A program made the position numbers and the translations under genes. Below, one piece after another: positions 1 through 64,000 of a stretch of 64,000 nt of DNA. The notes under the pieces are model-generated. The model saw only the letters and a list, made by a program, of their open reading frames with translations. It was not told the origin of the DNA and did not search any database. The DNA lies in the NCBI GenBank assembly GCA_963666365.2, contig CAXXNF010000002.1:416001-480000 (forward strand), in the 5' to 3' direction. The first letter of the stretch is position 1. Every line of letters starts with the position of its first letter. This DNA is from Syntrophales bacterium (GTDB lineage: Bacteria; Desulfobacterota; Syntrophia; Syntrophales; UBA2210).

Positions 1-492
1 CCAATCACAAAACAAGCCAAACTGATCCGGATAGCTTGCCGTAGTACCAAAGACATAGCCTGGCGGATAAATAGACATAAATGTCGGTGAATTTGTATAA
101 ACACATATTTTATCTCGATCACATCGAGGCTTTAAGGCTTCTATTTGAGCTGAATGACTATAGTGCATAAAAAAAGGAACTTTTGCCTCCTTCCATTCCA
201 CATAATAGGAAAGTGCAGCCTCCAGTTTCCCCAAATCTTCATGGTCTACCCGCCTCATTGGCACTCCGTTACACCCTCCGGAAGAATTAATATATTTCAT
301 AGCAGCATCAAAGGATTCGGCCGACTCGGCGTTGACCGAGGCGTAGGGACCAGCCATGTCAGCCATCCGATACCAAACAATCTCTTTTGGCGCATCTTTT
401 TCTGCCGCCGTTGCAAAAGTGTTGCATGAAATCACCATTGCAATCGACAATAGGAAAATAACAAAAAAATTAATATTATGTTTTCCTTTCAT
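1..492 (-). CDS. Branched-chain amino acid-type ABC transporter substrate-binding protein (runs off the window edge)
   Basis: Translated by hand: MKGKHNINFFVIFLLSIAMVISCNTFATAAEKDAPKEIVWYRMADMAGPYAS...GGCNGVP. Signal peptide, GGAGG RBS, directly downstream of the permeases. Confidence 0.8.
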   Translation of the reverse strand, partial: MKGKHNINFFVIFLLSIAMVISCNTFATAAEKDAPKEIVWYRMADMAGPYASVNAESAESFDAAMKYINSSGGCNGVPMRRVDHEDLGKLEAALSYYVEWKEAKVPFFMHYSHSAQIEALKPRCDRDKICVYTNSPTFMSIYPPGYVFGTTASYPDQFGLFCDW

Positions 493-600
493 TTTACACC
501 TCCCATGTCATTGTTATTCTGGTTTAGTGCTCTTCTTATGCCATCAAACAGTACTGGGCATTTATCATTATTTATTTAACTACTCACAAGATCCTCCTTT

Positions 601-1656
601 TTAATATGAGAAAGGACGCAATCGGTATCTAGTTTTCACTATTTCCCATAGATGGGCTAGGCCCCTTGGCTCAAATATCAAAAATACGATGATTACAAGG
701 CCAAAGACCACAGGTGAAAGAGCAGTGGAGCGGACAACTCCGAGGCCCATGGCTGCAAATGCCGGTATCAAATACAACCGAACCACATTGTCAAGAAGGA
801 GGATAAATATTGAGCCGAATACCGCACCAGTAATACTGCCCATACCCCCGACGATAAGCATTCCCAAGAACCAAATTGATCGCATCAAATCGAAATGCTC
901 GTAATTTATTGCTCCTGCCCAATGTGCCCAGAGCCCGCCTGCAATTCCAGCATAAAAAGAGCAAATAAAGAACGAAAGAAGCTTATATCGAAATATATTA
1001 ATGCCCATAACTTCCGCAGCTAAATCATTGTCTCGTATGGCGATAAATGCCCGCCCAATGCCAGTCCTAACAATATTTTTGGCAAAATAAATCATTACTA
1101 TGGCGACGGGCATAATAATGAATAAGATGTCTCTTTGACTCTCGAAGTACTTACCTAATAATTGAATTGGAGGTACCAGCAACGCTCTGACTCCCCCTGT
1201 GAGGTCAGGAAAACCATTAATGATTAAGGCTATTACGATAAACTGGGCAGCAAGTGTAGTAATGGCAAGATAGAAACCTTTTAAATTTAATGATGGCAGG
1301 CCAAAAACGAGCCCAACTAAGCCCGCGGATATACCTCCACACAAAAGGTTAATCAAAAAAGGAAACTTAAGATGGATTGCAAAAAGTGCGCAGGTGTAAG
1401 CACCTACTGCCATAAAAGCAGCCTGTCCAACGTTTATCTGGCCAGTATATCCAGTTAGAATATTGAGCCCTTGAACAGCAATAACTAAGATCCCGATCAT
1501 ATTTACCAGATAAATCCAACGCACTGGCAGATAAAGTGGCAATGTGAAGATGAAAACTAAACCTAGGATTAAAATTACCCAATGTACCCAAGTTCTAAAA
1601 ATCATCATATCCTGAGAATATTTCTGGTCATAGATGCCACAACGTAAGCCGCCCAT
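601..1656 (-). CDS. livM: HAAT-family ABC transporter permease (LivM-like)
   Basis: GLNILTGYTGQINVGQAAF and GRAFIAIRDNDLAAEVMGIN motifs; multiple TM helices. Confidence 0.9.
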   Translation of the reverse strand: MGGLRCGIYDQKYSQDMMIFRTWVHWVILILGLVFIFTLPLYLPVRWIYLVNMIGILVIAVQGLNILTGYTGQINVGQAAFMAVGAYTCALFAIHLKFPFLINLLCGGISAGLVGLVFGLPSLNLKGFYLAITTLAAQFIVIALIINGFPDLTGGVRALLVPPIQLLGKYFESQRDILFIIMPVAIVMIYFAKNIVRTGIGRAFIAIRDNDLAAEVMGINIFRYKLLSFFICSFYAGIAGGLWAHWAGAINYEHFDLMRSIWFLGMLIVGGMGSITGAVFGSIFILLLDNVVRLYLIPAFAAMGLGVVRSTALSPVVFGLVIIVFLIFEPRGLAHLWEIVKTRYRLRPFSY

Positions 1657-1657
1657 A

Positions 1658-2536
1658 TCAAATCCTTTCTATTCTTTCCATGCCAAATAATCCATGGGGC
1701 CTAAAGAACATAAATATGACTAAAATAGCGTAGGGACTTACTTCCATCCAGCATGGATTGATATAGCCTCCTACTAGTTGTTCTAACACTCCAATGATCA
1801 ATCCAGCAACAATGGCTCCCCGGATAGAATCGAGTCCCCCTAAGATGACAACAGGAAACGCCTTAAGTCCATAGTTGGCCATTTCAGGCCCTACGCCAAT
1901 TCGAACCCCGAGCAGAATGGCGCAAACCATAGAAATTAAGCCCGCTAGCATCCAGGTAACTGTAAAAATACGGTTTATACTTAAACCTTTCGCCGTGGCC
2001 AACTGATGGCTTTCAGCTGTAGCTCTCATTTCCAGACCAATCCTGCTATGTTGGTAAAGGAGAGAAAAAAGAGCTATTAGAAAGATTGATATAAGAAATG
2101 CCAAAAAAAGATCTGCAGAAATGTGTATGTCTCCTAACTTCCATCCTCCACTGGGAAAGAGGCCAGGGAAGCCGCAAGGCATATTCTTCCAGAGCAGACC
2201 ATCTAGCCCCTTGAACACAGATACGAGGGCAAGTGTGACCATAACAGATGCTAAAATGGGTTGTCCAATTAACGGACGCAATACAACTCTCTGAATGGCC
2301 ATTCCCAGAGCCATCGCACAGAGTGAAGCCAGAATAAAGGAACCGAAGATATTTATTTTAAACAAAATATAAAAGCTCCAGAAAAACATACCTCCCAACA
2401 TCATCATTTCGCCTATTGCGAAATTGAAGACGGCGGTGGCTTTGAAAATTAGGACAACGCTCAGAGCAATTAATGCATAAATGGCCCCCACTAATAAACC
2501 TGTCACTATAAACTGCCCCAAAGTACCCATAGCCAT
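1658..2536 (-). CDS. livH: HAAT-family ABC transporter permease (LivH-like)
   Basis: GAIYALIAL...VFNFAIGE, GLEMRATAE and RPHGLFG motifs. Confidence 0.9.
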   Translation of the reverse strand: MAMGTLGQFIVTGLLVGAIYALIALSVVLIFKATAVFNFAIGEMMMLGGMFFWSFYILFKINIFGSFILASLCAMALGMAIQRVVLRPLIGQPILASVMVTLALVSVFKGLDGLLWKNMPCGFPGLFPSGGWKLGDIHISADLFLAFLISIFLIALFSLLYQHSRIGLEMRATAESHQLATAKGLSINRIFTVTWMLAGLISMVCAILLGVRIGVGPEMANYGLKAFPVVILGGLDSIRGAIVAGLIIGVLEQLVGGYINPCWMEVSPYAILVIFMFFRPHGLFGMERIERI

Positions 2537-2546
2537 ATTTTCCTTA

Positions 2547-4466
2547 TCACACTGTGTTGATCTTAATGTCTGTTTTTATTTTACCCCGCCTTCCATCCTG
2601 ATATAGGATTTCAGATTCTGTGGTAAATGCTTCTTTATTCTCAAACATTGCTTTTCTTAGCTCATTGTAACCAGCTTCAACAAAACTCCTGCGCAGCTTC
2701 CTGCTTCTCGTCAGTTCTGCCTCGTCAGGGTCGAAATCCTTATGCAAAGTGACAAACTTTCGTATTTTGTTCCATTCATCAAGCAAGATGTTAACTTTTT
2801 GGATTTCCCCTCTAATTAATTCTATCACCTCTGGCTTTTGTGAAAGGTCGCTCATTGTAGTGTACGGGATACGATGTGTTTCTGCCCAACGTCCAACGTT
2901 TTCAAAGTCAATATTTATCACGGAAACGATATCTGTTTGATCTTCTTCCCCCATAACCAGTGCATTTCTTATGTAAGGACTAAATCTTAGTCTTATCTCT
3001 AGATATTGCGGTGAAAAGCTATGTCCTCCTGCTATTTCCCTCACATCTTTCATACGGTCCATTACAATGATATGGCCGTCGTCTCTAATGGTCCCAAAGT
3101 CACCGGTATGAAACCACCCTTGTTCATCCACTACGGCTTTGGATTCCATCTTATAATAGCCTGAAAACAAGTGTTCACCTCTTACCAAGATTTCTCCCTT
3201 TTTGCTTAGCCGGACTTCCATGCCTTTAACAACCACTCCCGAGGTTTCTGGGTAGCAGTCCCCCCCTCTATGCATGGCGATTATGGGGCATTCAGAGGAA
3301 CCATACATTTGCTTAAGATTTACGCCAATGCCCATAAAGAATTTTAGCAGATCAGGACTCAGTGCGGCACCACCAGTATAACAAGCTTTAATTTTCGAGA
3401 GTCCGAGCTTGTCAAGCAGTTCACGATATAGAAAAAAATGCCCGATAAATTGTAGAGTCTTCCACAACCAGCGGTTTTTCCGTCTACCGATTTCGGAGTC
3501 GGCGGCACGATAGGCCACAGCTGAGAATACCTTGAAAAGAAAACGGTCTAGAAAAATTGAATCAGGGATCTTTGCCTGCACCATTCTCATAAGGTTTTCC
3601 CATAAGCTTGGGGCAAAAAACAGAAATGACGGCCCAATTTCGCGGATATCTTCCCTGACCGTTTCTGGTGATTCAGGAAAGTTCAGAGTCATCCCGGTAA
3701 GCATTGAATTTGTAATACTTAAGCCCTGGTCTGTAACCCAAGCTGGTGATAGAAAGCAAACATAGTTGTCCTTCTCACTAAATTGCTCAGTTTCTCTAAT
3801 CCGACGTATACCCGAGATTAATTGTCTATGCGACAACATTACCCCCTTGGGATTGCCTGTTGTGCCCGAAGTATAGCTAAAAATAGCGATGTCATCTGCT
3901 TTACCTTCTTCAATACTTCGTTCAAAGTAATCATAATCCGTCTCTTCATATTTCTTTCCCAGACCCAGTATTTCCTCGAAACTTGCAAGGATTGGATCGT
4001 TGTAGTTCCACAGTCCTTTCATTTCCCAATAGATTATCTTTTTTAGAAGCGGAAGGTCATCTTTGATTTGCAGACCTTTATCAACTTGTTCCTGATCTCC
4101 TGCAATCAAAATCACTGAATCTGAATTTTCCAGATAAAATTTCACTTCTTCAGGCATGCAGTCGGTAAAAACGCCAATTGGGGTGCCTCCGGCAGCTTGA
4201 GTGGCCAGTTCAGCCCAGACCCACTCCGGCCTGTTATCACCTAAAATGCATAGCTTATCTCCCCGTTTAAACCCTAAAGCCACTAGACCCAAAGAAAAAT
4301 ACTTTATTTTTTCATAAGAATCCTTCCATGTAAAAGGTTGCCAGATACCATAATCCTTTTCACGCATTGCTATCTGCTTATCTCCGTACTTTTCATAATT
4401 TCTTTTTAGGAGTTTAGGGAGAGTCTCTTCCAGTATTATATCGACCTTCTGATTGGAAATGTTCAT
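2547..4466 (-). CDS. Long-chain acyl-CoA synthetase (AMP-binding)
   Basis: YTSGTTGNPKG, YGSSE and GWFHTGD motifs. Confidence 0.9.
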   Translation of the reverse strand: MNISNQKVDIILEETLPKLLKRNYEKYGDKQIAMREKDYGIWQPFTWKDSYEKIKYFSLGLVALGFKRGDKLCILGDNRPEWVWAELATQAAGGTPIGVFTDCMPEEVKFYLENSDSVILIAGDQEQVDKGLQIKDDLPLLKKIIYWEMKGLWNYNDPILASFEEILGLGKKYEETDYDYFERSIEEGKADDIAIFSYTSGTTGNPKGVMLSHRQLISGIRRIRETEQFSEKDNYVCFLSPAWVTDQGLSITNSMLTGMTLNFPESPETVREDIREIGPSFLFFAPSLWENLMRMVQAKIPDSIFLDRFLFKVFSAVAYRAADSEIGRRKNRWLWKTLQFIGHFFLYRELLDKLGLSKIKACYTGGAALSPDLLKFFMGIGVNLKQMYGSSECPIIAMHRGGDCYPETSGVVVKGMEVRLSKKGEILVRGEHLFSGYYKMESKAVVDEQGWFHTGDFGTIRDDGHIIVMDRMKDVREIAGGHSFSPQYLEIRLRFSPYIRNALVMGEEDQTDIVSVINIDFENVGRWAETHRIPYTTMSDLSQKPEVIELIRGEIQKVNILLDEWNKIRKFVTLHKDFDPDEAELTRSRKLRRSFVEAGYNELRKAMFENKEAFTTESEILYQDGRRGKIKTDIKINTV

Positions 4467-5263
4467 TACTCCTCTCCAAGATAAGCTTTTATTACCTTCT
4501 GATCCCTTTTGATTTCATCTGGCAAGCCTTCGGCTAGTTTAAACCCGAAATCTAAAACACATATTCTTTCCGCAATATCCATCACTACTTCCATGTCATG
4601 TTCTACCAGGATAATGGGAATTTTCCATAACTCATATACATCTATAATGAATCTCGCCATATCTTCTTTTTCATTGGCACTCATCCCTGCCATAGGTTCA
4701 TCTAATAGAAGAATTTTGGGATCAACAGCCAAAGCTCGCCCCAAGTCCACTCTTTTTCGCCAGCCATAGGAAAGTGTTCCCACAACTTTTTTTCTGACAG
4801 ATTCCAACTCCAATAAATCAATAATACCCTCCACAAACTCACGGTGCTTGATCTCTTTTCGCCGCTCTGGCCCAAAAAACAGGGCACCCCATAGAACGGA
4901 AGGTTTTAGATGGCAGTGCCTTGCTGCCATCAGGTTATCAAGGGTGTTTAAGCCGGTATATAGTTGTATGTTTTGGAATGTTCGCGAAATCCCCAATGCA
5001 CCAATTTTGTGAGCTGGCCAACGAGTAATATCAAGCCCGTTAAAATGCACAGAACCTTTAATAGGCCTGTAAAACCCATTAATACAATTAAATATAGATG
5101 TTTTCCCCGCCCCATTGGGTCCAATAATAGCTACTAACTCAGGCTTATTTATTTCCAAGCTCACCCCTGAAAGAACCATATTGTTTGCAAACTTGAGCCA
5201 AAGATCATTTAACTTTAAAGATACATCCTCAGCTACGTTTCGCATTTTAATACACTTGGCCAC
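4466..5263 (-). CDS. livG: HAAT-family ABC transporter ATP-binding protein (LivG-like)
   Basis: Walker A GPNGAGKT, RTFQN, Walker B LLLDEP, VEHDM. Confidence 0.9.
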   Translation of the reverse strand: MAKCIKMRNVAEDVSLKLNDLWLKFANNMVLSGVSLEINKPELVAIIGPNGAGKTSIFNCINGFYRPIKGSVHFNGLDITRWPAHKIGALGISRTFQNIQLYTGLNTLDNLMAARHCHLKPSVLWGALFFGPERRKEIKHREFVEGIIDLLELESVRKKVVGTLSYGWRKRVDLGRALAVDPKILLLDEPMAGMSANEKEDMARFIIDVYELWKIPIILVEHDMEVVMDIAERICVLDFGFKLAEGLPDEIKRDQKVIKAYLGEE

Positions 5264-5429
5264 TCACAACGACCTCCTTTAGATTTAGAATCCAACGCCT
5301 CAAAACATTTACCAGAAGCTTCTATAAAACCAGAATCATTTAATGTTGTTGTGGGCTCGCGTTATGCAGCATTATAGATTTTGTAGATATGGTTTATTAG
5401 CCAAAAAAAGCGACAACCCTTTAATGGGA

Positions 5430-5885
5430 GGTCTCTATATACCGATACCTCGTACTCTAAAAAAGGAAGAATGCAATGAGCTTGGAGCACTGACACACCA
5501 GGAAAAGAGCCAGAAAGGTTTCCGATGTATTAGCAGTAGGGTGAGAGGTTGATCAATTGAGCATTTAAAGAAATGATTTTGGGGTAATGAACCGGAGGTA
5601 GTACTGGAGAGCAAGCCGCGGTACAAACCGCAACGAGAGACCAAGTTCAATGAGGCTTTTGAAGGTAAGTCTATAGCATTAACCTGACCATAAGTTCCGC
5701 AGGAATACCACTGATGGTGGACGGTCAGACTGCTGGCTGATATGGCTGTTGAGTTGCAATATGCCAAATCGCCGTTGTGAATGTCAATACAAAAGTTTTG
5801 AAAAAAAATGAACTCAAGCCTTGCTACAATAAATGCTAGGAAATTCCTCCAGAATGCAGCATGGAGTTTGTAGCAAATATGGCTG
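5430..5885 (+). pseudogene. Degenerate IS630-family transposase relic
   Basis: Fragments TLKKEECNELGALTHQEK, SIEHLKK*F, WTVRLLADMAVEL, KKNELKP and IPPECSMEFVANM are colinear with the intact IS630 transposase at 13580-14712. Contains stops and frameshifts. Confidence 0.8.
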
Positions 5886-6083
5886 CATGGCAAAGATAAT
5901 GAAACAGAAATTCGAGGAGGATGATCTATCAACTTAAACCTCCCACAGCAGTGGTCTGGTAGATGCGATCATATCCAAATCCGCAGTTTTAATTGTAACC
6001 TGGGACCAGCTTCCCTCTTTTCAGCGGGGCTTCAGATTCCCCCCACCCCCAAAGAATAACTGAAATTAATTTGCTTTACGTTT

Positions 6084-6350
6084 CTATATTTTGACTCTAA
6101 GATTAGCTTCTTCCGAAAATATTTTATCCCTATACGCACTCAACTGAGAACAATTCACACCCCTACACTTCCACTCTTTTAGTTTTTTCGATTTCCTTCT
6201 GAATAAGACTCCGGCTCGATAATTCTTATTTTTCTCATACTGCTCCTGGCCTGTACACTTGACTGACATATCTTTTGCAAGCAACAAGGTTACATCCCCA
6301 TTAACATCACCACAGTAAATAGTGGTCGATGTTACTTCCCAGTCTATCAT
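6084..6350 (-). CDS. Small Cys-containing hypothetical protein
   Basis: 88-aa ORF with four Cys and a plausible RBS; function unknown. Confidence 0.6.
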   Translation of the reverse strand: MIDWEVTSTTIYCGDVNGDVTLLLAKDMSVKCTGQEQYEKNKNYRAGVLFRRKSKKLKEWKCRGVNCSQLSAYRDKIFSEEANLRVKI

Positions 6351-6821
6351 CTTGCTTCTCTACCTATCCTTTTATGTGTTAAATATTTAATTCAAGGCAA
6401 TTGGAACTAATACGACACTAAATTACCAATTAATGATCGAAAAATGAAAAGGAGAACCTATCTCCTACGGTATTGGAAGTAACTCTATTTAGTGTCCCCC
6501 TCGGGGATGTTTGAAATCCTTACCTACAGGTGAAGAGAGATTTGGCGAAGCCCTTAAGGGACAATAAATCCCACATTATTCAATAAGATAGTCCTTTAAC
6601 CCCACGGCTTATAGCCAATTGTAGGTTCAGTAAGGAGTTCATAAAATGTAAAAATCGCCCTTGTAATCTGGATACTATTCAACTTTCGACTTGTTGTCAA
6701 GTACAAATGTCAGGAGCGTCAGGAGTGTGAATAGCTTTCGGTGTCCCTACTGCGCTCCGGGTAAAAAGGCGGTGTCTCGTCGGAATATGACAAGGGGTAT
6801 TTATCGGATCGGCTGAAGTCT

Positions 6822-7019
6822 TTAAGGGGTCGGTTTCAGAAGCGGTATAAGAAGGTCGTATAAGTTCGGGCGCGGCCAATTTGTCGTTGTTCGGGTTTGT
6901 TGAGTGAAGGTAATATATCGCCTATGATTCGTGAATGTCAAAAAGAAAATGACAGCGGCTGATAGGCCAAACGCCCTTTTCAAAGCTATAATTGCGGCTG
7001 CTTCTTTATTCGCCTTCAT
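6822..7019 (-). CDS. Probable truncated cassette ORF (hydrophobic N-terminus)
   Basis: ATG with AGGAG RBS about 25 nt after the GTT crossover of the 7040-7113 attC; no closing attC seen. Confidence 0.35.
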   Translation of the reverse strand: MKANKEAAAIIALKRAFGLSAAVIFFLTFTNHRRYITFTQQTRTTTNWPRPNLYDLLIPLLKPTP

Positions 7020-7039
7020 TGCTGTCTCCTTTGCTGATG

Positions 7040-7113
7040 GCATAACGCTCCGCATAACCGGCTGGCAGTGGAGCGCAGCGGAATTGGCGTCCGTGTGAGT
7101 GGCACTGTTGGCA
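7040..7113 (-). other. attC-like recombination site
   Basis: Minus strand R'' TGCCAAC ... R' GTTATGC, 74 bp, imperfect internal inverted repeat, ~30 bp after the stop of 7145-8617. Confidence 0.7.
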
Positions 7114-7144
7114 TTTCATGTTAATGCATTGCGGATGTCGTTGC

Positions 7145-8617
7145 TCATTCCTGTTTCCCTAGCGATACCAGTTCAATCGTTTCGGCATACGATCGCTTGA
7201 GAATCTCGTCACCTGCCATGGCGAGCTCGGTCCAACCTTTGTCCGCAATTCTGCCCATGTGTTCAAGCCGCAGTTGGGAGCGGTCGAAGAGCCAGTACTT
7301 CAGTGACGGCAAGAGGTAGCGGACCAATGACAACCATTCCGCATAGTTGATGGCAAGGGGGTTCCCTTTACACAAGGCCACCTTGCCTGCGTTTCCGGCA
7401 CAAGCAACAGCATGTGCGGAAAGAAGCATAGACCTGTATTTCGGGTTCTTGGCCAGTAGAAAAGGTACTTCACCGTTCTTTGCGTAGTGCCGGATCATGA
7501 GGTAGCCCCCCAGAATGATCTCGATGACTGCCGGCGTGATACCCATCACAAGGAAATGCCGGAAATCGTAACCATTCGTATACATCCATCTGGCCACTTG
7601 TCCTACCGTCCGTCCTCCTTTCCCAAGATTACCTGCGTTGATGCCCTGAAAAAGGGTGAAGAATGGAGGAGGAATGCCCGGAGGCGTCGCTACATCAGAA
7701 ATCAGATGGCCCATTTGCTTGAGGATCGCCGTAATCAGGCCCACTGGCTCAAGGTTGGTCCAGACCTGGCCCTGTACGAGTTCGTGAACGCCAGAGAGCT
7801 TGTCGTACGAGAACCCCGTAATCGTACCTTTCATGATGTCAAGTACCCCGAAGATGAAGCCAAGGACGGGATCATGGCCCAAAGTCTGGAACCTGTGGGT
7901 TGTTCCCCCCGCACCCATCAGGCTTTCCAGCTTTCCACTTTTCTCGAAGACCGTTCCGTCGTATGGAACTCTGCATTTCGACTCCAGACTGCGCGCCCAT
8001 CTAGCGAACCAATCCTGTCGTCCGTCCTGCTTCCGGGAATCGTACTTCTTCAGCCATTCCGTAATAGGGCTCGCCTGCTGCCCCGAATACTGTCCCGTGT
8101 TGAAGCTGCGAGGGATCTTCACCAAAAGGAAATCAGTCAGACTCGCTATCACCCCGGCTGCGCCCACAAAAGCGTAATCCCACTTGTCCCATCGGTACTG
8201 TGCCCCGTAATCCTCCTGCTTCAGGCGCTCAAGATCGTCATTGCTCAAGAACGCTTCCCAAGGCAGGGAACAGTCCAAATCATACTCTGCGCAATATGCT
8301 ACACTGTCACGGACGAACTGGTCCCAATCGACAAAGGCTAGGACAGAGGTCTCCCGCGCGACAGCCTCCCGCCGGCGCTGATAGATGCTCTCGATTTCCC
8401 CTGGGTCCCAATCCGCCATGTCGGCGGCGCAAAGGAGCCCGCTCTTCTGCTCGATCTCGTCCATGAGGCATGACAACGCTTGAAGCTGGTCAGCCTGTCC
8501 GTTCGCTTCTCCGAGCGCCGGAGCCAAAGCGTCCAGCCGTCCGCTCGCTTGCTCCAGCACATGCCGCTGAGCTTGGAGTACGGCCCGTAACGAATGGAGT
8601 TCCGACGCGGTCGTCAT
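7145..8617 (-). CDS. Hypothetical protein (N-terminal coiled coil, C-terminal hydrophobic segments); second gene of a two-gene cassette
   Basis: 490-aa ORF with ATGA overlap with the upstream gene. Confidence 0.8.
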   Translation of the reverse strand: MTTASELHSLRAVLQAQRHVLEQASGRLDALAPALGEANGQADQLQALSCLMDEIEQKSGLLCAADMADWDPGEIESIYQRRREAVARETSVLAFVDWDQFVRDSVAYCAEYDLDCSLPWEAFLSNDDLERLKQEDYGAQYRWDKWDYAFVGAAGVIASLTDFLLVKIPRSFNTGQYSGQQASPITEWLKKYDSRKQDGRQDWFARWARSLESKCRVPYDGTVFEKSGKLESLMGAGGTTHRFQTLGHDPVLGFIFGVLDIMKGTITGFSYDKLSGVHELVQGQVWTNLEPVGLITAILKQMGHLISDVATPPGIPPPFFTLFQGINAGNLGKGGRTVGQVARWMYTNGYDFRHFLVMGITPAVIEIILGGYLMIRHYAKNGEVPFLLAKNPKYRSMLLSAHAVACAGNAGKVALCKGNPLAINYAEWLSLVRYLLPSLKYWLFDRSQLRLEHMGRIADKGWTELAMAGDEILKRSYAETIELVSLGKQE

Positions 8618-9486
8618 GCAACAGCCCTCGCTTCCCTTTGGCGAAGCACCTGTTTCAGGGAGGTGAGTCGCTCCGTCAGAATTGCGATCGCCTCCCGGTT
8701 GGCTTGGGATTCCGCCGCGTTTGCTTCCAGCGACTCAATCCTGTTGATTATTTGAGTAATGGCATCCTGAAGGTTCTTGATGACTAGTTGCGCCTTCCGT
8801 TCCTGCTCTGCGCGAAGCTTCTCTTCCTTGACCTTTCTACTGTCCCCGAGAAGCCACTTTGTGCCCAGAAACACGGCTGTTCCAAGCACTATCGCGACTC
8901 CGATACCAGGCACCATGCCAAACCCCAACCCAAGCGCGGCAAGACCCCCGGTAATACCCGCTGCGCTCAGACCGATGATCGTACCGCTGAAGTACACTGC
9001 GGCAATGGGCACTCCCACCGCACCGAGCCCTGCTGCAGCGGCCTTGATGGCCTTCTCCGCAGCATTGTTGTCAAGGCCCTCGCGAGCAACGCGGCGAGCC
9101 TCCTTCACGAAATTGATGATGGCCTTCCGCTGGTCTTCGGTGACCCGTAATCGTGTGCACACGGATGAGAGGAACTCCTTCTCCTCTTCTTCCATAATGT
9201 CGTCAGCCAATATGGTCTCCACCACGGCTACGATCACCGCATATCGCAGTTCGTCACGTGCGTTAACCAGTTGGTCCAGACAAGAATCGAGATTAGGTGG
9301 AGTCAAGACGAACCCTTGAACCTGCTTGCGATTGTCTTGGTCCAGTGCATCGAGGTCGAGCGATCCGAAAATTGCCAACATCTCTTCCTTAGAGGCATGC
9401 CCATCGGCGGCGGATGCAGCGAAACTCAAGCCGTAGAAGGCTACCAACTGGTCCTGCGGGATTGTTTTCATGTCGAACTTGGCCAT
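8614..9486 (-). CDS. TerB-like domain protein with glycine-rich membrane segment and coiled coil
   Basis: Two TerB-type motifs (ASAADGHASKEE; ILADDIMEEEEKEFL), a Gly/Ala-rich hydrophobic region and a C-terminal coiled coil. Confidence 0.7.
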   Translation of the reverse strand: MAKFDMKTIPQDQLVAFYGLSFAASAADGHASKEEMLAIFGSLDLDALDQDNRKQVQGFVLTPPNLDSCLDQLVNARDELRYAVIVAVVETILADDIMEEEEKEFLSSVCTRLRVTEDQRKAIINFVKEARRVAREGLDNNAAEKAIKAAAAGLGAVGVPIAAVYFSGTIIGLSAAGITGGLAALGLGFGMVPGIGVAIVLGTAVFLGTKWLLGDSRKVKEEKLRAEQERKAQLVIKNLQDAITQIINRIESLEANAAESQANREAIAILTERLTSLKQVLRQREARAVA

Positions 9487-9530
9487 TGCTGTTTTCCTTT
9501 CTCATTGGTTGATTCGGTGATCTAGTCTGA

Positions 9531-9660
9531 TGTCAACGCCGCAAATCACGGGCCGGGCGGCGAATCACGAAAACGGCCAGTAAACGAAAGAGGTCGAAAA
9601 AAGAAAGCCATCAATCACTGCACGCTCCTCGCCCGGTCCCAGTGAATTTGCTTGTTATGC
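9531..9660 (-). other. attC-like recombination site (130 bp)
   Basis: R'' GCATAAC ... R' GTTGACA. On the + strand gcaaatcacgggccgggcg pairs with cgcccgg(t)ccc(a)gtg(a)atttgc, with bulged bases on the R'' arm. Confidence 0.85.
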
Positions 9661-9692
9661 GCAAAAATATTTTTAATTTCAATTAGTTAAAT

Positions 9693-9875
9693 CTATTCCT
9701 TACTTTCTTTTATTTTGACAATAGTAGGTTCGAATATTCGGCATACAATAAAAAGAACAACACCAATTAATAGGAGAAGAAACCCCATAACAAATCCATG
9801 TTGGCCACCAGCAAACCAAGCAATACCGATAATTGAGATAACGACAGAAAGCAATTTTAAAATTTTCCAGATCAT
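9693..9875 (-). CDS. Small two-TM membrane protein (cassette gene)
   Basis: 60 aa, two hydrophobic helices, GAGG RBS, followed by an attC. Confidence 0.65.
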   Translation of the reverse strand: MIWKILKLLSVVISIIGIAWFAGGQHGFVMGFLLLLIGVVLFIVCRIFEPTIVKIKESKE

Positions 9876-9897
9876 GACAGAATATTTTCCTCTTTTG

Positions 9898-10082
9898 TTT
9901 AAGGTTGCATACGGAGTTAGTCATAATTCCGCATACAATCCTGTTGGACTACGCCGCAATTCAGCGCTCCCTTATGGGGATTCAATAATGTGGCTTTGTC
10001 CTATGTTTCCATCAAAAATATCGATATGGTCCTTGATTGAATAGCGTATTTACGAAAAAGTGGGGCAAAAAAAGGCTCCTTT
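9898..10082 (-). mobile_element. Orphan end of the recombinase-IS91 unit plus its attC-like hairpin (R' lost)
   Basis: Diverged direct repeat of 22270-22452, including gttggactacgccgc and the tatgggg(g)attcaat motif. Confidence 0.85.
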
Positions 10083-10108
10083 ATGAGGCTACCCGCAGCG
10101 TTATATCG

Positions 10109-12403
10109 CTACTCTCTCATTCCCGACAGAAGCTGGAGGTGGTAGATAATCTCAAGAATGCCAATTTTACCATCAGCATCGACATCCCATTCCGCTACGG
10201 CATCGATTAACGCCTGATCCAACTGTTCCTGGGTAAACATGGAAGCGATGATCTCATCCTTGGCAGCCTCTACTTCGGCAACAGCCCCCTCAACGGTCTG
10301 ATTCAGCTGCTCTTCAGTAAACATGGAAGCAATGATCCCATCCTTCGCTGCTTCGGCATCAGCAACAGCCTGATCCAACTGCGCCTGGGTAAACATGGAG
10401 GCTATGACCTGCTCCTTCTCAGCGATGATGAGATCCTTTGCGGCATTCGCATCGGATACTGCTTGATCCAGTTGTTCTTGTGTAAACATGGCTTGAAAAT
10501 TCATCGCCGGCAAAACGCCTAAATCGAGTGATATGTTCTCTTCTAAGGTTACATTTTGTGTAATGGTAGTCAGACCGGACGATGTAACAGTTAAGACATA
10601 ATTTCCGCCTGGAATTCCCGCCAGAATAAACCACCCGTTATCTCCAGTTACAGTCGAGTATGCATCTGAAGGACCATTAGATGTAAGATCTACATGCGCC
10701 CCAGGGACCGGAAAGTTTGGGTAACCTTCCTGTGAAAGAACCACCTTGCCGGAAAGAATCGGCATTGCAAACGTTGCCTGAACCGCAATGTCTGCAATTA
10801 CATTAGTGTCTGTCCTCGGATTCTCCAATTTGCCGTCGCTCCACTTAACGAAATGATATTTGGGATCAGGCACAGCTTCGACAGCAGTACCATCAGCCCC
10901 ATGTTCAACTACCTGAATTGCCGTTCCTGAGATAGAACCGCCTTCACTTGCAATGTAGCTTATCGTGTACTCATTGATGGCAAATACAGCGGTTACAGCA
11001 GTGTTGGATGTAACCTTTTCGCTAGTGCGCGGATTGTCGGTTACCCCGTCGCTCCATTGCACAAAGTGGTATCCTTCATTCGGTACTGCAATGGCAGCTC
11101 CTCCTGACTCGCCATAATTTACTATTTTGGATTCCGGGCCATATACGAATCCATTATCCTCGGTTGCATAACTAACTGTATACTGATTAATAGCGAAATT
11201 TGCCATAACGGTCATATCGCCAGTAATATTCGTGTCCCTTCGTGTTGCGGATGTTACCCCATCGCTCCATGCTACAAAATGATACCCGACATCAGGAGTA
11301 GCAGTGACTTCGGTTCCGTCTCTTCCTTGATCGATTAGTTGTAAAACAGATCCTGTAATAGTGCCGTTGTTACCCGCTATATATGTCAGAGTGTACTGAT
11401 CAATCGCTTCGATAATAGTAATGGTTCCACTTTTTATTGTGTCAGCACCTTTTACTGCCTGTACTTTGAAGGTTCCTGCCTTGAGCAAATTAACGGTTAC
11501 GGAATTGCCGGTGGTTGTTCCTGAGATTTCAGCCACGCCATCCTCCGATGCATCGACGATGGACCAGATATAGTCGGTAGCCTCGGTACCTTGCAGTATA
11601 AATACCTGGGTGCCATCATTCAGATCGATGGTGGCCGTATCGGGATTGATACTGATAGGTGCGAGCAGGGTCACCGTGGCCGTGGCGGGGGCTTTGGAGA
11701 TGTTTCCCACGCTGTCCTCGAACCAGGCGTAGATGGTTTTGCTTCCCGGGGCGGTATTGGCCAATTCGTATACCACCCCATTGGCATAGGTGACGCCCGT
11801 AAGCGGCCGCGTCGAGGTCTCGCTCAGATACATCTTCACAGGTGCGATTGCAGCCAAAAGCTTGAGATTCAGAGCGGTGTTCTTTGTCGAGGTGATGACG
11901 ATTCCCTCGGAGTCGGTGATCTGGACGGTACCCGTGGGGGCCACGTTGTCAATGTTGATAGGTCCGATTTTCACGTCGCTGCTCCAGGAAACATCACCCC
12001 CCGCGCTTATGTCGAGATATTTCGTTTTTACATGGAGGTAGCGCAAGGTGGTGGAATCGTCATTAGCAAAGAACGCCGCCGCCTTGGTGACTATGGGGGG
12101 GTCGAGGCTGGGATCAACGGTACCATCCGGGCTTATGCCATCCCAGGCCAGGGCGCTGGTGTTCCATTTATAGTCGAAGCCCATAAGCGTGTCACCGGCA
12201 CCGCTCAAATCGGGTTTTTCCCACTGGATTTCCACGTTGCCGGTCCATGCGACGATCGTGCCATCGGTGGGTACACCATTCGTCTGTACGTCGGATGTAG
12301 ATATCTCGTGCTCGGCCTGGGCGGACGCCGCAAAGACCAGAAGAAGGGCCACCACACAGCAAAGCAATCCCCCGGTCATAAGGTTCTTCAGGTATCGCTT
12401 CAT
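10109..12403 (-). CDS. Secreted/surface multidomain protein: Ig-like domains, three InlB-B/Flg_new-like repeats, carboxypeptidase-regulatory-like domain, four SMFTQEQLDQAV repeats, C-terminal dockerin-like motif
   Basis: Signal peptide; YTxxY...GYHFVxWSDG...PRTD repeats; ends WDVDADGKIGILEIIYHLQLLSG. Confidence 0.8.
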   Translation of the reverse strand: MKRYLKNLMTGGLLCCVVALLLVFAASAQAEHEISTSDVQTNGVPTDGTIVAWTGNVEIQWEKPDLSGAGDTLMGFDYKWNTSALAWDGISPDGTVDPSLDPPIVTKAAAFFANDDSTTLRYLHVKTKYLDISAGGDVSWSSDVKIGPINIDNVAPTGTVQITDSEGIVITSTKNTALNLKLLAAIAPVKMYLSETSTRPLTGVTYANGVVYELANTAPGSKTIYAWFEDSVGNISKAPATATVTLLAPISINPDTATIDLNDGTQVFILQGTEATDYIWSIVDASEDGVAEISGTTTGNSVTVNLLKAGTFKVQAVKGADTIKSGTITIIEAIDQYTLTYIAGNNGTITGSVLQLIDQGRDGTEVTATPDVGYHFVAWSDGVTSATRRDTNITGDMTVMANFAINQYTVSYATEDNGFVYGPESKIVNYGESGGAAIAVPNEGYHFVQWSDGVTDNPRTSEKVTSNTAVTAVFAINEYTISYIASEGGSISGTAIQVVEHGADGTAVEAVPDPKYHFVKWSDGKLENPRTDTNVIADIAVQATFAMPILSGKVVLSQEGYPNFPVPGAHVDLTSNGPSDAYSTVTGDNGWFILAGIPGGNYVLTVTSSGLTTITQNVTLEENISLDLGVLPAMNFQAMFTQEQLDQAVSDANAAKDLIIAEKEQVIASMFTQAQLDQAVADAEAAKDGIIASMFTEEQLNQTVEGAVAEVEAAKDEIIASMFTQEQLDQALIDAVAEWDVDADGKIGILEIIYHLQLLSGMRE

Positions 12404-12440
12404 AGATGTCTCCCTTTCTATTGATCGGATCTTTTCAATA

Positions 12441-12723
12441 AAAAAGCCCTATCTCTCATTTTGAGAAACAGGGCTTGATAATCAGACCATAATCCCTCCC
12501 AGGTTATAGCTGTTCGCAATCATACACATAAATTCAAGATCATGGTATCTCAGTAACTCCGTCCTTAACGTTTTGTCAAGGGATATTGCCCTTTTAATTC
12601 ATCCGATACAATCTAACCCACTTCTATCGCGACAAAATCCCACAATGTGGGAATTTGCAATCAGCATATCAACAGATAAAACCCCTCGAAGTCCAAGATA
12701 TGAGTCAACCCCTACCCTTACCC
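12441..12723 (-). repeat. ~280-bp direct repeat, copy 1 (promoter, leader hairpin, terminator, palindrome unit)
   Basis: Aligns with 24992-25265. Minus-strand TTGACA at 12574-12579, hairpin 12483-12512, terminator-like stem with U-run at 12440-12476. Confidence 0.9.
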
Positions 12724-13005
12724 GGAAACCGGGATAAATGTCCCAGTTTATACGCTGTTACCTGAATATCGTAGGCTATGAGCCGCATAGTGCCATCGCA
12801 CTAGGCCGCGTTATCGAATCGGTACTGTATGCTCCAACAAAGCGGTAGGCTTCTGACAAATCGGCATTTTTTGCCGTTTTGTTTTGATGCCTGTGCTTCG
12901 AGGGTTTCAATCTGCTTGTAGGCGGCTTGCAAATCATCCAAAATGGATAATTTGTTTTGATACTCGTATAACTTATACAAATATATGTGTTCCCGTCCGG
13001 GACAC

Positions 13006-13230
13006 TTATCGGCCTGACTTACTCCCACCTGTGAGTAAGTTAAATTCCTTGAAGGTGGAAGATTGCTTGCGGGTTAGGCCAACGTCGGAAAGGGTTTTTT
13101 TAACCCTGTTCCCCTCGGTAACAAGGTTTGCTTGATTTTCTGATTGCCTCGCTATTTCCCCCCGTTCCTGCCCTTCACGAATGAGCTTGCCTATTTCTCG
13201 GCTTTTGCCCAGACTTCGATTGCTTTCACT
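13006..13230 (-). pseudogene. Fragment of a phage-type protein gene
   Basis: REIGKLIREGQERGEIA...KTLSDVGLTRKQSSTFK resembles the N-terminal module of phage proteins often fused to methyltransferases (recalled family resemblance). No credible start. Confidence 0.45.
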
Positions 13231-13242
13231 AATCTTGGTGGG

Positions 13243-13452
13243 GGGACAAGCGGCTCGCAAATCCGCAATTTTTACGGTTTTGTGGCGATAGGCGTCTTGC
13301 AAATCGGACAAAATGGCCGTTTTGGTGCGGTAGGCGGTTTGCAAATCCGAATTTAATTCGGTTTATATGCTGTCTGTAAATTGGGAATAATTCCCGTTTT
13401 GTCACGGTAGGCGGTTTGCAAATCCGACAGAATGGCGGTTTTGTCACGGTAA
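13243..13452 (-). repeat. Tandem array of five units, each with a different 15-nt palindrome in constant flanks
   Basis: Cores at 13263, 13305, 13347, 13382 and 13424 (spacing 42, 42, 35, 42). Flank consensus on the + strand: cggtaggcggtttgcAAAT-N15-TTTTg. Confidence 0.9.
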
Positions 13453-13501
13453 GAATAGAGCCGGGAGCTTTGTGCCAACTGGCACAGACCACATCCCGAC
13501 C

Positions 13502-14728
13502 TAGTACCATGTAACATAATATATTTCGTATTTATGGAAAATATGATATACTGGCGGCAATCCAACAAAGGAGGTTGCTATGTCGCCAAGATATCGAGTA
13601 ACCCTTACCAAAGAAGAGCGTAGAGAGCTTGAGGCAATGACACACAAAGGAAAGACCCATGCCAGAAAATTCATCCATGCTCGTGCGTTGCTGTTGTGCG
13701 ACGCCGGCGCTGACGGTTCTGCATGGAACGTTTCCGATGTCGCAGAGGCGCTTGGGGTGTCGAGCCGTTCGATTGAACATCTCAAGAAGCGGTTTGTGGA
13801 AGAAGGGCTTGAAGCCGCACTCGCACGCAGAGCACGGGAAAAACCTCCGCGCGACATCATCTTTGACGGCGCCTTTGAGGCGCGACTGGTTGCACTTGCC
13901 TGCTCGGATGCCCCGGAAGGGCGTCGGCGCTGGACGGTCAGATTGCTTGCCGACAAAGCCGTTGAGCTTGGCATTGCCGAATCCGTATCGCATATGACGG
14001 TGCAGCGGGTGTTAAAAAAAACGAATTTAAGCCTCACATCAGAAAGTACTGGAAAATCCCTCCCGAAGGGAACGCAGCCTTTGTAGCGTGCATGGAAGAT
14101 GTGCTGGAGATATATCATATGCCTTATGATCCCGCGTATCCGGTAGTATGCATGGATGAATCCTGCAAGCAGCTTGTCGGCGAAGTGCGAGAGCCCATGC
14201 CGTGCGTGCCGGGAAGACCGGCGCGCACAGATGACGAGTATGTCAGAAACGGGGTAGTGGAAATATTTATGGAAGTAGAGCCTCTCGCTGGCAGACGACA
14301 TGTGGCAATCACGGAACATCGCACCGGAAAGGATTGGGCGATGCAGATCAAGCAGATGCTCGATGAACGCTATTCCGGCGCTGTCAAGGTGCGCTTGGTC
14401 ATGGATAATCTGAATACCCATAGGATTGCCTCACTCTACGAAACATTCGAACCCGGTGAAGCCCGGCGTTTGGCGGAACGGCTAGAAATCCATTACACGC
14501 CCAAACATGGCAGTTGGCTCAATATGGCAGAGATCGAATTCAGCGCCCTGAAAGGACAATGCCTTGATCGCCGGATTCCTGATATAACAACCATGCGGGC
14601 TGAAGTAGCCGCATGGGAAAAAGACCGAAACAACAGTGCGAAGAACATTGTATGGCAATTTACTACCCCAGACGCTCGGATTAAATTGAAGCGTCTTTAT
14701 CCGAAGGTATAAAGGTTACATGGTACTA
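13502..14728 (+). mobile_element. IS630-family insertion sequence
   Basis: Inverted ends TAGTACCATGTAAC / GTTACATGGTACTA, TA duplication at a CTAG target, two-ORF transposase. Confidence 0.95.
13580..14712 (+). CDS. IS630 transposase (orfA 13580-14086 and orfB ending 14712, probably joined by a -1 frameshift)
   Basis: HTH with RWTVRLLA; DDE domain VVCMDE, LVMDNLNTH, GSWLNMAEIE; A-run slippery site near 14013-14021. Confidence 0.9.
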
Positions 14729-14994
14729 GTGCCATGTGGCACGAGGTATCGAAGCTTGTGCTTCAACGAAATTATCAAAACGGAATTAATTGCCGATTTG
14801 CAAACGGCCTACCCGCAAGTAGACACCCTCGAAGCAAAGGAAATATGGGTCTCTTTGAAGAACTATACCATTCCTCCCACCGGCATTGACAGACGGATGT
14901 CGCACTAGGCTCAAGATGTGGCGAGTGTTTACGGGAAAGACGTGGAATCACATGGCGAAATCACAGTAATACACCTACGGACGCAGATAACTTT

Positions 14995-16494
14995 TTAATA
15001 GGACTGCTGGACTCCATTAATATAGGAGCTAGTGATTGTGTAAGTATCACTTCCTACGACTTGTTTCACAGACCCAATACCCTTGTAGAACCAGTAATAT
15101 ACTGTATTCCCAGGTACAGCTTGACCCGTTTCAATCACATACTGATCATAACGGACGGAAACCTTAATGCAATCTAATAATGTTTGACTGCCTATTACAA
15201 GATCTTCTAATTCAAGAATAGTCACTGTTGAGGTGATATTAACATGGTACGCAGAACCAGAATAGATGAATGAATAAGTTGAATTAGAAACCTGGGTTGT
15301 ACCAATTTGAGTGTTGTTCGGCATTAACAACAGTGGCGTGCTAAAGTAAATATCGCCCATTAAATATGGCGATATTACATATTGTCCATAAATTTTTACA
15401 CCATTTACATCGGAGGTATAATAATCCTTTTGTCCGTCCCAATAGATCCTTTCCTTTGTAGGAACATCACCAATATATCTTGGTCCTGTTGTATAAGACC
15501 GCTGAATTAACCCTGTGGAAGAACACTTGAAATCCTGCCAGTCCCCAATATTCAGCGGAAAATAGTCAGAGGCAACAAAAGAAAGGATTTTGTTATTAAC
15601 CGTGATGGTAACCGTTTCAGAATCAAAAGCGCCTAATGAATTAGTCACTATGAAGGTAACGTCATATGTTCCAGCCTGAGAATAAGTGGGTGTCCAAGAA
15701 AAGGTTCTATTAGCGGTGTCAAAAATGGCCCCATTAGGCAGATTGAAAGCAAGGTAAGTCATGGGGGAATGATCTGCAGTAGACGCCACTAAAGTGAAAG
15801 ATAATTCTGATTTTTCATCAATTGATTTGTTCCCAATTGGATCTAACGCAGGGGAGTGGCTACGCAGACCTGATATTATTTGAAGGGCATAAATTGCTTC
15901 TACAACGTCTATCCTCCCATTTCTATTTATGTCCGATTCTTTATGGACTTCTGATTTTGGAGTAACCCCTGCATGAAGTTGAAGTGCAGCAATTCCATCT
16001 TCTATGCTAATTACGCCATCATTATCAATATCGCCGGTCAAAGAATTTCGCCCGGTATGTTGCAGATTTTTGTGAAACATGGGCCAAGAAGATTGAGCCA
16101 AGCCCAATGAACTGCCATTGATAGCATATAGCTTATCATCATATGACCCGACGTAAATAGTACCATCAGAGCTTATGGCTGGAAATGAGGATACATGACC
16201 TCCGGTCTGAAAAGCCCATTTTTGCGATCCATCTGGATTTATAGCATATAGATTATAATCGTCTGATCCCACATAGATCGTACCATCAGATCCTATTGCT
16301 GGCGAAGAAAATACATCACCTCCAGTTAGAAACGCCCATTTCAAGGCACCTTCTTCTGAAAATGATACAATTGGAAACAAAATAATTATCAGCAATAAAA
16401 GCGTCATCCAAAATAATAATTGAAATCTTGTTTTTTTCATCTTAGCACTTTTTAGGGTCAGAATCCCTTTACTTTCGATTGACCATGTTTTCAA
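14995..16494 (-). CDS. Secreted protein with PQQ-like beta-propeller repeats, dockerin-like domain and Ig (He_PIG-like) domain
   Basis: Two SSPAIGSDGTIYVGS repeats, GDIDNDGVI...SDINRNGRIDVVEAIYALQ, and LPNGAIFD...FSWTP. Starts after the R' of the 16579-16644 attC. Confidence 0.8.
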   Translation of the reverse strand: MKTWSIESKGILTLKSAKMKKTRFQLLFWMTLLLLIIILFPIVSFSEEGALKWAFLTGGDVFSSPAIGSDGTIYVGSDDYNLYAINPDGSQKWAFQTGGHVSSFPAISSDGTIYVGSYDDKLYAINGSSLGLAQSSWPMFHKNLQHTGRNSLTGDIDNDGVISIEDGIAALQLHAGVTPKSEVHKESDINRNGRIDVVEAIYALQIISGLRSHSPALDPIGNKSIDEKSELSFTLVASTADHSPMTYLAFNLPNGAIFDTANRTFSWTPTYSQAGTYDVTFIVTNSLGAFDSETVTITVNNKILSFVASDYFPLNIGDWQDFKCSSTGLIQRSYTTGPRYIGDVPTKERIYWDGQKDYYTSDVNGVKIYGQYVISPYLMGDIYFSTPLLLMPNNTQIGTTQVSNSTYSFIYSGSAYHVNITSTVTILELEDLVIGSQTLLDCIKVSVRYDQYVIETGQAVPGNTVYYWFYKGIGSVKQVVGSDTYTITSSYINGVQQSY

Positions 16495-16578
16495 AGATTT
16501 TCCTCTGGTCTTTTATCTGATTCAATCTTCAAAACCATCCCAGGATTATCGAACCTTTTCCCCTATAGCCCGCGGCTT

Positions 16579-16644
16579 CTTTAACCATGGATTAGTTCCG
16601 AACTCTCGTTCCTCGACTCGGGACTAATCCTTTATTTGTTAGGC
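16579..16644 (-). other. attC-like recombination site (66 bp)
   Basis: R'' GCCTAAC ... R' GTTAAAG; stem ggattagttccga / tcgggactaatcc; overlaps the stop of 16632-17057. Confidence 0.75.
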
Positions 16645-17057
16645 TCATTCTTTTCCTTCTTCTTTGTTTCTTTCTTTAGAAGATTCTCATAATAGATCTG
16701 CATAAGAAATCTATCTTTTGAAGAAACAGCGGACTTGCACTCGCCGGTTTCCAAGTTTAACACCTCGACATAATCATGTTGAGGCGTGCCGTCTTTGCCC
16801 TCTTCGTAGATTGTATATGAATACCTCAAAGTCTCCCCAGTTTCCTTGTTAAATCTGTAAACCGCAAATACATTAGACCACTTTTCCTTGCCAGCATAAT
16901 GAAACATGTATGGCTCAGATTTCTTATTTTCATCCAATCTGGCGCTTGCTTGATTTTTTGCCGATATATGCTCTTTGGTGAAGTAATGATGTTGAAAGAC
17001 GGCTACGTTCATAGCGATTGAAATAAGTAATACTGAGATTAAAAGGGTCGTTCTCAT
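16632..17057 (-). CDS. Hypothetical secreted or membrane-anchored protein (cassette gene)
   Basis: 141 aa, N-terminal hydrophobic helix, AGGAG RBS, ends inside the attC. Confidence 0.75.
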   Translation of the reverse strand: MRTTLLISVLLISIAMNVAVFQHHYFTKEHISAKNQASARLDENKKSEPYMFHYAGKEKWSNVFAVYRFNKETGETLRYSYTIYEEGKDGTPQHDYVEVLNLETGECKSAVSSKDRFLMQIYYENLLKKETKKKEKNEPNK

Positions 17058-17176
17058 ATCTTCTTATCTCCTTCGATCCTATCTGGATATTCCGACGCAT
17101 TCCGCCACCCAAATATGATCATTCCGCCACCCCTGAAAGGGTGCGCTCTTCGATCCACAAGATTTGACAATATCTC

Positions 17177-17214
17177 CTCGTTCCTCGACTCGGGACTAAT
17201 CCTGTATTTGTTTC
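17177..17214 (-). repeat. Half attC (copy of the R'' arm of the 16579-16644 site)
   Basis: 35 of 36 nt identical to 16605-16640; the other arm is absent. Confidence 0.8.
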
Positions 17215-18488
17215 TTTTGCTGATCGGCTTTCTTTTTAGGCATAATTTCGATATCTGCCTTAGGATAAAATTCATGTTCATAAACAGAATTTATATTGAG
17301 ATCAAATTCATATCCGTTATAAGCTGCCTTGATAATTCTAAGAACAGGCTCCTGTGCACGTAATTCACCGATTCTTTCTTTGACATGATTTAAGAGATCA
17401 ACACGCAACTGATTTGGATAACGCAAATAAAAATTCTTGCTTTTTATATCAAGGAATATTTTGTCGTCTTTAGCCAACTTATAAGATTTCTTTATATCGA
17501 ATCTTGCCTTTATTGATGTTTTTGGTGCATATTTTTTTTGAAATTCTGCGAAAAGCTTCTCTATTTTTCTTTCTTTTAAGGCTGCTTTTTTCTTCTTTTC
17601 AGCTTCTTTCACTTGTAACATTCGTTCTTTCATTTCAGCCTTAGAAATTAGCCTACAATCGATTTTGCATCCACCCTCATAAATGCTAACAATTTTGGCA
17701 TCACACCCCGGAGCATTGCGTATAGTTTTAAAAAGTTCGTCAGGGCAAACGCCGATCTTACCTTCACCAAAATCAGTCCCTTGTCTATAAATGAATATTT
17801 CCCGTGTTCCTTCTGCGACCCAAAGGTTGACATCATCACCTTCTTTGCAATTTGAAAGCTCGAATAAGTTGAGCTCGTTGACGATAAACTCTATATGATT
17901 CGGCTGATTGTCGGAAACTGAATCGCTCTGCACAATATTCATTTCTGGCTTACTATCGGGAAGAGTCAAGTCCAAATCAAGCCATACACCATAACTTCCT
18001 TCTTTAAATGCTCCCCTATCCCATACAATTTTTGCTGGACAGATTACTACTCCCGTATGTTTATCAGATATCATTTTGCTGCGCCATATCCGGGCGTTTT
18101 TCCTACTGAGATGGCCAACAAGTTTTTGTTCAATTTCAACACTAACGGCGTAGGCGTCACTAGAATTCCCATCGTCGGGAATTACGTTTGCTTGTGTAAG
18201 TAAAGCTATTCCCTCCTCTCGTCTGTTACAAAAAATCTCCTCTAATGTCTCTTGGTAAAAGGATACTCCAACAACGATAACCTCGAACTTATCATGACTA
18301 GAGGGTGTCACCTTGTCATTCTGCAATAAATTTTCATCAATTTCAAAAAGTTGTTTATATTGGGCTGTTGTGAATGGTTTGTATTCAGTTGTTAAGCGTA
18401 GAGGTTTAAAATCGGCTTGATAGTCTTTATTAGGATTACCCTTGGGTTTCTTGTCTAAAAAATTCAATATTTTTTTCAACAAAGCCAT
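17196..18488 (-). CDS. HIRAN-like domain protein (cassette gene)
   Basis: VVGVSFYQ...IPDDGNSSDAYAVSVEIEQKLVGHLSR fits the HIRAN pattern. Confidence 0.7.
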   Translation of the reverse strand: MALLKKILNFLDKKPKGNPNKDYQADFKPLRLTTEYKPFTTAQYKQLFEIDENLLQNDKVTPSSHDKFEVIVVGVSFYQETLEEIFCNRREEGIALLTQANVIPDDGNSSDAYAVSVEIEQKLVGHLSRKNARIWRSKMISDKHTGVVICPAKIVWDRGAFKEGSYGVWLDLDLTLPDSKPEMNIVQSDSVSDNQPNHIEFIVNELNLFELSNCKEGDDVNLWVAEGTREIFIYRQGTDFGEGKIGVCPDELFKTIRNAPGCDAKIVSIYEGGCKIDCRLISKAEMKERMLQVKEAEKKKKAALKERKIEKLFAEFQKKYAPKTSIKARFDIKKSYKLAKDDKIFLDIKSKNFYLRYPNQLRVDLLNHVKERIGELRAQEPVLRIIKAAYNGYEFDLNINSVYEHEFYPKADIEIMPKKKADQQKKQIQD

Positions 18489-18553
18489 CTGCCACCACTA
18501 TAAAGAATTTACATAGAATCGATTTTATGGAAAACCAAAATACTCACATCCAT

Positions 18554-18617
18554 TCCCAACGCCCGGCATTAGCGGGCGCACGCTTTTTGCGATCCGCTGA
18601 ATGCCGATTTGTTAGAG
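18554..18617 (-). other. attC-like recombination site (64 bp)
   Basis: R'' CTCTAAC ... R' GTTGGGA; cggcattagcgg pairs with ccgct(g)aatgccg, giving an extrahelical G on the bottom (+) strand. Confidence 0.85.
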
Positions 18618-19115
18618 ACATTGTTCCTATCTTGGCTTTCGCTTCTTTGCGTCTTCCTCAAGCAGTTCTTTGGTTTGGTGAAGCATATCAAGAACACCCT
18701 TAGTTGCCTCATCAAATTTATGGCCTGGACCAGTAAAGAATGGCAACAGTGGTCTCTTTTCCTGAATGGCAGCATTGACCTGGCCAACGATATTCACAAA
18801 GTAATTCTTGGCGTGAATGCGTATTTGACTTGGAGGGAACCCCCTGTTCTGGATTCCTTCTGAAATGGTTATTATGCGCAGAAGAACATTATCGCTAATC
18901 GTCTCCATCCCGGTCCATGTATTCGATGGCAATAGGTGTTGGATTGTACCATGTTTCTTTGCCTCAAGTAGAAGTTTGTATCCGTTGGACACCTCTTCTA
19001 TCAGTGCCTCGACGACAGCTACAGCGTAACCGTACGACCAACTCATCTTTCGCTTGAACGCACATTGGATTATAGCTTCCCGTCATGAACACATTTCATG
19101 ATTGGAGGATGCCCT

Positions 19116-19427
19116 ATGACACAACAAGAACGCACCGCCCACTGGTCGGCCATCGTAGAGCGGCAGATCGCAAGCGGGATGAGCGGTCTGGCCTGGTGCC
19201 AGATGCATCAGATCAATACGGCAAGTTTCTACTCCTGGCGCCGGAAACTCACTGAACCGCAAGGACAACAGGGATTTATCGAACTTGCATCCTCGACGGC
19301 CGACTATGCCGGCATTCGCATTTGCATGGGGCCGCTTCTTTCCATCGAAGTGGAACGCGGCTTCGATCCCGTTACCCTGCGCACCGTTATTGAAACGCTT
19401 CATAATGGTTCCCCATGTTCGGCCTGA
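19116..19427 (+). CDS. tnpA: IS66 accessory protein TnpA
   Basis: SGMSGLAWCQMHQINTASFYSWRRKL HTH; first gene of the IS66. Confidence 0.85.
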   Translation: MTQQERTAHWSAIVERQIASGMSGLAWCQMHQINTASFYSWRRKLTEPQGQQGFIELASSTADYAGIRICMGPLLSIEVERGFDPVTLRTVIETLHNGSPCSA

Positions 19428-19756
19428 CAGCATCGGCACGCATCTATCTTTATCGCAGCCCCTGCGACATGCGCAAGTCCTTCGACGGCCTGTGCGGCAT
19501 TGTCCGCGCCGAACTTAGCGCCGATCCCCTTTCGGGATCACTCTTCGTCTTCGTCAACCGGCGGCGGAACATGGTGAAGCTCCTGTACTGGGACAGCGAC
19601 GGCATGGCCATCTGGCTGAAACGTCTGGAGCAGGGGTCCTTCGTGCTGCCTTCCCGGCAGTCCCGCGACGGTCATATCGAGCGCCGGGATCTGGCCATGC
19701 TCCTTGAGGGAATCGTGCCGAAAAAAGTGGGAAAACGGTACAAAATATGTGCATAA
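19415..19756 (+). CDS. tnpB: IS66 accessory protein TnpB
   Basis: DMRKSFDGL, LFVFVNRRR and KRLEQGSF motifs. Confidence 0.95.
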   Translation: MFGLTASARIYLYRSPCDMRKSFDGLCGIVRAELSADPLSGSLFVFVNRRRNMVKLLYWDSDGMAIWLKRLEQGSFVLPSRQSRDGHIERRDLAMLLEGIVPKKVGKRYKICA

Positions 19757-19808
19757 AAAATAATATAAACACTTGACATTATTATAGTTATGTGCTATAC
19801 GCCCGCTC

Positions 19809-21419
19809 ATGATATTGACGGAAGCACAAGAGATTATCGACCGAAAAGATGCTGCCTGGATTCTGGAATTTGCCGCCCAAAAGGATGCCCAGATCGAAGC
19901 GCTTACCCAGAAGCTCGAATCCGCCCAGCGCCAGTTGACCACCCTGCAGCATCAGATGGAACAGCTGCTGAAACGGCTCTACGGCCGCAAGTCCGAAAAG
20001 ATCAACCCCGGTCAGCTGATGTTCGACGACATGGTGCTTCAATCATTAGAGCAGAATGCGGCGGTGAAAGCACAGTTCGAAGACGCTTCTGCCACAGAGA
20101 CTGTCAAGAAGCCCCGCAAGGCCTCCCGGCATCACGGCCGGGTTCCCATTCCGGAGCATCTCGAACGGGTGGAGATTCTGCTGGACGTGCCCGAGGATGA
20201 AAAGATCGATGCGGACACGGGCGCACCCCTGAAGGTCATTTCCGTGGAAGTCTCGGAGAAGCTGGAATACCGGCCGGGGAGACTGATCGTCAACGTCTAC
20301 AAGCGGCCCCAGTATGCGCTGCCGGAGGCATCGGAATCTACCGCCGGCGTCATCGCCGCCTCGCTGCCCGATCACCCCATCGCCAAGTGCAAAGCCGACG
20401 TGGGGCTGCTTTCTCATCTGATCGTCAGCAAGTACGCCGATCATCTGCCTCTCTACCGACAGAACAGCATTCTGGAGCGGGAAGGAGTGGACATTCCCCG
20501 GGCCACCCAAACCAGCTGGCTCATGCAGGTCTATGAGAGCATTCGTCCCTTGGAAACAGTGCTTCAAAAGGCCGTCCTTGAGAGGGACGTGCTCTTTACC
20601 GACGATACGCCCGTTCCTCTGCAGGTCAAGGGAAACGGCAAGGTAAAGAAGGCCCGTCTCTGGGTCTATCTGCGGGGCGGTCCGGGACCGCCGCTGACGG
20701 CCTATGACTTCTCCATTGATCGGAGCAAGACGCGCCCACTGGAGTATCTCAATGATTACCAGGGGTACGTCCATGCCGACGCCTACGGCGGCTACGACGA
20801 ACTTTTCAAAAAAGAAGAGATTATCGAAGTGGGTTGCTGGGCCCATACCAGACGGAAGTTCGACGAGGCGGTTTCATCGCGTCCTCAAGAGGCCACGGAC
20901 ATCCTTGCCCGCATCGCCCGGCTCTATCACGAGGTGGAGACCCCCTGTGCCGAGATGACGCCCGAGGAGCGGCGCCGTTTCCGGCAGGCGCATGCAACGC
21001 CGCTGCTTGAGGGAATCTTTGCAAAGATTGAGGAACTGAGGCCCCGGACGACGCCCTCGGAGCCGTTGCGGACGGCCATCAACTACGCCCTGAATCAGCG
21101 GGAGGCGCTCTGCCGCTATCTGAAAGACGGACGGTTAAGACCCGACAACAACCTGGCGGAAAACGCCATTCGGCCCATAGCGGTAGGTCGAAAAAACTGG
21201 CTCTTCGTGGGCAGCGAACGGGGCGGCCGGGCGGCGGCCCTTTATATGGGTCTCGTTCAATCTTGCAAAAACTGCGACGTCAACCCCTGGGAGTACTTTG
21301 ACGACATGCTTCGGCGGATCATGAGCCATCCCGTAAACCGCCTGCGGGAACTGCTTCCCGATCAGTGGAAGCCTGTGCCCAGGGATGAACGGGGCCTGAT
21401 CATCCAGGGAAAACAATAA
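19809..21419 (+). CDS. tnpC: IS66 DDE transposase TnpC
   Basis: KYADHLPLYRQ, CWAHTRRKF and DNNLAENAIRPIAVGRKNWLF motifs. Confidence 0.97.
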   Translation: MILTEAQEIIDRKDAAWILEFAAQKDAQIEALTQKLESAQRQLTTLQHQMEQLLKRLYGRKSEKINPGQLMFDDMVLQSLEQNAAVKAQFEDASATETVKKPRKASRHHGRVPIPEHLERVEILLDVPEDEKIDADTGAPLKVISVEVSEKLEYRPGRLIVNVYKRPQYALPEASESTAGVIAASLPDHPIAKCKADVGLLSHLIVSKYADHLPLYRQNSILEREGVDIPRATQTSWLMQVYESIRPLETVLQKAVLERDVLFTDDTPVPLQVKGNGKVKKARLWVYLRGGPGPPLTAYDFSIDRSKTRPLEYLNDYQGYVHADAYGGYDELFKKEEIIEVGCWAHTRRKFDEAVSSRPQEATDILARIARLYHEVETPCAEMTPEERRRFRQAHATPLLEGIFAKIEELRPRTTPSEPLRTAINYALNQREALCRYLKDGRLRPDNNLAENAIRPIAVGRKNWLFVGSERGGRAAALYMGLVQSCKNCDVNPWEYFDDMLRRIMSHPVNRLRELLPDQWKPVPRDERGLIIQGKQ

Positions 21420-21726
21420 TCAGTGCACCGTATTCCGGCGGTTGAATCCCGTAATCATATTATCAAAGAGCACCGGCTGTACCGGTTTTAGGTACAGCGT
21501 ACTTCATGTAAAATTCTTTTGCTATATGAGTTGGTCGTACGCTTACGCTACAGCAAGTTTTGAATCTTTCCGCTTCGTTCGATTGTCGTTTCTTAGCTCT
21601 TTCCATTGTGATAACAGAAATCCAACTGCCACGCCTGCTAGAGGTGCAAATACCTTGGAATTCACAATGTCCAGTGACCACTGGAGGATGATCTTCAACA
21701 ATTCCATTTTCTCCCGGTCCTTATGT

Positions 21727-21801
21727 CGCTAACGACGCGGTTAAGTGGGCGGCAAAGGAGCGAAGCGGATTTGCTGATCCATCTTCAACCGCTTGTTCGG
21801 A
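21727..21801 (-). other. attC-like recombination site (75 bp)
   Basis: R'' TCCGAAC lies 1 nt after the stop codon; R' GTTAGCG; gcggttaagtgggcggcaaa pairs with tttgctg(a)tcca(t)ctt(c)aaccgc. Confidence 0.9.
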
Positions 21802-21802
21802 A

Positions 21803-22243
21803 TTACTTAGCTTCCATTTCAGCAATTGCCTTCTTGTAAGCTTCCACCATTAATGTTTGAAGATGTGGCATGGCATCTGCCATGTATTGTCCGAATTTGG
21901 TCATGGCTGATTTACCTATGGAGGAACCATAGAAATTAGCCAGCGCATTCAGCTCGGCAGCGGTAAAATGCCTGACCAAAACATCCTTAATTATATCGGT
22001 GAGTTTCTCCAAATCGAGGTGTTTCGTCATCAAGCGTATGAATGGTCTTCGTTGTTCTTCGGGAAGCCGCACAGACATTCTTGTTACCATATCAGTGATC
22101 ATGTCCTTTGGCGGCATTACGGTTAGATAACGGTCGGCCTCCGATAGTCTGTTCTGTAAAGTGTCTTCGATTGCCTTGGTTTGAGCAAAGGCAATAGAGG
22201 ACAGGACTATCACGGCTATAATAGAAAAAACGAGTTTTCTCAT
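21803..22243 (-). CDS. DUF2059-like exported protein (cassette gene)
   Basis: Signal peptide and HFTAAELNALANFYGSSIGK motif. The cassette starts GTTCGGA, the exact complement of its own R''. Confidence 0.85.
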   Translation of the reverse strand: MRKLVFSIIAVIVLSSIAFAQTKAIEDTLQNRLSEADRYLTVMPPKDMITDMVTRMSVRLPEEQRRPFIRLMTKHLDLEKLTDIIKDVLVRHFTAAELNALANFYGSSIGKSAMTKFGQYMADAMPHLQTLMVEAYKKAIAEMEAK

Positions 22244-22261
22244 GACTTCCCTTTCCATTTT

Positions 22262-22321
22262 TCCGAACATTTAAGGTTGTATGCGGAGTTAGCCATAATT
22301 CCGCATACAATCCTGTTGGAC
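22262..22321 (-). other. attC-like hairpin site closing the recombinase-IS91 unit (60 bp)
   Basis: R'' GTCCAAC ... R' GTTCGGA; stem aggttgtatgcggagtta / taattccgcatacaa(t)cct. Confidence 0.7.
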
Positions 22322-22585
22322 TAAGCCGCAACTCGGTGTTTCCCTATGGGGATTCAATAACGCGGCTTCGTCCTATTTTTCCATTAAAATATCGATATGG
22401 TCATTGATTGAATAGCGTTTTTACGAAAAAGCCCGGCAAAAAATGCTCCTTTGTTGCTGTGAGCGCTGTTGATGCTGCCTTCGGTGGCGTGGATGTTGAG
22501 ACATATCTCCGAAAAGGGCGCACAGATCCGACGCAATCTTTTGGTGTTCCGATATTCGACTGCAATCATTGATCAACATCCCTTT

Positions 22586-23770
22586 CTATGGAGGCCACCT
22601 ACCGGTTTGTGACAGAAGAACCTCCTTCCGCACCATGATTCCCTTGCCGCAATGGGGGCATATCCGAAGATCAACGCCGGTCACCCGGAGGAATGTCTCT
22701 TCCCAGGGTTCTTTGGGGGAATCATTTTTCTCTGCCTGTTCCGGTATGCCGAGGAGCTTTTTGCACTGAGCAAGCTTTCTCTTTCGGTTCCGGTTGCTCA
22801 GCAGTCCGTAATAGCGGATCTTCATGAACTGATCGGGGAGAATGTGCAGGAGAAAGCGGCGGATGAACTCGAAGGCGTCGAGGGTCATGAGCTTGGTCTT
22901 GCCTTCCTTTGACGGATCGCGCACTCGGAAGGTAACATCGCGGGGGCCTATCCTAACAATTCTGTCGTTCGAGATGGCCACACGGTGGGTGTAGCGACCG
23001 AGATACTCGATGACATGTTTTGCGCTTCTGAAGGGTTCCTTGCAGTAGACAACCCACTCTTTGCGATAAAGATCGGCAACGAACTGTCGAAAGGTCGCCC
23101 GTTCCTTTAGGGCCTCGATCTTGCCGGGGAATCTCAGATCGGCTGCTTCGTAGGCTTTTTTGAGATAGTGAAGAAACTTACCCCGAAAGAGCCGGGAAAG
23201 AACCTTGACCGGCAGGAAGTAGTCCTCCTTCGCCGGAATCCATCGCTCCCCGTCAAGGGAAAGTCCGCCGCCTGTCACGATGCAGTGAACATGGGGATGA
23301 TCGATCAGGCTCTGCGACCAGGTGTGCAGGATGGCAATGCAGCCGATCTCAGCACCCAGATGACGATGATCGCGGGAAAGATCCATGATGGTCTCGGAGG
23401 CGGCCTTGAAAAGTATGTGGTAGAGGGTCTTCTGGTTCCGCAGGGCCAGCGGTCGAAGTTCCTGGGGAATCGTGAAAACGATATGCACGTAGGAAATGGG
23501 CAGCAAGTCCTTTTTTCTTGCCTCCAGCCACAGCTCTCGCTTCAGTCCCTGGCATTTGGGGCAGTGGCGATTCCGGCAGGAGTTGTAGGAGATCCGAACG
23601 GCACCGCAATGGTCGCATTCATCCACATGTCCGCCAAGCGCGGCGGTCCGGCATAGTTCAATGGCTCGCATCGCCCGGTGGTGTCGTCCGGCCATTCTGC
23701 CGCCATGGATATCTCGATAGGCCTCCCCAAATTCACGGAAGACCTGGGCCACTTCCGTGGTTCCACGCAT
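22586..23770 (-). CDS. IS91-family rolling-circle (HUH/Y2) transposase
   Basis: Zn-binding CRNRHCPKC, HUH motif HPHVHC, YLGRY and EFIRRFLLHILP. Confidence 0.95.
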   Translation of the reverse strand: MRGTTEVAQVFREFGEAYRDIHGGRMAGRHHRAMRAIELCRTAALGGHVDECDHCGAVRISYNSCRNRHCPKCQGLKRELWLEARKKDLLPISYVHIVFTIPQELRPLALRNQKTLYHILFKAASETIMDLSRDHRHLGAEIGCIAILHTWSQSLIDHPHVHCIVTGGGLSLDGERWIPAKEDYFLPVKVLSRLFRGKFLHYLKKAYEAADLRFPGKIEALKERATFRQFVADLYRKEWVVYCKEPFRSAKHVIEYLGRYTHRVAISNDRIVRIGPRDVTFRVRDPSKEGKTKLMTLDAFEFIRRFLLHILPDQFMKIRYYGLLSNRNRKRKLAQCKKLLGIPEQAEKNDSPKEPWEETFLRVTGVDLRICPHCGKGIMVRKEVLLSQTGRWPP

Positions 23771-23784
23771 GAAACGGCGACCCG

Positions 23785-24639
23785 CTAAAGAACGCTGTCC
23801 CGCGAGGCGGCGATCACGTCGAGGGGATTGGCGATCCGTTCAAAGTCCTTTCGAGAGAGGTGGAGGTAAACGGCCGTAGTCTTGGGGCTGGCGTGCCCCA
23901 GAAGCCGCTGTATGTGGTACAGGTCCGCCCCGTTCTCCAAGAGATGGGTGGCAAAGCTGTGGCGCAGGGTATGGACGCTCCCCGCTTTCCTAACGCCCGC
24001 TCTGAGCAGCGCATCTTTAAAGGCTTTCTGGACGCTTGACACTGAAAGAGGCGACCACTTGTCTTTGCCGAAGAAGAGCCAGTTCACGGGATGGCACTGC
24101 GACCAGTAAAACCGCAGTTCTTCCAGGGTCCGTTTGGCCAGCAGGGTGTAGCGGTCTTTGTTTCCCTTCCCCTGGCGTATGCGAATCACCATGCGTTCGC
24201 TGTCGATGTCGGACACTCTCAGATGCACGGCTTCATTGAGCCGCAATCCTCCCGAGTAGATCGTCATGAGAATGGCCCGATGCTTCAGATTGCCGACGAC
24301 CGAAAGAACGGCCCGCACCTCCTCCGGCGAAAAAACCGCAGGTAGGCTCTTTTGTTTCTTCGCACGAGGTATCCGGTAGGAGATCCAGTCGCGCTTCAAT
24401 GTCGTCTCATAGAAAAACTTCAGGGCGCTGTAAGTCTGACTCACCGTTGACTGAGAAGCCTTCTTCTCTTCGATGAGATAGTGAAGATAGGTCTTGATCT
24501 CTTCTTCTCCCAACGTCTCCGGCGACGCCCCAAAGTGACGCACAAATCTGCGCATGTGCTCCAGATAGCATTCCCGCGTCCTCCGGCTGAGGTGGCGCAG
24601 CTCCATATCGCGTTTCATCTGATCGCGCAGTCTTCCCAT
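23785..24639 (-). CDS. Tyrosine recombinase with N-terminal SAM-like domain (IS91-associated; not IntI)
   Basis: GLRLNE, QGKGNKDR, HTLRHSFATHLLE and LGH..PKTTAVY; lacks the IntI-specific insertion before box II; AGGAG RBS. Confidence 0.92.
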   Translation of the reverse strand: MGRLRDQMKRDMELRHLSRRTRECYLEHMRRFVRHFGASPETLGEEEIKTYLHYLIEEKKASQSTVSQTYSALKFFYETTLKRDWISYRIPRAKKQKSLPAVFSPEEVRAVLSVVGNLKHRAILMTIYSGGLRLNEAVHLRVSDIDSERMVIRIRQGKGNKDRYTLLAKRTLEELRFYWSQCHPVNWLFFGKDKWSPLSVSSVQKAFKDALLRAGVRKAGSVHTLRHSFATHLLENGADLYHIQRLLGHASPKTTAVYLHLSRKDFERIANPLDVIAASRDSVL

Positions 24640-24773
24640 ATCTTTTCTCCTTTCTTGCATGAATGATGAATCATCCTTACAAAAAGAAGAACGATCAGGA
24701 CAGCAACAATGTACGCTATTCAATTGTCAAAGAACGACCATTTTTACTTAAAATACCGCCGCGTAGCGGCTTA

Positions 24774-24937
24774 GTTCAACTATTGTTTATACAGTTTCTG
24801 TGTAAATCCTTTACATAGCTGATTCAGCTATGTAATACATATTTTAATTGCGTTAAAAATCTTTATAAGTTGCTGCAATAAATAGGATATTGTGAAATTC
24901 GTCATTTATTTGAGTGTTTTATACAGAAACTGCGTAA
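24774..24937 (-). other. attI-like site heading the cassette array
   Basis: Minus strand ctgtataaacaata-GTTGAAC; 17/20 inverted repeat (24787-24806 / 24918-24937); perfect palindrome with 12-bp arms at 24811-24835. Confidence 0.5.
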
Positions 24938-24991
24938 TACACCTTTCCGGTATGACTATCGCAATATTGATCTGAGCTGACCACCAAAAAC

Positions 24992-25265
24992 AAAAGCCCT
25001 CTCTCATTTTGAGAAACACGGCTTCGATGATCAGACCATAATCCCCCCTTGGGTTATAGCTGTTTCAATTCAAGATCGGCAAGGTATGTTAATCAGTAAC
25101 TCTGTTAATGACGTTTTGTCAAGGGATATTGCCCTTTTAATTCATCCGATACAATCTAACCCACTTCTATCGCGACACAATCCCACAATGTGGGAATTTG
25201 CAATCAGCATGTCAACAGATAGAACCCCTCGAAGCCCAAGATATGAGTCAACCCCTACCTTACCC
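24992..25265 (-). repeat. ~280-bp direct repeat, copy 2
   Basis: Aligns with 12441-12723; minus-strand TTGACA at 25117-25122 faces the array. Confidence 0.9.
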
Positions 25266-25344
25266 CTCAGAGTTTGGTTTCTTTCCTGGCACCCCCCTAA
25301 AACACCCACGCCAGAGCAAAGGAAAGGGTATATGAGATATGGCG

Positions 25345-25551
25345 CTACGGTTTGCGGTAGGGCATGTGAAGATAAAGGGGGCAGTCCGGTATGTCGCAAT
25401 CAACACGCCCGTCGATATAGTAGCCCGAGCACTCGCAGCATTTTGCAAGGATCGCCTGTTTAAAACTGAGTCGCTGTCCCGCGTGATGCTTCAAAAGCTC
25501 GCGTTTTCCCTTAGCTCTGGGCGCTTTTTCAACGTTTTCGATGTGCTTCAT
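25345..25551 (-). CDS. Small Cys-rich (putative Zn-binding) phage-type protein
   Basis: AILAKCCECSG...DCDIPDCPLY; overlaps the stop of the upstream gene. Confidence 0.7.
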   Translation of the reverse strand: MKHIENVEKAPRAKGKRELLKHHAGQRLSFKQAILAKCCECSGYYIDGRVDCDIPDCPLYLHMPYRKP

Positions 25552-25814
25552 TTCGCCCCACCTTCAGCAAGTTTGCGAAGGAGCTCTTTTTGATTTCGAT
25601 AATCGGCCGAGAGAATTTCAAGAGTTATGTCATCGTGCCGCCACTTTCGCCCGTCTTTTCTGGGGAAGCGTTCGTCGAAATCCTCGCACAGGATATCGTA
25701 TAGCTCGGCGTCCGACATCTGTTCCACCGGATTTGCCCCTGGAGGCTTTAGCTTCTCTTCGAGTTTCGCGAGTCTGTTTTTATTGTCTTTCATTCTCCCT
25801 CGCCTCTCTTTCAT
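25548..25814 (-). CDS. Hypothetical protein of the satellite-like element
   Basis: Tightly coupled operon layout; start uncertain. Confidence 0.6.
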   Translation of the reverse strand: MKERRGRMKDNKNRLAKLEEKLKPPGANPVEQMSDAELYDILCEDFDERFPRKDGRKWRHDDITLEILSADYRNQKELLRKLAEGGAK

Positions 25815-26004
25815 TCAGCCGTTTTTCAAGTGTGGTTATTCTGTCCTCTATTTCCGAATCTGCGAGGATTTTATGAAGTATTGACACGAGATAGCCGAGT
25901 TTACCGGCTGTCGCAGCATCCACTTCGCCACTGTCTAGCCGGTTAACCAGCCCCGAAAGATATCGCCGCACATCGTTCAGATTGTTTAATCGCTTCATTG
26001 TCAC
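25780..26004 (-). CDS. Small helical hypothetical protein of the satellite-like element
   Basis: 74 aa ending in a coiled coil (EIEDRITTLEKRL); start uncertain. Confidence 0.7.
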   Translation of the reverse strand: MTMKRLNNLNDVRRYLSGLVNRLDSGEVDAATAGKLGYLVSILHKILADSEIEDRITTLEKRLNEREARENERQ

Positions 26005-26125
26005 CGCCTTTTTACTCTTTTTTGTATGCTAAAGTGACTCTAAGGCCATGTTTTTGTTGTAAAAGGTGAGCTGTACCCCCTCTCTCTTTTACGCGAATGC
26101 TTCCACAACTTCAGGTCAAGCAAGC

Positions 26126-26917
26126 TCATAACACCGCCCGGATGCTCGAATATCGTTTTGGAAATTCAGTAATCGTTTCGCGCTCCGAAAAAACCCACTC
26201 AATTACTTCCGGATCTACCCCTAACGCTGCAACATCCATTGCAAACTTCATGGGGTTCGCGTCATATATCTTGAATAACTTACCCCAACCCAGGCAAAAG
26301 CGATTGAACTCATCAAATTTAGGAAGATCGGCCTTGATTTCGTTTAGCGCCCGCCCAAGATTGCGTTCCGCACGTATCAATTTTATCGCCGCCTCATTTT
26401 GCAGTTCTTTTAGGCGATCAACGATTTGCTTGACAATTCTGATTTGCTCATCTCTGGGAAGGGTATCATCTAGGTCATCTAGCTCTTTCCTCAGCGCCTC
26501 AATCTCTGACCGCACATCATCATAATGCGCCGATTTTTCACCCTCATCGTGGCTAAGTAGCTTATAGGCGCTTGTCAAATCGGAAACTGTTTCCGTTTTC
26601 AGCCTGTCACGCTCTCGATAAAGCCGCATATAACTACGCGCCGTCCGTGGCGTAAAAGGCAAATTGCCTTCAATCCACTTTTCAAATTCTCCGTGCTGAA
26701 GTTCAGACTTTGCAGACAGAAGCAGCTCTCCGATCCTGATTGCATCGGCAAGGGCATTTTTCATATATCCGCCGACTTGTTCATGAAGATGAATAATGGC
26801 GGCAACTCTTTCTTTCTGGCTCAGCTCACTGTCAAGGTTCGCCGCCTGCATAGCTTCTTTCGTGCCGCCTCTGTCATACACTTCCTGAATCTTGTTTGCT
26901 CTGCTCTGCTCATCCAT
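26126..26917 (-). CDS. DUF3102-like HTH protein carrying an internal DNA palindrome
   Basis: AIRIGELLLSAKSELQHGEFEKWIEGNLPFTPRTARSYMRLY. KTETVSDL is encoded across the palindrome cggaaac-a-gtttccg (26581-26595). Confidence 0.8.
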   Translation of the reverse strand: MDEQSRANKIQEVYDRGGTKEAMQAANLDSELSQKERVAAIIHLHEQVGGYMKNALADAIRIGELLLSAKSELQHGEFEKWIEGNLPFTPRTARSYMRLYRERDRLKTETVSDLTSAYKLLSHDEGEKSAHYDDVRSEIEALRKELDDLDDTLPRDEQIRIVKQIVDRLKELQNEAAIKLIRAERNLGRALNEIKADLPKFDEFNRFCLGWGKLFKIYDANPMKFAMDVAALGVDPEVIEWVFSERETITEFPKRYSSIRAVL

Positions 26918-27107
26918 TGTTCTGCTCTCCTTTGGGTCTGCTCTGGTGTCCTAGCTTTAGGGTTTTGGATAGGAAAGAAAGTCTATAATGAGACTTTCTT
27001 CCTATTCCCCAAAAACCCCCTATGCGGTTTAGGACATAGGCCGAATAGGACAGAAATTTCCGTCTATGGGAACCAGTCCCCGATCGGCCGCATTTCGGCG
27101 CCTCCAA
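26910..27107 (-). CDS. Possible small hypothetical protein
   Basis: Fills the gap between the primase and the DUF3102-like gene; weak evidence. Confidence 0.25.
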   Translation of the reverse strand: MEAPKCGRSGTGSHRRKFLSYSAYVLNRIGGFWGIGRKSHYRLSFLSKTLKLGHQSRPKGEQNNG

Positions 27108-28671
27108 TCAATTTGTAATGCCTTTTCAGGCCTCGAGGGTTCCGTGAATTCCGCCATGCTTTGCAATCAATGATCTTTATACGGTTTGCCCTCGTTTCTG
27201 GTTCCCAGTCTAAGGCAATATACAGGCGCGCCTTTTCACGTGAGAAATCAGCGCCCCTTCCAACGTCCTTTCCGTCGGCCTTTTGCAACCCCAGGAATGC
27301 TATTCCTTTCCTCAATTTGTCATGAATAGCACCAATCGTTAAGGCAATTTTAGAGAAGTCCTCTGCGATTTCGAGGAAGTCAACGATCCATATTGCATCT
27401 GAGCCATCAATGAAGTCCGCTGGCATCTGACTTGATTTCAGGTTGTACACCCTCATGTGACTTGCCCACTCTTCAAGTTGTGTATCTTTGAAGGCCTGCA
27501 GACGCTTTCGCATCTCATTTGCGCCCATTTCGGAATTCAGGTAAACTACTCGGCGACGCCCCAGGTTCAAATGAGCCAAGTTTAGAAGGAATGCAGTCTT
27601 TCCCGCCTCCTTGCTTCCGGCAACAACGGCAATGTTTCCGGGGTATAGAATCCCCTGCTCTGCAAGGCCCAGTGGCAAAGCAATGTCGTATTCCTTCCCG
27701 TCGGCGCTGAGAAAGTCCATTTCTTCAAAATCCTTGTCAACGCGCCGGTAAACACCCGCCTGCTTTCCATACTTTTCGATGAGCCCCTCTTCCTTGAGCC
27801 GGTGAAAGATAACCCTGATCTGCCGTTTCTCTTCCGGTGAAACGCTTTGAAACTCTCTGTGACACTCTGAAACGTTTATGAAACCCTCTTGAAACGTCAG
27901 CCAGTCACGAACCTGCTCAACAAGATTTCCATCACGCCGCTTTGCACGCTTCAATGCACTGTCAATTTTTGCATTTACTTCGCTTATCGGGAACGGTGGA
28001 TTGCATGAAAAAGCAAGTCGTTGCAATATGTTAGTGGTTAGCTCTGTTTGACATCCGCCTTTGACGAGGCAGCTCGCAATGTGAAAAAGGGTGTCATCCC
28101 GCCGCCCTTCCATGAAACGCTCTGAAACGTCTGAAACGCTTTGAAACGTAGGTGTTTCATGCCCCTTATATTTTAATTTATTTAATAAGGCATCGGGGCA
28201 CGGTGCAGGTGCAGTCTCGTGAATGCTCAGTCCTTCAAGCCACTGGTACGCCTTGCCTGTCCCATTCACAGAAGGCGGTGCGATCACGTAGCCCCCGTCC
28301 CCACGCACATCAACACCAGGGATAATGCCCGTCGCATTGCCGATGCTCTGGCCCGGAGGCATGGCGAGGTAAATGTGGTACCCCCTGGGCGTTTTTGCAA
28401 TAGCGGTGATAAACGCATCGGGCAACAGCTCCTGAATGCGCTGGTATGCTTCCTCGTTATCGCAATCGACGACGAACACCCCTGATATTGCGCCGGTCAC
28501 AACCCCGATCATCGCATTGGGCCATCGCGTCCACCAATCTTGCAGCTCCTCTGCTGTCGCTTGTCTGCTCTGGTACTGTTCCCATTTGATGAACGGGCTC
28601 TTGTCGGGCCGCACAGGGATCACGGAAAATCCCCTTCCGTTGTATTGCAAGGCTGAATCGATCATATTCAT
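27064..28671 (-). CDS. Bifunctional primase-polymerase with PriCT and RecA/AAA-type helicase domain
   Basis: Prim-Pol motifs VFVVDCD, TPRGYHIY and DVRGDGGYVIAPPS; PriCT-like EGRRDDTLF; Walker A GSKEAGKT. Confidence 0.9.
   Translation of the reverse strand: MNMIDSALQYNGRGFSVIPVRPDKSPFIKWEQYQSRQATAEELQDWWTRWPNAMIGVVTGAISGVFVVDCDNEEAYQRIQELLPDAFITAIAKTPRGYHIYLAMPPGQSIGNATGIIPGVDVRGDGGYVIAPPSVNGTGKAYQWLEGLSIHETAPAPCPDALLNKLKYKGHETPTFQSVSDVSERFMEGRRDDTLFHIASCLVKGGCQTELTTNILQRLAFSCNPPFPISEVNAKIDSALKRAKRRDGNLVEQVRDWLTFQEGFINVSECHREFQSVSPEEKRQIRVIFHRLKEEGLIEKYGKQAGVYRRVDKDFEEMDFLSADGKEYDIALPLGLAEQGILYPGNIAVVAGSKEAGKTAFLLNLAHLNLGRRRVVYLNSEMGANEMRKRLQAFKDTQLEEWASHMRVYNLKSSQMPADFIDGSDAIWIVDFLEIAEDFSKIALTIGAIHDKLRKGIAFLGLQKADGKDVGRGADFSREKARLYIALDWEPETRANRIKIIDCKAWRNSRNPRGLKRHYKLIGGAEMRPIGDWFP
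27838..28188 (+). repeat. Iteron-like TGAAAC repeats and AT-rich tract inside the primase gene (putative origin)
   Basis: Six copies at 27838-27896, four at 28113-28148, one inverted at 28154-28159, then an AT-only tract at ~28166-28188. Confidence 0.6.
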
Positions 28672-28916
28672 ATTGCACCACCTTTTCGCAACTCGGATCG
28701 TAGCACTTTCTCTACCTTCTCGGGCGTTTCGGAATCGTTGCAGCATCGCTGGCATAGGCAGTAGCGAATTAGTCGCGTTTTATCCTCAACCCCGCCGTAC
28801 GCTGCGGGTTCGTCAGGCAGAAAGACGCCGATCACCGCCGCGGCACCGCCGCAAATGAGACATGAATCGCCATCCCGCGGGTGCTTCATCAGTTCGAGGG
28901 CCTCATTCGTCGTCAT
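28668..28916 (-). CDS. Zn-finger-like hypothetical protein
   Basis: CLIC...CLCQRCC; ATGA overlap with the primase. Confidence 0.7.
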   Translation of the reverse strand: MTTNEALELMKHPRDGDSCLICGGAAAVIGVFLPDEPAAYGGVEDKTRLIRYCLCQRCCNDSETPEKVEKVLRSELRKGGAI

Positions 28917-29055
28917 GATCTTCCGCGTCTCCTTTGCTAAAGGCTGTGAACATTCGGTCGCTTATCGCTTGCAGGCGAGCAGCCTCGACGTCGCTCGCCG
29001 CTTCTATATAAATCTGTTCGGGCGTCATCTGCTCGTCGAAACTGAATAATATCAT
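28903..29055 (-). CDS. Small hypothetical protein (50 aa, below the ORF-track cutoff)
   Basis: MILFSFDEQMTPEQIYIEAAS...; fills the operon gap and follows a GGAG RBS. Confidence 0.5.
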   Translation of the reverse strand: MILFSFDEQMTPEQIYIEAASDVEAARLQAISDRMFTAFSKGDAEDHDDE

Positions 29056-29059
29056 ACGT

Positions 29060-29257
29060 TTATCCATTGTTTTCGCCCTCCAAGATTTTCTTGATGTCGG
29101 CGAGCGGCCAGAGCAGCCGGCGGTTTGGTAATTTCACGGGTTTAATTTTTAAATAATGTCCATTGATGCAGAGTCCCCTCCGCATGGTTTCATCTTCGAC
29201 GCCCAGCATCGGCGCAGCTTCCCTTGTCGTAATGTGTGTTATCCGATTTCGTTCCAT
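29060..29257 (-). CDS. AlpA/excisionase-like DNA-binding protein
   Basis: ITTREAAPMLGVEDETMR...PVKLPNRRLLWPLADI. Confidence 0.8.
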   Translation of the reverse strand: MERNRITHITTREAAPMLGVEDETMRRGLCINGHYLKIKPVKLPNRRLLWPLADIKKILEGENNG

Positions 29258-29420
29258 CCCAGCACCCCCTTTTTCAGTTGATTTGACAACTATGTCTGAA
29301 TTTGGACGGAAGAAATCTTCCGTGCGACGGAAGAAACGGGGAAGAAGTTAATTAAATCGGGATGTTAAAAAAAATAAAGCCGATGAAAAAAAAGTCCACC
29401 GGCTTCAAAGAAAGGAAAAA

Positions 29421-30611
29421 TCAGGATATGATGAGCCATGCAATTGAGGCAGTATATCTTAAGCCATAGCCGCCGTCAGCAACGATGTGTTTATTAAAAT
29501 GTTCGGAGAGTTCGGGTAGTCCAGCTTTTATGTTTTTAAAACTTGCAGTAAGGGCTTTTTTTACGTTTGACTGTGCTTTCTTGGCATTTGGGTCGATCTT
29601 TTTTTCTGGCAACCCCTTCAGTTTTCGCATCATTACGTCAATTTCTTCATCAAATTCGCGCCGCTCAAAGTCGGAATCGACTTTCTCTTTCTCGGCGATG
29701 AGCTGCCGCAATTGCCTCCCCAATGCGTCGCGGCTTTCGTCGGTAAGTTCTTCAGATATACCACCAGATTTATGCAACCCTTCTGCAAGCGCCTGTGAGT
29801 CAGAGATTGCGTCGTTTTGATTAGGGTTATATAATCGATAGAGTTCCAGGCACGAGACAGATTGGCCAATCCGGTTTGGTTCCAAAAGATAAGAGATATA
29901 CCGAATCCCAGCCAAATCTTTAACAGTTGTTAGCTTGCCATCGAAGCTGATTTCCCAGTATTGACCGCATCGCTTTAGGTAGTTCCCGCTGATGTTAACC
30001 TCAACGCTCTCATCTCTTTTTTTCTCTAGGTCCCCGGGGGGTTCCGCCCCGTACAGGATTATGTGCGGTTCGTCAAGCATTACGCCCCGGTTTCCCTCGG
30101 CCAAACGTCTTGTGAAAAATATCCATTCTTTTTTATAATCGGCTCCCGGAGGGTTAAGGTAAATATCTGCGAATCTGGCGTCCATAAGTGCGAGGTACGA
30201 ATCTCTATTTTTGATCGTTTCGGAGCATTCCAGAAAATCGTAAATCGTGGTTTTCTGTGATTTCAACTGCGCGATATGCTCATTTGCGCCCTCGTACAAC
30301 TGTGCCTGAAGCGGGTGAAGTTCGCTGGTTTTCCCGTAGAGCTTTTTTTGAATCATGCGCAACTCGGCGTCGGTGCCCCCCCGTTCGACGGCTTCCTGTA
30401 AAGGGTATTCAAACGGTTTTTCCTCACCGATATCGAAGACAACGCAATATTTTACCGGGTGCTGCAAATGCCTTACCTCTGCGTAGGGGCTTGAATAGTT
30501 GTGAAGTGTAATGCTCTCAACAGTAGCAAAGTCATTGCACTTCTCGGCCCACCTCCGTGCGTACATTTCAAGCAGTTCTATCTTGAAGGGAAATTGATTC
30601 TTGTTGTCCAT
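29421..30611 (-). CDS. Hypothetical protein, possible regulator
   Basis: 396-aa ORF with RBS, between the integrase region and AlpA. Confidence 0.7.
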   Translation of the reverse strand: MDNKNQFPFKIELLEMYARRWAEKCNDFATVESITLHNYSSPYAEVRHLQHPVKYCVVFDIGEEKPFEYPLQEAVERGGTDAELRMIQKKLYGKTSELHPLQAQLYEGANEHIAQLKSQKTTIYDFLECSETIKNRDSYLALMDARFADIYLNPPGADYKKEWIFFTRRLAEGNRGVMLDEPHIILYGAEPPGDLEKKRDESVEVNISGNYLKRCGQYWEISFDGKLTTVKDLAGIRYISYLLEPNRIGQSVSCLELYRLYNPNQNDAISDSQALAEGLHKSGGISEELTDESRDALGRQLRQLIAEKEKVDSDFERREFDEEIDVMMRKLKGLPEKKIDPNAKKAQSNVKKALTASFKNIKAGLPELSEHFNKHIVADGGYGLRYTASIAWLIIS

Positions 30612-30614
30612 TGC

Positions 30615-30699
30615 GTATCCCCCCGCAATTATCCCAGGTTGTGAAGGGGCAGCCGGTGGGATATGTCCGGTCTTCGGGTAGCTTGCCCTATCCCCTTCA
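30615..30699 (-). ncRNA. Candidate structured cis-regulatory RNA
   Basis: Closing stem tgaagggg/ccccttca with two internal hairpins; the loop auauccca is complementary to downstream ugggaua and to the RBS region ggggaua. Confidence 0.45.
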
Positions 30700-30717
30700 G
30701 TCTTATTGTTTTGACTG

Positions 30718-31266
30718 CTACAAAAACACCTTGTAGCTGATGTTCAGTGCCTTCCCTAGGCGCTTTGCCATTTCTTTCCCTATGGGACGTTTCCCGTTTT
30801 CCATTTCGCTGATATGCCGCTGCGGAATGCCGGTCAGTTCAGAGAGCTGAACCTGCGTCAATCCTTCCCGGTAACGTGCGCCAGCAAGCGCCTTACCGGT
30901 AAGCTCTTGTTTGGAACACTCCGGGTAAGCGTCTCGCCAAGGTGCTGCGTTCCCTGAATCATCTGATGTATCCCGACGAGACAACGTAGCTTCCACCTTT
31001 TCGGGAGGTGACCCTGGGTAATACTCGGTCTCCCACACCGGTTGAGGAACTCTCAGACCTTCTTCCGTTTTCGGATATGTTACCGATCGCTGTTTCTTCA
31101 TATGGGCGAATGCCTTTCGAAAGTAGGCGTTGTCTTCTTTCTTCTCTTGCCTTAGCTGCTCGATTTCGGAGGGTGTCAGCGTCTCGGAAACCGATGATGT
31201 ATCCAGCTTCCGCCGCAGTGAGGGTGCCTGGTTCGAATGCGGAACTTCCTTTGATTTCATGTCCAA
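30718..31266 (-). CDS. XRE-family HTH regulator (antitoxin-like C-terminus)
   Basis: GARYREGLTQVQLSELTGIPQRHISEMENGKRPIG. Confidence 0.8.
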   Translation of the reverse strand: MDMKSKEVPHSNQAPSLRRKLDTSSVSETLTPSEIEQLRQEKKEDNAYFRKAFAHMKKQRSVTYPKTEEGLRVPQPVWETEYYPGSPPEKVEATLSRRDTSDDSGNAAPWRDAYPECSKQELTGKALAGARYREGLTQVQLSELTGIPQRHISEMENGKRPIGKEMAKRLGKALNISYKVFL

Positions 31267-31275
31267 TCCTCCTTT

Positions 31276-32610
31276 TTAGCCTCCTGCTACTTCCTCAAAC
31301 CGAATCACCTTCTTTTCTTCCTCGCCGCTGGTGATTTTCTTTAAATACCGCTCCCACTTCACCAGAGCGGCCCTTTTCTCTTTTGTGTATTCGTGCCGGT
31401 CATAATGAACGGCCTGTACTCCACTGATACCGTGACTTAAAAGCTGCGCTCGTATATCGCGGTTTATACCCATGCCGGCCAGCATGGTTTCACAGGTGCG
31501 CCGGATATCGAGAAGGTTGAAGGCCTCGCCGCCCATAGCGGTGGATATTTCTGTTACTCGCTTTCCCGGGTAACTGAGATTGATTACAGTGTTCACCGCT
31601 GAGGGAAAAAGCAGGGTTACGCCCTTGGCTTCAGAACGCTTCACAAGTCCGTCAACAATGCCAGCGGCAATTGGCGCAAGAGGCAACAGATGTTCTCGTG
31701 GGCTTTTTCTCTTGCCTTTGGGGTCAGTGAGTCTGAGGGTTTTTGTTTCTTCGTTCCAGTCGGTAACCTCTACTCGTAACAGTTGAGCCATTCTTTGGCC
31801 GCCTGCATAAAGGGTGATCCTTAACGTTTGGTCGATAAGATCATCGTTCAGGGATTCAATGTACTTCTTCAGTTCTTCCCTTGTGAGCGTTCGATTCCTC
31901 GCTTTAACCGGAATAGTGGGCACTACTGTGACGGGATTTGATTCAACATCGAAGGGAATGAAAGAAGAGGGCAAGGCAGCCGATACGGGGGCTTTCATCG
32001 CGCAGTTGTACGCTGCTGCCAGATACGACCTGAATGAACCCGCCGTTCGTTCTTTCCCCGCTTCCATGACGCGCCTCACCAACTTAGCGGCTTGCTTCGG
32101 TGTAATATCTCTCGCCGGTGTACCTGCAAGGTCCGGATCGGCTTCCGTTAAGTGGCACTTTGTAGCTGAACGAACAGCCCCCGCGTAAATGATTTTTCCC
32201 TGCGCATCGCAATATTTTGCGTATTCTTCCATCAAAGCCTTGAGGGTGTATTTTTTGCTTGCTTCGGCTTCCTTCTTGGCGGCCTCATCCGCTGCTTTTT
32301 TCACAGCTCTTGCTTTTTCCTGCTTCTTTTCCACTTCTCGGGGGTCAATGCCTTTATCCAACAAGGCTTGAAGGTGCCGCGCCTCTTTCCGTGCATCTTC
32401 AATGGTCCAGTCACCGCACTTTCCAATTGTCCTACGAATCGTTGTACGGTTTAACTTACCCTCAAAGACAAAGGATTTTACTCCCGCTGCTGTTACTCTT
32501 ACAGCTAAGCGCGTAGCGTCAGCGTCCCAAGTAAACGATTGTTGCTTGTCGGCCGGGCATTGAATAGCTTTGATTCGATCAAGGGTGAGTCTGATTCGTT
32601 TCATGACCAC
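31276..32610 (-). CDS. P4-type tyrosine integrase with arm-binding domain
   Basis: N-terminal LAVRVTAAGVKSF...TIG...ARKEA; catalytic GQR, DIRRT, LLSH and HYDRHEY; adjacent to the tRNA fragment. Confidence 0.92.
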   Translation of the reverse strand: MVMKRIRLTLDRIKAIQCPADKQQSFTWDADATRLAVRVTAAGVKSFVFEGKLNRTTIRRTIGKCGDWTIEDARKEARHLQALLDKGIDPREVEKKQEKARAVKKAADEAAKKEAEASKKYTLKALMEEYAKYCDAQGKIIYAGAVRSATKCHLTEADPDLAGTPARDITPKQAAKLVRRVMEAGKERTAGSFRSYLAAAYNCAMKAPVSAALPSSFIPFDVESNPVTVVPTIPVKARNRTLTREELKKYIESLNDDLIDQTLRITLYAGGQRMAQLLRVEVTDWNEETKTLRLTDPKGKRKSPREHLLPLAPIAAGIVDGLVKRSEAKGVTLLFPSAVNTVINLSYPGKRVTEISTAMGGEAFNLLDIRRTCETMLAGMGINRDIRAQLLSHGISGVQAVHYDRHEYTKEKRAALVKWERYLKKITSGEEEKKVIRFEEVAGG

Positions 32611-32659
32611 CTCCTAAAGTTTGGCTGCGTGGTATAACGATTGCCCCTTGGCTTTGTCA

Positions 32660-32678
32660 TGTAGCCACTGTGTAGCCA
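32660..32678 (+). promoter_or_regulatory. Putative integrase arm-type sites (TGTAGCCA x2)
   Basis: Direct repeat with 11-bp period between the integrase start and the att core. Confidence 0.5.
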
Positions 32679-32797
32679 TATTCTTACAATTCATTTCAAT
32701 GAAAGTCAATATGTATTTTATTATTATTACTTGATAAGAATGGTTTTGATGGTGGATATGCAATCCGTTTCAATGATATTAAATGGGGTAATATTCA

Positions 32798-32844
32798 GAC
32801 TTCTAATCCGTAGGTCCCGGGTTCGAATCCCTGCTGGCGTACCA
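32798..32844 (+). other. att site: 3' half of tRNA-Arg(TCT)
   Basis: gacTTCTaatccg-taggtc-ccgggTTCGAATccctg-ctggcgt-a-CCA; no D arm or 5' acceptor strand upstream. Confidence 0.88.
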
Positions 32845-32849
32845 AAATC

Positions 32850-32876
32850 AAGGGCTCCCGCAAGGGAGCCCTTTTT
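32850..32876 (+). terminator. Rho-independent terminator
   Basis: aagggctccc-gcaa-gggagccctt followed by Ts. Confidence 0.8.
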
Positions 32877-33167
32877 AGCTTTGTCCACATTTGTCCACAT
32901 CTGGATGAATTGTTTTTCCTCTAGGAACTCAGCGAATAGAGGAAATTCACTCCGCCTTCGAAGGGTGGGATTATTTCGCTCCATGCGCCCCATGCTTCGC
33001 TCTCGATGTCATGCAAATCCGGGGACAGTATACGTAATTCAGCCTGTTCCTTTTGGTCAGGCTTCTGTTTGCGAATCACAGGGTCAATGCCGTTCTTTTC
33101 TTTCATGCTTCCCCCCTGCTGTTAGTAATTAAATATATTCCGTCCCCGTCCCGGCATTACAGGAGAC

Positions 33168-33202
33168 AAAAAATCCCCCCTTTTCCATCAAAAGGGGGGA
33201 TT
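33168..33202 (-). terminator. Rho-independent terminator
   Basis: aatcccccctttt / aaaaggggggatt stem with a U-run on the minus strand. Confidence 0.65.
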
Positions 33203-33251
33203 ATATATACCCGGGTTTTATCGACGAGGCAACCGGCGCCGCCGGCAGGGA

Positions 33252-33506
33252 TCATCCCTTTCCCCGTCTTACCCAGACTTCCCAGTAGAGGCGACCCACG
33301 CAGAGGAATACCCCGAGAAAGAAGAGTCCCAGCATGAAGGTCGGCGCGGAACCGAACTGCTGGTCAAGCCAGTACCCCGCATAGAGAAAGAGGAAGGACG
33401 AAATGGCGATCACAAATCCCCACACGCTTATCATGAAGACCGATGTGTAGTTCGCTCTGTCCTCCATATGATGCCTATGATGCAGATGATGTCGCAGTAC
33501 TGTCAT
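33252..33506 (-). CDS. AtpZ/AtpI-family small membrane protein
   Basis: GYWLDQQFGSAPTFMLG motif between two TM helices; AGGAGG RBS. Confidence 0.75.
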   Translation of the reverse strand: MTVLRHHLHHRHHMEDRANYTSVFMISVWGFVIAISSFLFLYAGYWLDQQFGSAPTFMLGLFFLGVFLCVGRLYWEVWVRRGKG

Positions 33507-33570
33507 TGTTCCTGTCCTCCTTTCCGAGGATGCCCGCCTTTAAGGCAGGATGAATCCGTATCTTCTTTTC

Positions 33571-33846
33571 CTAGCTGACCAGGGCCTTCAGCGCATCCAC
33601 CACCGGGGCCGTGAAGAGCGCCACCAGCACCGCGTAGAGCGCGAAGGAACCGACGGCTTCGCTCATGTAGATCTTGGAGTATTTGTGCTTCAGCGAGGTG
33701 ATGATCAGACCGCCCACCACCAGGCAGCCCAGCTGGAAGTAGGGGAAATTCCCCGCCGTCGATGCCACATACTCGGCAAAGCTGAAGGATGCCGTAATCA
33801 GAACCACGAAGACCGCCATGATCAGTGTCTGAAGTGTCCGTTTCAT
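33571..33846 (-). CDS. Small membrane protein
   Basis: Three hydrophobic segments; AGGAGG RBS. Confidence 0.75.
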   Translation of the reverse strand: MKRTLQTLIMAVFVVLITASFSFAEYVASTAGNFPYFQLGCLVVGGLIITSLKHKYSKIYMSEAVGSFALYAVLVALFTAPVVDALKALVS

Positions 33847-34535
33847 ATCCTTTTCCTCCTTTTGGTGTGTTCGTTTGTCTTTGCCTTATGATGTAGGAAG
33901 AACCGTGCCAAAGCGGGCATCCGTTCATAATATTTTTTATATGCTCGTTATTATTGATGATATTTGATTAAACCGGAACGGGGACGGACGCAAACTCGGG
34001 AGCGTTGCACACCCCCATTCGATGAAATGTGAAACACCGTTGAACGAAATGTCCAGAGGAAGGCGGATTTCATCGCTCACAGGTTACTTCCTATTGTAAT
34101 GCCGATAGTTCGGCATAGCGGAGCTTCTAAGCAACGTATTCATTTTATCCCGCAAGACGCCGAGTTCGCAGAGAAAAACTATTTTTATTGGTTTGTCCTC
34201 AGCGCCCCTGCGCCTCTGCGAGAAATGTTGTTATTTTATTCCCGGTACGCTGCTCAAACAACTGTGTTACTTTGCAGTATAATGCCAATGCCGACCGGAC
34301 ACATCCCTGGTATTTCGAAATCTTGAACCTGAACAAGGGCAGGACTCACATCACCGCGAACACCTCCGGCGCCGACAATAAAAGAGGCTTGACTTTTGTA
34401 TCCCGGGATCTTATTGATTAGTGATGTTCTTCTGAAAAGGTGGGGAGCAGTCGTGTCTATTGTAATGTTGGCTTCTTCTCACGTACCTGCTGCTTTTCTT
34501 GTGTTATACTGCCGATGCAACACTGAGGCTTATAC

Positions 34536-36938
34536 ATGCCCCCAAAAAGAGAAACAGACAACAGGCTTGAGAAAACAAACGAAAAGGTGAGTCTGTCGGA
34601 ATCCAATTTAAAGGAAACCATAGCGAGACAGGAAGAAGAGCTCAAGGCGAATGAGAGAAAATATCGCTCACTGTTCACTTATTCGATGGATGCAATCCTC
34701 CTGACCACGCCGGACGGCGGCATTCTCGATGCAAACCTGGCGGCGTGCGACATGTTTGGCTGTTCTCTGGAAGAAATCAAACGCCTGGGACGTCAGGGCC
34801 TGGTGGATGAGACCGACCTCCGTCTGGACATCGCGCTGAACGAACGAACCGTCAAAGGCCGATCACGGGCCGAGATCACCATGATCCGCGCCAACGGCGA
34901 AAAATTTCCTGTGGAAATCACATCGAAAATTTTTATCGATGCCGATGGTCGGCAGAAGACCAGCATGATCATACGGGATATCACCAACCGCAGGCAGTCT
35001 GAGGATGCACTGAGGGAGAAAGAGGAGACGCTTCAGGCCTTTTTCGATGCGACGCACGAAAGCATGGTACTCATTGATACCGAGGGTACTATAGTCCTGT
35101 CCAATAAAACAGGTGCCCAGAGATTGGGTAAAACAATGGCTCAATTTGTTGCAACCTGCCTTTACGACCATTTTCCACCCGATGTGGCACAGTTCAGAAA
35201 AAAACATTACGACCAGGTGGTTGCCACGGGCGAGCCGGTGAATTTCATCGATTCACGCGCGGGAAGGATGTACGAACAGCATTGCTATCCGGCATTTGAC
35301 AAGGCGGGGAAGGTGAGCGGAGTTGCCATCTTCGCACAGGACATCACTGACCGCAGACGGGCCGAGCTGGAACGGGAAAAAGCCCTTGAGGCGCTTCGCG
35401 AAAGTGAAAAAAAGTACCGTCTTGTCGTCGAAAATGCCAACGACATTGTGTGGACCTTCGATCTGAATTCCATGAAATACAGTTTTGTTTCCCCCTCGGT
35501 GAAGCGCCTGTTGGGGTTTTCCGTCGAAGAGGCTACGAAAATATCGTTAAGGGACAGTTTCCCCCCGGATACCTTTAAGTATGTGGAAAGGTCTTTTGCG
35601 GCGCTTATTGCAGGAAGAATTAAAGATAACATATTGATTATAGAAGCAGAACATTATCATTGCAATGGCGCCTTAGTATGGTTGGAAATAAGCGCTCGAC
35701 CGATGCGCGACGCAAAGGGGGCGGTAACGGGATTTTCCGGTGTCAGTCGCGATATCAGCGCGCGCAAGCAGGCGGAAATCGAGAGGGAGGCGACGCTCGA
35801 AGCGCTGAACCGTTCCCAGGGCACGCTGTCAAGCATCATTGAATTTCTTCCCGACGCCACAGTGGTTATCGATAGAGAAGGGAAAGTGATTGCCTGGAAC
35901 AGAGCCATGGAGGATCTTACCGGCGTTCGAGCCGATGATATGCTGGGCAAAGGAAATTACGAGTACGGGCTGGTCTTATATGAAAAGCGACTGCCTATGC
36001 TCATTGATGCGGCCCTTCATCCCGAACTTGAGAGTCAGGTGGGACAAAACCATATAGAATACTGTGAGAATGCGCTGTATACGGAAGTGATGATACATAA
36101 TCGACAGGGAAAAGATTTATATCTCACTGCAACGGCGTCGGTGCTTCGGGATGCCGCCGGCGCCGTTGTCGGGGCCGTCGAGTCTTTACGGAACGAAATG
36201 GAACGCAAACATCTCGAAAAAAGACTTCAGCAGTCTGAGAAGCTGACCGCCCTGAGCCGCATATCGGCCGGCGTCGCCCATGAGATCCTGAATCCCCTCG
36301 GCATCATTTCTCTGGAATTGCAGCTTCTACAGGCCGAGGACGACATTCCCTCGACGGTGCACGAAGAACTGGACATCTGCATGAAGCAGGTGGAAAGAAT
36401 CGTCGCTATTGCAGACGACCTGAAGCAGCTTTCACGTGTTTCCAGCGATGTGATGATTCCCGACAATGTAAATGACGTAATTGCACAGGTGCTTCGCATG
36501 TTCAGATCACAGCTGAAACTTGAGGGTGTGGCCATCGAGGTGTGTTACGGGGAGGGACTTCCGAAGACGCTGTTGAATCGTCAGAAAATCGAACAGGTGC
36601 TGGTCAACCTCATTACGAACGCTCTTGCGGCCATGGAGGGCAAAAAAGAGCAAGTGCTTACCATAGAGACGGGGATCCATGAAAGAGATGACGGACGGTA
36701 TATAAGAACAGTGATTGCCGATACGGGCAGGGGCATTAAAGGTCATGATCTTTCCAGGATATTTGAACCGTTTTATACGACTAAGCAGCTGGACAGGGGA
36801 ATGGGGATGGGTCTTTCGATATCACACGGCATTATACAACAGCACGGCGGACGAATATGGGCTGAAAACAATGAAAGGGGCGGCGCATCTTTTTTTATTG
36901 AGATTCCGGTAAGGGTTGCCGAAAAGGAAAGTGAGTGA
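34536..36938 (+). CDS. Multi-PAS sensor histidine kinase
   Basis: Four PAS domains; H-box GVAHEILNPL; N, G1, F and G2 boxes. Confidence 0.93.
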   Translation: MPPKRETDNRLEKTNEKVSLSESNLKETIARQEEELKANERKYRSLFTYSMDAILLTTPDGGILDANLAACDMFGCSLEEIKRLGRQGLVDETDLRLDIALNERTVKGRSRAEITMIRANGEKFPVEITSKIFIDADGRQKTSMIIRDITNRRQSEDALREKEETLQAFFDATHESMVLIDTEGTIVLSNKTGAQRLGKTMAQFVATCLYDHFPPDVAQFRKKHYDQVVATGEPVNFIDSRAGRMYEQHCYPAFDKAGKVSGVAIFAQDITDRRRAELEREKALEALRESEKKYRLVVENANDIVWTFDLNSMKYSFVSPSVKRLLGFSVEEATKISLRDSFPPDTFKYVERSFAALIAGRIKDNILIIEAEHYHCNGALVWLEISARPMRDAKGAVTGFSGVSRDISARKQAEIEREATLEALNRSQGTLSSIIEFLPDATVVIDREGKVIAWNRAMEDLTGVRADDMLGKGNYEYGLVLYEKRLPMLIDAALHPELESQVGQNHIEYCENALYTEVMIHNRQGKDLYLTATASVLRDAAGAVVGAVESLRNEMERKHLEKRLQQSEKLTALSRISAGVAHEILNPLGIISLELQLLQAEDDIPSTVHEELDICMKQVERIVAIADDLKQLSRVSSDVMIPDNVNDVIAQVLRMFRSQLKLEGVAIEVCYGEGLPKTLLNRQKIEQVLVNLITNALAAMEGKKEQVLTIETGIHERDDGRYIRTVIADTGRGIKGHDLSRIFEPFYTTKQLDRGMGMGLSISHGIIQQHGGRIWAENNERGGASFFIEIPVRVAEKESE

Positions 36939-37327
36939 CAGGCATGGATGAAAGGGTCGAAGATAAGATACTGATTGCAGATGACGAAAGTGAGATTGTC
37001 AGGCTTTTGAAGCGATTTATGCAGTCTGCGGGGTTTAAGGTGTATTCGGCGATGGACGCGCAGGAGGCTGTCGCAAAAACGAGAGACCTTCGGCCGGATG
37101 CTGTGCTTCTTGACATTGTCATGCCAGGTGGCGGGGGTATTGAAGCACTGAAGGAAATAAAGAGAATCCAGCCGACAACAGCAGTCATTATGATAACCGC
37201 CGTTGTCGGCGACGAAATGATGCACATTTCACTGCAAGCGGGTGCAGACGGATACATACGCAAGCCCTGTGCGCTTTCCGAGTTGGAAGAGACCGTGAGA
37301 GATGCGATAAAGAAATATAGGCAATAG
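36935..37327 (+). CDS. Response regulator receiver protein
   Basis: ILIADDE, LLDIVMP and YIRKP. Confidence 0.9.
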   Translation: MTGMDERVEDKILIADDESEIVRLLKRFMQSAGFKVYSAMDAQEAVAKTRDLRPDAVLLDIVMPGGGGIEALKEIKRIQPTTAVIMITAVVGDEMMHISLQAGADGYIRKPCALSELEETVRDAIKKYRQ

Positions 37328-37350
37328 ATTAAAATAATAAGGAAAAGGGT

Positions 37351-38421
37351 ATGTCCGTACTGTCAAGAATGAGAGGGACCTCAAAAAAAGCAGGCTTGCC
37401 TCCGGGCACACTGGTGCATGTGGGGGAACGCAAAGCGGAAAAAGTCAGGATGCGAGTGATCGATTACAATGCGGATATACTTCACGAGAGCGAATTGGAA
37501 AATAGTGCGGAGCGCTATCCCTTTACAGACACCAAATCGGTGACCTGGCTGAATATCGACGGGCTCCATGAACCGGGAGTAATAGAAAAGATCGGTCATT
37601 ACTTCAATCTTCACCCCCTGGTGCAGGAGGATATCCTGCACACGAATCAGCGGCCGAAGATGGAGGACCATGAAGAGTACATCTTGCTTGTGGTACGGAT
37701 GCTCTATTACGATCAGGAAACCGACGCAGTCAAGTCCGAACAGGTGAGCATTATTCTCGGTGCACACTGCGTAATTTCTTTCCAGGAGTTGGAAGGGGAT
37801 GTGTTCGACCCCCTCAGAGAACGTATTCGTCAGGGTAAAGGGAAAATACGAAAACTGGGCGCCGATTATCTCGCCTATGCACTTATCGATATGGTGGTGG
37901 ATCATTATTTTGTCCTGCTGGAGAAACTAGGCGAACGCATAGCGGTCCTTGAAGATGAGCTGACATTCAATCCCCGTCAGCATACGATACAGGCCATTCA
38001 TTCGTTAAAGCAGGAAATCGTGTTTTTGAGAAAATCCCTGTGGCCGATGCGGGAAGTAATAAATTCATTGAGTCGAAGCGAATCCCCTCTCATCAGCCAG
38101 GAACTCTCACTCTATACGAGAGACCTTTACGATCACACAATTCAGGTGATTGATGCAGTGGAGACATACCAGGATCTTCTCTCAGGGATGCTGGATTTAT
38201 ATCTTTCAAGTATGAGCAACAAGATGAACGAGGTCATGAAGGTGCTGACCATTTTTGCCTCGATATTTATTCCATTGACCTTTCTTGCCGGTATCTATGG
38301 AATGAATTTTGAGTTTATGCCCGAGTTGAAATGGCGTTGGTCCTATCCGGTGCTTCTGTGCTGTATGTGTGCAGCCGGCGTGGGGATGCTGGCGTTTTTC
38401 AAAAGAAAAAAATGGCTCTGA
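37351..38421 (+). CDS. corA: Magnesium/cobalt transporter CorA
   Basis: GIYGMNF..MPEL signature. Confidence 0.96.
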   Translation: MSVLSRMRGTSKKAGLPPGTLVHVGERKAEKVRMRVIDYNADILHESELENSAERYPFTDTKSVTWLNIDGLHEPGVIEKIGHYFNLHPLVQEDILHTNQRPKMEDHEEYILLVVRMLYYDQETDAVKSEQVSIILGAHCVISFQELEGDVFDPLRERIRQGKGKIRKLGADYLAYALIDMVVDHYFVLLEKLGERIAVLEDELTFNPRQHTIQAIHSLKQEIVFLRKSLWPMREVINSLSRSESPLISQELSLYTRDLYDHTIQVIDAVETYQDLLSGMLDLYLSSMSNKMNEVMKVLTIFASIFIPLTFLAGIYGMNFEFMPELKWRWSYPVLLCCMCAAGVGMLAFFKRKKWL

Positions 38422-38452
38422 CGGGGCCTCTGAAACATATTGATTCGAATCA

Positions 38453-41293
38453 TCAGAAGGTATAGCCGATCGAAAAATGGAATCTTCCGCTGCGTTCATT
38501 CTCCCGAGGATCAAGTTTGACGCCGTAGAGAAATCCGATGGGCCCTATGGGGGTGAGGTACCGAAGTCCTGCGCCTACTGAAGAGCGAAATCCGTCGGAC
38601 CCGTAATTTCCCATGGTGCGTGAGACACTTCCCGTATCGAAAAAAGTGGTCAGTTCCACATTTCCTCCCAGATCGATTCGCGCTTCCATACTCCCCGACA
38701 GGGAAAGGCGCCCCCCGGCGGGATTTTCTGAGCTGTCGTACCGGAGCATGTTTTCGGAAAAGCCCCGCACATCGGAAATGCCCCCCAGATAGAAAAGCTG
38801 GTCCCGGGGCACCGTTCCGGAATCGCCGTACAACTGGATGAGCCCCGCTCTGGCAACGAAGGCGAAGGTGAGGCGTGGAAGCGGAGAAATGTAGTATCTC
38901 CCGTCAAATCGATATTTCAGAAAATCGTCAAAGGAATTTCTGATTCCCTTTGAAACATCAAATGAAAACGTGAAGAACATTCCCTTTCTGGGGCGGATGA
39001 AGGAATCGCGACTGTCGAAGCTGATTGCCGGGGTCGTCACAAGGATGCTGCGGGCGTTTCCAATGTCTGCTGCAGTGCTCGTACAGGAACCGTCGTCACT
39101 GCAGAAGAGTTCTTTCTGCTCAAAGCGGAATCCCAGTTCCGCGGCAAAACCGCAGGGCCATGTTCTTGCGAACTGAAGCGATGATCCATAGGTTTCTACA
39201 CCGAAATCCTGGTTGAATTCCTCCTTTTTTTCCTGGAATAGTGCGAGCGTTGCCGACAGGCTGGCGCCGAGAAACCGTGGTTCAGTGACGCCGAGGTCGG
39301 TACGGTACCCTATTTCGCTTATGGTGCTGCTCATCCACAGGTTTTTTCGGGCGCCCAAAAAATTCCGGTCACCGGTCTTCGCCTTTGCGTAAAGACCGCT
39401 TTGCGATTCATACCCGATCCCTGCCTGCACAAAATAGGGCTTTTTTTCCTTCACATCCACAATCAGATGAATAAGGCCGGTCTTTTCCGCAAGACCGATT
39501 GCCTTGAACCTGACAGAGCTGAATATGTCCATATTTCTTACATTACGCTGTCCCTGAAGCAGTCTGACCGGGGAAAACAGGTCGCCTGTCTGTATTCCCA
39601 TTTCATCCTCAATGAGCGTCCTCCTTGTTCTGAAATTGCCTGTTATGAAAATTTGCCCCACCTCTGCCCGGAGACCTTCATCAATGATATACTCCACATA
39701 TGCCTGTGATTGGTCGGTGCTTATGGATGCGGCATGTTCCACGGCGACATAGGGATGTCCCTTTTCAGCAATAAGAGATGATAGGATGTGCTTCTCGTTT
39801 TCAAGCATGTAGGGCCGAAAAGGTTCTCCCGCCTTCAAATTCAGGGCGTCAATGGCCTCTGCCTCGGAGATGACGGTAAGCCCTTTAATTGTTACGGCCG
39901 TGAGAATCGTGCGGGTTCCCTCTTCGATGAAAAATGTGATGACTGCAGAACGGCCTTTTGCGTCGGTTTCACCCCAGGCGACCTCTGTGCGAATCATTGC
40001 ATTGATAAACCCATGCCGGTTATAGAGAACTTTTATGGCCGCAGCATCTCTGTCGACATCTTCCCTGATGTAGGGGGTGTCTTTTTTTAAGATCGTGCCC
40101 TCTGTGACGAGTTCTTTTCTTATTTCGTCGTCGGGTACCATGGCATTGCCTGAAATTCTGATTTCTTCAATTCGAGAAAAAACCCCTTCGTTCACGGTAA
40201 ATGTGACCGTGCGGATGGATGTTTTTTCCTCAACAGCATCGTCGACGTCACAGGATACCGCAACGTCAGGAAATCCCGCGTTTCGGTAGCGTTCTTTGAT
40301 CTTCTTTATGCTTTTTCTGTAGATCCTGTCGCGTGTAATGCCCTCATGCAGAAACACCGCGTCTTCTTTCAGTTTCGAATCAGAAAACGCATGATTGCCG
40401 GTAAACCGGACACGGTATAGGGGACCTTCCGCAACGGTAAGATCGATGGTCACCTGCGCCTTCGGGGCATTTCTTAGCACTGATGCGTCGATAGCGCATG
40501 CCGCAAAGCCGAGGCTTCTGTAGTGTTCCGTAAGTCTTTCAATATCGTTGTGTACCTGGGCCTCGATGAATCGACCGGTGGTTCCCGGCAGATAACGGGT
40601 GCGCCATACCTTCATCTTTGACTTTAGGGTTGAATATTTAACACTCTGTTTATCTTTGATGTTGATACGATCCAGCTTCCAGTAGCGACCTTTCTCGACG
40701 GCAATGTGGAGCGTCACATTACCGCTCTCTGGATCGGCATCCGCCGTGATGCCTGCGCGGGGGTCCATGAATCCCTCGCGTTTAAAAAACTCCTCTATCA
40801 ATAGTGCTTGTCTCTGTTGTGTTTCGGCGGTGAAGATGTCACCGACAGAGACAGTCATGACTTTCAGGATATCCTTTTCAAAGAATGGATAGATCCCATC
40901 GATTTCAATATCCCTTATTAAGACAGCCGGCTGAAGATCGAAGAAGAGGGCGATTGCTCCGTCTTCATCCTTTGAGTCAACATGAATGGCCGAGAATTGT
41001 TTGCTCAGGCTGAGCGCTCTGATTGATGCGTCGAGCAGCGAAGCGGAAAATTCATGCCCCTCTTTTAAAAAAATGAGTGTCCATGCAAGCTCGATGAGCT
41101 TCTGATCGAACCCGGGACCTTTATGAATATGAAGAGAAATGTGCGATACCAACGCTTCGGGTCTTTGATCGGCTGTCTTTTCCGTCTCCTGACTGATGGA
41201 ACCGGCATGGATGAAGGGGGAGGGGGCCATACAGATGCAGAGACACAGCAATCCTGACAGGAGGCAGTGTATGTGGAATAGAGTGCGGTGCAT
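38453..41293 (-). CDS. Omp85/BamA-TamA family outer membrane protein
   Basis: POTRA repeats, FYLGGISDVRGF, GLRYLTPIGP and C-terminal FSIGYTF. Confidence 0.9.
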   Translation of the reverse strand: MHRTLFHIHCLLSGLLCLCICMAPSPFIHAGSISQETEKTADQRPEALVSHISLHIHKGPGFDQKLIELAWTLIFLKEGHEFSASLLDASIRALSLSKQFSAIHVDSKDEDGAIALFFDLQPAVLIRDIEIDGIYPFFEKDILKVMTVSVGDIFTAETQQRQALLIEEFFKREGFMDPRAGITADADPESGNVTLHIAVEKGRYWKLDRINIKDKQSVKYSTLKSKMKVWRTRYLPGTTGRFIEAQVHNDIERLTEHYRSLGFAACAIDASVLRNAPKAQVTIDLTVAEGPLYRVRFTGNHAFSDSKLKEDAVFLHEGITRDRIYRKSIKKIKERYRNAGFPDVAVSCDVDDAVEEKTSIRTVTFTVNEGVFSRIEEIRISGNAMVPDDEIRKELVTEGTILKKDTPYIREDVDRDAAAIKVLYNRHGFINAMIRTEVAWGETDAKGRSAVITFFIEEGTRTILTAVTIKGLTVISEAEAIDALNLKAGEPFRPYMLENEKHILSSLIAEKGHPYVAVEHAASISTDQSQAYVEYIIDEGLRAEVGQIFITGNFRTRRTLIEDEMGIQTGDLFSPVRLLQGQRNVRNMDIFSSVRFKAIGLAEKTGLIHLIVDVKEKKPYFVQAGIGYESQSGLYAKAKTGDRNFLGARKNLWMSSTISEIGYRTDLGVTEPRFLGASLSATLALFQEKKEEFNQDFGVETYGSSLQFARTWPCGFAAELGFRFEQKELFCSDDGSCTSTAADIGNARSILVTTPAISFDSRDSFIRPRKGMFFTFSFDVSKGIRNSFDDFLKYRFDGRYYISPLPRLTFAFVARAGLIQLYGDSGTVPRDQLFYLGGISDVRGFSENMLRYDSSENPAGGRLSLSGSMEARIDLGGNVELTTFFDTGSVSRTMGNYGSDGFRSSVGAGLRYLTPIGPIGFLYGVKLDPRENERSGRFHFSIGYTF

Positions 41294-41300
41294 GCCTTTC

Positions 41301-44300
41301 TTAGCGAAATTCAATCCGATAGTGAATTTCGCCTCCAAAAACCCCCTTATTGTCCTGGAATCCGCTAAGCAGGATGTTTTCCAGAAATTTATATTCTGCA
41401 ATGGCCCGTTGCGTCATTTCTCCCTCTTCCGTTTCAACGGAGTATTTCACCGCCATTCTTCGCGAAAGCTCCTTTCCGATAGTGACCTTGACGCGTTCAT
41501 CGGCCTGACCGGGTTCATCGGGCGTCGTTTCAACTTCAAAAGTGTCCAATCCGGTGGCTTTCTTAACATTCTCTCCCAGTGTGGCATTGACGATGTGAGC
41601 AACAATTGCTTCCATCGATGGGGCAGTGCGCCCTCCCTCGCCGCTCATCAGCTCTTTCGTTGTTTTGCCGAGAACAAGAAGTGAAATGATGTCGCCATGT
41701 TCTTCCGGGGGATCGGAGATCAGCCTGAAGGCGAGCCTGTCCGGCGTGCCCGATATCTTCAGCGTAATCACCCAGTCTCTCAGAGAAGTTTCACCGGTGA
41801 TATCGATTGTTGGTTCTGTCTTGTAAGGATTGAGGAAATCAACGACCCCTCGCGTGACGTTAAAGGCCCGCTTCTGATAGGTGACAGTCCCCGATTCCAC
41901 GGAGGTGCGGCCTTGCAGAACCGGACTGGTCACCGTACCCGAAATCCTCAAGTCCGGATGCACCTCAAGGTAGGCGATGTTATTGTCAACCACGAAGGGA
42001 TTCTTGGCCGTCACGGCGATATCTACAGCGACAGCGCTGAGAAATGACCGTTCACGGGGACCTCCCTCCTGCGGCGGCAGGGCCTTTTTTTGAAAGATCG
42101 CGTCTGCCACGTCGTGGATATTCACGTCGCGAAAATAATGTCCTTCTACAAGAACGAGTTCTCCCTTCAACAGAGCTTTTTCCGGCGTTCCTTCGAGGGA
42201 AAGTGTCGTATTCGCCACCATGCGCATCCTTTCCGGAACCTCAAAGGGAAGCTGATATCCCTTCAGCGCGATGCGAAACGATGCGGGTCGAAAATCGTCC
42301 ATCCCGATGGACCCCTCCAGTCCGAATGTGCCGGAGTCTAACGCCCCCTCCAGCCCGGCAATTATAATGGTTTGTTTCCGCCACTCGATCCGCCCTTTCA
42401 GACTGTGTACCCTTTGAGATAATGCCGATATGGTACATCCGGCCTTATGAATTTGTACGTCGGCGGCGATCGCCGGTTGCGATATCGTGCCGTTGATTTT
42501 TGCTGAAACCGTCAGGCTTCCGCCAATGTCCGTCACGGCATCCGTAAAGGATTCGAGAACCTTAAGGGGGATTGCTCCTTGAATGCCGGCGTTAAGAGAG
42601 CCATCGAGCAGGCCGTCGGCCGTGATGACCGCCTCGCCTTCATTGAGCAGGCGGAGTGTTGATTCGGCAAGAACGAACCGCCTGTCTGAAAGGGAAATGC
42701 TGATGTCCCGACCCTCTATTAACCGGGAAATTTCGGGTGACGAAACCACGATCTGTGCAATATCCGCCGATGCATGAATAGACTTCGGCCGTGAAATATT
42801 TCCCTTTGCCTCTATGTCAGCCGTCAGAAAACCGGACAGATTCGATTGACCGGCAATTAAGAAATAGGGTGCAAGATTCATGCGGTCGCCGGACAGGGAA
42901 AGAGAGAAGTCCCTTGTATCCAGATGGTATGAACCGTTCAATGCATAATCCGAAAGGCCCGATAGGGATAATGCGCGATCTTCAAGTGAGATGTTGAGAT
43001 CAAGGTCATGAAACCTGTGCCCCTTATACTGCAGTCCCTTGAAGAGGGCAGAGCCCTTTACGCGAGGATCGGCCAGAGAACCTTTTCCCTCGATAGAAAA
43101 TGAAAGGCGACCGTCCACCGGTGCGTCTTTGGCGATGATATCGAGTTTTCGAAGTGAGATGCCTTTCGATGCAAGAGACAGGTCGAACGTCCTGTCCCGG
43201 GATATCCATCCGTGACCTGTGAGCGCCTCTCCCGGGGCTACCTCTACACTGAATGAATCCGCTCGGAGTATGGCGCCGTGGATGGACCCGCGAAGATCAA
43301 TGCGTGTAACTTTTTGAAGGGGCGTCGAGATATCATGGGCTCGAAACTGCATTTCTCCCTCGGCCGCCGCGACGGTCCCTGTTATACGCGCCTTGAGTGA
43401 TGCCTCGCCGCCGATATCCTCTTTGAAATCATTCAAATCAGGGGAATGGGCGTGAATGTCAAGATCGAACCAGGGGTCGTCGCTCAGATGGAAACCGCCC
43501 TTTTGAAACGGTCGAATCGATCCCGAAAGCGTTATTGACGAGTTGCCCTTCGTGATTGCGAGATCATTGATTCCCATCGTTCCGGCCGCATCAAGATCGG
43601 CGATAACAGTCATGTCACCGACCATCTGTGTCCCGAAGTAAATGGATTTTCCCCATCCGCTGCAGTGCAGGGTGGGATGCGACAGGTTGCCTCCGATGAT
43701 CGATGTGAAGCCGGCGCGTCCCTTTATCCCTGAACCGCCGGCGAATTCGAGAAGATTTGCCACTTCCGGCGTCTCTGCCTCAATGTGTGCCTTCACCGCG
43801 CCGTCGGCGATCCTCAGAGTGCCTGCTCCCGACAGAGATGCGGTGTCCGACAGCACCGAAAGCTTTGAAAGGGTCACAATGCCCTTTTCGACGAAACATG
43901 CTGCCTGTGCTGAAATGTCATGATGCGCCTCGGAAGCAGCGGTCCTGAGGCGGCCTGTTGAAAGATTTACGGATGCCCGGGCGGACAGTTTTTGGGGCGC
44001 AATCCCCGTACCCTCAAGTGAAAGGGATGACTGCAATGCACCTCCCCGCACATTGAGTCCGGGGAAAAGCTTCGTAAGTTCCATCCCTTTCCCTTCACCG
44101 GCAAGGGTGTAGGCAAGGGCGTCCCAGTTGGGCGCAGTGCCGAGAAATCCTTGAGGGAACACGGGCTTAAAGTCCAGTGTTCCTTTTGCGTCAAACACGC
44201 CGGAGGCGGCATGAACAATGAGTGATGATATGGATAGTGAGCGGTCGTTCATAACGGCATTCATGTTGAGACGATCAACAGACAGGGAAGAGAGCCTGCC

Positions 44301-45212
44301 CCCCCTGTAGGCAAGATCCACGGACACAGAGGGATTATCCGCGACTCCGCTGATTTTCAGCTGCACTTTCGCTTCTCCCGTCAAGGGAACATTCAGCGCT
44401 GTCCATCTCGCTATTTCGGGCAAAGAAAGGGATGAGGCGCAATTGAGATCTAGTTCGGGTCTGTGGGCGACATTGCTCACTCTGCCGCGAAGAATGACGG
44501 AAGAAGACGCTGTTTCCGCACGTGCCAGCAAAGGATCAAGCGTCCCATTTTTGAAGACGGCCCTGATTTCAAAATCACTGAGATCAATCTTCCGTAAAGA
44601 ATCTTGAAAAGTTGCTGTATGCACGCGACAGACGCCCCGTGCCGATTGTTCATGGAGGTTTCCCGAGGCCGTAACGGCAAAGCCTTCTATCTGTAAACGC
44701 CCCTTGTGCTGGCCGAGATCAAAAAGCAAGGAACCGTCGGATATTTTGGCTGTCTTCACAACGAGGTTAAAGGGTAAAGACCCTGGCCCATCTTCAGGCC
44801 CTGCGTCTGATGAGGAGGCAAGGGCCCTGATGATGTTGAGTTCCCCCTGGGCGTTTTTCTCAATTGCCGCCCAGGGTTCCTTGAGGAACACCAGGGGAAC
44901 GGCGATGACGCCGTGCAAAAGATCTCTCCATTTTATGGAGGCGTATAATGTTTTAAATCCGGCGATGCGGTGCTTCTGCGGATCTGTAAGTGTGCCGCCC
45001 TGGATTTCAACGGACCCTTTTAACAGGGAAATATCAAGCTGTGTCCACTCAATTGTGCCTGGTATTCGAGAATTGATGGATGCACGAATATGTTGCCGGC
45101 CCTGTTCCGATCCAAGAAACAGGGAGGTTCCTCCAATAATCAACGCTGCGACGGTAAACAGAAGCGTTATGCAAAAAAGGAAAAGTCGTACTGCCTTTTG
45201 CATGGGTTTCAT
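41301..45212 (-). CDS. tamB: Translocation/assembly module TamB
   Basis: N-terminal anchor, long beta-rich body and C-terminal TamB domain; adjacent to the Omp85 gene. Confidence 0.88.
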   Translation of the reverse strand: MKPMQKAVRLFLFCITLLFTVAALIIGGTSLFLGSEQGRQHIRASINSRIPGTIEWTQLDISLLKGSVEIQGGTLTDPQKHRIAGFKTLYASIKWRDLLHGVIAVPLVFLKEPWAAIEKNAQGELNIIRALASSSDAGPEDGPGSLPFNLVVKTAKISDGSLLFDLGQHKGRLQIEGFAVTASGNLHEQSARGVCRVHTATFQDSLRKIDLSDFEIRAVFKNGTLDPLLARAETASSSVILRGRVSNVAHRPELDLNCASSLSLPEIARWTALNVPLTGEAKVQLKISGVADNPSVSVDLAYRGGRLSSLSVDRLNMNAVMNDRSLSISSLIVHAASGVFDAKGTLDFKPVFPQGFLGTAPNWDALAYTLAGEGKGMELTKLFPGLNVRGGALQSSLSLEGTGIAPQKLSARASVNLSTGRLRTAASEAHHDISAQAACFVEKGIVTLSKLSVLSDTASLSGAGTLRIADGAVKAHIEAETPEVANLLEFAGGSGIKGRAGFTSIIGGNLSHPTLHCSGWGKSIYFGTQMVGDMTVIADLDAAGTMGINDLAITKGNSSITLSGSIRPFQKGGFHLSDDPWFDLDIHAHSPDLNDFKEDIGGEASLKARITGTVAAAEGEMQFRAHDISTPLQKVTRIDLRGSIHGAILRADSFSVEVAPGEALTGHGWISRDRTFDLSLASKGISLRKLDIIAKDAPVDGRLSFSIEGKGSLADPRVKGSALFKGLQYKGHRFHDLDLNISLEDRALSLSGLSDYALNGSYHLDTRDFSLSLSGDRMNLAPYFLIAGQSNLSGFLTADIEAKGNISRPKSIHASADIAQIVVSSPEISRLIEGRDISISLSDRRFVLAESTLRLLNEGEAVITADGLLDGSLNAGIQGAIPLKVLESFTDAVTDIGGSLTVSAKINGTISQPAIAADVQIHKAGCTISALSQRVHSLKGRIEWRKQTIIIAGLEGALDSGTFGLEGSIGMDDFRPASFRIALKGYQLPFEVPERMRMVANTTLSLEGTPEKALLKGELVLVEGHYFRDVNIHDVADAIFQKKALPPQEGGPRERSFLSAVAVDIAVTAKNPFVVDNNIAYLEVHPDLRISGTVTSPVLQGRTSVESGTVTYQKRAFNVTRGVVDFLNPYKTEPTIDITGETSLRDWVITLKISGTPDRLAFRLISDPPEEHGDIISLLVLGKTTKELMSGEGGRTAPSMEAIVAHIVNATLGENVKKATGLDTFEVETTPDEPGQADERVKVTIGKELSRRMAVKYSVETEEGEMTQRAIAEYKFLENILLSGFQDNKGVFGGEIHYRIEFR

Positions 45213-45291
45213 ATAAAATGGGTGTGACGCGTTCCATAGTACACTTTACTGGTTTTTCACCTGACTGTTCTATAATCTACCGCGTGCACAC

Positions 45292-45663
45292 CTATTTGTC
45301 CGGCCTCTGTGCGGGCAGTTGAGACTGTTCCTGCTCCGGAACGTCTTTCTTGCGCCCCTCAGGCACATTACTTTCTTTTGCAGGCGCCGGCTGGAGTGCC
45401 GATACTTCTTTCTTAAGTTTTTTCAACTCCTTGCGAATTGTTCTCATTTTATTCCACAGGGCGATTCTCTGGGTGACTCCTACGACCATGCCGATAAGTG
45501 CACCGATGACGAATGCGATATAGATGACGGCGTAAAGGGGGCATTCAAATTTAAAAATTTTTAAGTAATAGTCAAGATGTACCGGAACGTTGTGTTTCGC
45601 CGCAAAGGTCGTCACAAACATTATAAGCGCCAACATAAGCAACGCTTTGAAATATTTACTCAT
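45292..45663 (-). CDS. LapA-family protein
   Basis: TM - NVPVHLDY - PLYAVIYIAF TM - coiled coil. Confidence 0.75.
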   Translation of the reverse strand: MSKYFKALLMLALIMFVTTFAAKHNVPVHLDYYLKIFKFECPLYAVIYIAFVIGALIGMVVGVTQRIALWNKMRTIRKELKKLKKEVSALQPAPAKESNVPEGRKKDVPEQEQSQLPAQRPDK

Positions 45664-46012
45664 GGGTTCACCTGTTTTCGCCTTTCCTTCGATTCCCTGT
45701 CATTAGTAATATGTGTACCACAACAATCCCAATCTAGAAACTCATTATATATGATTATTTCTTTTTCGCACATCTTTTGTATCGGGCAACCACCTTCCGG
45801 GAACATACAAAAAAGATGTCGTGGGAGCAAGACTTTATGTAATAAAAAGATTGTTCAATGGGGTGTACCCATACTGCAGGGGGGTAAGCGAGTTTAAAGA
45901 TTGCATTAATTCATTTTCTGAGTATAATTGCCGCGATTCGCTGTCCGGGAGGTTTCATGGGATAGCGTAGGAACGCCAAATAGGGGGCTTTCCCTTCAAC
46001 AAGAACGGTACT

Positions 46013-47869
46013 ATGAATATAAGAAAACAAAAATATGTCCGCACTGATCACAAGGCATCCTCGCTCAAGGAGTGCCGGAAGCTTCAATATCTTGACGGAA
46101 GACAGTTTAAGGAGTCGATCATCGCATCGGCCCTGCGTATCAGTGAAATGGAACATTACCTGAATAAAATTAACGTGTATCCCGTACCTGACGGAGATAC
46201 GGGAACCAACATGGCCGCGACTATGGACAGCATCGTCGAAGGGGCCAGGCGATGCGAGCAGGGCTCTTTCGGAGAAATAAGCGGAGTTATCGCGGATTCC
46301 GCATTTATGGGTGCGCAGGGAAACTCCGGAGTAATTCTGGCCCAGTTTTTTCAAGGACTTGCTGAATCAACGAAAGGGAAAATTCAACTTTCCACCAGGG
46401 CCTTCGCCGCAGCGGCCATTGATGCGGTGAATCAGGCCAGACGATCTATTTCTGCACCGCGGGAAGGGACCATAATCACGGTGATGAAAGACTGGGCCGA
46501 TTATCTCAGTGAATGCGCGCATCAAACCCAGGATTTCGTTGAGCTCCTGAGGGAGTCTCTTAAAAGAGCGAAGGATTCTCTTGCCGATACCCCGAACCTG
46601 TTAGTGGAGTTAAAAAAAGCGGGTGTAGTGGACGCGGGCGGTCAAGGTTTTGTCAATCTTCTGGAAGGGATGGTTGATTTTATAGAATCGGGACGCGTAA
46701 AGGCATTTAAAATCGGTACGCAAGTGGCAAGAAAAGTGCGGGAAGCTGCATCCGGGTCAGTACATGCGGACATTACATTTCGCTATTGCACACAATGTCT
46801 TATCGAGGGGGACGCTATCAATCGCGATGAGGTTCGCCGCGCCATCGAAGACATGGGCAACTCATTGATCGTTGTAGGTTCGAAAAGCAAGGTTCGCATT
46901 CATATACACACCAATGAACCTGACAGGGTGTTTGCCGCTGTTGCCTCCTACGGGGCGGTGTCGAAAAAGAACGTGGACGATATGCAGGCGCAGCATGAAA
47001 CAGTGGTTGCATCCACATCCGCAAAAGTTGCCCTCGTGACCGATTCAACCTGTGACCTTCCCCCGGAAATATTCCAGGCCTGCGATATCCATGTGGTGCC
47101 TCTGACGCTTCAGATCGGGAAGAATAGCTATCTCGACCGTGTGGAAATAGGAACCACCGAATTTTATGCGGCACTCAAAAGCACCAAAGAAAAACTTTCC
47201 ACATCCCAGCCTTCACCACGACAGTTTATCCAGGTGTATGAAAAGCTGGCGCCGGTCTACGAGTCGATAGTATCTATTCACATTTCTGAAAAACTGAGCG
47301 GAACCATCGGGGGCGCCCGTTCTGCAAGCCGAGTGAATGGTTTACAAGACAAGGTTCATGTAATCGACAGCAAGACAAGTTCCGCGGCAATGGGGTTGAT
47401 TGCCCACGAGGCCTGCCGGTTGATAAAAAGCGGACTGGATGTGAAAGAGATTGTGCGCCGCATTGAAGGATTGGTGAATAATACAAAAATATTCATCAAT
47501 TTGCCTACGCTGAAGTATGCCATGCGAAGCGGACGGGTGACAAAAACAAAAGGGATTATCGGCACGCTTCTTAATATACGACCCGTGCTCACGGTCGATG
47601 CGGAAGGGCGGGTGGTTGAGATTAAAAAAGTGCTGGGACGCAGGAAGGTAATTCGAAAGACCCTGGAGCTTGCCGTTCAATATGCACGGACCTGCTGTAA
47701 CCCGCGATTCGGTGTGGTGCATGTGCTTGAGCCGCGCCTGGCGGCGTGGTATAAAAATGAATTGAAATCAATGTTTATGACGGAGGATATTTTAGTGATG
47801 GATGCATCGCCGGTGCTCGGACTGCATGTCGGCATAGGAAGCACGGCGATCGCGGTACTGGGAAGATAA
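46013..47869 (+). CDS. DAK2-DegV fusion (fatty acid kinase FakA/FakB-like)
   Basis: INVYPVPDGDTGTNM and VVDAGG, followed by VTDSTCDL, STSQPS and LGLHVG. Confidence 0.92.
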   Translation: MNIRKQKYVRTDHKASSLKECRKLQYLDGRQFKESIIASALRISEMEHYLNKINVYPVPDGDTGTNMAATMDSIVEGARRCEQGSFGEISGVIADSAFMGAQGNSGVILAQFFQGLAESTKGKIQLSTRAFAAAAIDAVNQARRSISAPREGTIITVMKDWADYLSECAHQTQDFVELLRESLKRAKDSLADTPNLLVELKKAGVVDAGGQGFVNLLEGMVDFIESGRVKAFKIGTQVARKVREAASGSVHADITFRYCTQCLIEGDAINRDEVRRAIEDMGNSLIVVGSKSKVRIHIHTNEPDRVFAAVASYGAVSKKNVDDMQAQHETVVASTSAKVALVTDSTCDLPPEIFQACDIHVVPLTLQIGKNSYLDRVEIGTTEFYAALKSTKEKLSTSQPSPRQFIQVYEKLAPVYESIVSIHISEKLSGTIGGARSASRVNGLQDKVHVIDSKTSSAAMGLIAHEACRLIKSGLDVKEIVRRIEGLVNNTKIFINLPTLKYAMRSGRVTKTKGIIGTLLNIRPVLTVDAEGRVVEIKKVLGRRKVIRKTLELAVQYARTCCNPRFGVVHVLEPRLAAWYKNELKSMFMTEDILVMDASPVLGLHVGIGSTAIAVLGR

Positions 47870-47949
47870 AAGAACCGGCGGTATAATCCCATGCGGGAGA
47901 ATGGACGGATTATGGAGCGCCTGAACGTGACTGCTGTAATCAATCTGTT

Positions 47950-49188
47950 ATGGAGACAGTAATGAATGATCTCATTCATGGAGAACCTGCGCCACAGAAA
48001 GAAGAAGACCTCTATCGTCTGCTGGTAGAAAATGCAAATGAGGCCATATATGTGACGCAAAACGGAAGACTGCTCTACACAAACCCGAAATCATTTGAAA
48101 TATCAGGTTATTCAGAGGAAGAGCTCACCGAGAGATCGTTTGTCGATCTCATCCATCCGGAAGACAGGCAGCTGGTGTATGAACGGCACATACGTCGAAT
48201 GCGTGGAGAAAAATTCGTCAATGTTTACAGTCACCGTATTATTGACAAGCAGGGGAATGTCAGGTGGTTGGAAATCAATGTCGTCCGCATCATGTGGAAC
48301 AATGAACCGGCAATACTTAACTTTGCGAGTGACATCACGGACAGGAAACAGGCGGAAGACGCCTTGAGCGAAAGCGAAGAGCGCTACAGATTTCTTTTTC
48401 ACTCCGCACCAGCCGGAGTATTTTACTATGACACTGCGCTAAAGATTATGGAAGCAAACGACACCTTCGTTTCCATTCTTGGAGCGAAAAAAAGCGCACT
48501 TTTTGGTCTGGATCTGAATAAATCGCGCGACAAAACAATCATTCCCTGTCTCATGATGCCGCTGAAAGGCAAAGAGTGCAGCTACGAGGGATGGTTAAGG
48601 CCATATATGAACTCGCATGAAATGTGGGTCTTGGTGCGTGCAGCCCCGCTTTACGGGAAAGGTCGAAAAATCACCGGCGGGATTGGCATTATCCAGGATA
48701 TGACCTACAGCAAAAAGGCGGAAGAGGAGTTAAAAAATCATGAACAGGAGATAAAAATAAAATCCCGTCATCTCGAGGAGGCGAATGCGGCCCTGCGGGT
48801 GCTTCTGCGGCACCGGGATGAAGATCGCCTGGATCTCCAGCGCAACGTGATTTCAAATATTCGTGAACTGGTAATGCCCTATGTCGACAAATTAAAATAC
48901 AGACTTTCGGATACGGAAAATAGAGCACTCGTTGATATCCTGGAAACGAATTTACGCGATGTTTCGTCTCCTTTCCTGAGAAACATGACCCTGAGTCAAT
49001 ACCACCTCACTCCCAAGGAAATACAGGTTGCGAATCTGATTCGGGAAGGAAAGTCGACGAAGGATATCGCGCGAATGATGCACTTGTCGACACGATCCGT
49101 CGAATACCATCGAGATAAGATACGGAACAGAATTGGATTGAAAAATCAAAAAGTCAACCTTCGATCCTATCTATTAACACTCTCATAA
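47950..49188 (+). CDS. PAS-domain LuxR-family transcriptional regulator
   Basis: Two PAS domains and a C-terminal LTPKEIQVANLIREGKSTKDIA HTH. Confidence 0.92.
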   Translation: METVMNDLIHGEPAPQKEEDLYRLLVENANEAIYVTQNGRLLYTNPKSFEISGYSEEELTERSFVDLIHPEDRQLVYERHIRRMRGEKFVNVYSHRIIDKQGNVRWLEINVVRIMWNNEPAILNFASDITDRKQAEDALSESEERYRFLFHSAPAGVFYYDTALKIMEANDTFVSILGAKKSALFGLDLNKSRDKTIIPCLMMPLKGKECSYEGWLRPYMNSHEMWVLVRAAPLYGKGRKITGGIGIIQDMTYSKKAEEELKNHEQEIKIKSRHLEEANAALRVLLRHRDEDRLDLQRNVISNIRELVMPYVDKLKYRLSDTENRALVDILETNLRDVSSPFLRNMTLSQYHLTPKEIQVANLIREGKSTKDIARMMHLSTRSVEYHRDKIRNRIGLKNQKVNLRSYLLTLS

Positions 49189-49396
49189 TACTGGTTTTAA
49201 GTGATATTTATACCGTATTCATTCAGTATTGCCATTTCTGTTTTTTATACTAAAATCTGCTTGACTCTGCGTGACATGACAGGGGCTGCTCGCCGGGGCG
49301 AGAGCGACTGGAACCTGCGATGCGCAGGGTAGACGCACGTATAGACCACAGGCAGGAATCACGAGACGAGCTACTAAAAAAAGGAGACGAGACGCA

Positions 49397-49627
49397 ATGG
49401 TCCAGTTAATCAAATCTATGGCGGAGGCGTTGGTTGGCAATCCTGGTGATGTGCAGGTACTGGAAACACGGGGAGGGCAGACGGCGGTATATGAATTGTC
49501 CGTGGCAAAGGAAGATCTTGGAAGAATCATAGGCAAACGTGGGCAAACGGTGAAATCCATGCGCACCATTCTCAACGCTGTTTCTTCGAAGAGCAATAAA
49601 AAGGTGCTGTTGGAAATTGTAGAATAA
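49397..49627 (+). CDS. KH-domain RNA-binding protein (KhpA-like)
   Basis: DLGRIIGKRGQT motif. Confidence 0.9.
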   Translation: MVQLIKSMAEALVGNPGDVQVLETRGGQTAVYELSVAKEDLGRIIGKRGQTVKSMRTILNAVSSKSNKKVLLEIVE

Positions 49628-49761
49628 GGGCGCCGGATCATTCTATTTACCCCACTGTCTGATTTGCACGCCTGCGGTGCGAGGATGATCCCTCATTTTA
49701 CATTTGCCTGAAATTCAGTTATGTGTGCAGATGATGGAAGGCGTAAAAAGGGGGGTGCTCC

Positions 49762-51732
49762 ATGATTGAAGCTGCAGGGAATGACCATTCACTGGAATGG
49801 GCGTTGTCAAGAGAGTGGATTGAAACGAATGGGCTTGGCGGATATGCCTCAAGCACGATTGCACACTGTCATACCAGAAAGTATCACGGACTGTTTGTAG
49901 CCAATCTTCACGGTCAAGGGGGGAGACATGTGCTTCTTTCAAAGGTTGAAGATTCTGTGTGCACTGAAGAGGGGGAATTTCACCTTTCCATTCATAAATA
50001 TCCAATGGTGTATTTCCCCAGTCCCGAACAGGAGCTGCCGCATTTTACCTACCTGTTATATCCACGATTTATCTACAGAACCGGATCAGCCAGCGTAACA
50101 AAGGAACTCATGCTTGTTGAAGGAGAAGACACCCTTCTCCTGCGGTATTCCTTTGAAAATTATGAAACCCCGGTCAGATTAAGAATTAGACCGCTCTGTG
50201 CGTTCCGTCGAATACATGCACTGACCCATGAAAACGATTATCTGGATCCGGGCACTGCAAAAACCGGGGAAGGCTTCTCAATTGAACCCTACCGAGGAAT
50301 GCCGCGTCTGTTTTTCAGGTGTAACAAAGCGATAAGATTGCTGAACGATTTCGATTGGTACAGGAATTTCGAGTATCTTGCCGAAAAAGAACGAGGATAT
50401 GATTATCGGGAAGACCTCTTTATGCCGGGAACCATCGAATGTACGCTCGATGCGGGGGATGAGCTGCTGTTGTGCCTGTCGCTCGATGAAAAGGGAGACA
50501 TAGAAGGATTGTGGAAGGGAGAAGCGCAACGGCGCCGGAAGCGATTTCGCAAAACCGAGGGGGGCGCCTTGGAGAAAACCCGCTTCTTCGTTCAGACCGT
50601 ATCAAATTCCGCACAGGCATTTATCATTCGCAACGCCCGCAAAACGCCGGCTATTGTTGCAGGGTACCACTGGTTTTATGTGTGGGGAAGGGATACTCTG
50701 ATCAGTCTTCCCGGGTTGACTCTTTACAGGGGCAGGCGGAGAGAGGCGGTAGAGATATTGAAGAATATCGGCGCGCTCAGAAAAAACGGGCTTATCCCGA
50801 ATTTTGTAGCCGAAGAGGGAGAGGCGCGAGCCTATAATTCAGTCGACGCGTCGCTGTGGTATTTTTGGTGCGTTCAGGAATTGTTAAAGCACACTGGTGA
50901 TTTCAATCTGATCGTCCGACACTTCCTCCCCGTGATGAGGGATATTGCAGAGTGCTATCTGCGTGGCATTCCCGGGGCGGTCGTTCACCATGAGAGCGGA
51001 TTGATATGCGCGGGAGATGCCTCGACACAACTTACCTGGATGGATGCATCCGTCAGGGGCGTACCCGTGACGCCCCGCTCTGGATGTCCCGTTGAAGTAA
51101 ATGCGCTTTGGTTTAACGCGCTTTCCTTTCTCGGAGAACTGTCCCGCGAAATCAACCTGACTGTGCAGTTCGATCTGGATCGAGAAATTGAAAGAACAAA
51201 AAAATCCTTTAACGAGCTATTTTGGAGTGAACGTACACAATGCCTTGCCGATGTCTGGATGCCCCGGACGGACTCGCGTGATGAATCTGTGCGGCCCAAC
51301 CAGGTATTTGCAGTATCATTGCCTCATTCACCTCTGGATCTTGAAAGAGCCCGGCTGGTCATGAAAAAAGTCACCGGCGAACTGTTCACCCCTTACGGGT
51401 TGCGCACACTCTCTCCCCGTGATTCCCGATATCGAGGCGCCTGTGAGGGATCGGCGGAATCGAGGGATGCAGCCTATCACCAGGGGACAGTCTGGCCGTG
51501 GCTTCTGGGGCACTATAGCGAGGGGGTGCTGAAAACATCCGAGCACAGAGAAGACGCGAGAAATGAATTACTGAAAATAATTTCCGCCCTGGAGGCGCAC
51601 CTGTACGATGGCGGTATGGGACATATTTCCGAAATATTCGACGGCGACTACCCTCATTGCCCGAGGGGATGCATCGCCCAGGCCTGGAGCAGTGCGGAGT
51701 TGCTGCGACTGTGCGCACTTCTGGAAGTCTGA
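49762..51732 (+). CDS. Glycogen debranching enzyme (amylo-alpha-1,6-glucosidase)
   Basis: EWIETNGLGGYAS, AGYHWF..WGRDT, YHQGTVWPW and AQAWS. Confidence 0.93.
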   Translation: MIEAAGNDHSLEWALSREWIETNGLGGYASSTIAHCHTRKYHGLFVANLHGQGGRHVLLSKVEDSVCTEEGEFHLSIHKYPMVYFPSPEQELPHFTYLLYPRFIYRTGSASVTKELMLVEGEDTLLLRYSFENYETPVRLRIRPLCAFRRIHALTHENDYLDPGTAKTGEGFSIEPYRGMPRLFFRCNKAIRLLNDFDWYRNFEYLAEKERGYDYREDLFMPGTIECTLDAGDELLLCLSLDEKGDIEGLWKGEAQRRRKRFRKTEGGALEKTRFFVQTVSNSAQAFIIRNARKTPAIVAGYHWFYVWGRDTLISLPGLTLYRGRRREAVEILKNIGALRKNGLIPNFVAEEGEARAYNSVDASLWYFWCVQELLKHTGDFNLIVRHFLPVMRDIAECYLRGIPGAVVHHESGLICAGDASTQLTWMDASVRGVPVTPRSGCPVEVNALWFNALSFLGELSREINLTVQFDLDREIERTKKSFNELFWSERTQCLADVWMPRTDSRDESVRPNQVFAVSLPHSPLDLERARLVMKKVTGELFTPYGLRTLSPRDSRYRGACEGSAESRDAAYHQGTVWPWLLGHYSEGVLKTSEHREDARNELLKIISALEAHLYDGGMGHISEIFDGDYPHCPRGCIAQAWSSAELLRLCALLEV

Positions 51733-51801
51733 TGCGCCGGCGGTGTGGTACGGATCGCACCGATGACGTCTATTGATCGAACGGACCTTGCGTCGCCCCT
51801 T

Positions 51802-52530
51802 TCAGGCGGGAAACGGGGGTTCCGTAATGGAATGCTTTTGGAGGATGAAAAGATGGGCGATGCCCCAGAAAAGCTGTCGGGAATGCCGGATGAGATATCC
51901 ATGATGCTGCATCAACTCCTTGAGTTCATCGGGTGAAGAAAAACCCAGAACGGAGTCGCATAAATATCGGTATGCCTTGTTGTTGCCGGACATATGACCG
52001 CCGATAAGGGGAAGCAGTTGCGTGAAATATGCCATATAAAGCCGACGGAGAAGAGAATTGGAGGGCAGGGAAAATTCAAGGACCGCCACTCGGCCCTCCT
52101 CGGCAAGCACACGAAACACCTCGTCGAGAAAGTCTTCCACCCGGATCATGTTGCGGATGCCAAAGGCCACCATTGCGCGATCGAAGACGCCGTCCCTGAA
52201 GGGTAATCTGAGGGCGTCTCCCCTGATAAAAAGGGCCCGGTCGGCAAATCCCCCTCGATCCATCTTGGGTGCGGCGATTGAAAGCATTTCGCCCGATAGA
52301 TCCACTCCCGCGACAGTGCAACGCGCCTTCGAGAGCGCGAGCAGCGCCAGGTCGCCCGTTCCCGTGGCAATATCAAGTACCCGATGGCCGTCCTTCACGT
52401 CAAGAAATCGAATGGCGCTTCGTCTCCACACCTGGTCCGTAGAGAGGGATAAAATTCTGTTCAATCTGTCATAGGTGGCTGCAATTCCGTCGAACATGCC
52501 GCCTATTGTCGAAGGTTCTTTGTCGAGCAT
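51802..52530 (-). CDS. ubiE: UbiE/MenG quinone biosynthesis methyltransferase
   Basis: MFDGIAATYDRLN, LDIATGTGD and AFGIRN. Confidence 0.9.
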   Translation of the reverse strand: MLDKEPSTIGGMFDGIAATYDRLNRILSLSTDQVWRRSAIRFLDVKDGHRVLDIATGTGDLALLALSKARCTVAGVDLSGEMLSIAAPKMDRGGFADRALFIRGDALRLPFRDGVFDRAMVAFGIRNMIRVEDFLDEVFRVLAEEGRVAVLEFSLPSNSLLRRLYMAYFTQLLPLIGGHMSGNNKAYRYLCDSVLGFSSPDELKELMQHHGYLIRHSRQLFWGIAHLFILQKHSITEPPFPA

Positions 52531-52637
52531 TCTGTGATGAAAGTACCCTTGGCCGGGGTGAATGTCCGAGCCGGTGTACTCCTGAATATTTTTGCCCCTC
52601 TATAAATCTATGGGCAGTTCCGGTCAACCTTTTTTTG

Positions 52638-52672
52638 CTGATCGACCCTCTCTGCCAGAGAGGGTCGATCAG
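52638..52672. repeat. Perfect inverted repeat with 17-bp arms
   Basis: ctgatcgaccctctctg-c-cagagagggtcgatcag between the divergent ubiE and padR genes. Confidence 0.85.
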
Positions 52673-52799
52673 GAAGGAGGCACATCAAAAAAATGCGAGA
52701 CACGCTCAAGATGAGCTTGACAAATATTTTTCAGTAATATACTTTCTCGCACACTATAGTCATAGAAAAGTAGTTGCTGGAGAGTATAGAGAGCAGCAG

Positions 52800-53330
52800 A
52801 TGGATACAGGAATGATGATTCTCGGCTTTCTCATGTCAGGGCCGAAAACAGGATACAAAATACGTCGTATTACCGGCAAGTTAATGATGGCCTATAACCT
52901 GAGCCTGAATCAGATTTATCCGGCGTTGAGAAAACTCGAATCCACGGGTCTGGTAAAAAAGGAGGTGGTTTTTCAAACGGGGAAACCGAACAAGCACGTC
53001 TACACCATAACGCCGGAAGGGCGAGATGCCTTTGAGAAAAAACTGAAAGGACCCCCGATTCCTGTGGACTATGAGCTTGACTTTCTTACGCGAATGTTTT
53101 TTTTCCGATTCCTTGATAAGGATGAGATCGTGCGGCAGTTCGAGCAGGAAATCAGCTCTCTCGATGAGCAGCTTGAGGATCTTGACCAGATCAAACCTGA
53201 ATCAGAGCGTGAAGGGGACGAGAACGGGCGGTTTATTTTCTCGACCATTGTGAGCATGATAGAAATGCTGAAGGACAGATACGCGGCTGAACTTGAAAGA
53301 CGGAAGAAAAAAATGACGATGCACACGTAG
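52800..53330 (+). CDS. PadR-family transcriptional regulator
   Basis: ILGFL..GPKTGY...QIYPALRKLE...KHVYTITPEG. Confidence 0.92.
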   Translation: MDTGMMILGFLMSGPKTGYKIRRITGKLMMAYNLSLNQIYPALRKLESTGLVKKEVVFQTGKPNKHVYTITPEGRDAFEKKLKGPPIPVDYELDFLTRMFFFRFLDKDEIVRQFEQEISSLDEQLEDLDQIKPESEREGDENGRFIFSTIVSMIEMLKDRYAAELERRKKKMTMHT

Positions 53331-53386
53331 ACACTCAGATGTCCTACGGTTGCAGAACGATCTACCAGTACCAGTGGGAGGGATGT

Positions 53387-54829
53387 ATGGAAAGGTTTTT
53401 CAGTCCTCGATCCGTTGCGGTTATCGGCGCTTCAAACAAGGCGTTCAACCTCGCTGCAACAATCTGCGGCGTTCTGAAATCCATAGACTACGAGGGATCA
53501 GTCTATGCCGTCAATAAAAAAGCCGAATCCGTGCACGGGTATCCCGGCTATGCGTCCGTGCTGGATGTGCCCGGCGATGTCGATCTTGCAGTGATTTTAA
53601 TTGCCGCGTCCTACGTGCCTCAGGTGGCGCGAGAGTGCGGTGAAAAAGGGATCAAGAATCTTATTGTGGAAAGTGCGGGGTTTGCTGAAGGAGGGGCCGA
53701 AGGGGGCAAGCTTCAGCACGAGTTGAATGAACTTGCAAAGAGCTATGGCATTCGCTACATGGGGCCAAACTGTCTTGGGGTGATGAGCACCCATGATCGG
53801 TTCTGCTGCTTTTTTGGAATGACGTCGGGTATGGATCATCAGAGTGTGATGCGACAGGGGGGTATTTCCTACGTGATTCAAAGCGGCGGCGTCGGCGGCC
53901 TCGTCATGGAGTCGCTTGATTCGGACGTGGTGGGACTTAACAAGGTGGTCTGCATCGGGAACAAGGCCGATGTGGATGAAGCCGATCTTGTCGATTATTT
54001 CGGAAGCGACAGGACCGAAGTAATCTGTATGTACCTTGAAAATGTCGCCAAGGGGCGTAAATTTTTCGAATCTGCACGAAAATCGACAAAACCGATTCTT
54101 GTCTATAAGGTAGGGAGAACGAGGGAAGGCGCCCGTGCCGCTACCTCTCATACGGCCGGAATGGCAAATAACGATGTCATATTTGACAGAGCATGCAGAC
54201 AATCGGGAATTATTCGTCTGAAATCAATATCCGAACTTTACTCGCTCCCCAAAATGTTTGTTTCGATGCCGCTCCTGAAGGGCAGGAGGATTGCGATATT
54301 TACCAACTCGGGTGCCTTTGGAGGGATCACGGCCGACTTTATCGTTGACGCAGGGTTGCAGATGGCACGACTCGGGGCCGGAACAAAAGAAAAACTTCAA
54401 AAGGCGGGTCAGCTTTTCAACGCCTCAAATCCTGTCGACCTTGGACCGGGACTTTCGAAGCAGAGCTATCTTGATATTTATGAAATTCTTTTATCCGCCC
54501 CGGAGGTGGACGGACTGATGCCCATCCCCAGTGTCTGGCAGGACTTCATCATCGATTCCATGGCGGATCTTATGGAAATATGTAAGAAGCATCAAAAACC
54601 GGCGGCGATTTATGTTCCCAACGCGCTGAAGAGGATTATCTCGATACGAAGCGAACGGCAGATTCCCATTTTTGAATCACCGGAGGAGGCAGTGCGCGCA
54701 CTGTCGGTCTCGTATCAGTATTATCGCGCCCACTCACGGCATGCTGTAAGAAACATCGATGAAGCGTCCCATGAGGGACAAGGGGGTTCTCACTACTTAT
54801 TACAGGAAAAGGAAGCCAAGGTGGCGTGA
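53387..54829 (+). CDS. ADP-forming acyl-CoA synthetase alpha-type subunit (CoA-binding)
   Basis: FSPRSVAVIGAS, GPNCLG, QSGG and SHTAG. Confidence 0.88.
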   Translation: MERFFSPRSVAVIGASNKAFNLAATICGVLKSIDYEGSVYAVNKKAESVHGYPGYASVLDVPGDVDLAVILIAASYVPQVARECGEKGIKNLIVESAGFAEGGAEGGKLQHELNELAKSYGIRYMGPNCLGVMSTHDRFCCFFGMTSGMDHQSVMRQGGISYVIQSGGVGGLVMESLDSDVVGLNKVVCIGNKADVDEADLVDYFGSDRTEVICMYLENVAKGRKFFESARKSTKPILVYKVGRTREGARAATSHTAGMANNDVIFDRACRQSGIIRLKSISELYSLPKMFVSMPLLKGRRIAIFTNSGAFGGITADFIVDAGLQMARLGAGTKEKLQKAGQLFNASNPVDLGPGLSKQSYLDIYEILLSAPEVDGLMPIPSVWQDFIIDSMADLMEICKKHQKPAAIYVPNALKRIISIRSERQIPIFESPEEAVRALSVSYQYYRAHSRHAVRNIDEASHEGQGGSHYLLQEKEAKVA

Positions 54830-54881
54830 GCATGCAGTTGTTTGAAGAGTGCCTGCATGCGATGACACATCGGAGGGAGCG

Positions 54882-56459
54882 ATGAAAATAAGCCGTGTCG
54901 AAGAAATGAGGGAATTGGACAGAGGCGCCGTCTCGATATACGGAATCGACGAAATCCTGTTGATGGAAAATGCCGGCGAATCCACCTATTTTGTCATTGC
55001 AAACGAGATGGGCGGCGTGTGCGGAAAAAAGTATGTGGTGCTGTGCGGGGCGGGCAACAATGGCGGTGACGGCTGTGTGGTTGCACGCAAGCTTCACTCC
55101 GGCGGCGGGCGCGTGAAGGTAATTCTGCTTGCCGATCCCGCGAAATTCAGCGGTATTGCGAGAAAGAATCTTGAAATAGTCGAAAAGCTGTCCATCGAAA
55201 TCATTACACACAGTGCTGCTGCGGAGGTGGCGCGCCATATTGCCGAATCCGATGCAGTGGTCGATGCAATCTTCGGAACGGGATTAACGCGTGAAGTAGG
55301 AGGCATCTACGCCGATGTGGTGCGACTTGTCAATGCCGGCAATGCACCCGTCTTCTGTGTGGATATTCCTTCGGGCATAGCGGGTGATACGGGAAAAATT
55401 ATGGGGGTGGCGATAAAGGGAACCTGCACCGTCACCTATGGTCTTCCCAAAATCGGTGCTATGCTCTATCCCGGATATGAATACTGTGGAAAGCTCTTCG
55501 TAAGTCACATATCTTTTCCCCCCTGTCATTATGACGGCGATCATATCAAATGCGCCGTGAACGACCCTCCCGCACTCCCGCAGAGGGTGGCAAGCGGACA
55601 TAAAGGAGATTTCGGAAAGGCGCTTTTTATTGCCGGCGCTGCTGCCTATTACGGTGCACCCTATCTGTCGTCATTGGCATTTCTTCGCGCAGGAGGGGGA
55701 TATGCACGATTGGCAACCCCGAAATCCCTTGCACCCTGCATTGCGGGCAGGGGTTATGAGATTGTATTCCTCCCGCAGGAAGAAACGGCGGCGGGAAGCA
55801 TCGCCCGCGGTAATGCCGATGCACTTCTTGAGCAGGCGGATCAGTCGGATTTTGTGGTAATAGGACCTGGGTTGTCGCTTGCGGAAGATACACAGAAGCT
55901 GGTGCGGGAACTCGTACCGCTCATCAACACGCCACTGCTCCTGGACGGAGACGGCATTACCGCTGTTTGTAGAGATCTTGAAATCATAAAAAAACGAAAA
56001 GCGCCTACCATCTTAACACCGCACCTCGGCGAAATGTCGCGAATAACGGGAATCCCGGCGAAAGAAATCGACGAGCGCAAGGTTGACGTGCTGCAGCAGT
56101 CGACTGACGCATTGCAGTCGATAATTGTTCTGAAGGGCGCCCACTCTCTGATAGGCATGCCTGACGGGCGTGTATATGTGAACCTGAGCGGGAATTCAGG
56201 GATGGCGACCGCAGGTTCGGGCGACGTCTTGACAGGCGCCATCGCCGCGATGTTCGGTCTCGGATTGAATGTGGAAGATGCCGCGAAAAAGGGCGTATTC
56301 ATCCATGGCTGTGCCGGCGATCTTGCAGCGACGGTTTTGGGGCAAGATGGCATGACGGCACAGGACATACTCGACTATCTGCCCCGGGCGGTCAAAGGGG
56401 ACAGGGAAGGTTTTGATGAGACGCAGTGCCGGCGGTACAAGGGGCCGATTGTGGTATGA
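54882..56459 (+). CDS. nnr: Bifunctional NAD(P)H-hydrate epimerase/dehydratase
   Basis: LMENAG, GNNGGDG, HKGDFG, ILTPH.GE and GSGDVL. Confidence 0.95.
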   Translation: MKISRVEEMRELDRGAVSIYGIDEILLMENAGESTYFVIANEMGGVCGKKYVVLCGAGNNGGDGCVVARKLHSGGGRVKVILLADPAKFSGIARKNLEIVEKLSIEIITHSAAAEVARHIAESDAVVDAIFGTGLTREVGGIYADVVRLVNAGNAPVFCVDIPSGIAGDTGKIMGVAIKGTCTVTYGLPKIGAMLYPGYEYCGKLFVSHISFPPCHYDGDHIKCAVNDPPALPQRVASGHKGDFGKALFIAGAAAYYGAPYLSSLAFLRAGGGYARLATPKSLAPCIAGRGYEIVFLPQEETAAGSIARGNADALLEQADQSDFVVIGPGLSLAEDTQKLVRELVPLINTPLLLDGDGITAVCRDLEIIKKRKAPTILTPHLGEMSRITGIPAKEIDERKVDVLQQSTDALQSIIVLKGAHSLIGMPDGRVYVNLSGNSGMATAGSGDVLTGAIAAMFGLGLNVEDAAKKGVFIHGCAGDLAATVLGQDGMTAQDILDYLPRAVKGDREGFDETQCRRYKGPIVV

Positions 56460-56480
56460 CAGGGTGTCGGCACGTTCTTA

Positions 56481-57569
56481 TCACAGAGGGGATGTCTTCA
56501 GAGTGTACTGGATAATCACGTATGCCATATACAGCGCGAGAAGCCACGCTCCCTGCCATCGTTTAAAGGAGCCGTCGCGATTCATAAAAATAAATACTCG
56601 AAAAGAATAAAGAATAAGCAGCATTGCAGGAAAGTGAAAAAAATAAAAATTGCCGGGGACGGCAAGAGGTCGTACCACTGCTGATGCGCCGATTACAAAG
56701 AGACAGTTAAGAACGTCGGCGCCGACAATATTGCCGACAGTTATTTCGGGATGCCCTTTTCGTATCGCCGTAATGGCGGTAATCAATTCGGGAAGTGACG
56801 TGCCGAGGGCGACCATCGTGGCCGCGATGACATCGTTGGGCACTCCCAGTCGCAATGCCGTTTCGGCAGCGCAGGGGATCAGCCCCCTGGCGCCGACGAT
56901 CACAAAGGTAAGGCCGCCGATGATGTAGATCCAGCACTTCGGCAGGGGCCAGGGAGCGTGAGTCGGAAGAGTGTCTTCCAGAGGGGTGAGTATCAGTGAT
57001 TCACGGGCCCAGCGCATCGTAACGACGATGTAAAGCACAAGAAGGGTCAGGAACAAAATTCCCACCCACCGGGATAAAAAGGGGGCTTCCGGCGCCATGA
57101 CGAGGGATATGACGGCAATGAGGACGAGCAGCGTTGCCGATCCCACCTGCACCCACCCTGTCCGATTCAGGATATATCGGTTCGCCGGTGTTGCGGCGAT
57201 GAGACAGGTAAGGCCGAATATCAATCCTGTATCGGCAATGATAGAGCCGACCCCGTTCCCCAGGGCGAGGCCGGGATTTCCCATCCAGGCGGCGAGCACC
57301 GACACGAAAGCCTCGGGGGTCGTTGTTCCCAATGATACGATGGTGGCGCCGATGGCGATTTGGGATATGCCCGTTCGTGTTGCTATTGCCACGGCCCCGT
57401 CAACCATCCAATCGGCGCCTTTCGAGAGAATGGCGATACAGACGATGATCACGGTCAAGAGGAGCATTAGGGGAAGACCCGCGAACAGGTCGGCGAGCAG
57501 CGTTTCGTCCAAAAGCACCCGAAATAAATACATGCGTAAATTCTTCTTCCTTTCCCTGAGAGCGTTCAT
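56481..57569 (-). CDS. Calcium/sodium antiporter (CaCA family)
   Basis: Alpha repeats GTTTPE and GTSLPE; start uncertain. Confidence 0.92.
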   Translation of the reverse strand: MNALRERKKNLRMYLFRVLLDETLLADLFAGLPLMLLLTVIIVCIAILSKGADWMVDGAVAIATRTGISQIAIGATIVSLGTTTPEAFVSVLAAWMGNPGLALGNGVGSIIADTGLIFGLTCLIAATPANRYILNRTGWVQVGSATLLVLIAVISLVMAPEAPFLSRWVGILFLTLLVLYIVVTMRWARESLILTPLEDTLPTHAPWPLPKCWIYIIGGLTFVIVGARGLIPCAAETALRLGVPNDVIAATMVALGTSLPELITAITAIRKGHPEITVGNIVGADVLNCLFVIGASAVVRPLAVPGNFYFFHFPAMLLILYSFRVFIFMNRDGSFKRWQGAWLLALYMAYVIIQYTLKTSPL

Positions 57570-57773
57570 TCCCTTGGCGACATCCGGGATATGTTCCCGA
57601 GTATGCCACAGCGAATGATTCTCTTCAAGAAGAGTAATATATTATTGATTATTTACATAAAATATGTCATTCATTACCGGCTTTCGTCTTCACTGTACAG
57701 CGAAGCAGGCAGAAATGCTGAAAGTTCCTGAAATTAAAGCAGTATATTATCAAACTAGGGAGGACTCCATTCC

Positions 57774-58058
57774 ATGACACTCACAAAAGCGGATTTGGTC
57801 AAGGCCGTACAGTACCAGATTGATGTTCCGAACAACAAGGCGGCGGAGATATGCGAATCTGTCTTTGAAATTATCAAAGAATCTCTGGAACATGGTGAGG
57901 ACGTGATGATTTCCGGTTTCGGAAAATTCTCGGTGCGTGAAAAAAGTGCGCGCAGGGGAAGAAATCCGCAGACCGGGGAAAGCATGACGATAGAGGCCCG
58001 AAAAGTGGTGACCTTTAAAAACTCAGGAAAAATGAAGGAAAGGCTCTATAACGAGTAA
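57774..58058 (+). CDS. ihfA: Integration host factor alpha-like subunit
   Basis: MTLTKADL...ISGFGKF...GRNPQTGE. Confidence 0.88.
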   Translation: MTLTKADLVKAVQYQIDVPNNKAAEICESVFEIIKESLEHGEDVMISGFGKFSVREKSARRGRNPQTGESMTIEARKVVTFKNSGKMKERLYNE

Positions 58059-58141
58059 AGAACATCAGTCAATCTTCTTTCCGGAAGGCAGAGGAACGGG
58101 GATTCCCCGGTATTGTACCGTGAAACATATCGGATTGGTTA

Positions 58142-61100
58142 GTGATGCATTCAAGGGTACATTTCTATTCTTGCCGCGTCTTAAAAGTATTCCATGTAAT
58201 CCTGGTGGTTTTTTTCGCGATGTCTGTGCACTGTGCCGCGCACTCTCAGGTATCTCGTCCGGTGAAAGTCGGCATATATCAGAATGAACCAAAGGTATAC
58301 ATCGATTCGGAGGGCAGACCGGCCGGTTTTTTCCCGAAGATCTTGCGCTATATTGCAGAAAAAGAGGGATGGGAACTCCACTATATCCCCTGTACGTGGA
58401 ACGAGTGTCTGAATAAAGCCGAAAGCGGTCAGCTCGATCTCATAATGGATGTTGCCTATTCAGAAGCGCGTGCGAAAAGGTTTAAATTCAACCAGGAAGT
58501 GGTGATGATCAACTGGTCCCGGGTATATACGAGGGATGGCAGCACGATTCGCACCATTATAGATCTGGATGGCAAAAAAGTTGCCCTTGTCGAAGGCTCC
58601 ATTCAGGTCCGAAAGCTGCGTCAAGCTGCCCGGGAATACAACATTCAGCCGGAGTTCATCGAGACGAAAAGTTTTGCAGCCGTATTTGATCTGGTTGAAA
58701 GAGGCGTCGCCGACGCCGGTGTCGTCAACAGGCTTTTCGGCGCGCAGCAGAGGGGTAATTTCGGTATCCGTGCGACGGATATCCTGCTTAATCCTTCACG
58801 ACTGATGTTTGCCGGTTCAGATAAAATGGGTGATGCACTGCTTGACCGCATTGATCTTCATCTGAAAGAACTGAAACAGGATCCACAGTCACTTTATTAC
58901 TCCGCCCTTGAAGAAGCGCTGGCGCCCGCAAAAAAGCCTATCGCGGAGATTCTTTCCCTGAGCAGGGAAGAGTCGGCCTGGCTGAACGCGCATGGGGAAA
59001 TAAAGGTCGCCGTCAACAATGCATGGCCTCCAATGGACTATGTGAATGCAAAGGGCGTCCCCCGTGGGATAGGGGTCGCCTTTATACAGGCATTGAACAG
59101 TCGCCTGGGTGGCAGATTGAAGATCGTGCCTCTCAGCTGGATGGAGATGCTGGAGGACATACGAAAAAAACGCGTTGATGCAGTGATGGACATTACGCCG
59201 AGACCGGATAGAGAGTCCTTTGTACACTTTACGAAGCCCTACTGCACGGTTCCCCATGTCATTGTTGCGCGTAAAGACGGTCCCTATTATGGAGATCTTG
59301 CACAGCTTGAAGGTAAGACGGCAGGTGTGGAACGGGGGTTTTTTCTCGAAAGTGTGTTCAAGGAACGCTACCCTGCCATTGAAGTCACACTGTTCGAAAG
59401 CACCAGCGATGCCCTGGATGCGGTTTCAAAAGGGAGAATCGATGCCTATGTAGGGAATCGCGCCGTCGTCCTCTATATTATGGAACAGGAACTAATTGCG
59501 AATCTGGTTGTCCACGGCAAGATAGAGGAAACGGCGTCCGTCAATGCGATTGGTGTACGCAAGGATTGGCCCGAGCTTCGGGATATTCTGCAAAAGGCAC
59601 TGGATAGTCTTGACAAGAATGAAGAGAGTGCCATCTTCAGAACCGAGATCAACTTCTATGAAGAGTACAGAGGGAGAATTACACTTACCCCGCAGGAGAA
59701 GGCATGGATAACCACACATCCTGTACTCAGTCTCGGCTATGACGCTGACTGGCCGCCCATCGAATACGTCAATAAAGAAGGGCGCTATGCGGGGATGTCG
59801 TCGGAATTTATGAAACTGTTTGCCACGATTACCGGCATTGCCTTCAATCCGGTTGCACCGGGAAACTGGCAGGCTGCCATGGACGGCATCAAAAGGGGGA
59901 ACATAGATATCCTGTTGACGGTGGCCCCTACGCCTCAGCGAGAAAAATTCCTTCTCTTCAGTACACCCTATCTCAGTTTTCCCATGGTGATCGTAACCGA
60001 CCGGGAAGCCCCCTATATCAGCGATATGCAGGCGCTGAAGGGGAAAAAGGTTGTCGTCGTCGGCGCCCATGCCAGTCATGATATTTTGGAGGAGCGACAT
60101 CCGGAGCTCGATTTGGTGGCGGCTGCCACGGTAAAGGAGGGTCTGAATGCGGTGAAGCGTAGAAAGGCCTACGCATTCATCGGCAGCCTTGCAACCGTAA
60201 GCCACATGATCGCAAAGGAAGGTATGCTTACACTCAAGGTTGCCGGAGAAGTTCCCTACAAGTACGATCTCGCCGTCGGTGTGCACAAGAACCAGCCGGT
60301 ACTGGCGGGCATTATGCAGAAGGCCGTTGATGCAATTACCGCGGAGGACCGGAATGAGATCTATCAACGATGGATTGCGGTCACCTATGAACAGCATATG
60401 GATTACGCCCTGTTGGTGAAGATCGTCCTTGGGGCGCTTTTGTGCATCACAGCGGTGCTTTACTGGAACCGTCGCATGGCCCGCGAGATCGGCCTTCGGA
60501 AAAAGGCCGAAGGGGAACTCATGATCGCAAAGGACGTTGCCGAATCCGCCAACAGGGTAAAAAGCGCCTTTCTGGCCAGCATGTCGCATGAACTGCGCAC
60601 CCCGCTCAACTCTATCATCGGATTTACCGGCATCATACTCAACGAGATTGCCGGACCGCTCAACCTCGAGCAGAAGAAGCAGTTGAAAATGGTGAAGGGG
60701 AGCGCCGGCCATCTCCTGAATCTCATCAATGATGTTCTGGATATATCAAAGATAGAGGCGGGGGAACTGAAGCTATCCTGTGAGGAATTCAATATGCGCG
60801 ATGTCGTCGCGGAGGTTGCGGCATCGCTGGCGCCGATTGCCGGGCAGAAAGGATTGTCTTTTACTGTTGATATCGCACCGGATGTAGGCACGATGTTAAG
60901 CGATGAACGCCGTCTGCGGCAGGTGCTTATCAATCTTGTCAACAATGCGATCAAATTTACCGAAAAGGGATCGGTGCACGTTACCTGCGCGAGGCGCGAG
61001 TCCATGATGGATATCACCGTACGAGACAGTGGAATAGGAATCAAAGAGAAGGATATGGACAAGCTGTTTCATCCTTTTCAGCAACTCGACTCAGGAATAT

Positions 61101-61273
61101 CTCGCAGGTACGAGGGCACGGGCTTGGGATTGTCCGTGAGCAAGCACATTATTGAGATGCTGGGCGGCGCTGTTCATGTGGAAAGCCGATTCGGTGAGGG
61201 AAGCATTTTTACATTTACTGTACCGTTGGAGCCGAGAGGAGACGATGGAGAAAAAAAGAATTCTGATTATTGA
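58142..61273 (+). CDS. Sensor histidine kinase with three periplasmic binding-protein domains
   Basis: Three PBP-type domains, a TM helix, MSHELRTPLN and GTGLGL. Confidence 0.93.
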   Translation: MMHSRVHFYSCRVLKVFHVILVVFFAMSVHCAAHSQVSRPVKVGIYQNEPKVYIDSEGRPAGFFPKILRYIAEKEGWELHYIPCTWNECLNKAESGQLDLIMDVAYSEARAKRFKFNQEVVMINWSRVYTRDGSTIRTIIDLDGKKVALVEGSIQVRKLRQAAREYNIQPEFIETKSFAAVFDLVERGVADAGVVNRLFGAQQRGNFGIRATDILLNPSRLMFAGSDKMGDALLDRIDLHLKELKQDPQSLYYSALEEALAPAKKPIAEILSLSREESAWLNAHGEIKVAVNNAWPPMDYVNAKGVPRGIGVAFIQALNSRLGGRLKIVPLSWMEMLEDIRKKRVDAVMDITPRPDRESFVHFTKPYCTVPHVIVARKDGPYYGDLAQLEGKTAGVERGFFLESVFKERYPAIEVTLFESTSDALDAVSKGRIDAYVGNRAVVLYIMEQELIANLVVHGKIEETASVNAIGVRKDWPELRDILQKALDSLDKNEESAIFRTEINFYEEYRGRITLTPQEKAWITTHPVLSLGYDADWPPIEYVNKEGRYAGMSSEFMKLFATITGIAFNPVAPGNWQAAMDGIKRGNIDILLTVAPTPQREKFLLFSTPYLSFPMVIVTDREAPYISDMQALKGKKVVVVGAHASHDILEERHPELDLVAAATVKEGLNAVKRRKAYAFIGSLATVSHMIAKEGMLTLKVAGEVPYKYDLAVGVHKNQPVLAGIMQKAVDAITAEDRNEIYQRWIAVTYEQHMDYALLVKIVLGALLCITAVLYWNRRMAREIGLRKKAEGELMIAKDVAESANRVKSAFLASMSHELRTPLNSIIGFTGIILNEIAGPLNLEQKKQLKMVKGSAGHLLNLINDVLDISKIEAGELKLSCEEFNMRDVVAEVAASLAPIAGQKGLSFTVDIAPDVGTMLSDERRLRQVLINLVNNAIKFTEKGSVHVTCARRESMMDITVRDSGIGIKEKDMDKLFHPFQQLDSGISRRYEGTGLGLSVSKHIIEMLGGAVHVESRFGEGSIFTFTVPLEPRGDDGEKKNSDY

Positions 61274-61637
61274 AGACAATGAGCAGAACATGTATTTAAC
61301 GACCTATCTGCTGGAAAAACAAGGGTATGAAGTACTCCAGGCGCGTGACGGCAGGCACGGGCTGGAAGCAGCCGTGGAGGATCAGCCCGATCTTATCATC
61401 CTGGACATCCAGCTTCCCGTGATGAACGGATATGAAGTGGCCGCCCGATTGAAACAGGACGAAAGAACACAATCCATTCCCGTGGTCGCGGTGACTTCCT
61501 ATGCGATGGCCGGCGATCGCGAAGCGATTCTGGCAGCGGGATGCGAAGGGTACGTAGAAAAGCCGATAGACCCGGACGGGTTTGTCGCGCTGGTGAAGGG
61601 ATTTTTGAACCAGCAACAAAAGGAAGGGGCCCGATGA
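61245..61637 (+). CDS. Single-domain response regulator
   Basis: ILIIEDN, ILDIQLP and YVEKP. Confidence 0.92.
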   Translation: MEKKRILIIEDNEQNMYLTTYLLEKQGYEVLQARDGRHGLEAAVEDQPDLIILDIQLPVMNGYEVAARLKQDERTQSIPVVAVTSYAMAGDREAILAAGCEGYVEKPIDPDGFVALVKGFLNQQQKEGAR

Positions 61638-63673
61638 GCACGATACTTGTCGTCGATGACAATCAGGATAATTGTTACCTGCTTCAACAATGGCTTGAGG
61701 CGGGAGGGCATCAGGTAACCTGCGCGGAGGAAGGGAATCAGGCCTTGCACTGCGCCCGTCGCGAGACTCCGGAACTTATTATTTCGGACATAATGATGCC
61801 GGTAATGAACGGATTCAGGCTCTGTCACGAAATTAAAAAAGATCCCGCCTTGCGCCACATTCCTCTTATCTTTCTTACCGCCACCTTCGATGACAGTTCG
61901 GACCGGGCCCTTGCAATGAGCCTCGGCGCCTCCCGGTTTGTCATCAAGCCCATCGAAGAAACGGTGCTTCTGAAACTGATCGATGAGGTGATTGACGAGC
62001 AACAACAGGGGATGTTGCCGGTCCGAGACGCGCCGGCGGATACCGATCACCGGCTCCTCGAAATGTACGATAACAGTGTCGCGAGAAAACTGGAAAAAAC
62101 CCTGGAGTCGCTGAAGACCGAGCAGGAGGCGCTGATCGAATCCGAAAAACGGCTGAAGGAAGCCCAGGAACTCGCCCACATGGGTCACTGGGAGGTCGAT
62201 GTAAAAAGCAATCTCTATGAATGGTCCGATGAAGTGTTTCGTATCCTCGGATTGGCGCCGAGGGGGGGCAGGGCATCGTACAAAACATACATTACAAGGG
62301 TCCATCCGGAAGACAGGAGCTATGTCACGATTATTCACCGGGATGCACTGGTGAAAAAAACGCAACAGGACTTCGAGTACCGTTTGCTGTGTGAGGATGG
62401 GACAATCAAATATGTACATGAACGTCTGCAAACCATATATGATGATGAAGGACGCCCGCTCTATTTGATGGGTATACTGCAGGACATCACGGAACGCAAA
62501 AAAGCGGAGGAAGAGAGAGATACGCTGCAGGCGCAGCTGTTCCAGTCCCAGAAGATGGAGGCAATAGGCGTGCTGGCAGGGGGCGTGGCCCACGATTTCA
62601 ATAATCTGCTCACGACGATTATTGGGAATGCACAGCTCATTATAAGCGAGTTGTCGGAAAATCAGCCCCTCTACGGTGATCTGAAAGAGATCATAGATGC
62701 GGGAGAGCGGGGTGCAGTGCTCACCAAAAGACTGTTGACCTTCAGCCGCAGGGAGATGTATCAACCGGAGATTCTGGATCTTAATAAAGTGGTGCGCGGC
62801 ATAGAGAAGCTCCTCCGGCGGCTGATCAAAGCGAATGTAAAACTGCACACGGACCTGACGCCGGAACTGTGGAAGGTCAAGGCGGACATGGGACAGATTG
62901 ATCAAGTCATCATGAATCTGGGGATAAACGCCAGCGATGCCATGCCCGATGGGGGGGTGCTTGCTATTAAAACGGCGAACATCGAGTTCGGCGATGCCCC
63001 GCTGGGAAGCCCCGATGAGGGACCCTCGCCGGGATCCTATGTGATGCTTTCAGTTTCCGATACGGGCGCCGGCATGGATAGTGAAACCATGGCGCGGATG
63101 TTCGAGCCCTTTTTTACCACCAAGCCCAGAGGGAGCGGCACAGGGCTTGGACTGTCCACCGTTTACGGTATCATACATCAGAGCAAAGGCTATATCCGGC
63201 CCTTCAGCGTACCCGGCAAGGGGACAACCGTAAACGTCTATCTTCCAAGGGTGCACGATGGCGAAGCAAAGGAAAAGGAGGAAGGGGCGAACGAAGAGGA
63301 GAGACGGAGCGGGGGAGTGGTTCTTGTTGTTGACGATGAGGAGTCGCTCCGCCGGGTGATAGTGAAAGCGCTTCATAAGGAAGGCTACAGAGTCCTGGAG
63401 GCGGCCAATGGCGAGGACGCCCTCAGGATCTGCACGGCCTGCGGGAATAAGATTGATGCGCTGCTTACGGACGTAGTGATGCCGGGAATTGGCGGCACTG
63501 AACTCGCGGAGGAGCTAAAGTCCCGCCATCGGAACATCAAGGTGCTGTACATGTCCGGCTATTCAGAAAAGATACTTGTTCAAAAAGGGGTGAAGGTAAC
63601 GGACGCGAATTTCATACTCAAACCGTTTACACCCGATTCGCTCTGCAAAAAGCTGCGAGAGGCTACGAAATAA
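61634..63673 (+). CDS. Hybrid sensor kinase (REC-PAS-HK-REC)
   Basis: Receiver domains at both ends; AHDFNNLL H-box. Confidence 0.93.
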
Positions 63674-63848
63674 TAATCCCAAAACGTTCAGCAAAAAGAA
63701 ACGCAGCGCACCGCAATGGTGCCGTTTTTCCGTGCCACGCATTATTTCATTGACAGTGCACGTCTCTTTGTATAATTCCGCGTTGGAGTTGATTGCAGCA
63801 CAGATACATCGACGTAAATAAAATATTATATTGAGGAGGATTAAGAAC

Positions 63849-64000
63849 ATGAGACTAAAAGATAAAGTGGCGATTGTAACAGGTTCGGGACGAGGAATCG
63901 GCGAAGGAATCGTGATGCGCTTTGTCGAAGAAGGCGCAAAAGTTGTGGTGAATGATGTCAATGAGGCCGATGCGAATGCCGTCGTTGAAAAGGTAAAGGC
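63849..64000 (+). CDS. Short-chain dehydrogenase/reductase (runs off the window edge)
   Basis: MRLKDKVAIVTGSGRGIG with a GAGGAGG RBS. Confidence 0.9.
   Translation, partial: MRLKDKVAIVTGSGRGIGEGIVMRFVEEGAKVVVNDVNEADANAVVEKVK

Follow-up and report, generated by a model that had tools for sequence, protein, structure and literature searches.

The iterons of phage lambda follow the part of gene O that codes for the DNA-binding domain of O, and the matched specificity of O and its iterons differs among lambdoid phages. A parS site occurs inside spo0J, whose product binds it; a further system of interest here is KorB with its OB operators, and iteron control loci (P1 incA, plasmid iterons) titrate or handcuff initiators. 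Gene O contains ori-lambda, and iterons carried on a plasmid inhibit rep-lambda phages, an effect for which titration or handcuffing has been discussed (PMC3349717). The F plasmid centromere sopC consists of 12 repeats of 43 bp that lie downstream of the partition genes; every repeat contains an inverted repeat of 16 bp and is bound by a dimer of the helix-turn-helix (HTH) protein SopB, a type Ia ParB (PMC3177203).

We analyzed a 64,000-nt stretch of DNA from a Syntrophales bacterium (the window), in which the original prediction had described 11 copies of a short unit, one inside a DUF3102-like gene and the others outside any credible gene. All 11 were found where they had been placed, with cores as written. 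The intragenic unit (26576..26599, minus strand) is a 24-nt sequence, AAAA-CGGAAACAGTTTCCG-ATTTG, that encodes KTETVSDL directly behind the HTH of the DUF3102 gene. Five orphan units with five different cores form a tandem block on the minus strand (13258..13442; unit starts 13258, 13300, 13342, 13377, and 13419); the predicted spacing of 42, 42, 35, and 42 nt was borne out, as was an in-frame stop (TAA, inside unit 13342-13365). Units 13300 and 13419 both encode KTAILSDL and, as had been noticed, differ by a compensatory swap at core positions 2 and 14 (c2/c14). A pair of orphan units lies at 12857-12880 and 12930-12953 (span 12857..12953, minus strand), the second running on into a QIETLEAQ-coding extension, and a unit of inverted orientation (14777..14800, plus strand) lies on the far side of an IS630 copy; its core is identical at 14 of 15 positions to one unit of a foreign array (L183, discussed below). 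An orphan unit that is a perfect palindrome, TCCCACAATGTGGGA, lies within copy 2 of the D1 repeat (12634..12657, plus strand), and the same unit recurs in the D1 copy that the intact element carries at its integrase-distal end (25177..25200, plus strand). The claimed ccctcgaag extension is present in four units (12634, 12930, 14777, and 25177). The proposed distinction between constant flanks and variable cores is only a matter of degree, as the tandem units diverge by ~17-33% in their flanks as well. The orphans do lie outside genes, as predicted, and are recognizably derived from a ~30-aa coding segment of a DUF3102 subfamily.

A scan of the genome with the 35-nt frame AAAA-N15-ATTTG-N6-GCNTA, allowing ≤2 substitutions, gave 125 matches in 4.0 Mb. 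Twelve of these are the units, all within C2:413947-442599; the twelfth lies 2053 bp to the left of the window start. In the 12 units, 5-7 of the 7 core pairs are complementary, compared with 0-5 (mostly 0-3) in the other 113 matches. The loose 24-nt frame alone matched 44 times genome-wide against 32.9 +/- 5.5 expected, which is barely above chance. D1 copy 2 (12440..12723, plus strand) begins with 76-150 nt of a dispersed repeat of the source bacterial family and continues as a DUF3102-like fragment, RYNLTHFYRDKIPQCGNLQSAYQQIKPLEVQD; copy 3 (24992..25266, plus strand) matches it at 85% over 282 nt and at 93% over a 174-nt core. The IS630-family insertion (13501..14729, plus strand; HTH and DDE_3 ORFs by Pfam) parts the minus-strand block from the plus-strand unit, and contigs from other organisms' runs cover exactly 13501-14729. 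A fragment of an unrelated phage HTH module, LIREGQERGEIA...KTLSDVGLTRKQSS, lies between units (13006..13230, minus strand). Directly upstream of the DUF3102 gene is a Prim-Pol/PriCT/DnaB-like primase-helicase gene (27064..28755, minus strand), and the other end of the integrated element is marked by an HTH_3 repressor-like gene (30718-31266, minus strand) and a tyrosine integrase (31276-32610, minus strand).

The DUF3102-family gene (26126..26917, minus strand; 263 aa; Pfam PF11300, E 2e-11, 44.7 bits against a cut-off of 24.4) is the only one found in a search of its own genome, and the family comprises widespread, uncharacterized DNA-binding proteins of phages and satellites. In an AF2 model, the HTH helices are residues 78-85 and 90-101, and the site-encoded peptide (residues 107-114) falls in a low-confidence linker. 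The segment that bears the site reads KTxxxSDL, directly behind the HTH. Among 43 nonredundant homologues (<95% identical over 120 nt), third codon positions carried 2.00 bits of information at the site's K, T, E, V, S, and D codons and 1.57 bits at its L codon; the values were 0.16-0.54 bits at R, T, and A residues that are invariant but lie outside the site, and 0.14 bits at the free center codon. Identical wobble bases were present in 50 of 52 distinct site instances. Most loci were retrieved by a peptide pattern containing the motif, which biases amino acids but not synonymous bases. Because third positions are invariant in the site and free in neighboring invariant residues, we conclude that this is a DNA-level element: the 24-nt palindromic stretch within DUF3102 genes is constrained at the nucleotide level. 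T>S or D>V changes in nine rows yield a perfect dyad (11 of 11 pairs), suggesting that the protein sequence yields to the DNA site, and clade-specific compensated alleles occur (CGGAAA/TTTCCG, CGGCAA/TTGCCG, CGGACA/TGTCCG, and CCGACA/TGTCGG).

DUF3102 genes usually hold one site (L166/L197 have two), and a second site near the gene was present at ≤2 mismatches in 12 of 68 loci, not beyond chance given a rough expectation of ~14; a classical iteron origin is arranged differently. A ParB_N domain is present in one of 63 family members, and neither fold nor sequence searches assigned the HTH to a known DNA-binding family, their top rows being at noise level (StbA, E 3.8; SopB, Z 4.5). Primase, helicase, or loader genes adjoin the DUF3102 gene in 8 of 30 loci examined, as they do in the window.

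The site varies together with the protein. Across 70 genes with a clear palindrome, an R in the recognition helix accompanies G/C at c2/c14 in 64 of 64 cases and a Q accompanies C/G in the other 6, with no exceptions. Position 4 of RTA[R/Q]xYM goes with core base pair 2/14, and position 5 (N/S or R) with base pair 5/11. On a tree built in quick mode from ~55 columns, each trait, the helix residue and the base pair, needs 5 changes; independent pairs were concordant on supported branches (3 of 3; 5 pairs when all branches are counted), and a phylogenetically conservative sign test gave p 0.25, three pairs being too few for significance. A blind, DNA-only scan of IMG/VR for the Q-type site returned 4 loci with 2 distinct sequences, both of which lie in DUF3102-like genes with a helix Q. 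A homodimer of the DUF3102 protein was predicted with a score of 0.65, compared with 0.18 for the best of 3 controls; a score that high was obtained for 20 of 30 proteins whose solved structures are one-chain pairs and for 1 of 23 whose structures are single chains. The runs had at least 48% of contacts in common, partner pLDDT was at least 65, and the predicted interface is on helices 32-72, adjoining the HTH. We read the palindrome as the probable cognate site of a predicted DUF3102 dimer. The claimed link of the palindromes to a DNA-binding gene family is strongly supported by the constrained, helix-matched site.

The orphan cores retain the dyad. In the nine distinct non-genic cores, 50 of 63 pairs are complementary, whereas resampling of synonymous codons gave 34.3 +/- 2.4 and column shuffling 32.7 +/- 3.4, and neither control reached 50 in 5000 trials; palindromy therefore exceeds that of codon-shuffled controls, a comparison on which the original prediction had staked itself. 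In a wider sample of 14 units (10 from the window and 4 from other contigs), paired cells make up 87.9%, whereas shuffles give 70.0 +/- 3.0, and 30 cells are compensatory against 14.1 +/- 2.5, either value being reached in 0 of 500 shuffles. In the proposed comparison of array cores with palindromes inside other DUF3102 genes, seven of the nine orphan cores match the arms of some gene site at ≥10 of 12 positions, and two resemble no gene site in the sample.

These results bear on the possibility, which we regard as unlikely, that the orphans are neutral debris: leftovers of one or more decayed DUF3102-like genes, duplicated by 42-nt slippage, that do nothing and whose palindromes are kept through youth or through template-switching correction of quasi-palindromes. 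Such an origin suits a graveyard region with three D1 remnants, IS630, IS66, and IS91-type elements, and broken frames with an in-frame stop, and it suits the derivation of every unit from coding sequence. When 300 further genomes of the order were searched with strict patterns, orphans turned up in just 2 (possibly 3), always single or double, and IMG/VR yielded no more than 2 tandem arrays. However, pairs c2/c14, c3/c13, and c5/c11 are complementary in every one of the nine distinct orphans, and each of these pairs occurs in 2-3 types (pairing is often absent at c4/c12 and c7/c9), and two independent c2/c14 swaps part otherwise similar units (13300/13419 and 13342/14777). Six DUF3102-like fragments represent only profile positions ~68-104, with no HTH or C-terminal remnants beside any of them, and the same core types recur in mixed arrays on unrelated contigs. 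Full-length proteins with a 14-aa KTAILSDLQTAYRD repeat, which would have pointed to a decayed repeat gene, were absent from the 53 matches among 1.84 billion representatives.

Similar arrays do occur in other elements, as the original prediction called for. We found mixed arrays on two further mobile-element contigs: in L183/L200, 4 units repeat every 34 nt at the end of a satellite flanked by tRNA-Met, and L186/L201 has 4 units spaced 70, 42, and 42 nt, downstream of parA, orf110, and an HTH_23 gene, with a resolvase adjoining. Different arrays have cores in common, and one array core is identical to the gene site of L001. A DUF3102 gene is absent from both foreign-array records, though both are fragments estimated to be 10-17% complete.

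The setting of these arrays could instead mean that they are cis sites for proteins other than DUF3102, either a ParA-operon centromere or a small-terminase cos/pac-type signal, with the likeness to the DUF3102 gene segment reflecting DNA ancestry only. The L201 layout corresponds to sopA-sopB-sopC, and units that repeat every 42 nt, each containing one inverted repeat, are similar to those of sopC (PMC3177203). On the terminase side, the L200 array follows a weak Terminase_4-like gene (E 6.6e-4), one L024 unit is directly upstream of HNH and large terminase genes, and L010 units lie near a capsid gene. We nevertheless consider this distinctly unlikely: no parA, parB, or terminase gene was found near the units in the window, cores vary within one array whereas the centromere repeats read by a single protein hardly differ, sites inside genes vary together with the DUF3102 helix, and an array core is the same as a DUF3102 gene site.

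It is improbable that the selected feature is a nucleic-acid hairpin, whether a small intrinsic terminator or attenuator (a hairpin with TTTT, both on the antisense strand) or a structured signal in RNA or ssDNA. Pairing is kept in the orphans while sequence changes, four units of the window resemble terminators when read antisense, and an A-tract, hairpin, and T-tract have the shape of a bidirectional terminator. But arm bases in the genes are fixed although compensated alternatives would pair equally, as at c2/c14 in R-type genes, and base changes follow the recognition-helix residue. The stems are merely 5-6 bp with 4 T, the units match no Rfam family, and orientation to the upstream operon is inconsistent (terminator sense in L200 and D1, opposite in L201 and all genes). 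Scarcely credible is the suggestion that the orphans are silent cassettes feeding gene conversion that alters the resident DUF3102 site and hence its specificity: alternative cores do lie in similar frames on both strands ≤14 kb from the gene, but orphan flanks are of the DLQ.AYQQIE subfamily and the resident gene is of the DLTSAYKLL type, a site altered alone, with the helix as before, would no longer fit the pairing of helix and site that all 70 of 70 genes show, homologues conserve the gene site, and the one contig that spans the array, although contigs cannot show rare variants, contains none of the variation that had been envisaged.

The explanation we favor, to which we give an about even chance, is that the units are docking sites for DUF3102-type dimers and that the gene-detached mixed arrays are landing pads. 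Each unit would be a putative docking site of ~25 bp (C-AAA-W-CSG-NNN, with a free 3-nt center and a mirror arm) for a dimer of a DUF3102-type HTH protein, its specificity probably set at least in part by two recognition-helix residues. Because the site appears to be written into linker codons directly behind the HTH, DNA-binding domain and site would be inherited as one module. As DUF3102 genes occur in replication modules, often beside primase-helicase genes, the gene site is most likely an origin, iteron, operator-type, or centromere-like control point. The window's nine orphan units may be copies of a 40-90-nt site module without the gene, amplified in tandem in the remains of a sister element with a 42-nt period equal to four helical turns; each of three element copies would have one of them at its integrase-distal end. 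Since the orphans fall into several half-site specificity classes and the genome has a single DUF3102 gene, most, if read at all, would be read by proteins supplied in trans, for example by helper or rival phages. Of the three functions first suggested, a multi-specific docking or parS-like array fits best, because one foreign array is directly downstream of a parA operon; the arrays may instead have an iteron-like role or the suggested decoy role.

The proposed system resembles sopC/SopB in its tandem inverted-repeat units and in the sopC-equivalent place of the L201 array after parA. It differs in that sopC repeats are near-identical whereas cores here differ within one array, in that the window lacks parA and parB, and in that the structural match of SopB to the DUF3102 HTH is at noise level (rmsd 3.1, 62 aligned). 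In contrast to lambda, which has four 18-bp iterons in gene O, DUF3102 genes have typically a single site, DUF3102 family members match neither Phage_rep_O nor another initiator family, and the orphan arrays mix site types, which ori-lambda does not. The likeness to lambda O/ori-lambda lies in binding sites (putative for DUF3102) within the protein's own gene, in the place of that gene in a replication module, and in the proposed union of domain and site. Iteron control loci are arrays of initiator-binding sites that lie apart from the origin and influence replication in trans, as the orphan arrays may also do; iteron control loci have one site type for their own initiator, whereas the orphan arrays have mixed types, mostly without a resident cognate protein.

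A scan of the whole 4.0-Mb genome with the frame AAAA + 15-nt core + ATTTG + 6 nt + GCNTA returned 12 units, all confined to 29 kb of contig C2 (C2:413947-442599); 11 lie in the window and one lies 2053 bp to the left of it. The genome scan and a reading of the window bore out the list of units in the original prediction. One unit (26576-26599, minus strand) is within a DUF3102-family gene (26126-26917, minus strand). Five units with spacings of 42, 42, 35, and 42 nt form a tandem block with five different cores (13258-13442), two further units lie at 12857-12953, an inverted unit at 14777 lies beyond an IS630 copy relative to the block, and each of the three copies of a ~280 nt repeat (termed D1) contains one unit. 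The loose 24-nt frame alone was not above chance (44 matches, with 32.9 ± 5.5 expected).

The nine distinct non-genic cores contain 50 complementary mirror pairs out of 63. Resampling of synonymous codons in the nominal translation gave 34.3 ± 2.4 pairs, column shuffling gave 32.7 ± 3.4, and neither control reached 50 pairs in 5000 trials, so the palindromy exceeds that of codon-shuffled sequence. In a second test, of 14 units (ten from the window and four from other contigs), 87.9% of cells were paired (control, 70.0 ± 3.0) and 30 were compensatory (control, 14.1 ± 2.5), and slid controls were at most 51% paired. The pairs c2/c14, c3/c13, and c5/c11 (numbering the core c1-c15) are complementary in all nine orphans, as we term the units outside genes, with two or three pair types at each. 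The units at 13300 and 13419 do, as had been claimed, encode the same peptide and carry a c2/c14 swap; the same swap separates 13342 from 14777.

The frame of the unit reads YR.KT...SDLQ.AY.QIETLE, which is the stretch just behind the helix-turn-helix (HTH) of the DUF3102 family. The sequence ..KTETVSDL..AY.. occurs in 71 of 85 protein homologues of the window's gene, and L001, an IMG/VR gene found by its DNA pattern, holds the frame with a perfect palindrome. Six-frame tblastn and profile searches of 12400-15000 identified six fragments that match only a segment of ~35 residues (profile positions ~68-104), and none of the six matched the HTH or the C-terminal part. The original prediction had named a decayed gene encoding a 14-aa repeat as an alternative to its own reading. 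In an exhaustive HMMER search of 1.84 billion representatives with an ORF that spans two units (13006-13344; E ≤1e-3), none of the 53 proteins matched had such a repeat: most matched through a different phage HTH module, a fragment of which sits between units, and the matches touching the repeat part were noise and an unrelated repeat protein with a period of ~67 aa. We rejected the decayed repeat gene because the fragments match only the site-bearing segment and none of the 53 proteins carries the repeat. The units were likewise rejected as whole-gene remnants, because the six-frame searches found just the ~35-aa module. By this comparison, it is only the putative site-bearing module, and not the whole gene, that is multiplied.

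The fragment between units (13006-13230, minus strand) belongs to another phage HTH module (..ERGEIA..KTLSDIGITRKESS..) that occurs N-terminally in methylase-like proteins, and its DNA contains an AGGGTT..AACCCT palindrome. Three predicted proteins (P0087, P0093, and P0116) each consist of three tandem copies of this ERGEIA-type module, and so tandem amplification of a gene's HTH-adjacent module may be a wider phenomenon.

We fetched the DNA of relatives from metagenome and viral contigs, keeping 80 of the 163 metagenome relatives found. At synonymous positions opposite one another in the dyad, 50 of 52 distinct instances have identical bases. Among 43 sequences less than 95% identical, third-codon-position information was 2.00 bits at the site codons K, T, E, V, S, and D and 1.57 bits at L; it was 0.16-0.54 bits at the third positions of invariant residues a few codons off and 0.14 bits at the centre codon. 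The constrained element is 24-25 nt long, with two arms of 10-11 nt and a free 3-nt centre. In nine rows, a Thr>Ser change on the left or an Asp>Val change on the right removes the sole A-A mismatch and gives 11/11 pairs; here it is the peptide that gives way to the DNA, with amino acids changing so that the dyad is perfected. Most loci were retrieved via a motif-containing peptide pattern, which biases the residues and leaves the synonymous bases unbiased, and members retrieved through another pattern behave alike. The site is selected at the DNA level.

Residues 107-114 are encoded by the site and come immediately behind the predicted recognition helix, which an AF2 model places at residues 90-101 (PRTARSYMRLYR); the site has the same position in ~70 homologues. 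Nearly all loci have one site per gene, and extra sites near DUF3102 genes (≤2 mismatches) were at chance level (12 of 68 loci), which led us to reject promoter autoregulation via second sites near the genes. Two loci depart from the usual layout: L166/L197 (~2618-2740) is the only one in which an intact DUF3102 gene has two in-frame tandem sites (KNDTVSLL..KTDTVSDL), and in L154 (~2618-2720) the core is 17 nt long, its 6-bp arms separated by a 5-nt centre. Site number and spacing thus vary within the family.

Wider sampling revealed clade-specific alleles with compensated changes (CGGAAA/TTTCCG, CGGCAA/TTGCCG, CGGACA/TGTCCG, and CCGACA/TGTCGG), and these alleles track the recognition helix. 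Among 70 genes with a clear palindrome, R at helix position 4 occurs with G/C at c2/c14 in 64 and Q occurs with C/G in 6, with no exception (R-type and Q-type, respectively); at helix position 5, N, S, or H occurs with A at c5 in 64 and R occurs with C in 5, with one exception. A blind, DNA-only scan of IMG/VR for the Q-type site returned four loci, two of them distinct, and both distinct loci are in DUF3102-like genes, behind the HTH, with Q in the helix. In a quick tree from which the trait columns had been excluded, five changes were counted for each trait, and all three independent pairs on supported branches agreed, from five counted on all branches. A sign test of R/Q on these three pairs gives p 0.25, and because at least six independent pairs are needed for significance, we regard the co-variation of helix and site in these sequences as strong circumstantial evidence and not as statistical proof.

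The homodimer prediction for the DUF3102 protein scored 0.65, versus 0.18 for the best control; the 0.65 level was attained by 20 of 30 proteins whose solved structures are pairs of one chain, compared with 1 of 23 whose structures are single chains. At least 48% of the contacts were common to the runs, the partner pLDDT was at least 65, and the interface was placed on helices 32-72, beside the HTH. The model supports, but does not show, that DUF3102 pairs as a homodimer. A bare hairpin would be served by any compensated alternative that keeps pairing, and the arm bases are fixed where such an alternative exists; together with the co-variation of the helix, this speaks for a site that would be read as duplex DNA by a protein dimer.

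The window's gene matches Pfam DUF3102 (PF11300) at residues 52-109 (E 2e-11; 44.7 bits versus a cut-off of 24.4), as do all 63 aligned homologues, among which no other Pfam family recurs and no known initiator family was found. A sequence search of solved structures (PDB) with the family profile gave no match at E ≤1, and the four PHROGs families matched are all of unknown function. Whole-model fold searches gave generic helical matches only. For the N-terminal domain (model pLDDT 86.6), the best Foldseek row (StbA, E 3.8) and the VIA-align rows for a SopB-DNA complex (Z 4.5 and 4.3, in a list whose top Z is 5.1) are at noise level. Neither the structural nor the sequence searches assigned the HTH to a known family. 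In the literature searched, three papers mention the DUF3102 family and none of them describes a function, and searches for an intragenic operator of this kind and for parS within spo0J gave nothing usable.

In the window, the gene immediately upstream of the DUF3102 gene encodes a Prim-Pol/helicase, and both belong to an integrated element that also carries a tyrosine integrase and an HTH_3 repressor-like gene. We surveyed the context of 30 DUF3102 loci by running Pfam on 82 of 166 ORFs, leaving aside ORFs that were distant or came from duplicate loci. In 8 of the 30, the DUF3102 gene has primase, helicase, or loader domains next to it; a KilAC antirepressor lies upstream in two other loci, and in one of these, L001, a YqaJ exonuclease is encoded downstream as well. 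In the window, 146 nt separate the primase-helicase gene from the DUF3102 gene, and this gap contains an 18-bp inverted repeat (GGATAGGAAAGAAAGTCT .. AGACTTTCTTCCTATTCC, 26967-27008); a 16-bp near-palindrome with the half-site ACGGAAA lies at ~27040-27057. An att-site reading was rejected: the element (24500-34000) has no direct repeat common to its two ends, and no tRNA was found in the window.

The integrase-distal end of the element is present in three copies within 29 kb (12440-12740, 24992-25450, and 11740-12230 of L178), and the leftmost and rightmost copies also share a small zinc-finger-like ORF region (25345-25551). This pattern suggests that related elements inserted repeatedly at a single locus, or left tandem remnants there. 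Within D1, the first 76-150 nt (12440-12590, 24992-25140, and C2:413743 onward) contain a long-loop hairpin, then a minus-strand T-run, then GATAATCAGACCATAATCCC. This stretch is a dispersed repeat found in 30 of 61 related genomes, including 27 of 36 of the same family, with up to 7-8 matches listed per genome, and it is also present in other organisms' sequencing runs; possible explanations are an intergenic repeat shared across the family or a target at which these elements integrate. Contigs from a marine-sediment metagenome and from the run of a different organism carry the IS630-family copy (13501-14729) with only 2 differences, indicating that this element was recently mobile across hosts. 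Two 14-bp palindromes, GTGCCAACTGGCAC (13472-13485) and GTGCCATGTGGCAC (14729-14742), flank the point where it inserted, which separates the minus-strand block from the inverted unit.

In the proposed comparison of the array cores with palindromes inside other DUF3102 genes, seven of the nine cores from the window agreed with the arms of at least one intragenic site at ≥10/12 positions, and two (TCCCAC.. and TATCCA..) matched no gene site in our sample. The window cores fall into at least five classes and include both R-type and Q-type outer triplets; the genome's single DUF3102 gene is R/S-type. Similar arrays, the absence of which would have told against the original prediction, do occur in other elements. 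A DNA scan of IMG/VR identified two more mixed arrays, L183/L200 and L186/L201, and these are the only records there with the pattern of two adjacent units. In L183/L200, four units, each with its own core, repeat at a 34-nt period at the very end, distal to the integrase, of a 6.5-kb satellite-like element. Two tRNA-Met genes (3137-3209 and 9731-9807 of L200) bound this element, whose genes include an integrase, a capsid gene, and one with a weak match to a small terminase. In L186/L201, four units with three cores between them are spaced 70, 42, and 42 nt apart; the array directly follows parA (ParA/AAA_31 match, E 2e-52), orf110, and an HTH gene and adjoins a resolvase, and its contig encodes a DnaB-type helicase as well. 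The core CCGACAAATTGKCGG, identical to the site in the L001 gene, is in both foreign arrays, as is GTMAMTCTAATTTAC, and CGGAATTAATTKCCG is in L183 and at window position 14777. Neither foreign-array record, both of which are fragments, encodes a DUF3102 protein.

Among 301 genomes of the order, units that looked genuine under the strict pattern were confined to the genome studied here, G019, G036, and perhaps G157. Two of these host relatives have single or double orphans, near a capsid gene in G036 (L010) and upstream of HNH and large terminase genes in G019 (L024). When 61 genomes were searched at the DNA level, most matches were to the dispersed repeat that opens D1, and just two short ones fell on units. 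Contigs of one sequencing run of the probable source sample cover the array with 0 differences, although rare variants do not show in contigs; in contigs of other runs only the IS630 copy and the dispersed repeat were matched.

The most economical account of these sequences is that a DUF3102 dimer would have the palindrome as its cognate site, that this site is embedded in linker codons and so moves as one unit with the domain, and that the orphans would be copies of the site module detached from the gene. The orphans of the window would then sit in the remains of a sister element and at the distal end of each of the three element copies. Pure debris, an explanation of the orphans kept alive by the IS-ridden setting and the broken frames, is less likely, because compensated changes have preserved the dyad of the orphans, unrelated arrays have discrete core types in common, and arrays are found at defined positions.

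If detached sites of a DUF3102 dimer have a function in mixed arrays, they might serve as an iteron- or centromere-like pad (compare sopC), as a means of capturing the proteins of several helpers, or as a decoy. We consider it rather improbable that mixed arrays are landing pads of several specificities that capture helpers' DUF3102-type proteins, or that, as an anti-phage decoy, titrate and handcuff those proteins. In this view, cognate sites of the DUF3102-type replication-module proteins of several other phages would be gathered in a satellite, plasmid, or chromosome region, which, in the capture variant, would use those proteins for its own replication, segregation, or induction whenever any of several helpers arrives; the palindrome core would be an address label, and the sites embedded in genes would be the address book. 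The readings of the units as silent donors or as terminators fit worst. Four window units pass a loose terminator scan in the antisense direction; stems are short, with only 4 T, and the orientation differs between elements. A search of 11000-28000 against Rfam 15 matched no RNA family, giving only two sub-threshold chance rows, neither on a unit.

DUF3102 is a large family in phages, satellites, and plasmids, and these comparisons give it a concrete candidate job, sequence-specific binding at a site in its own gene, together with what may be a first recognition code (R/Q in the helix with base pair 2/14, and N,S/R with base pair 5/11). A DNA site that shapes coding sequence is a clean example of dual coding. 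The gene-detached mixed arrays in three unrelated elements would, if they work, represent a cis-acting panel of a new kind; they are relevant to the ways in which satellites and plasmids recognize, exploit, or block several phages, and could predict which elements interact.

Two known systems offer parallels. PMC3349717 describes ori-lambda within gene O, the same logic of a site inside its own gene. Lambda O/ori-lambda shares with DUF3102 a site inside the gene and downstream of the part that encodes the DNA-binding domain; it has several iterons in the gene, whereas DUF3102 genes nearly always have one site, and DUF3102 lacks homology to known initiator families (63 members by Pfam; PDB sequence search). 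Replication might initiate at the DUF3102 site, a suggestion based on adjacency to primase/helicase genes (8 of 30 loci and the window). The centromere sopC is described in PMC3177203 as 12 units of 43 bp with one inverted repeat in each. Units of the sopC/parS type are near-identical and have one reader, whereas the block in the window has five different cores and the foreign arrays have 3-4 each; the parA/parB adjacency of that type is absent near the window's units; among these arrays, a neighbouring parA occurs only in L201. The arrays do share with sopC/parS the arrangement of tandem ~40-bp units with an inverted repeat (42, 42, 35, and 42 in the window; 70, 42, and 42 in L186; 34 in L183).

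Follow-up and report, generated by a model that had tools for sequence, protein, structure and literature searches.

A recombinase-carrying IS91-family element with cassette-like ends that, if joined, give an attC-like fold

What kind of mobile unit carries an IS91-type transposase and a tyrosine recombinase between ends that look like those of an integron cassette, and how might it move? The window, i.e., the whole stretch of 64,000 nt from a Syntrophales bacterium that was analysed here, contains such a unit. A reading made from the sequence alone (the sequence-only reading) had proposed that it is either a parasite that targets att sites or a substitute engine for an IntI-less integron array. 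To our knowledge, the recombination of a folded single-stranded attC, with exchange of a single strand and resolution by replication, is nearly unique to integrons, and CTXphi offers the sole look-alike. Here, one unit of 2.5 kb appears to join an enzyme that makes ssDNA circles, a close relative of IntI without its special domain, and an attC-like site that folds on the same strand. If true, this would offer a tractable system for the evolution of single-strand recombination from Xer-type enzymes. It would also allow one to ask whether the I2 domain is really needed for single-strand recombination, and in what way integrons are invaded and remodelled by elements of this kind, also at attI, from which newly acquired cassettes are expressed.

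The unit is a two-gene IS91-family element with an IntI-like tyrosine recombinase and a HUH-Y2 transposase (Table 1). The transposase matches the Pfam families Y2_Tnp (1e-63) and Zn_Tnp_IS91 (4.4e-31), and its translation shows the motifs HVH and YLGRYTHR. Judged by sequence comparison, the recombinase is closest to IntI but has no IntI-specific insert. Aligned with the true IntI of the relative L018, it shows 33% identity and a 34-aa gap at the insert (I2 region), and it scores 216 bits against the IntI profile TIGR02249, under the cut-off of 265, in two stretches split at 177/239. The best solved structure is VchIntIA (2a3v, 145 bits), and the catalytic R-K-H-R-H-Y set is present, with GLRLNE, GKGNKDR, HTLRHSFATH, LLGH and AVYLH aligning with IntI motifs.

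All transposases at least 45% identical to that of the window have a recombinase upstream, and the family was found in Desulfobacterota, Planctomycetota, Acidobacteriota, Latescibacterota, Burkholderiales and plasmids of Clostridia. The recombinase and the extra right-end module described below are both missing from IS91 and IS1294-like elements. The same two-gene layout is seen for ISSod25, ISShvi3, ISWz1 and others, which we take to be IS91-family members with an upstream tyrosine recombinase (ISfinder/TnPedia); they are likened to the window element by their listed layout. The literature searched holds no account of the ends, a folded junction or a target rule for recombinase-bearing IS91 members, and no description of the window element's way of moving.

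The ends of the element can be read from a second copy in the same genome (copy B, C2:1855361-1857878), which is 99.3% identical to the window copy and has flanks that diverge outside the element. The identity runs through a hairpin to ...CCTTAAATG, with different sequence beyond, and thus past GTCCAAC, where the sequence-only reading had placed the end of the unit. The other features in that reading, namely the start, the 14/15 inverted repeats and the ori-like motif in a hairpin loop, are all present where it had put them. In the assembly of the source run, unitigs likewise end at 22266 and 24780. Copy comparison gave ends of the form x^TTGRAC...R^TT (^ marks a crossover, nick or boundary) in 8 families from several phyla, and the same end architecture was found in 8/9 multi-copy families and in both genomic copies. 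Left out of this mapping were the pair L037/L052 (75% identical) and a Paraburkholderia pair, whose left boundary lies within a rearranged 5' part.

We set the boundary at x^TT...R^ because relatives always keep the left TT, while the right TT is replaced in five sites (L051, L092, L072, L031 and L071); for L072 the symmetry of the target palindrome indicates that the target itself had TA. The boundary is the G^TT position of integron cassettes and lies ~90 nt outside the IS91-type ori motif. The earlier description of a unit bounded like an integron cassette thus stands, with a start at TT(GAAC) and an end ...G ahead of a target TT, and the ends map to the R^TT repeats rather than to oriIS.

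The left-end repeat GTTGAACTAAGCCGC (24780-24766, minus strand) has an inverted copy, GCGGCTTAGTCCAAC (22329-22315), that matches it at 14/15 positions. In a 15-mer search allowing up to 2 mismatches the window has 3 matches, where shuffles predict 0.10 and 0/100 of them reach 3. The third match is part of a decayed solo right end (9898-10082). A 108-bp mini-unit that starts with the internal left-end-like box is found after copy B, and an X4 metagenome contig, 97% identical, provides one further left flank, ...TTTGTATAAAGTTTG^. A solo copy of the hairpin without the element lies at C2:558281-558341.

Could the hairpin and the GTT be host features, such as a terminator or a REP-like repeat, that were hit by an ordinary IS and resemble a cassette by chance? 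The solo hairpin copy would fit with this, as would the several targets that are host palindromes. However, both copies of the element carry the hairpin, as do the 108-bp mini-unit and every family, its stem sequence is conserved at a fixed distance of 9 nt to the boundary, and the inverted repeat is far above chance, so that we find this explanation scarcely credible. An empty site with the right flank was sought in 40 relatives, and none was seen, just two matches of ~40 nt. No circle junction (right end joined to left end) was present in the assembled contigs of four runs (X1, X3, X4 and X6), and an Rfam scan of 21000-26500 at permissive thresholds gave no match.

Table 1. Features of the element and its surroundings, in coordinates of the window.
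Feature	Position	Strand	Evidence
Mobile element proper, 2512 bp, TTGAAC...CCTTAAATG	22268..24779	minus	Copy comparison
attI-like left flank with a pair of inverted TAYRCAG-NNN-CTGTATA(A) sites, of which the second ends ...CTGTATAAACAATAG^	24781..24937	minus	Inverted-repeat scan
Target base x (G), left of crossover	24780..24780	minus	x = element's last base R in 37/47 sites
Left-end box TTGAACTAAGCCGC, R' half of attC-like site, holding IS91-type terIS (GAAC + TAA + hairpin)	24766..24779	minus	Motif TTGRACTAANCCGC in 76/82 loci
Subterminal ter hairpin GCCGC-TAC-GCGGC	24758..24770	minus	Sequence; kept as CCGC-NNN-GCGG in 8 families
Tyrosine recombinase gene, 284 aa	23785..24639	minus	Pfam Phage_int_SAM_4 and Phage_integrase
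IS91-family HUH-Y2 transposase gene, 394 aa	22586..23770	minus	NF033538, 465.3 bits (cut-off 125)
Internal left-end-like box GGACGAAGCCGC, start of 108-bp mini-unit	22362..22373	minus	Copy comparison
IS91-type ori motif ATTGAATCCCCATAG	22344..22358	minus	Conserved in most families
R''-like box GCGGCTTAGTCCAAC, inverted copy of left end (stem P1)	22315..22329	minus	Motif in 61/82 loci
Hairpin P2, GGATTGTATGCGGA...TCCGCATACAACC, conserved stem TTGTATNCGGA/TCCGNATACAA	22275..22313	minus	60/67 R''-motif matches
Spacer TTAAAT and last base G (R), bulge of fold	22268..22274	minus	Junction fold
Target TT, right of crossover	22266..22267	minus	TT in 41-45/47 genome-set sites and 23/26 metagenome sites
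Decayed solo right end, 88% identical, no left part, no genes	9898..10082	minus	Sequence comparison

With the IS91 family (IS91, IS801, IS1294/IS1294b and the ISCR relatives) the element shares a HUH-Y2 transposase, a conserved ori motif, the lack of a target duplication and a terIS made up of a tetranucleotide, 3 nt and a hairpin (flank^GAAC-CAC-hairpin in the IS1294-like left end). The ori motif ATTGAATCCCCATAG sits in the loop between GGACGAAGCCGC (22373-22362) and GCGGCTTAGTCC. It lies 76 nt inside the end of the window element and about 76-130 nt inside across relatives, whereas the matching TTCCTAT motif of canonical IS91 and IS1294-like elements is found 4-8 nt from the very end. The right ~90 nt are an add-on missing from canonical IS91 elements. 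Unlike these, the window element has the recombinase gene, a right-end module of ~90-130 nt (R'' box, hairpin and spacer) and a boundary 2 nt outside the ter word. The hairpin of the module, P2, lies 9 nt ahead of the boundary every time it was found (60/67 R''-motif matches).

These likenesses might point to plain rolling-circle transposition of the IS91 type. The HUH transposase would then need no partner to cut the two ends and the target, the hairpins would be its ori and ter signals, and the recombinase would be an accessory, e.g., for multimer resolution or regulation in the manner of Orf121 of IS91. The conserved ori motif and the intact transposase gene are in line with such a mechanism, and the left end has just the make-up known from IS1294-like elements, GAAC/GGAC followed by 3 nt and a hairpin. 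Ori ends of the IS91 family are moreover described with one or two subterminal palindromes, and its targets as short words without duplication (PMC13181058). On the other hand, the canonical ter nick falls 2 nt to the right of the boundary, no GAAC/CAAG comes after the right end, and the ori motif is far more internal (about 76-130 nt vs 4-8 nt).

The target sites also bear on this explanation. At 47 sites the right flank starts with TTAT (12), TTAG (10), TTGG (5), TTCG (4) and others, and not as required for IS91-type elements (GTTC/CTTG). The common target is MTAA-N6-^TTAK, and many different target sites are used per genome. ATAA is found exactly 6 nt left of the crossover in 14/47 sites and 7 nt left in 3, whereas the other 34 spacings total 6; the metagenome set repeats this pattern with TAA at a spacing of 6-7 in 14/37 sites. 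From the flanks as read by eye, with no script tally, the left A/C at -10 tends to pair with the right T/G at +4 in the style of an inverted repeat. The base x matches the last base R of the element in 37/47 sites (Fisher test, p = 7.8e-8) and is G in 35/37 of the metagenome set. Two loci were dropped before the sites were counted, L048 (wrong left motif) and L077 (two R'' matches). Metagenome loci with the left end ATGAAC, GTGAAC or CTGAAC were left out of the flank counts; they share the upstream ...tggcaag^, and their true end is therefore further left.

A two-armed inverted-repeat target with a 6-nt centre and an x that covaries with R fits strand swapping by a tyrosine recombinase. The element inserts at x^TT, in MTAA-N6-TTAK or in attI and attC, and not at GTTC/CTTG as the IS91 family does, and insertions at attI/attC crossover points count against the HUH transposase acting alone. 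So does the DNA carried along in L025/L026, which is that of the ori side and ends at attC, while one-ended transposition of IS91 carries ter-side DNA. We regard plain IS91-type transposition as unlikely.

When the ends of the element are joined they give an attC-like fold, in which a RYYYAAC/RTTGRAC stem is followed by a bulge of 6 nt and a hairpin. The design of the joined site favours folding of the bottom strand, whose fold is the more stable one in 40/40 junctions (mean -4.75 kcal/mol). Over 29 combinations, the non-Watson-Crick cells in P1 are mostly A·C on the top strand and hence G·T on the bottom one (46), with 2 cells of G·T on top and 12 of other kinds. The corresponding counts for P2 are 58 against 13. 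Both sets take in related families and are thus not independent events. These strand-biased mismatches back the folded single-strand form that had been suggested for the unit. The stems of P2 are gapless without extrahelical bases, and their position 12 repeatedly holds a pair that is A·C on the top strand and G·T on the bottom one. The tandem junction of copy B passes a simple attC scan (GTCCAAC...GTTGGAC, 60 nt, -18 kcal/mol).

The unit is like integron cassettes (attC x attI, IntI) in its G^TT boundaries, in R''/R' boxes that fit RYYYAAC/GTTRRRY, in an R' completed by the unit's own first bases and in a two-stem bottom-strand fold with an unpaired centre. Further likenesses are the attI/attC position, the tandem arrays and the joint movement with a neighbouring cassette. 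In contrast to cassettes, the unit encodes its own recombinase, which is without the IntI insert, and an ssDNA-making enzyme; its stems are sequence-conserved without extrahelical bases, and its bulge is one-sided (0-1 nt vs 6 nt).

Six relatives lie 85-450 nt from an intI gene, which is attI distance. Three of them adjoin a true IntI (L018, 464.6 bits; L088, 357.6; L082, 268.2, partial; cut-off 265), and L154, L147 and L159 adjoin IntI-like matches (tblastn with the IntI of L018 as the only query). The intI-adjoining cases make up 3/45 genome loci and 3/24 metagenome sites that have a left flank of 300 nt or more. One remnant is added to these, with copy B 161 nt after the C-terminal remnant of an intI. 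L017 and L038 sit at the G^TT of canonical attC sites. A candidate R'' box was seen upstream of the site in 7/45 loci, but was exact and strongly folding only for these two, and the other 5 were not counted. L025/L026 moved jointly with an adjacent cassette of 173 nt, whose end is the G^TT of an attC of its own, and head-to-tail arrays were found at L118, L178 and copy B. A crude attC detector (R''/R' boxes and fold energy) gave many matches in GC-rich coding DNA when run on 80 loci and was used for single cases only (L025/L026, L029 and L042).

The left flank of the window copy resembles the attI of L018 and L159, where the same ...CTGTATAAnnAATAG^ precedes the element and a true intI ends 182 nt upstream. 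No intact intI was found in this genome, where 0/17 matches pass the cut-off and fragments only are present, and no attC array was seen in the window or the genome. A whole-window inverted-repeat scan for attC-like arrays returned just the element's own hairpin and the attI-like repeat, and the crude detector picked up the tandem junction near copy B as its only match in the genome, with none in the window. The proposed role as a substitute engine for an IntI-less array is hence unsupported.

Integron features were seen at just 8 of about 69 sites, plus one remnant, and about 60/69 sites with enough flank have no integron gene nearby and are simple MTAA-N6-TTAK inverted-repeat sites. The flanks of homologous recombinase and IS91 pairs, whose alignment the sequence-only reading had put forward as a check, therefore agree with a parasite that targets att sites for a subset (the six relatives at attI distance, the two in attC and copy B at the remnant) and do not support it for most sites.

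A cassette in such positions could also be passive, with host IntI or XerCD moving the unit through its attC-like site and the unit's own genes serving other ends. That the junction passes a simple attC test and that relatives sit at attI/attC beside host intI genes would be expected for such a cassette or Xer-exploiting element, and the MTAA-N6-TTAK core resembles dif-type sites. However, several multi-copy genomes have no intI within 4.5 kb of any copy (e.g., 9 copies in one Isosphaeraceae assembly), and the present genome holds two 99% copies yet only the intI fragments mentioned above (0/17). The recombinase gene is also intact and linked to the right-end module across phyla. We rate a passive role as distinctly improbable.

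We consider it rather probable that the unit is an intact member of a recombinase-carrying IS91 subgroup and moves like a self-sufficient integron cassette, by an ssDNA circle and integron-like single-strand integration through its own recombinase. The HUH transposase would make or amplify a bottom-strand ssDNA circle; for IS91 itself, the bottom-strand circle is described as the functional intermediate (PMC13181058). The canonical nick site TT^GRAC would be rebuilt beside the right end only in the circle or in a tandem junction. Through the recombinase that the element encodes, the folded junction might then recombine with a target's bottom strand. The exchange would involve a single strand, at AA^Y (R^TT on the top strand), and would be resolved by replication in the manner of attC x attI.

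The assignment of the steps to the two enzymes is inferred here, and some points count against it. The left end is a good IS91 terIS, so that the HUH enzyme clearly acts there, and identical junctions would result from a divergent HUH specificity (bottom-strand cut after NNAA). In the integrated state no GRAC comes after the right end, which bears on the formation of the first circle. Single-strand recombination does not follow from IntI-family membership either, because the recombinase is without the insert that reads extrahelical bases and P2 is without such bases.

A wider reading of the whole family is tentative, and we lean slightly against it. These elements might be autonomous cassettes with their own engine, in which a Rep-like HUH enzyme makes bottom-strand ssDNA circles and an I2-less IntI-like recombinase uses the folded junction to integrate them at G^TT, be it in attI, in attC or in a simple two-armed site. 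Escudero et al. imagined such an element as the forerunner of integron cassettes (PMC4792948), of which the present elements could be a living example. They might also be a third class of integron-homing parasites that is new with respect to its enzymes. Known parasites homing to integron recombination sites are the IS1111-attC elements and the group IIC-attC introns (PMC9229058). Relatives of the window element home to such sites as well, but the enzymes are unrelated (a DEDD transposase, and a ribozyme with a reverse transcriptase), and these two classes are themselves not cassette-like.

CTXphi has a folded ssDNA site that mimics a two-armed core without extrahelical bases, with a single-strand exchange that replication resolves (PMC4792948). 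The window element shares with CTXphi and other Xer-exploiting elements (IMEX) a stem without extrahelical bases and, as proposed above, a folded ssDNA site and the exchange of one strand. CTXphi has no recombinase and uses dif only, whereas the window element has an IntI-like enzyme and many targets, which places it outside the IMEX.

In automatic annotation the recombinase comes out as "integron integrase/XerA-like", and the junction of the element may pass for an attC site with attC finders. Integron and CALIN counts can therefore be inflated.

The terminal inverted repeats claimed in the sequence-only reading were confirmed: the 15-mer GTTGAACTAAGCCGC lies at 24780–24766 and its inverted copy at 22329–22315 (14/15 matching), and a search of the window for it with at most two mismatches gave 3 matches against 0.10 expected. 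The ori-like word (22358–22344) and the attC-like hairpin (22313–22275) are likewise present. The unit does not end at GTCCAAC, as had been proposed; both full copies continue to ...CCTTAAATG(TT). These two, the window copy (22268–24779, minus strand) and copy B, were found in the element's own genome (2 contigs, 4.0 Mb) and have the stretch from (G)TTGAAC to ...CCTTAAATG(TT) in common and nothing beyond either edge.

Shorter pieces of the element were also seen. The 108-bp mini-unit behind copy B opens with TTGGACGAAGCCGC, where the matching internal place of the element has ATAGGACGAAGCCGC, and finishes ...AAATG↓TT (arrows mark crossovers); a contig of set X3, from the run of a second organism, also carries this 108-bp piece alone. 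The solo hairpin copy is a perfect palindrome, AACATTTAAGG-element hairpin-CCTTAAATGTT, which stands directly behind an attI-like motif, with a gene starting 25 nt further on. Its left side mirrors the element's spacer plus GTT, and it may stem from snap-back synthesis or aberrant recombination.

Features of the element, its surroundings and the intI genes beside its relatives (C2, contig of the element's own genome; L-numbers, loci of relatives)
Feature	Location	Strand or orientation	Details
Tyrosine recombinase gene, 284 aa	window, ATG at 24639	minus	Pfam Phage_int_SAM_4 + Phage_integrase
IS91-family transposase gene, 394 aa	within window 22268–24779	minus	NF033538, 465 bits (cut-off 125)
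Second full copy (copy B)	C2:1855361–1857878		99.3% identical to window copy; 161 nt after the last ~35 intI codons (remnant, ...TTMIYTHVLNRGGKGVKSPVDDL and stop)
Mini-unit, 108 bp	C2:1855253–1855360		repeats the final 108 bp of the element in tandem, directly behind copy B
Decayed solo right end of element	window 9898–10082
Solo copy of element hairpin	C2:558281–558341
Three intI fragments	C2:1858042–1858143; C2:1791625–1791738; C2:1674932–1675230		TIGR02249 C-terminal third
IS66-family element	window 19083–21548		536-aa DDE transposase + small upstream ORFs
Island-like stretch	window 25000–32610		P4-type integrase (Arm-DNA-bind_3 + Phage_integrase), HTH protein, Prim-Pol/helicase (primase-helicase), DUF3102 protein
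Repeated module, 150–450 bp	window 24985–25426; window 12436–12723; C2:413738–414196; C2:1675651–1675814; C2:558077–558155; C2:1838627–1838752	minus (first copy)
IntI at L018 (Latescibacterota)	stop 182 nt ahead of element	same	true IntI, 338 aa, 464.6 bits (cut-off 265)
IntI at L088 (Burkholderiales)	start about 140–163 nt from element	divergent	357.6 bits; three TGTCAACTA repeats between
IntI at L082	153 nt away	divergent	N-terminal 202 aa (contig end), 268.2 bits
IntI-like match at L154 (metagenome)	about 400 nt	divergent	53% identity; tblastn with L018 IntI only
IntI-like match at L147 (metagenome)	element about 85 nt after stop		54% identity; tblastn with L018 IntI only
IntI-like match at L159 (metagenome)	element 182 nt after stop		68% identity; tblastn with L018 IntI only

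A recombinase-based scan of one genome per species gave 80 loci in many phyla, and ends were mapped from nine within-genome copy sets. Eight of the nine have the left boundary x↓TTG(A/G)ACTAA(A/C/G)CCGC, after which comes a small hairpin (x, target base left of the crossover). The order at the right end is also the same in 8/9: ori motif, 20–30 nt, inverted left end, 3–4 nt, hairpin with conserved stem, 9 nt, and the boundary, which TT follows. In the remaining set, from Paraburkholderia, the 5′ part is rearranged. Of 82 sequences, 76 carry the left motif and 61 its inverted copy, and the hairpin stands 9 nt from the boundary in 60 of 67 motif matches. At L032:2653–2760 the last ~15 nt of the right end are tandemly duplicated (GAATCTTATTCATT twice). 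Metagenome loci L126–L148 and others form a sister subfamily with the left box ATGAACGAAACCGC; since its members have a further ~45 nt in common upstream (...tggcaag↓), the left end of this subfamily is at another place.

As TT flanks the element on both sides, the junction could a priori be x↓TT or xTT↓. The left TT is invariant, while the right flank reads AA (L051), AT (L092), TA (L072), CT (L031) or GT (L071); at L072, where the target is perfectly palindromic, the other arm reveals that TA belonged to the target itself. These five sites, with the left TT kept and the right TT replaced, define the element as TTGRAC...R (R, its last base) and place the target cut between x and TT. This crossover is the G↓TT of integron recombination.

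Joining the element's two ends brings the inverted copy (…GTYCAAY) opposite RTTGRAC…, with which it forms the 15-bp stem P1; the right-end hairpin P2 stacks on P1 with about 6 nt unpaired on one side. The boxes match RYYYAAC and GTTRRRY; as in integron attC sites, the crossover falls beside the bulge, one bp into P1. Across 29 distinct end combinations the non-Watson-Crick cells of P1 comprise 46 A·C on the top strand (G·T on the bottom), 2 top-strand G·T, both traced to one spurious row, and 12 others. The corresponding numbers for P2 stems are 58, 13 and 32; the cells include related families and are not independent events, yet are spread over many columns. Calculated with DNA energy parameters, the bottom-strand fold is the more stable one in 40/40 distinct junctions (mean difference −4.75 kcal/mol, Wilcoxon p = 3.6e-8). 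A likeness to cassettes arising by chance is extremely improbable.

Target sites were compared over 47 distinct genome sites (L048 and L077 dropped). TT directly follows the element in 41–45 of them, and the next bases are mainly A, then T or G (TTAT 12, TTAG 10). On the left, ATAA stands exactly 6 nt from the crossover at 14 sites and 7 nt from it at 3, with 6 for 34 other spacings together. Flanks read by eye show that CTAA-type left arms pair with TTAG and ATAA with TTAT, so the target is an inverted repeat with 6 nt at its centre; perfect arms of 7–11 bp occur at several targets, e.g., L083 and L055. The base x equals R in 37/47 sites (24/25 for G-type and 13/18 for A-type elements; Fisher p = 7.8e-8). 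These findings recurred in an independent second set, made up of 79 metagenome loci: x = G in 35/37, TT after the element in 23/26 and TAA at spacing 6–7 in 14/37. A two-armed site whose 6-nt centre is cut at the edge, with the first swapped base matched, would be expected of a tyrosine recombinase. Known IS91 targets are unlike this site, and transposition by the HUH enzyme alone onto an unusual target word is an unlikely account of how the element moves. The right flanks of L060, L076, L072, L169, L120 and L161, in unrelated bacteria, are palindromes beginning exactly at the crossover (e.g., TTATGTGGAGCTCCACATAA, TTATGCGGATCCGCATAA) with arms resembling the element's own hairpin stem; they may represent solo hairpins that relatives have left behind, or else landing sites of a dedicated class.

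The top NCBIfam model for the element's recombinase is TIGR02249, ‘integron integrase’ (216 bits, below the cut-off of 265), followed by XerA (211 bits). The TIGR02249 match is split in two and skips profile positions 178–238. Against the true IntI of L018 the identity is 33%, with one 34-aa gap at the place of the IntI special insert. Among solved structures, 2a3v, a Vibrio integron integrase, matches best (145 bits; XerA 116, XerD 81). ISfinder lists IS91-family members with an upstream recombinase; a full-text literature search found no account of their ends, fold or target rule. A tyrosine recombinase classification has an ‘integron-like’ subgroup with an insert ‘not fully conserved’ and does not mention IS91 (PMC8138268).

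Two IS91 and two IS1294-like copies, all plasmid-borne, served for comparison. They lack the recombinase, and their ori motif (TTCCTAT) lies 4–8 nt from the right end, whereas the present family has about 76–130 nt extra past it. The IS1294-like left end is flank↓GAAC-CAC-hairpin and that of the present family TT-GAAC-TAA-hairpin, which thus reads as a canonical terIS with two extra bases ahead. An upstream recombinase accompanies every plasmid transposase at least 45% identical to the element's (in Clostridium, Rhizobium and Sulfitobacter) and none of those at most 33% identical. Presence of the add-on module thus tracks that of the recombinase.

Some relatives sit at integron sites. An intI or IntI-like match adjoins 3/45 genome loci and 3/24 metagenome sites whose left flank spans 300 nt or more, and a remnant adds one further case (Table). 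Two others, L017 (the second element copy of the Latescibacterota genome) and L038, occupy G↓TT of sites of 93 and 90 nt with exact R″ boxes (GCCTAAC and GCCCAAC) and strong folds, and both sites are canonical attC as judged from box and fold. The proposed insertion at attC/attI GTT crossovers thus holds for a subset but not for most homologues. Passive movement through a host IntI or Xer seems to us quite improbable. L025 and L026 share a unit of the element and a 173-nt neighbor that ends at G↓TT of its own attC-like site, as would be expected from joint excision of two cassettes. Their extra DNA is on the ori side; IS91 read-through takes along ter-side DNA. Head-to-tail arrays occur at L118, L178 and copy B.

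From the ends, fold signature, target rule and integron positions observed here we propose, as the most likely mechanism, that the HUH transposase would make bottom-strand ssDNA circles, the junction would fold, the element's IntI-like recombinase would swap a single strand with a target at AA↓Y of the bottom strand, and replication would resolve the product. Only in a joined-end configuration does the transposase's canonical nick word GRAC come after the right end (RTT↓GRAC); the enzyme may therefore work mostly on circular or tandem forms, much as at a rolling-circle replication origin. The first circle could leave the chromosome by the transposase or by recombinase excision. For IS91, a bottom-strand circle is given as the functional intermediate (PMC13181058). 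The sequence-only observation of a cassette-bounded unit is confirmed and its interpretation partly supported, though not the idea of a substitute engine.

The window copy has a left flank ending ...CTGTATAAACAATAG↓. The left flanks of L018 and L159, behind true intI genes, end ...CTGTATAA(tt/gt)AATAG↓, with L031 and metagenome contig X4 similar, and the upstream half of the window flank (24902–24937 and onward) resembles the sequence after the intI stop codon at copy B. Because of this likeness, ‘attI-like’ is a fair name for the site directly ahead of the unit, as first read. The IntI-less array envisaged there was not borne out: no attC array was found in window or genome, and 0/17 TIGR02249 matches in the genome exceed the cut-off, leaving no intact intI. 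Three intI fragments suggest that several decayed integron platforms are present in the genome.

The element is placed at an island edge, beside IS66 copies; the last ~550 bp of the IS66-family element recur at 7 other genome places with 99.5–100% identity. At window 22243–22270, the element's last three bases, ATG, share the reading frame of the DUF2059 gene that lies downstream, which is why the ORF listing starts this gene inside the element; its real start is likely the ATG at 22243, behind GGAAAGGGAAG. The repeated module combines a TTGACA promoter-like box and GGGGGGATTATGGTCTGA (ribosome-binding site and 2-codon frame) with a strong terminator hairpin. Rfam gave no match for it, and it resembles a family of small RNA genes; three of its copies stand directly upstream of an attI-like TAYRCAG-NNN-CTGTATAA motif.
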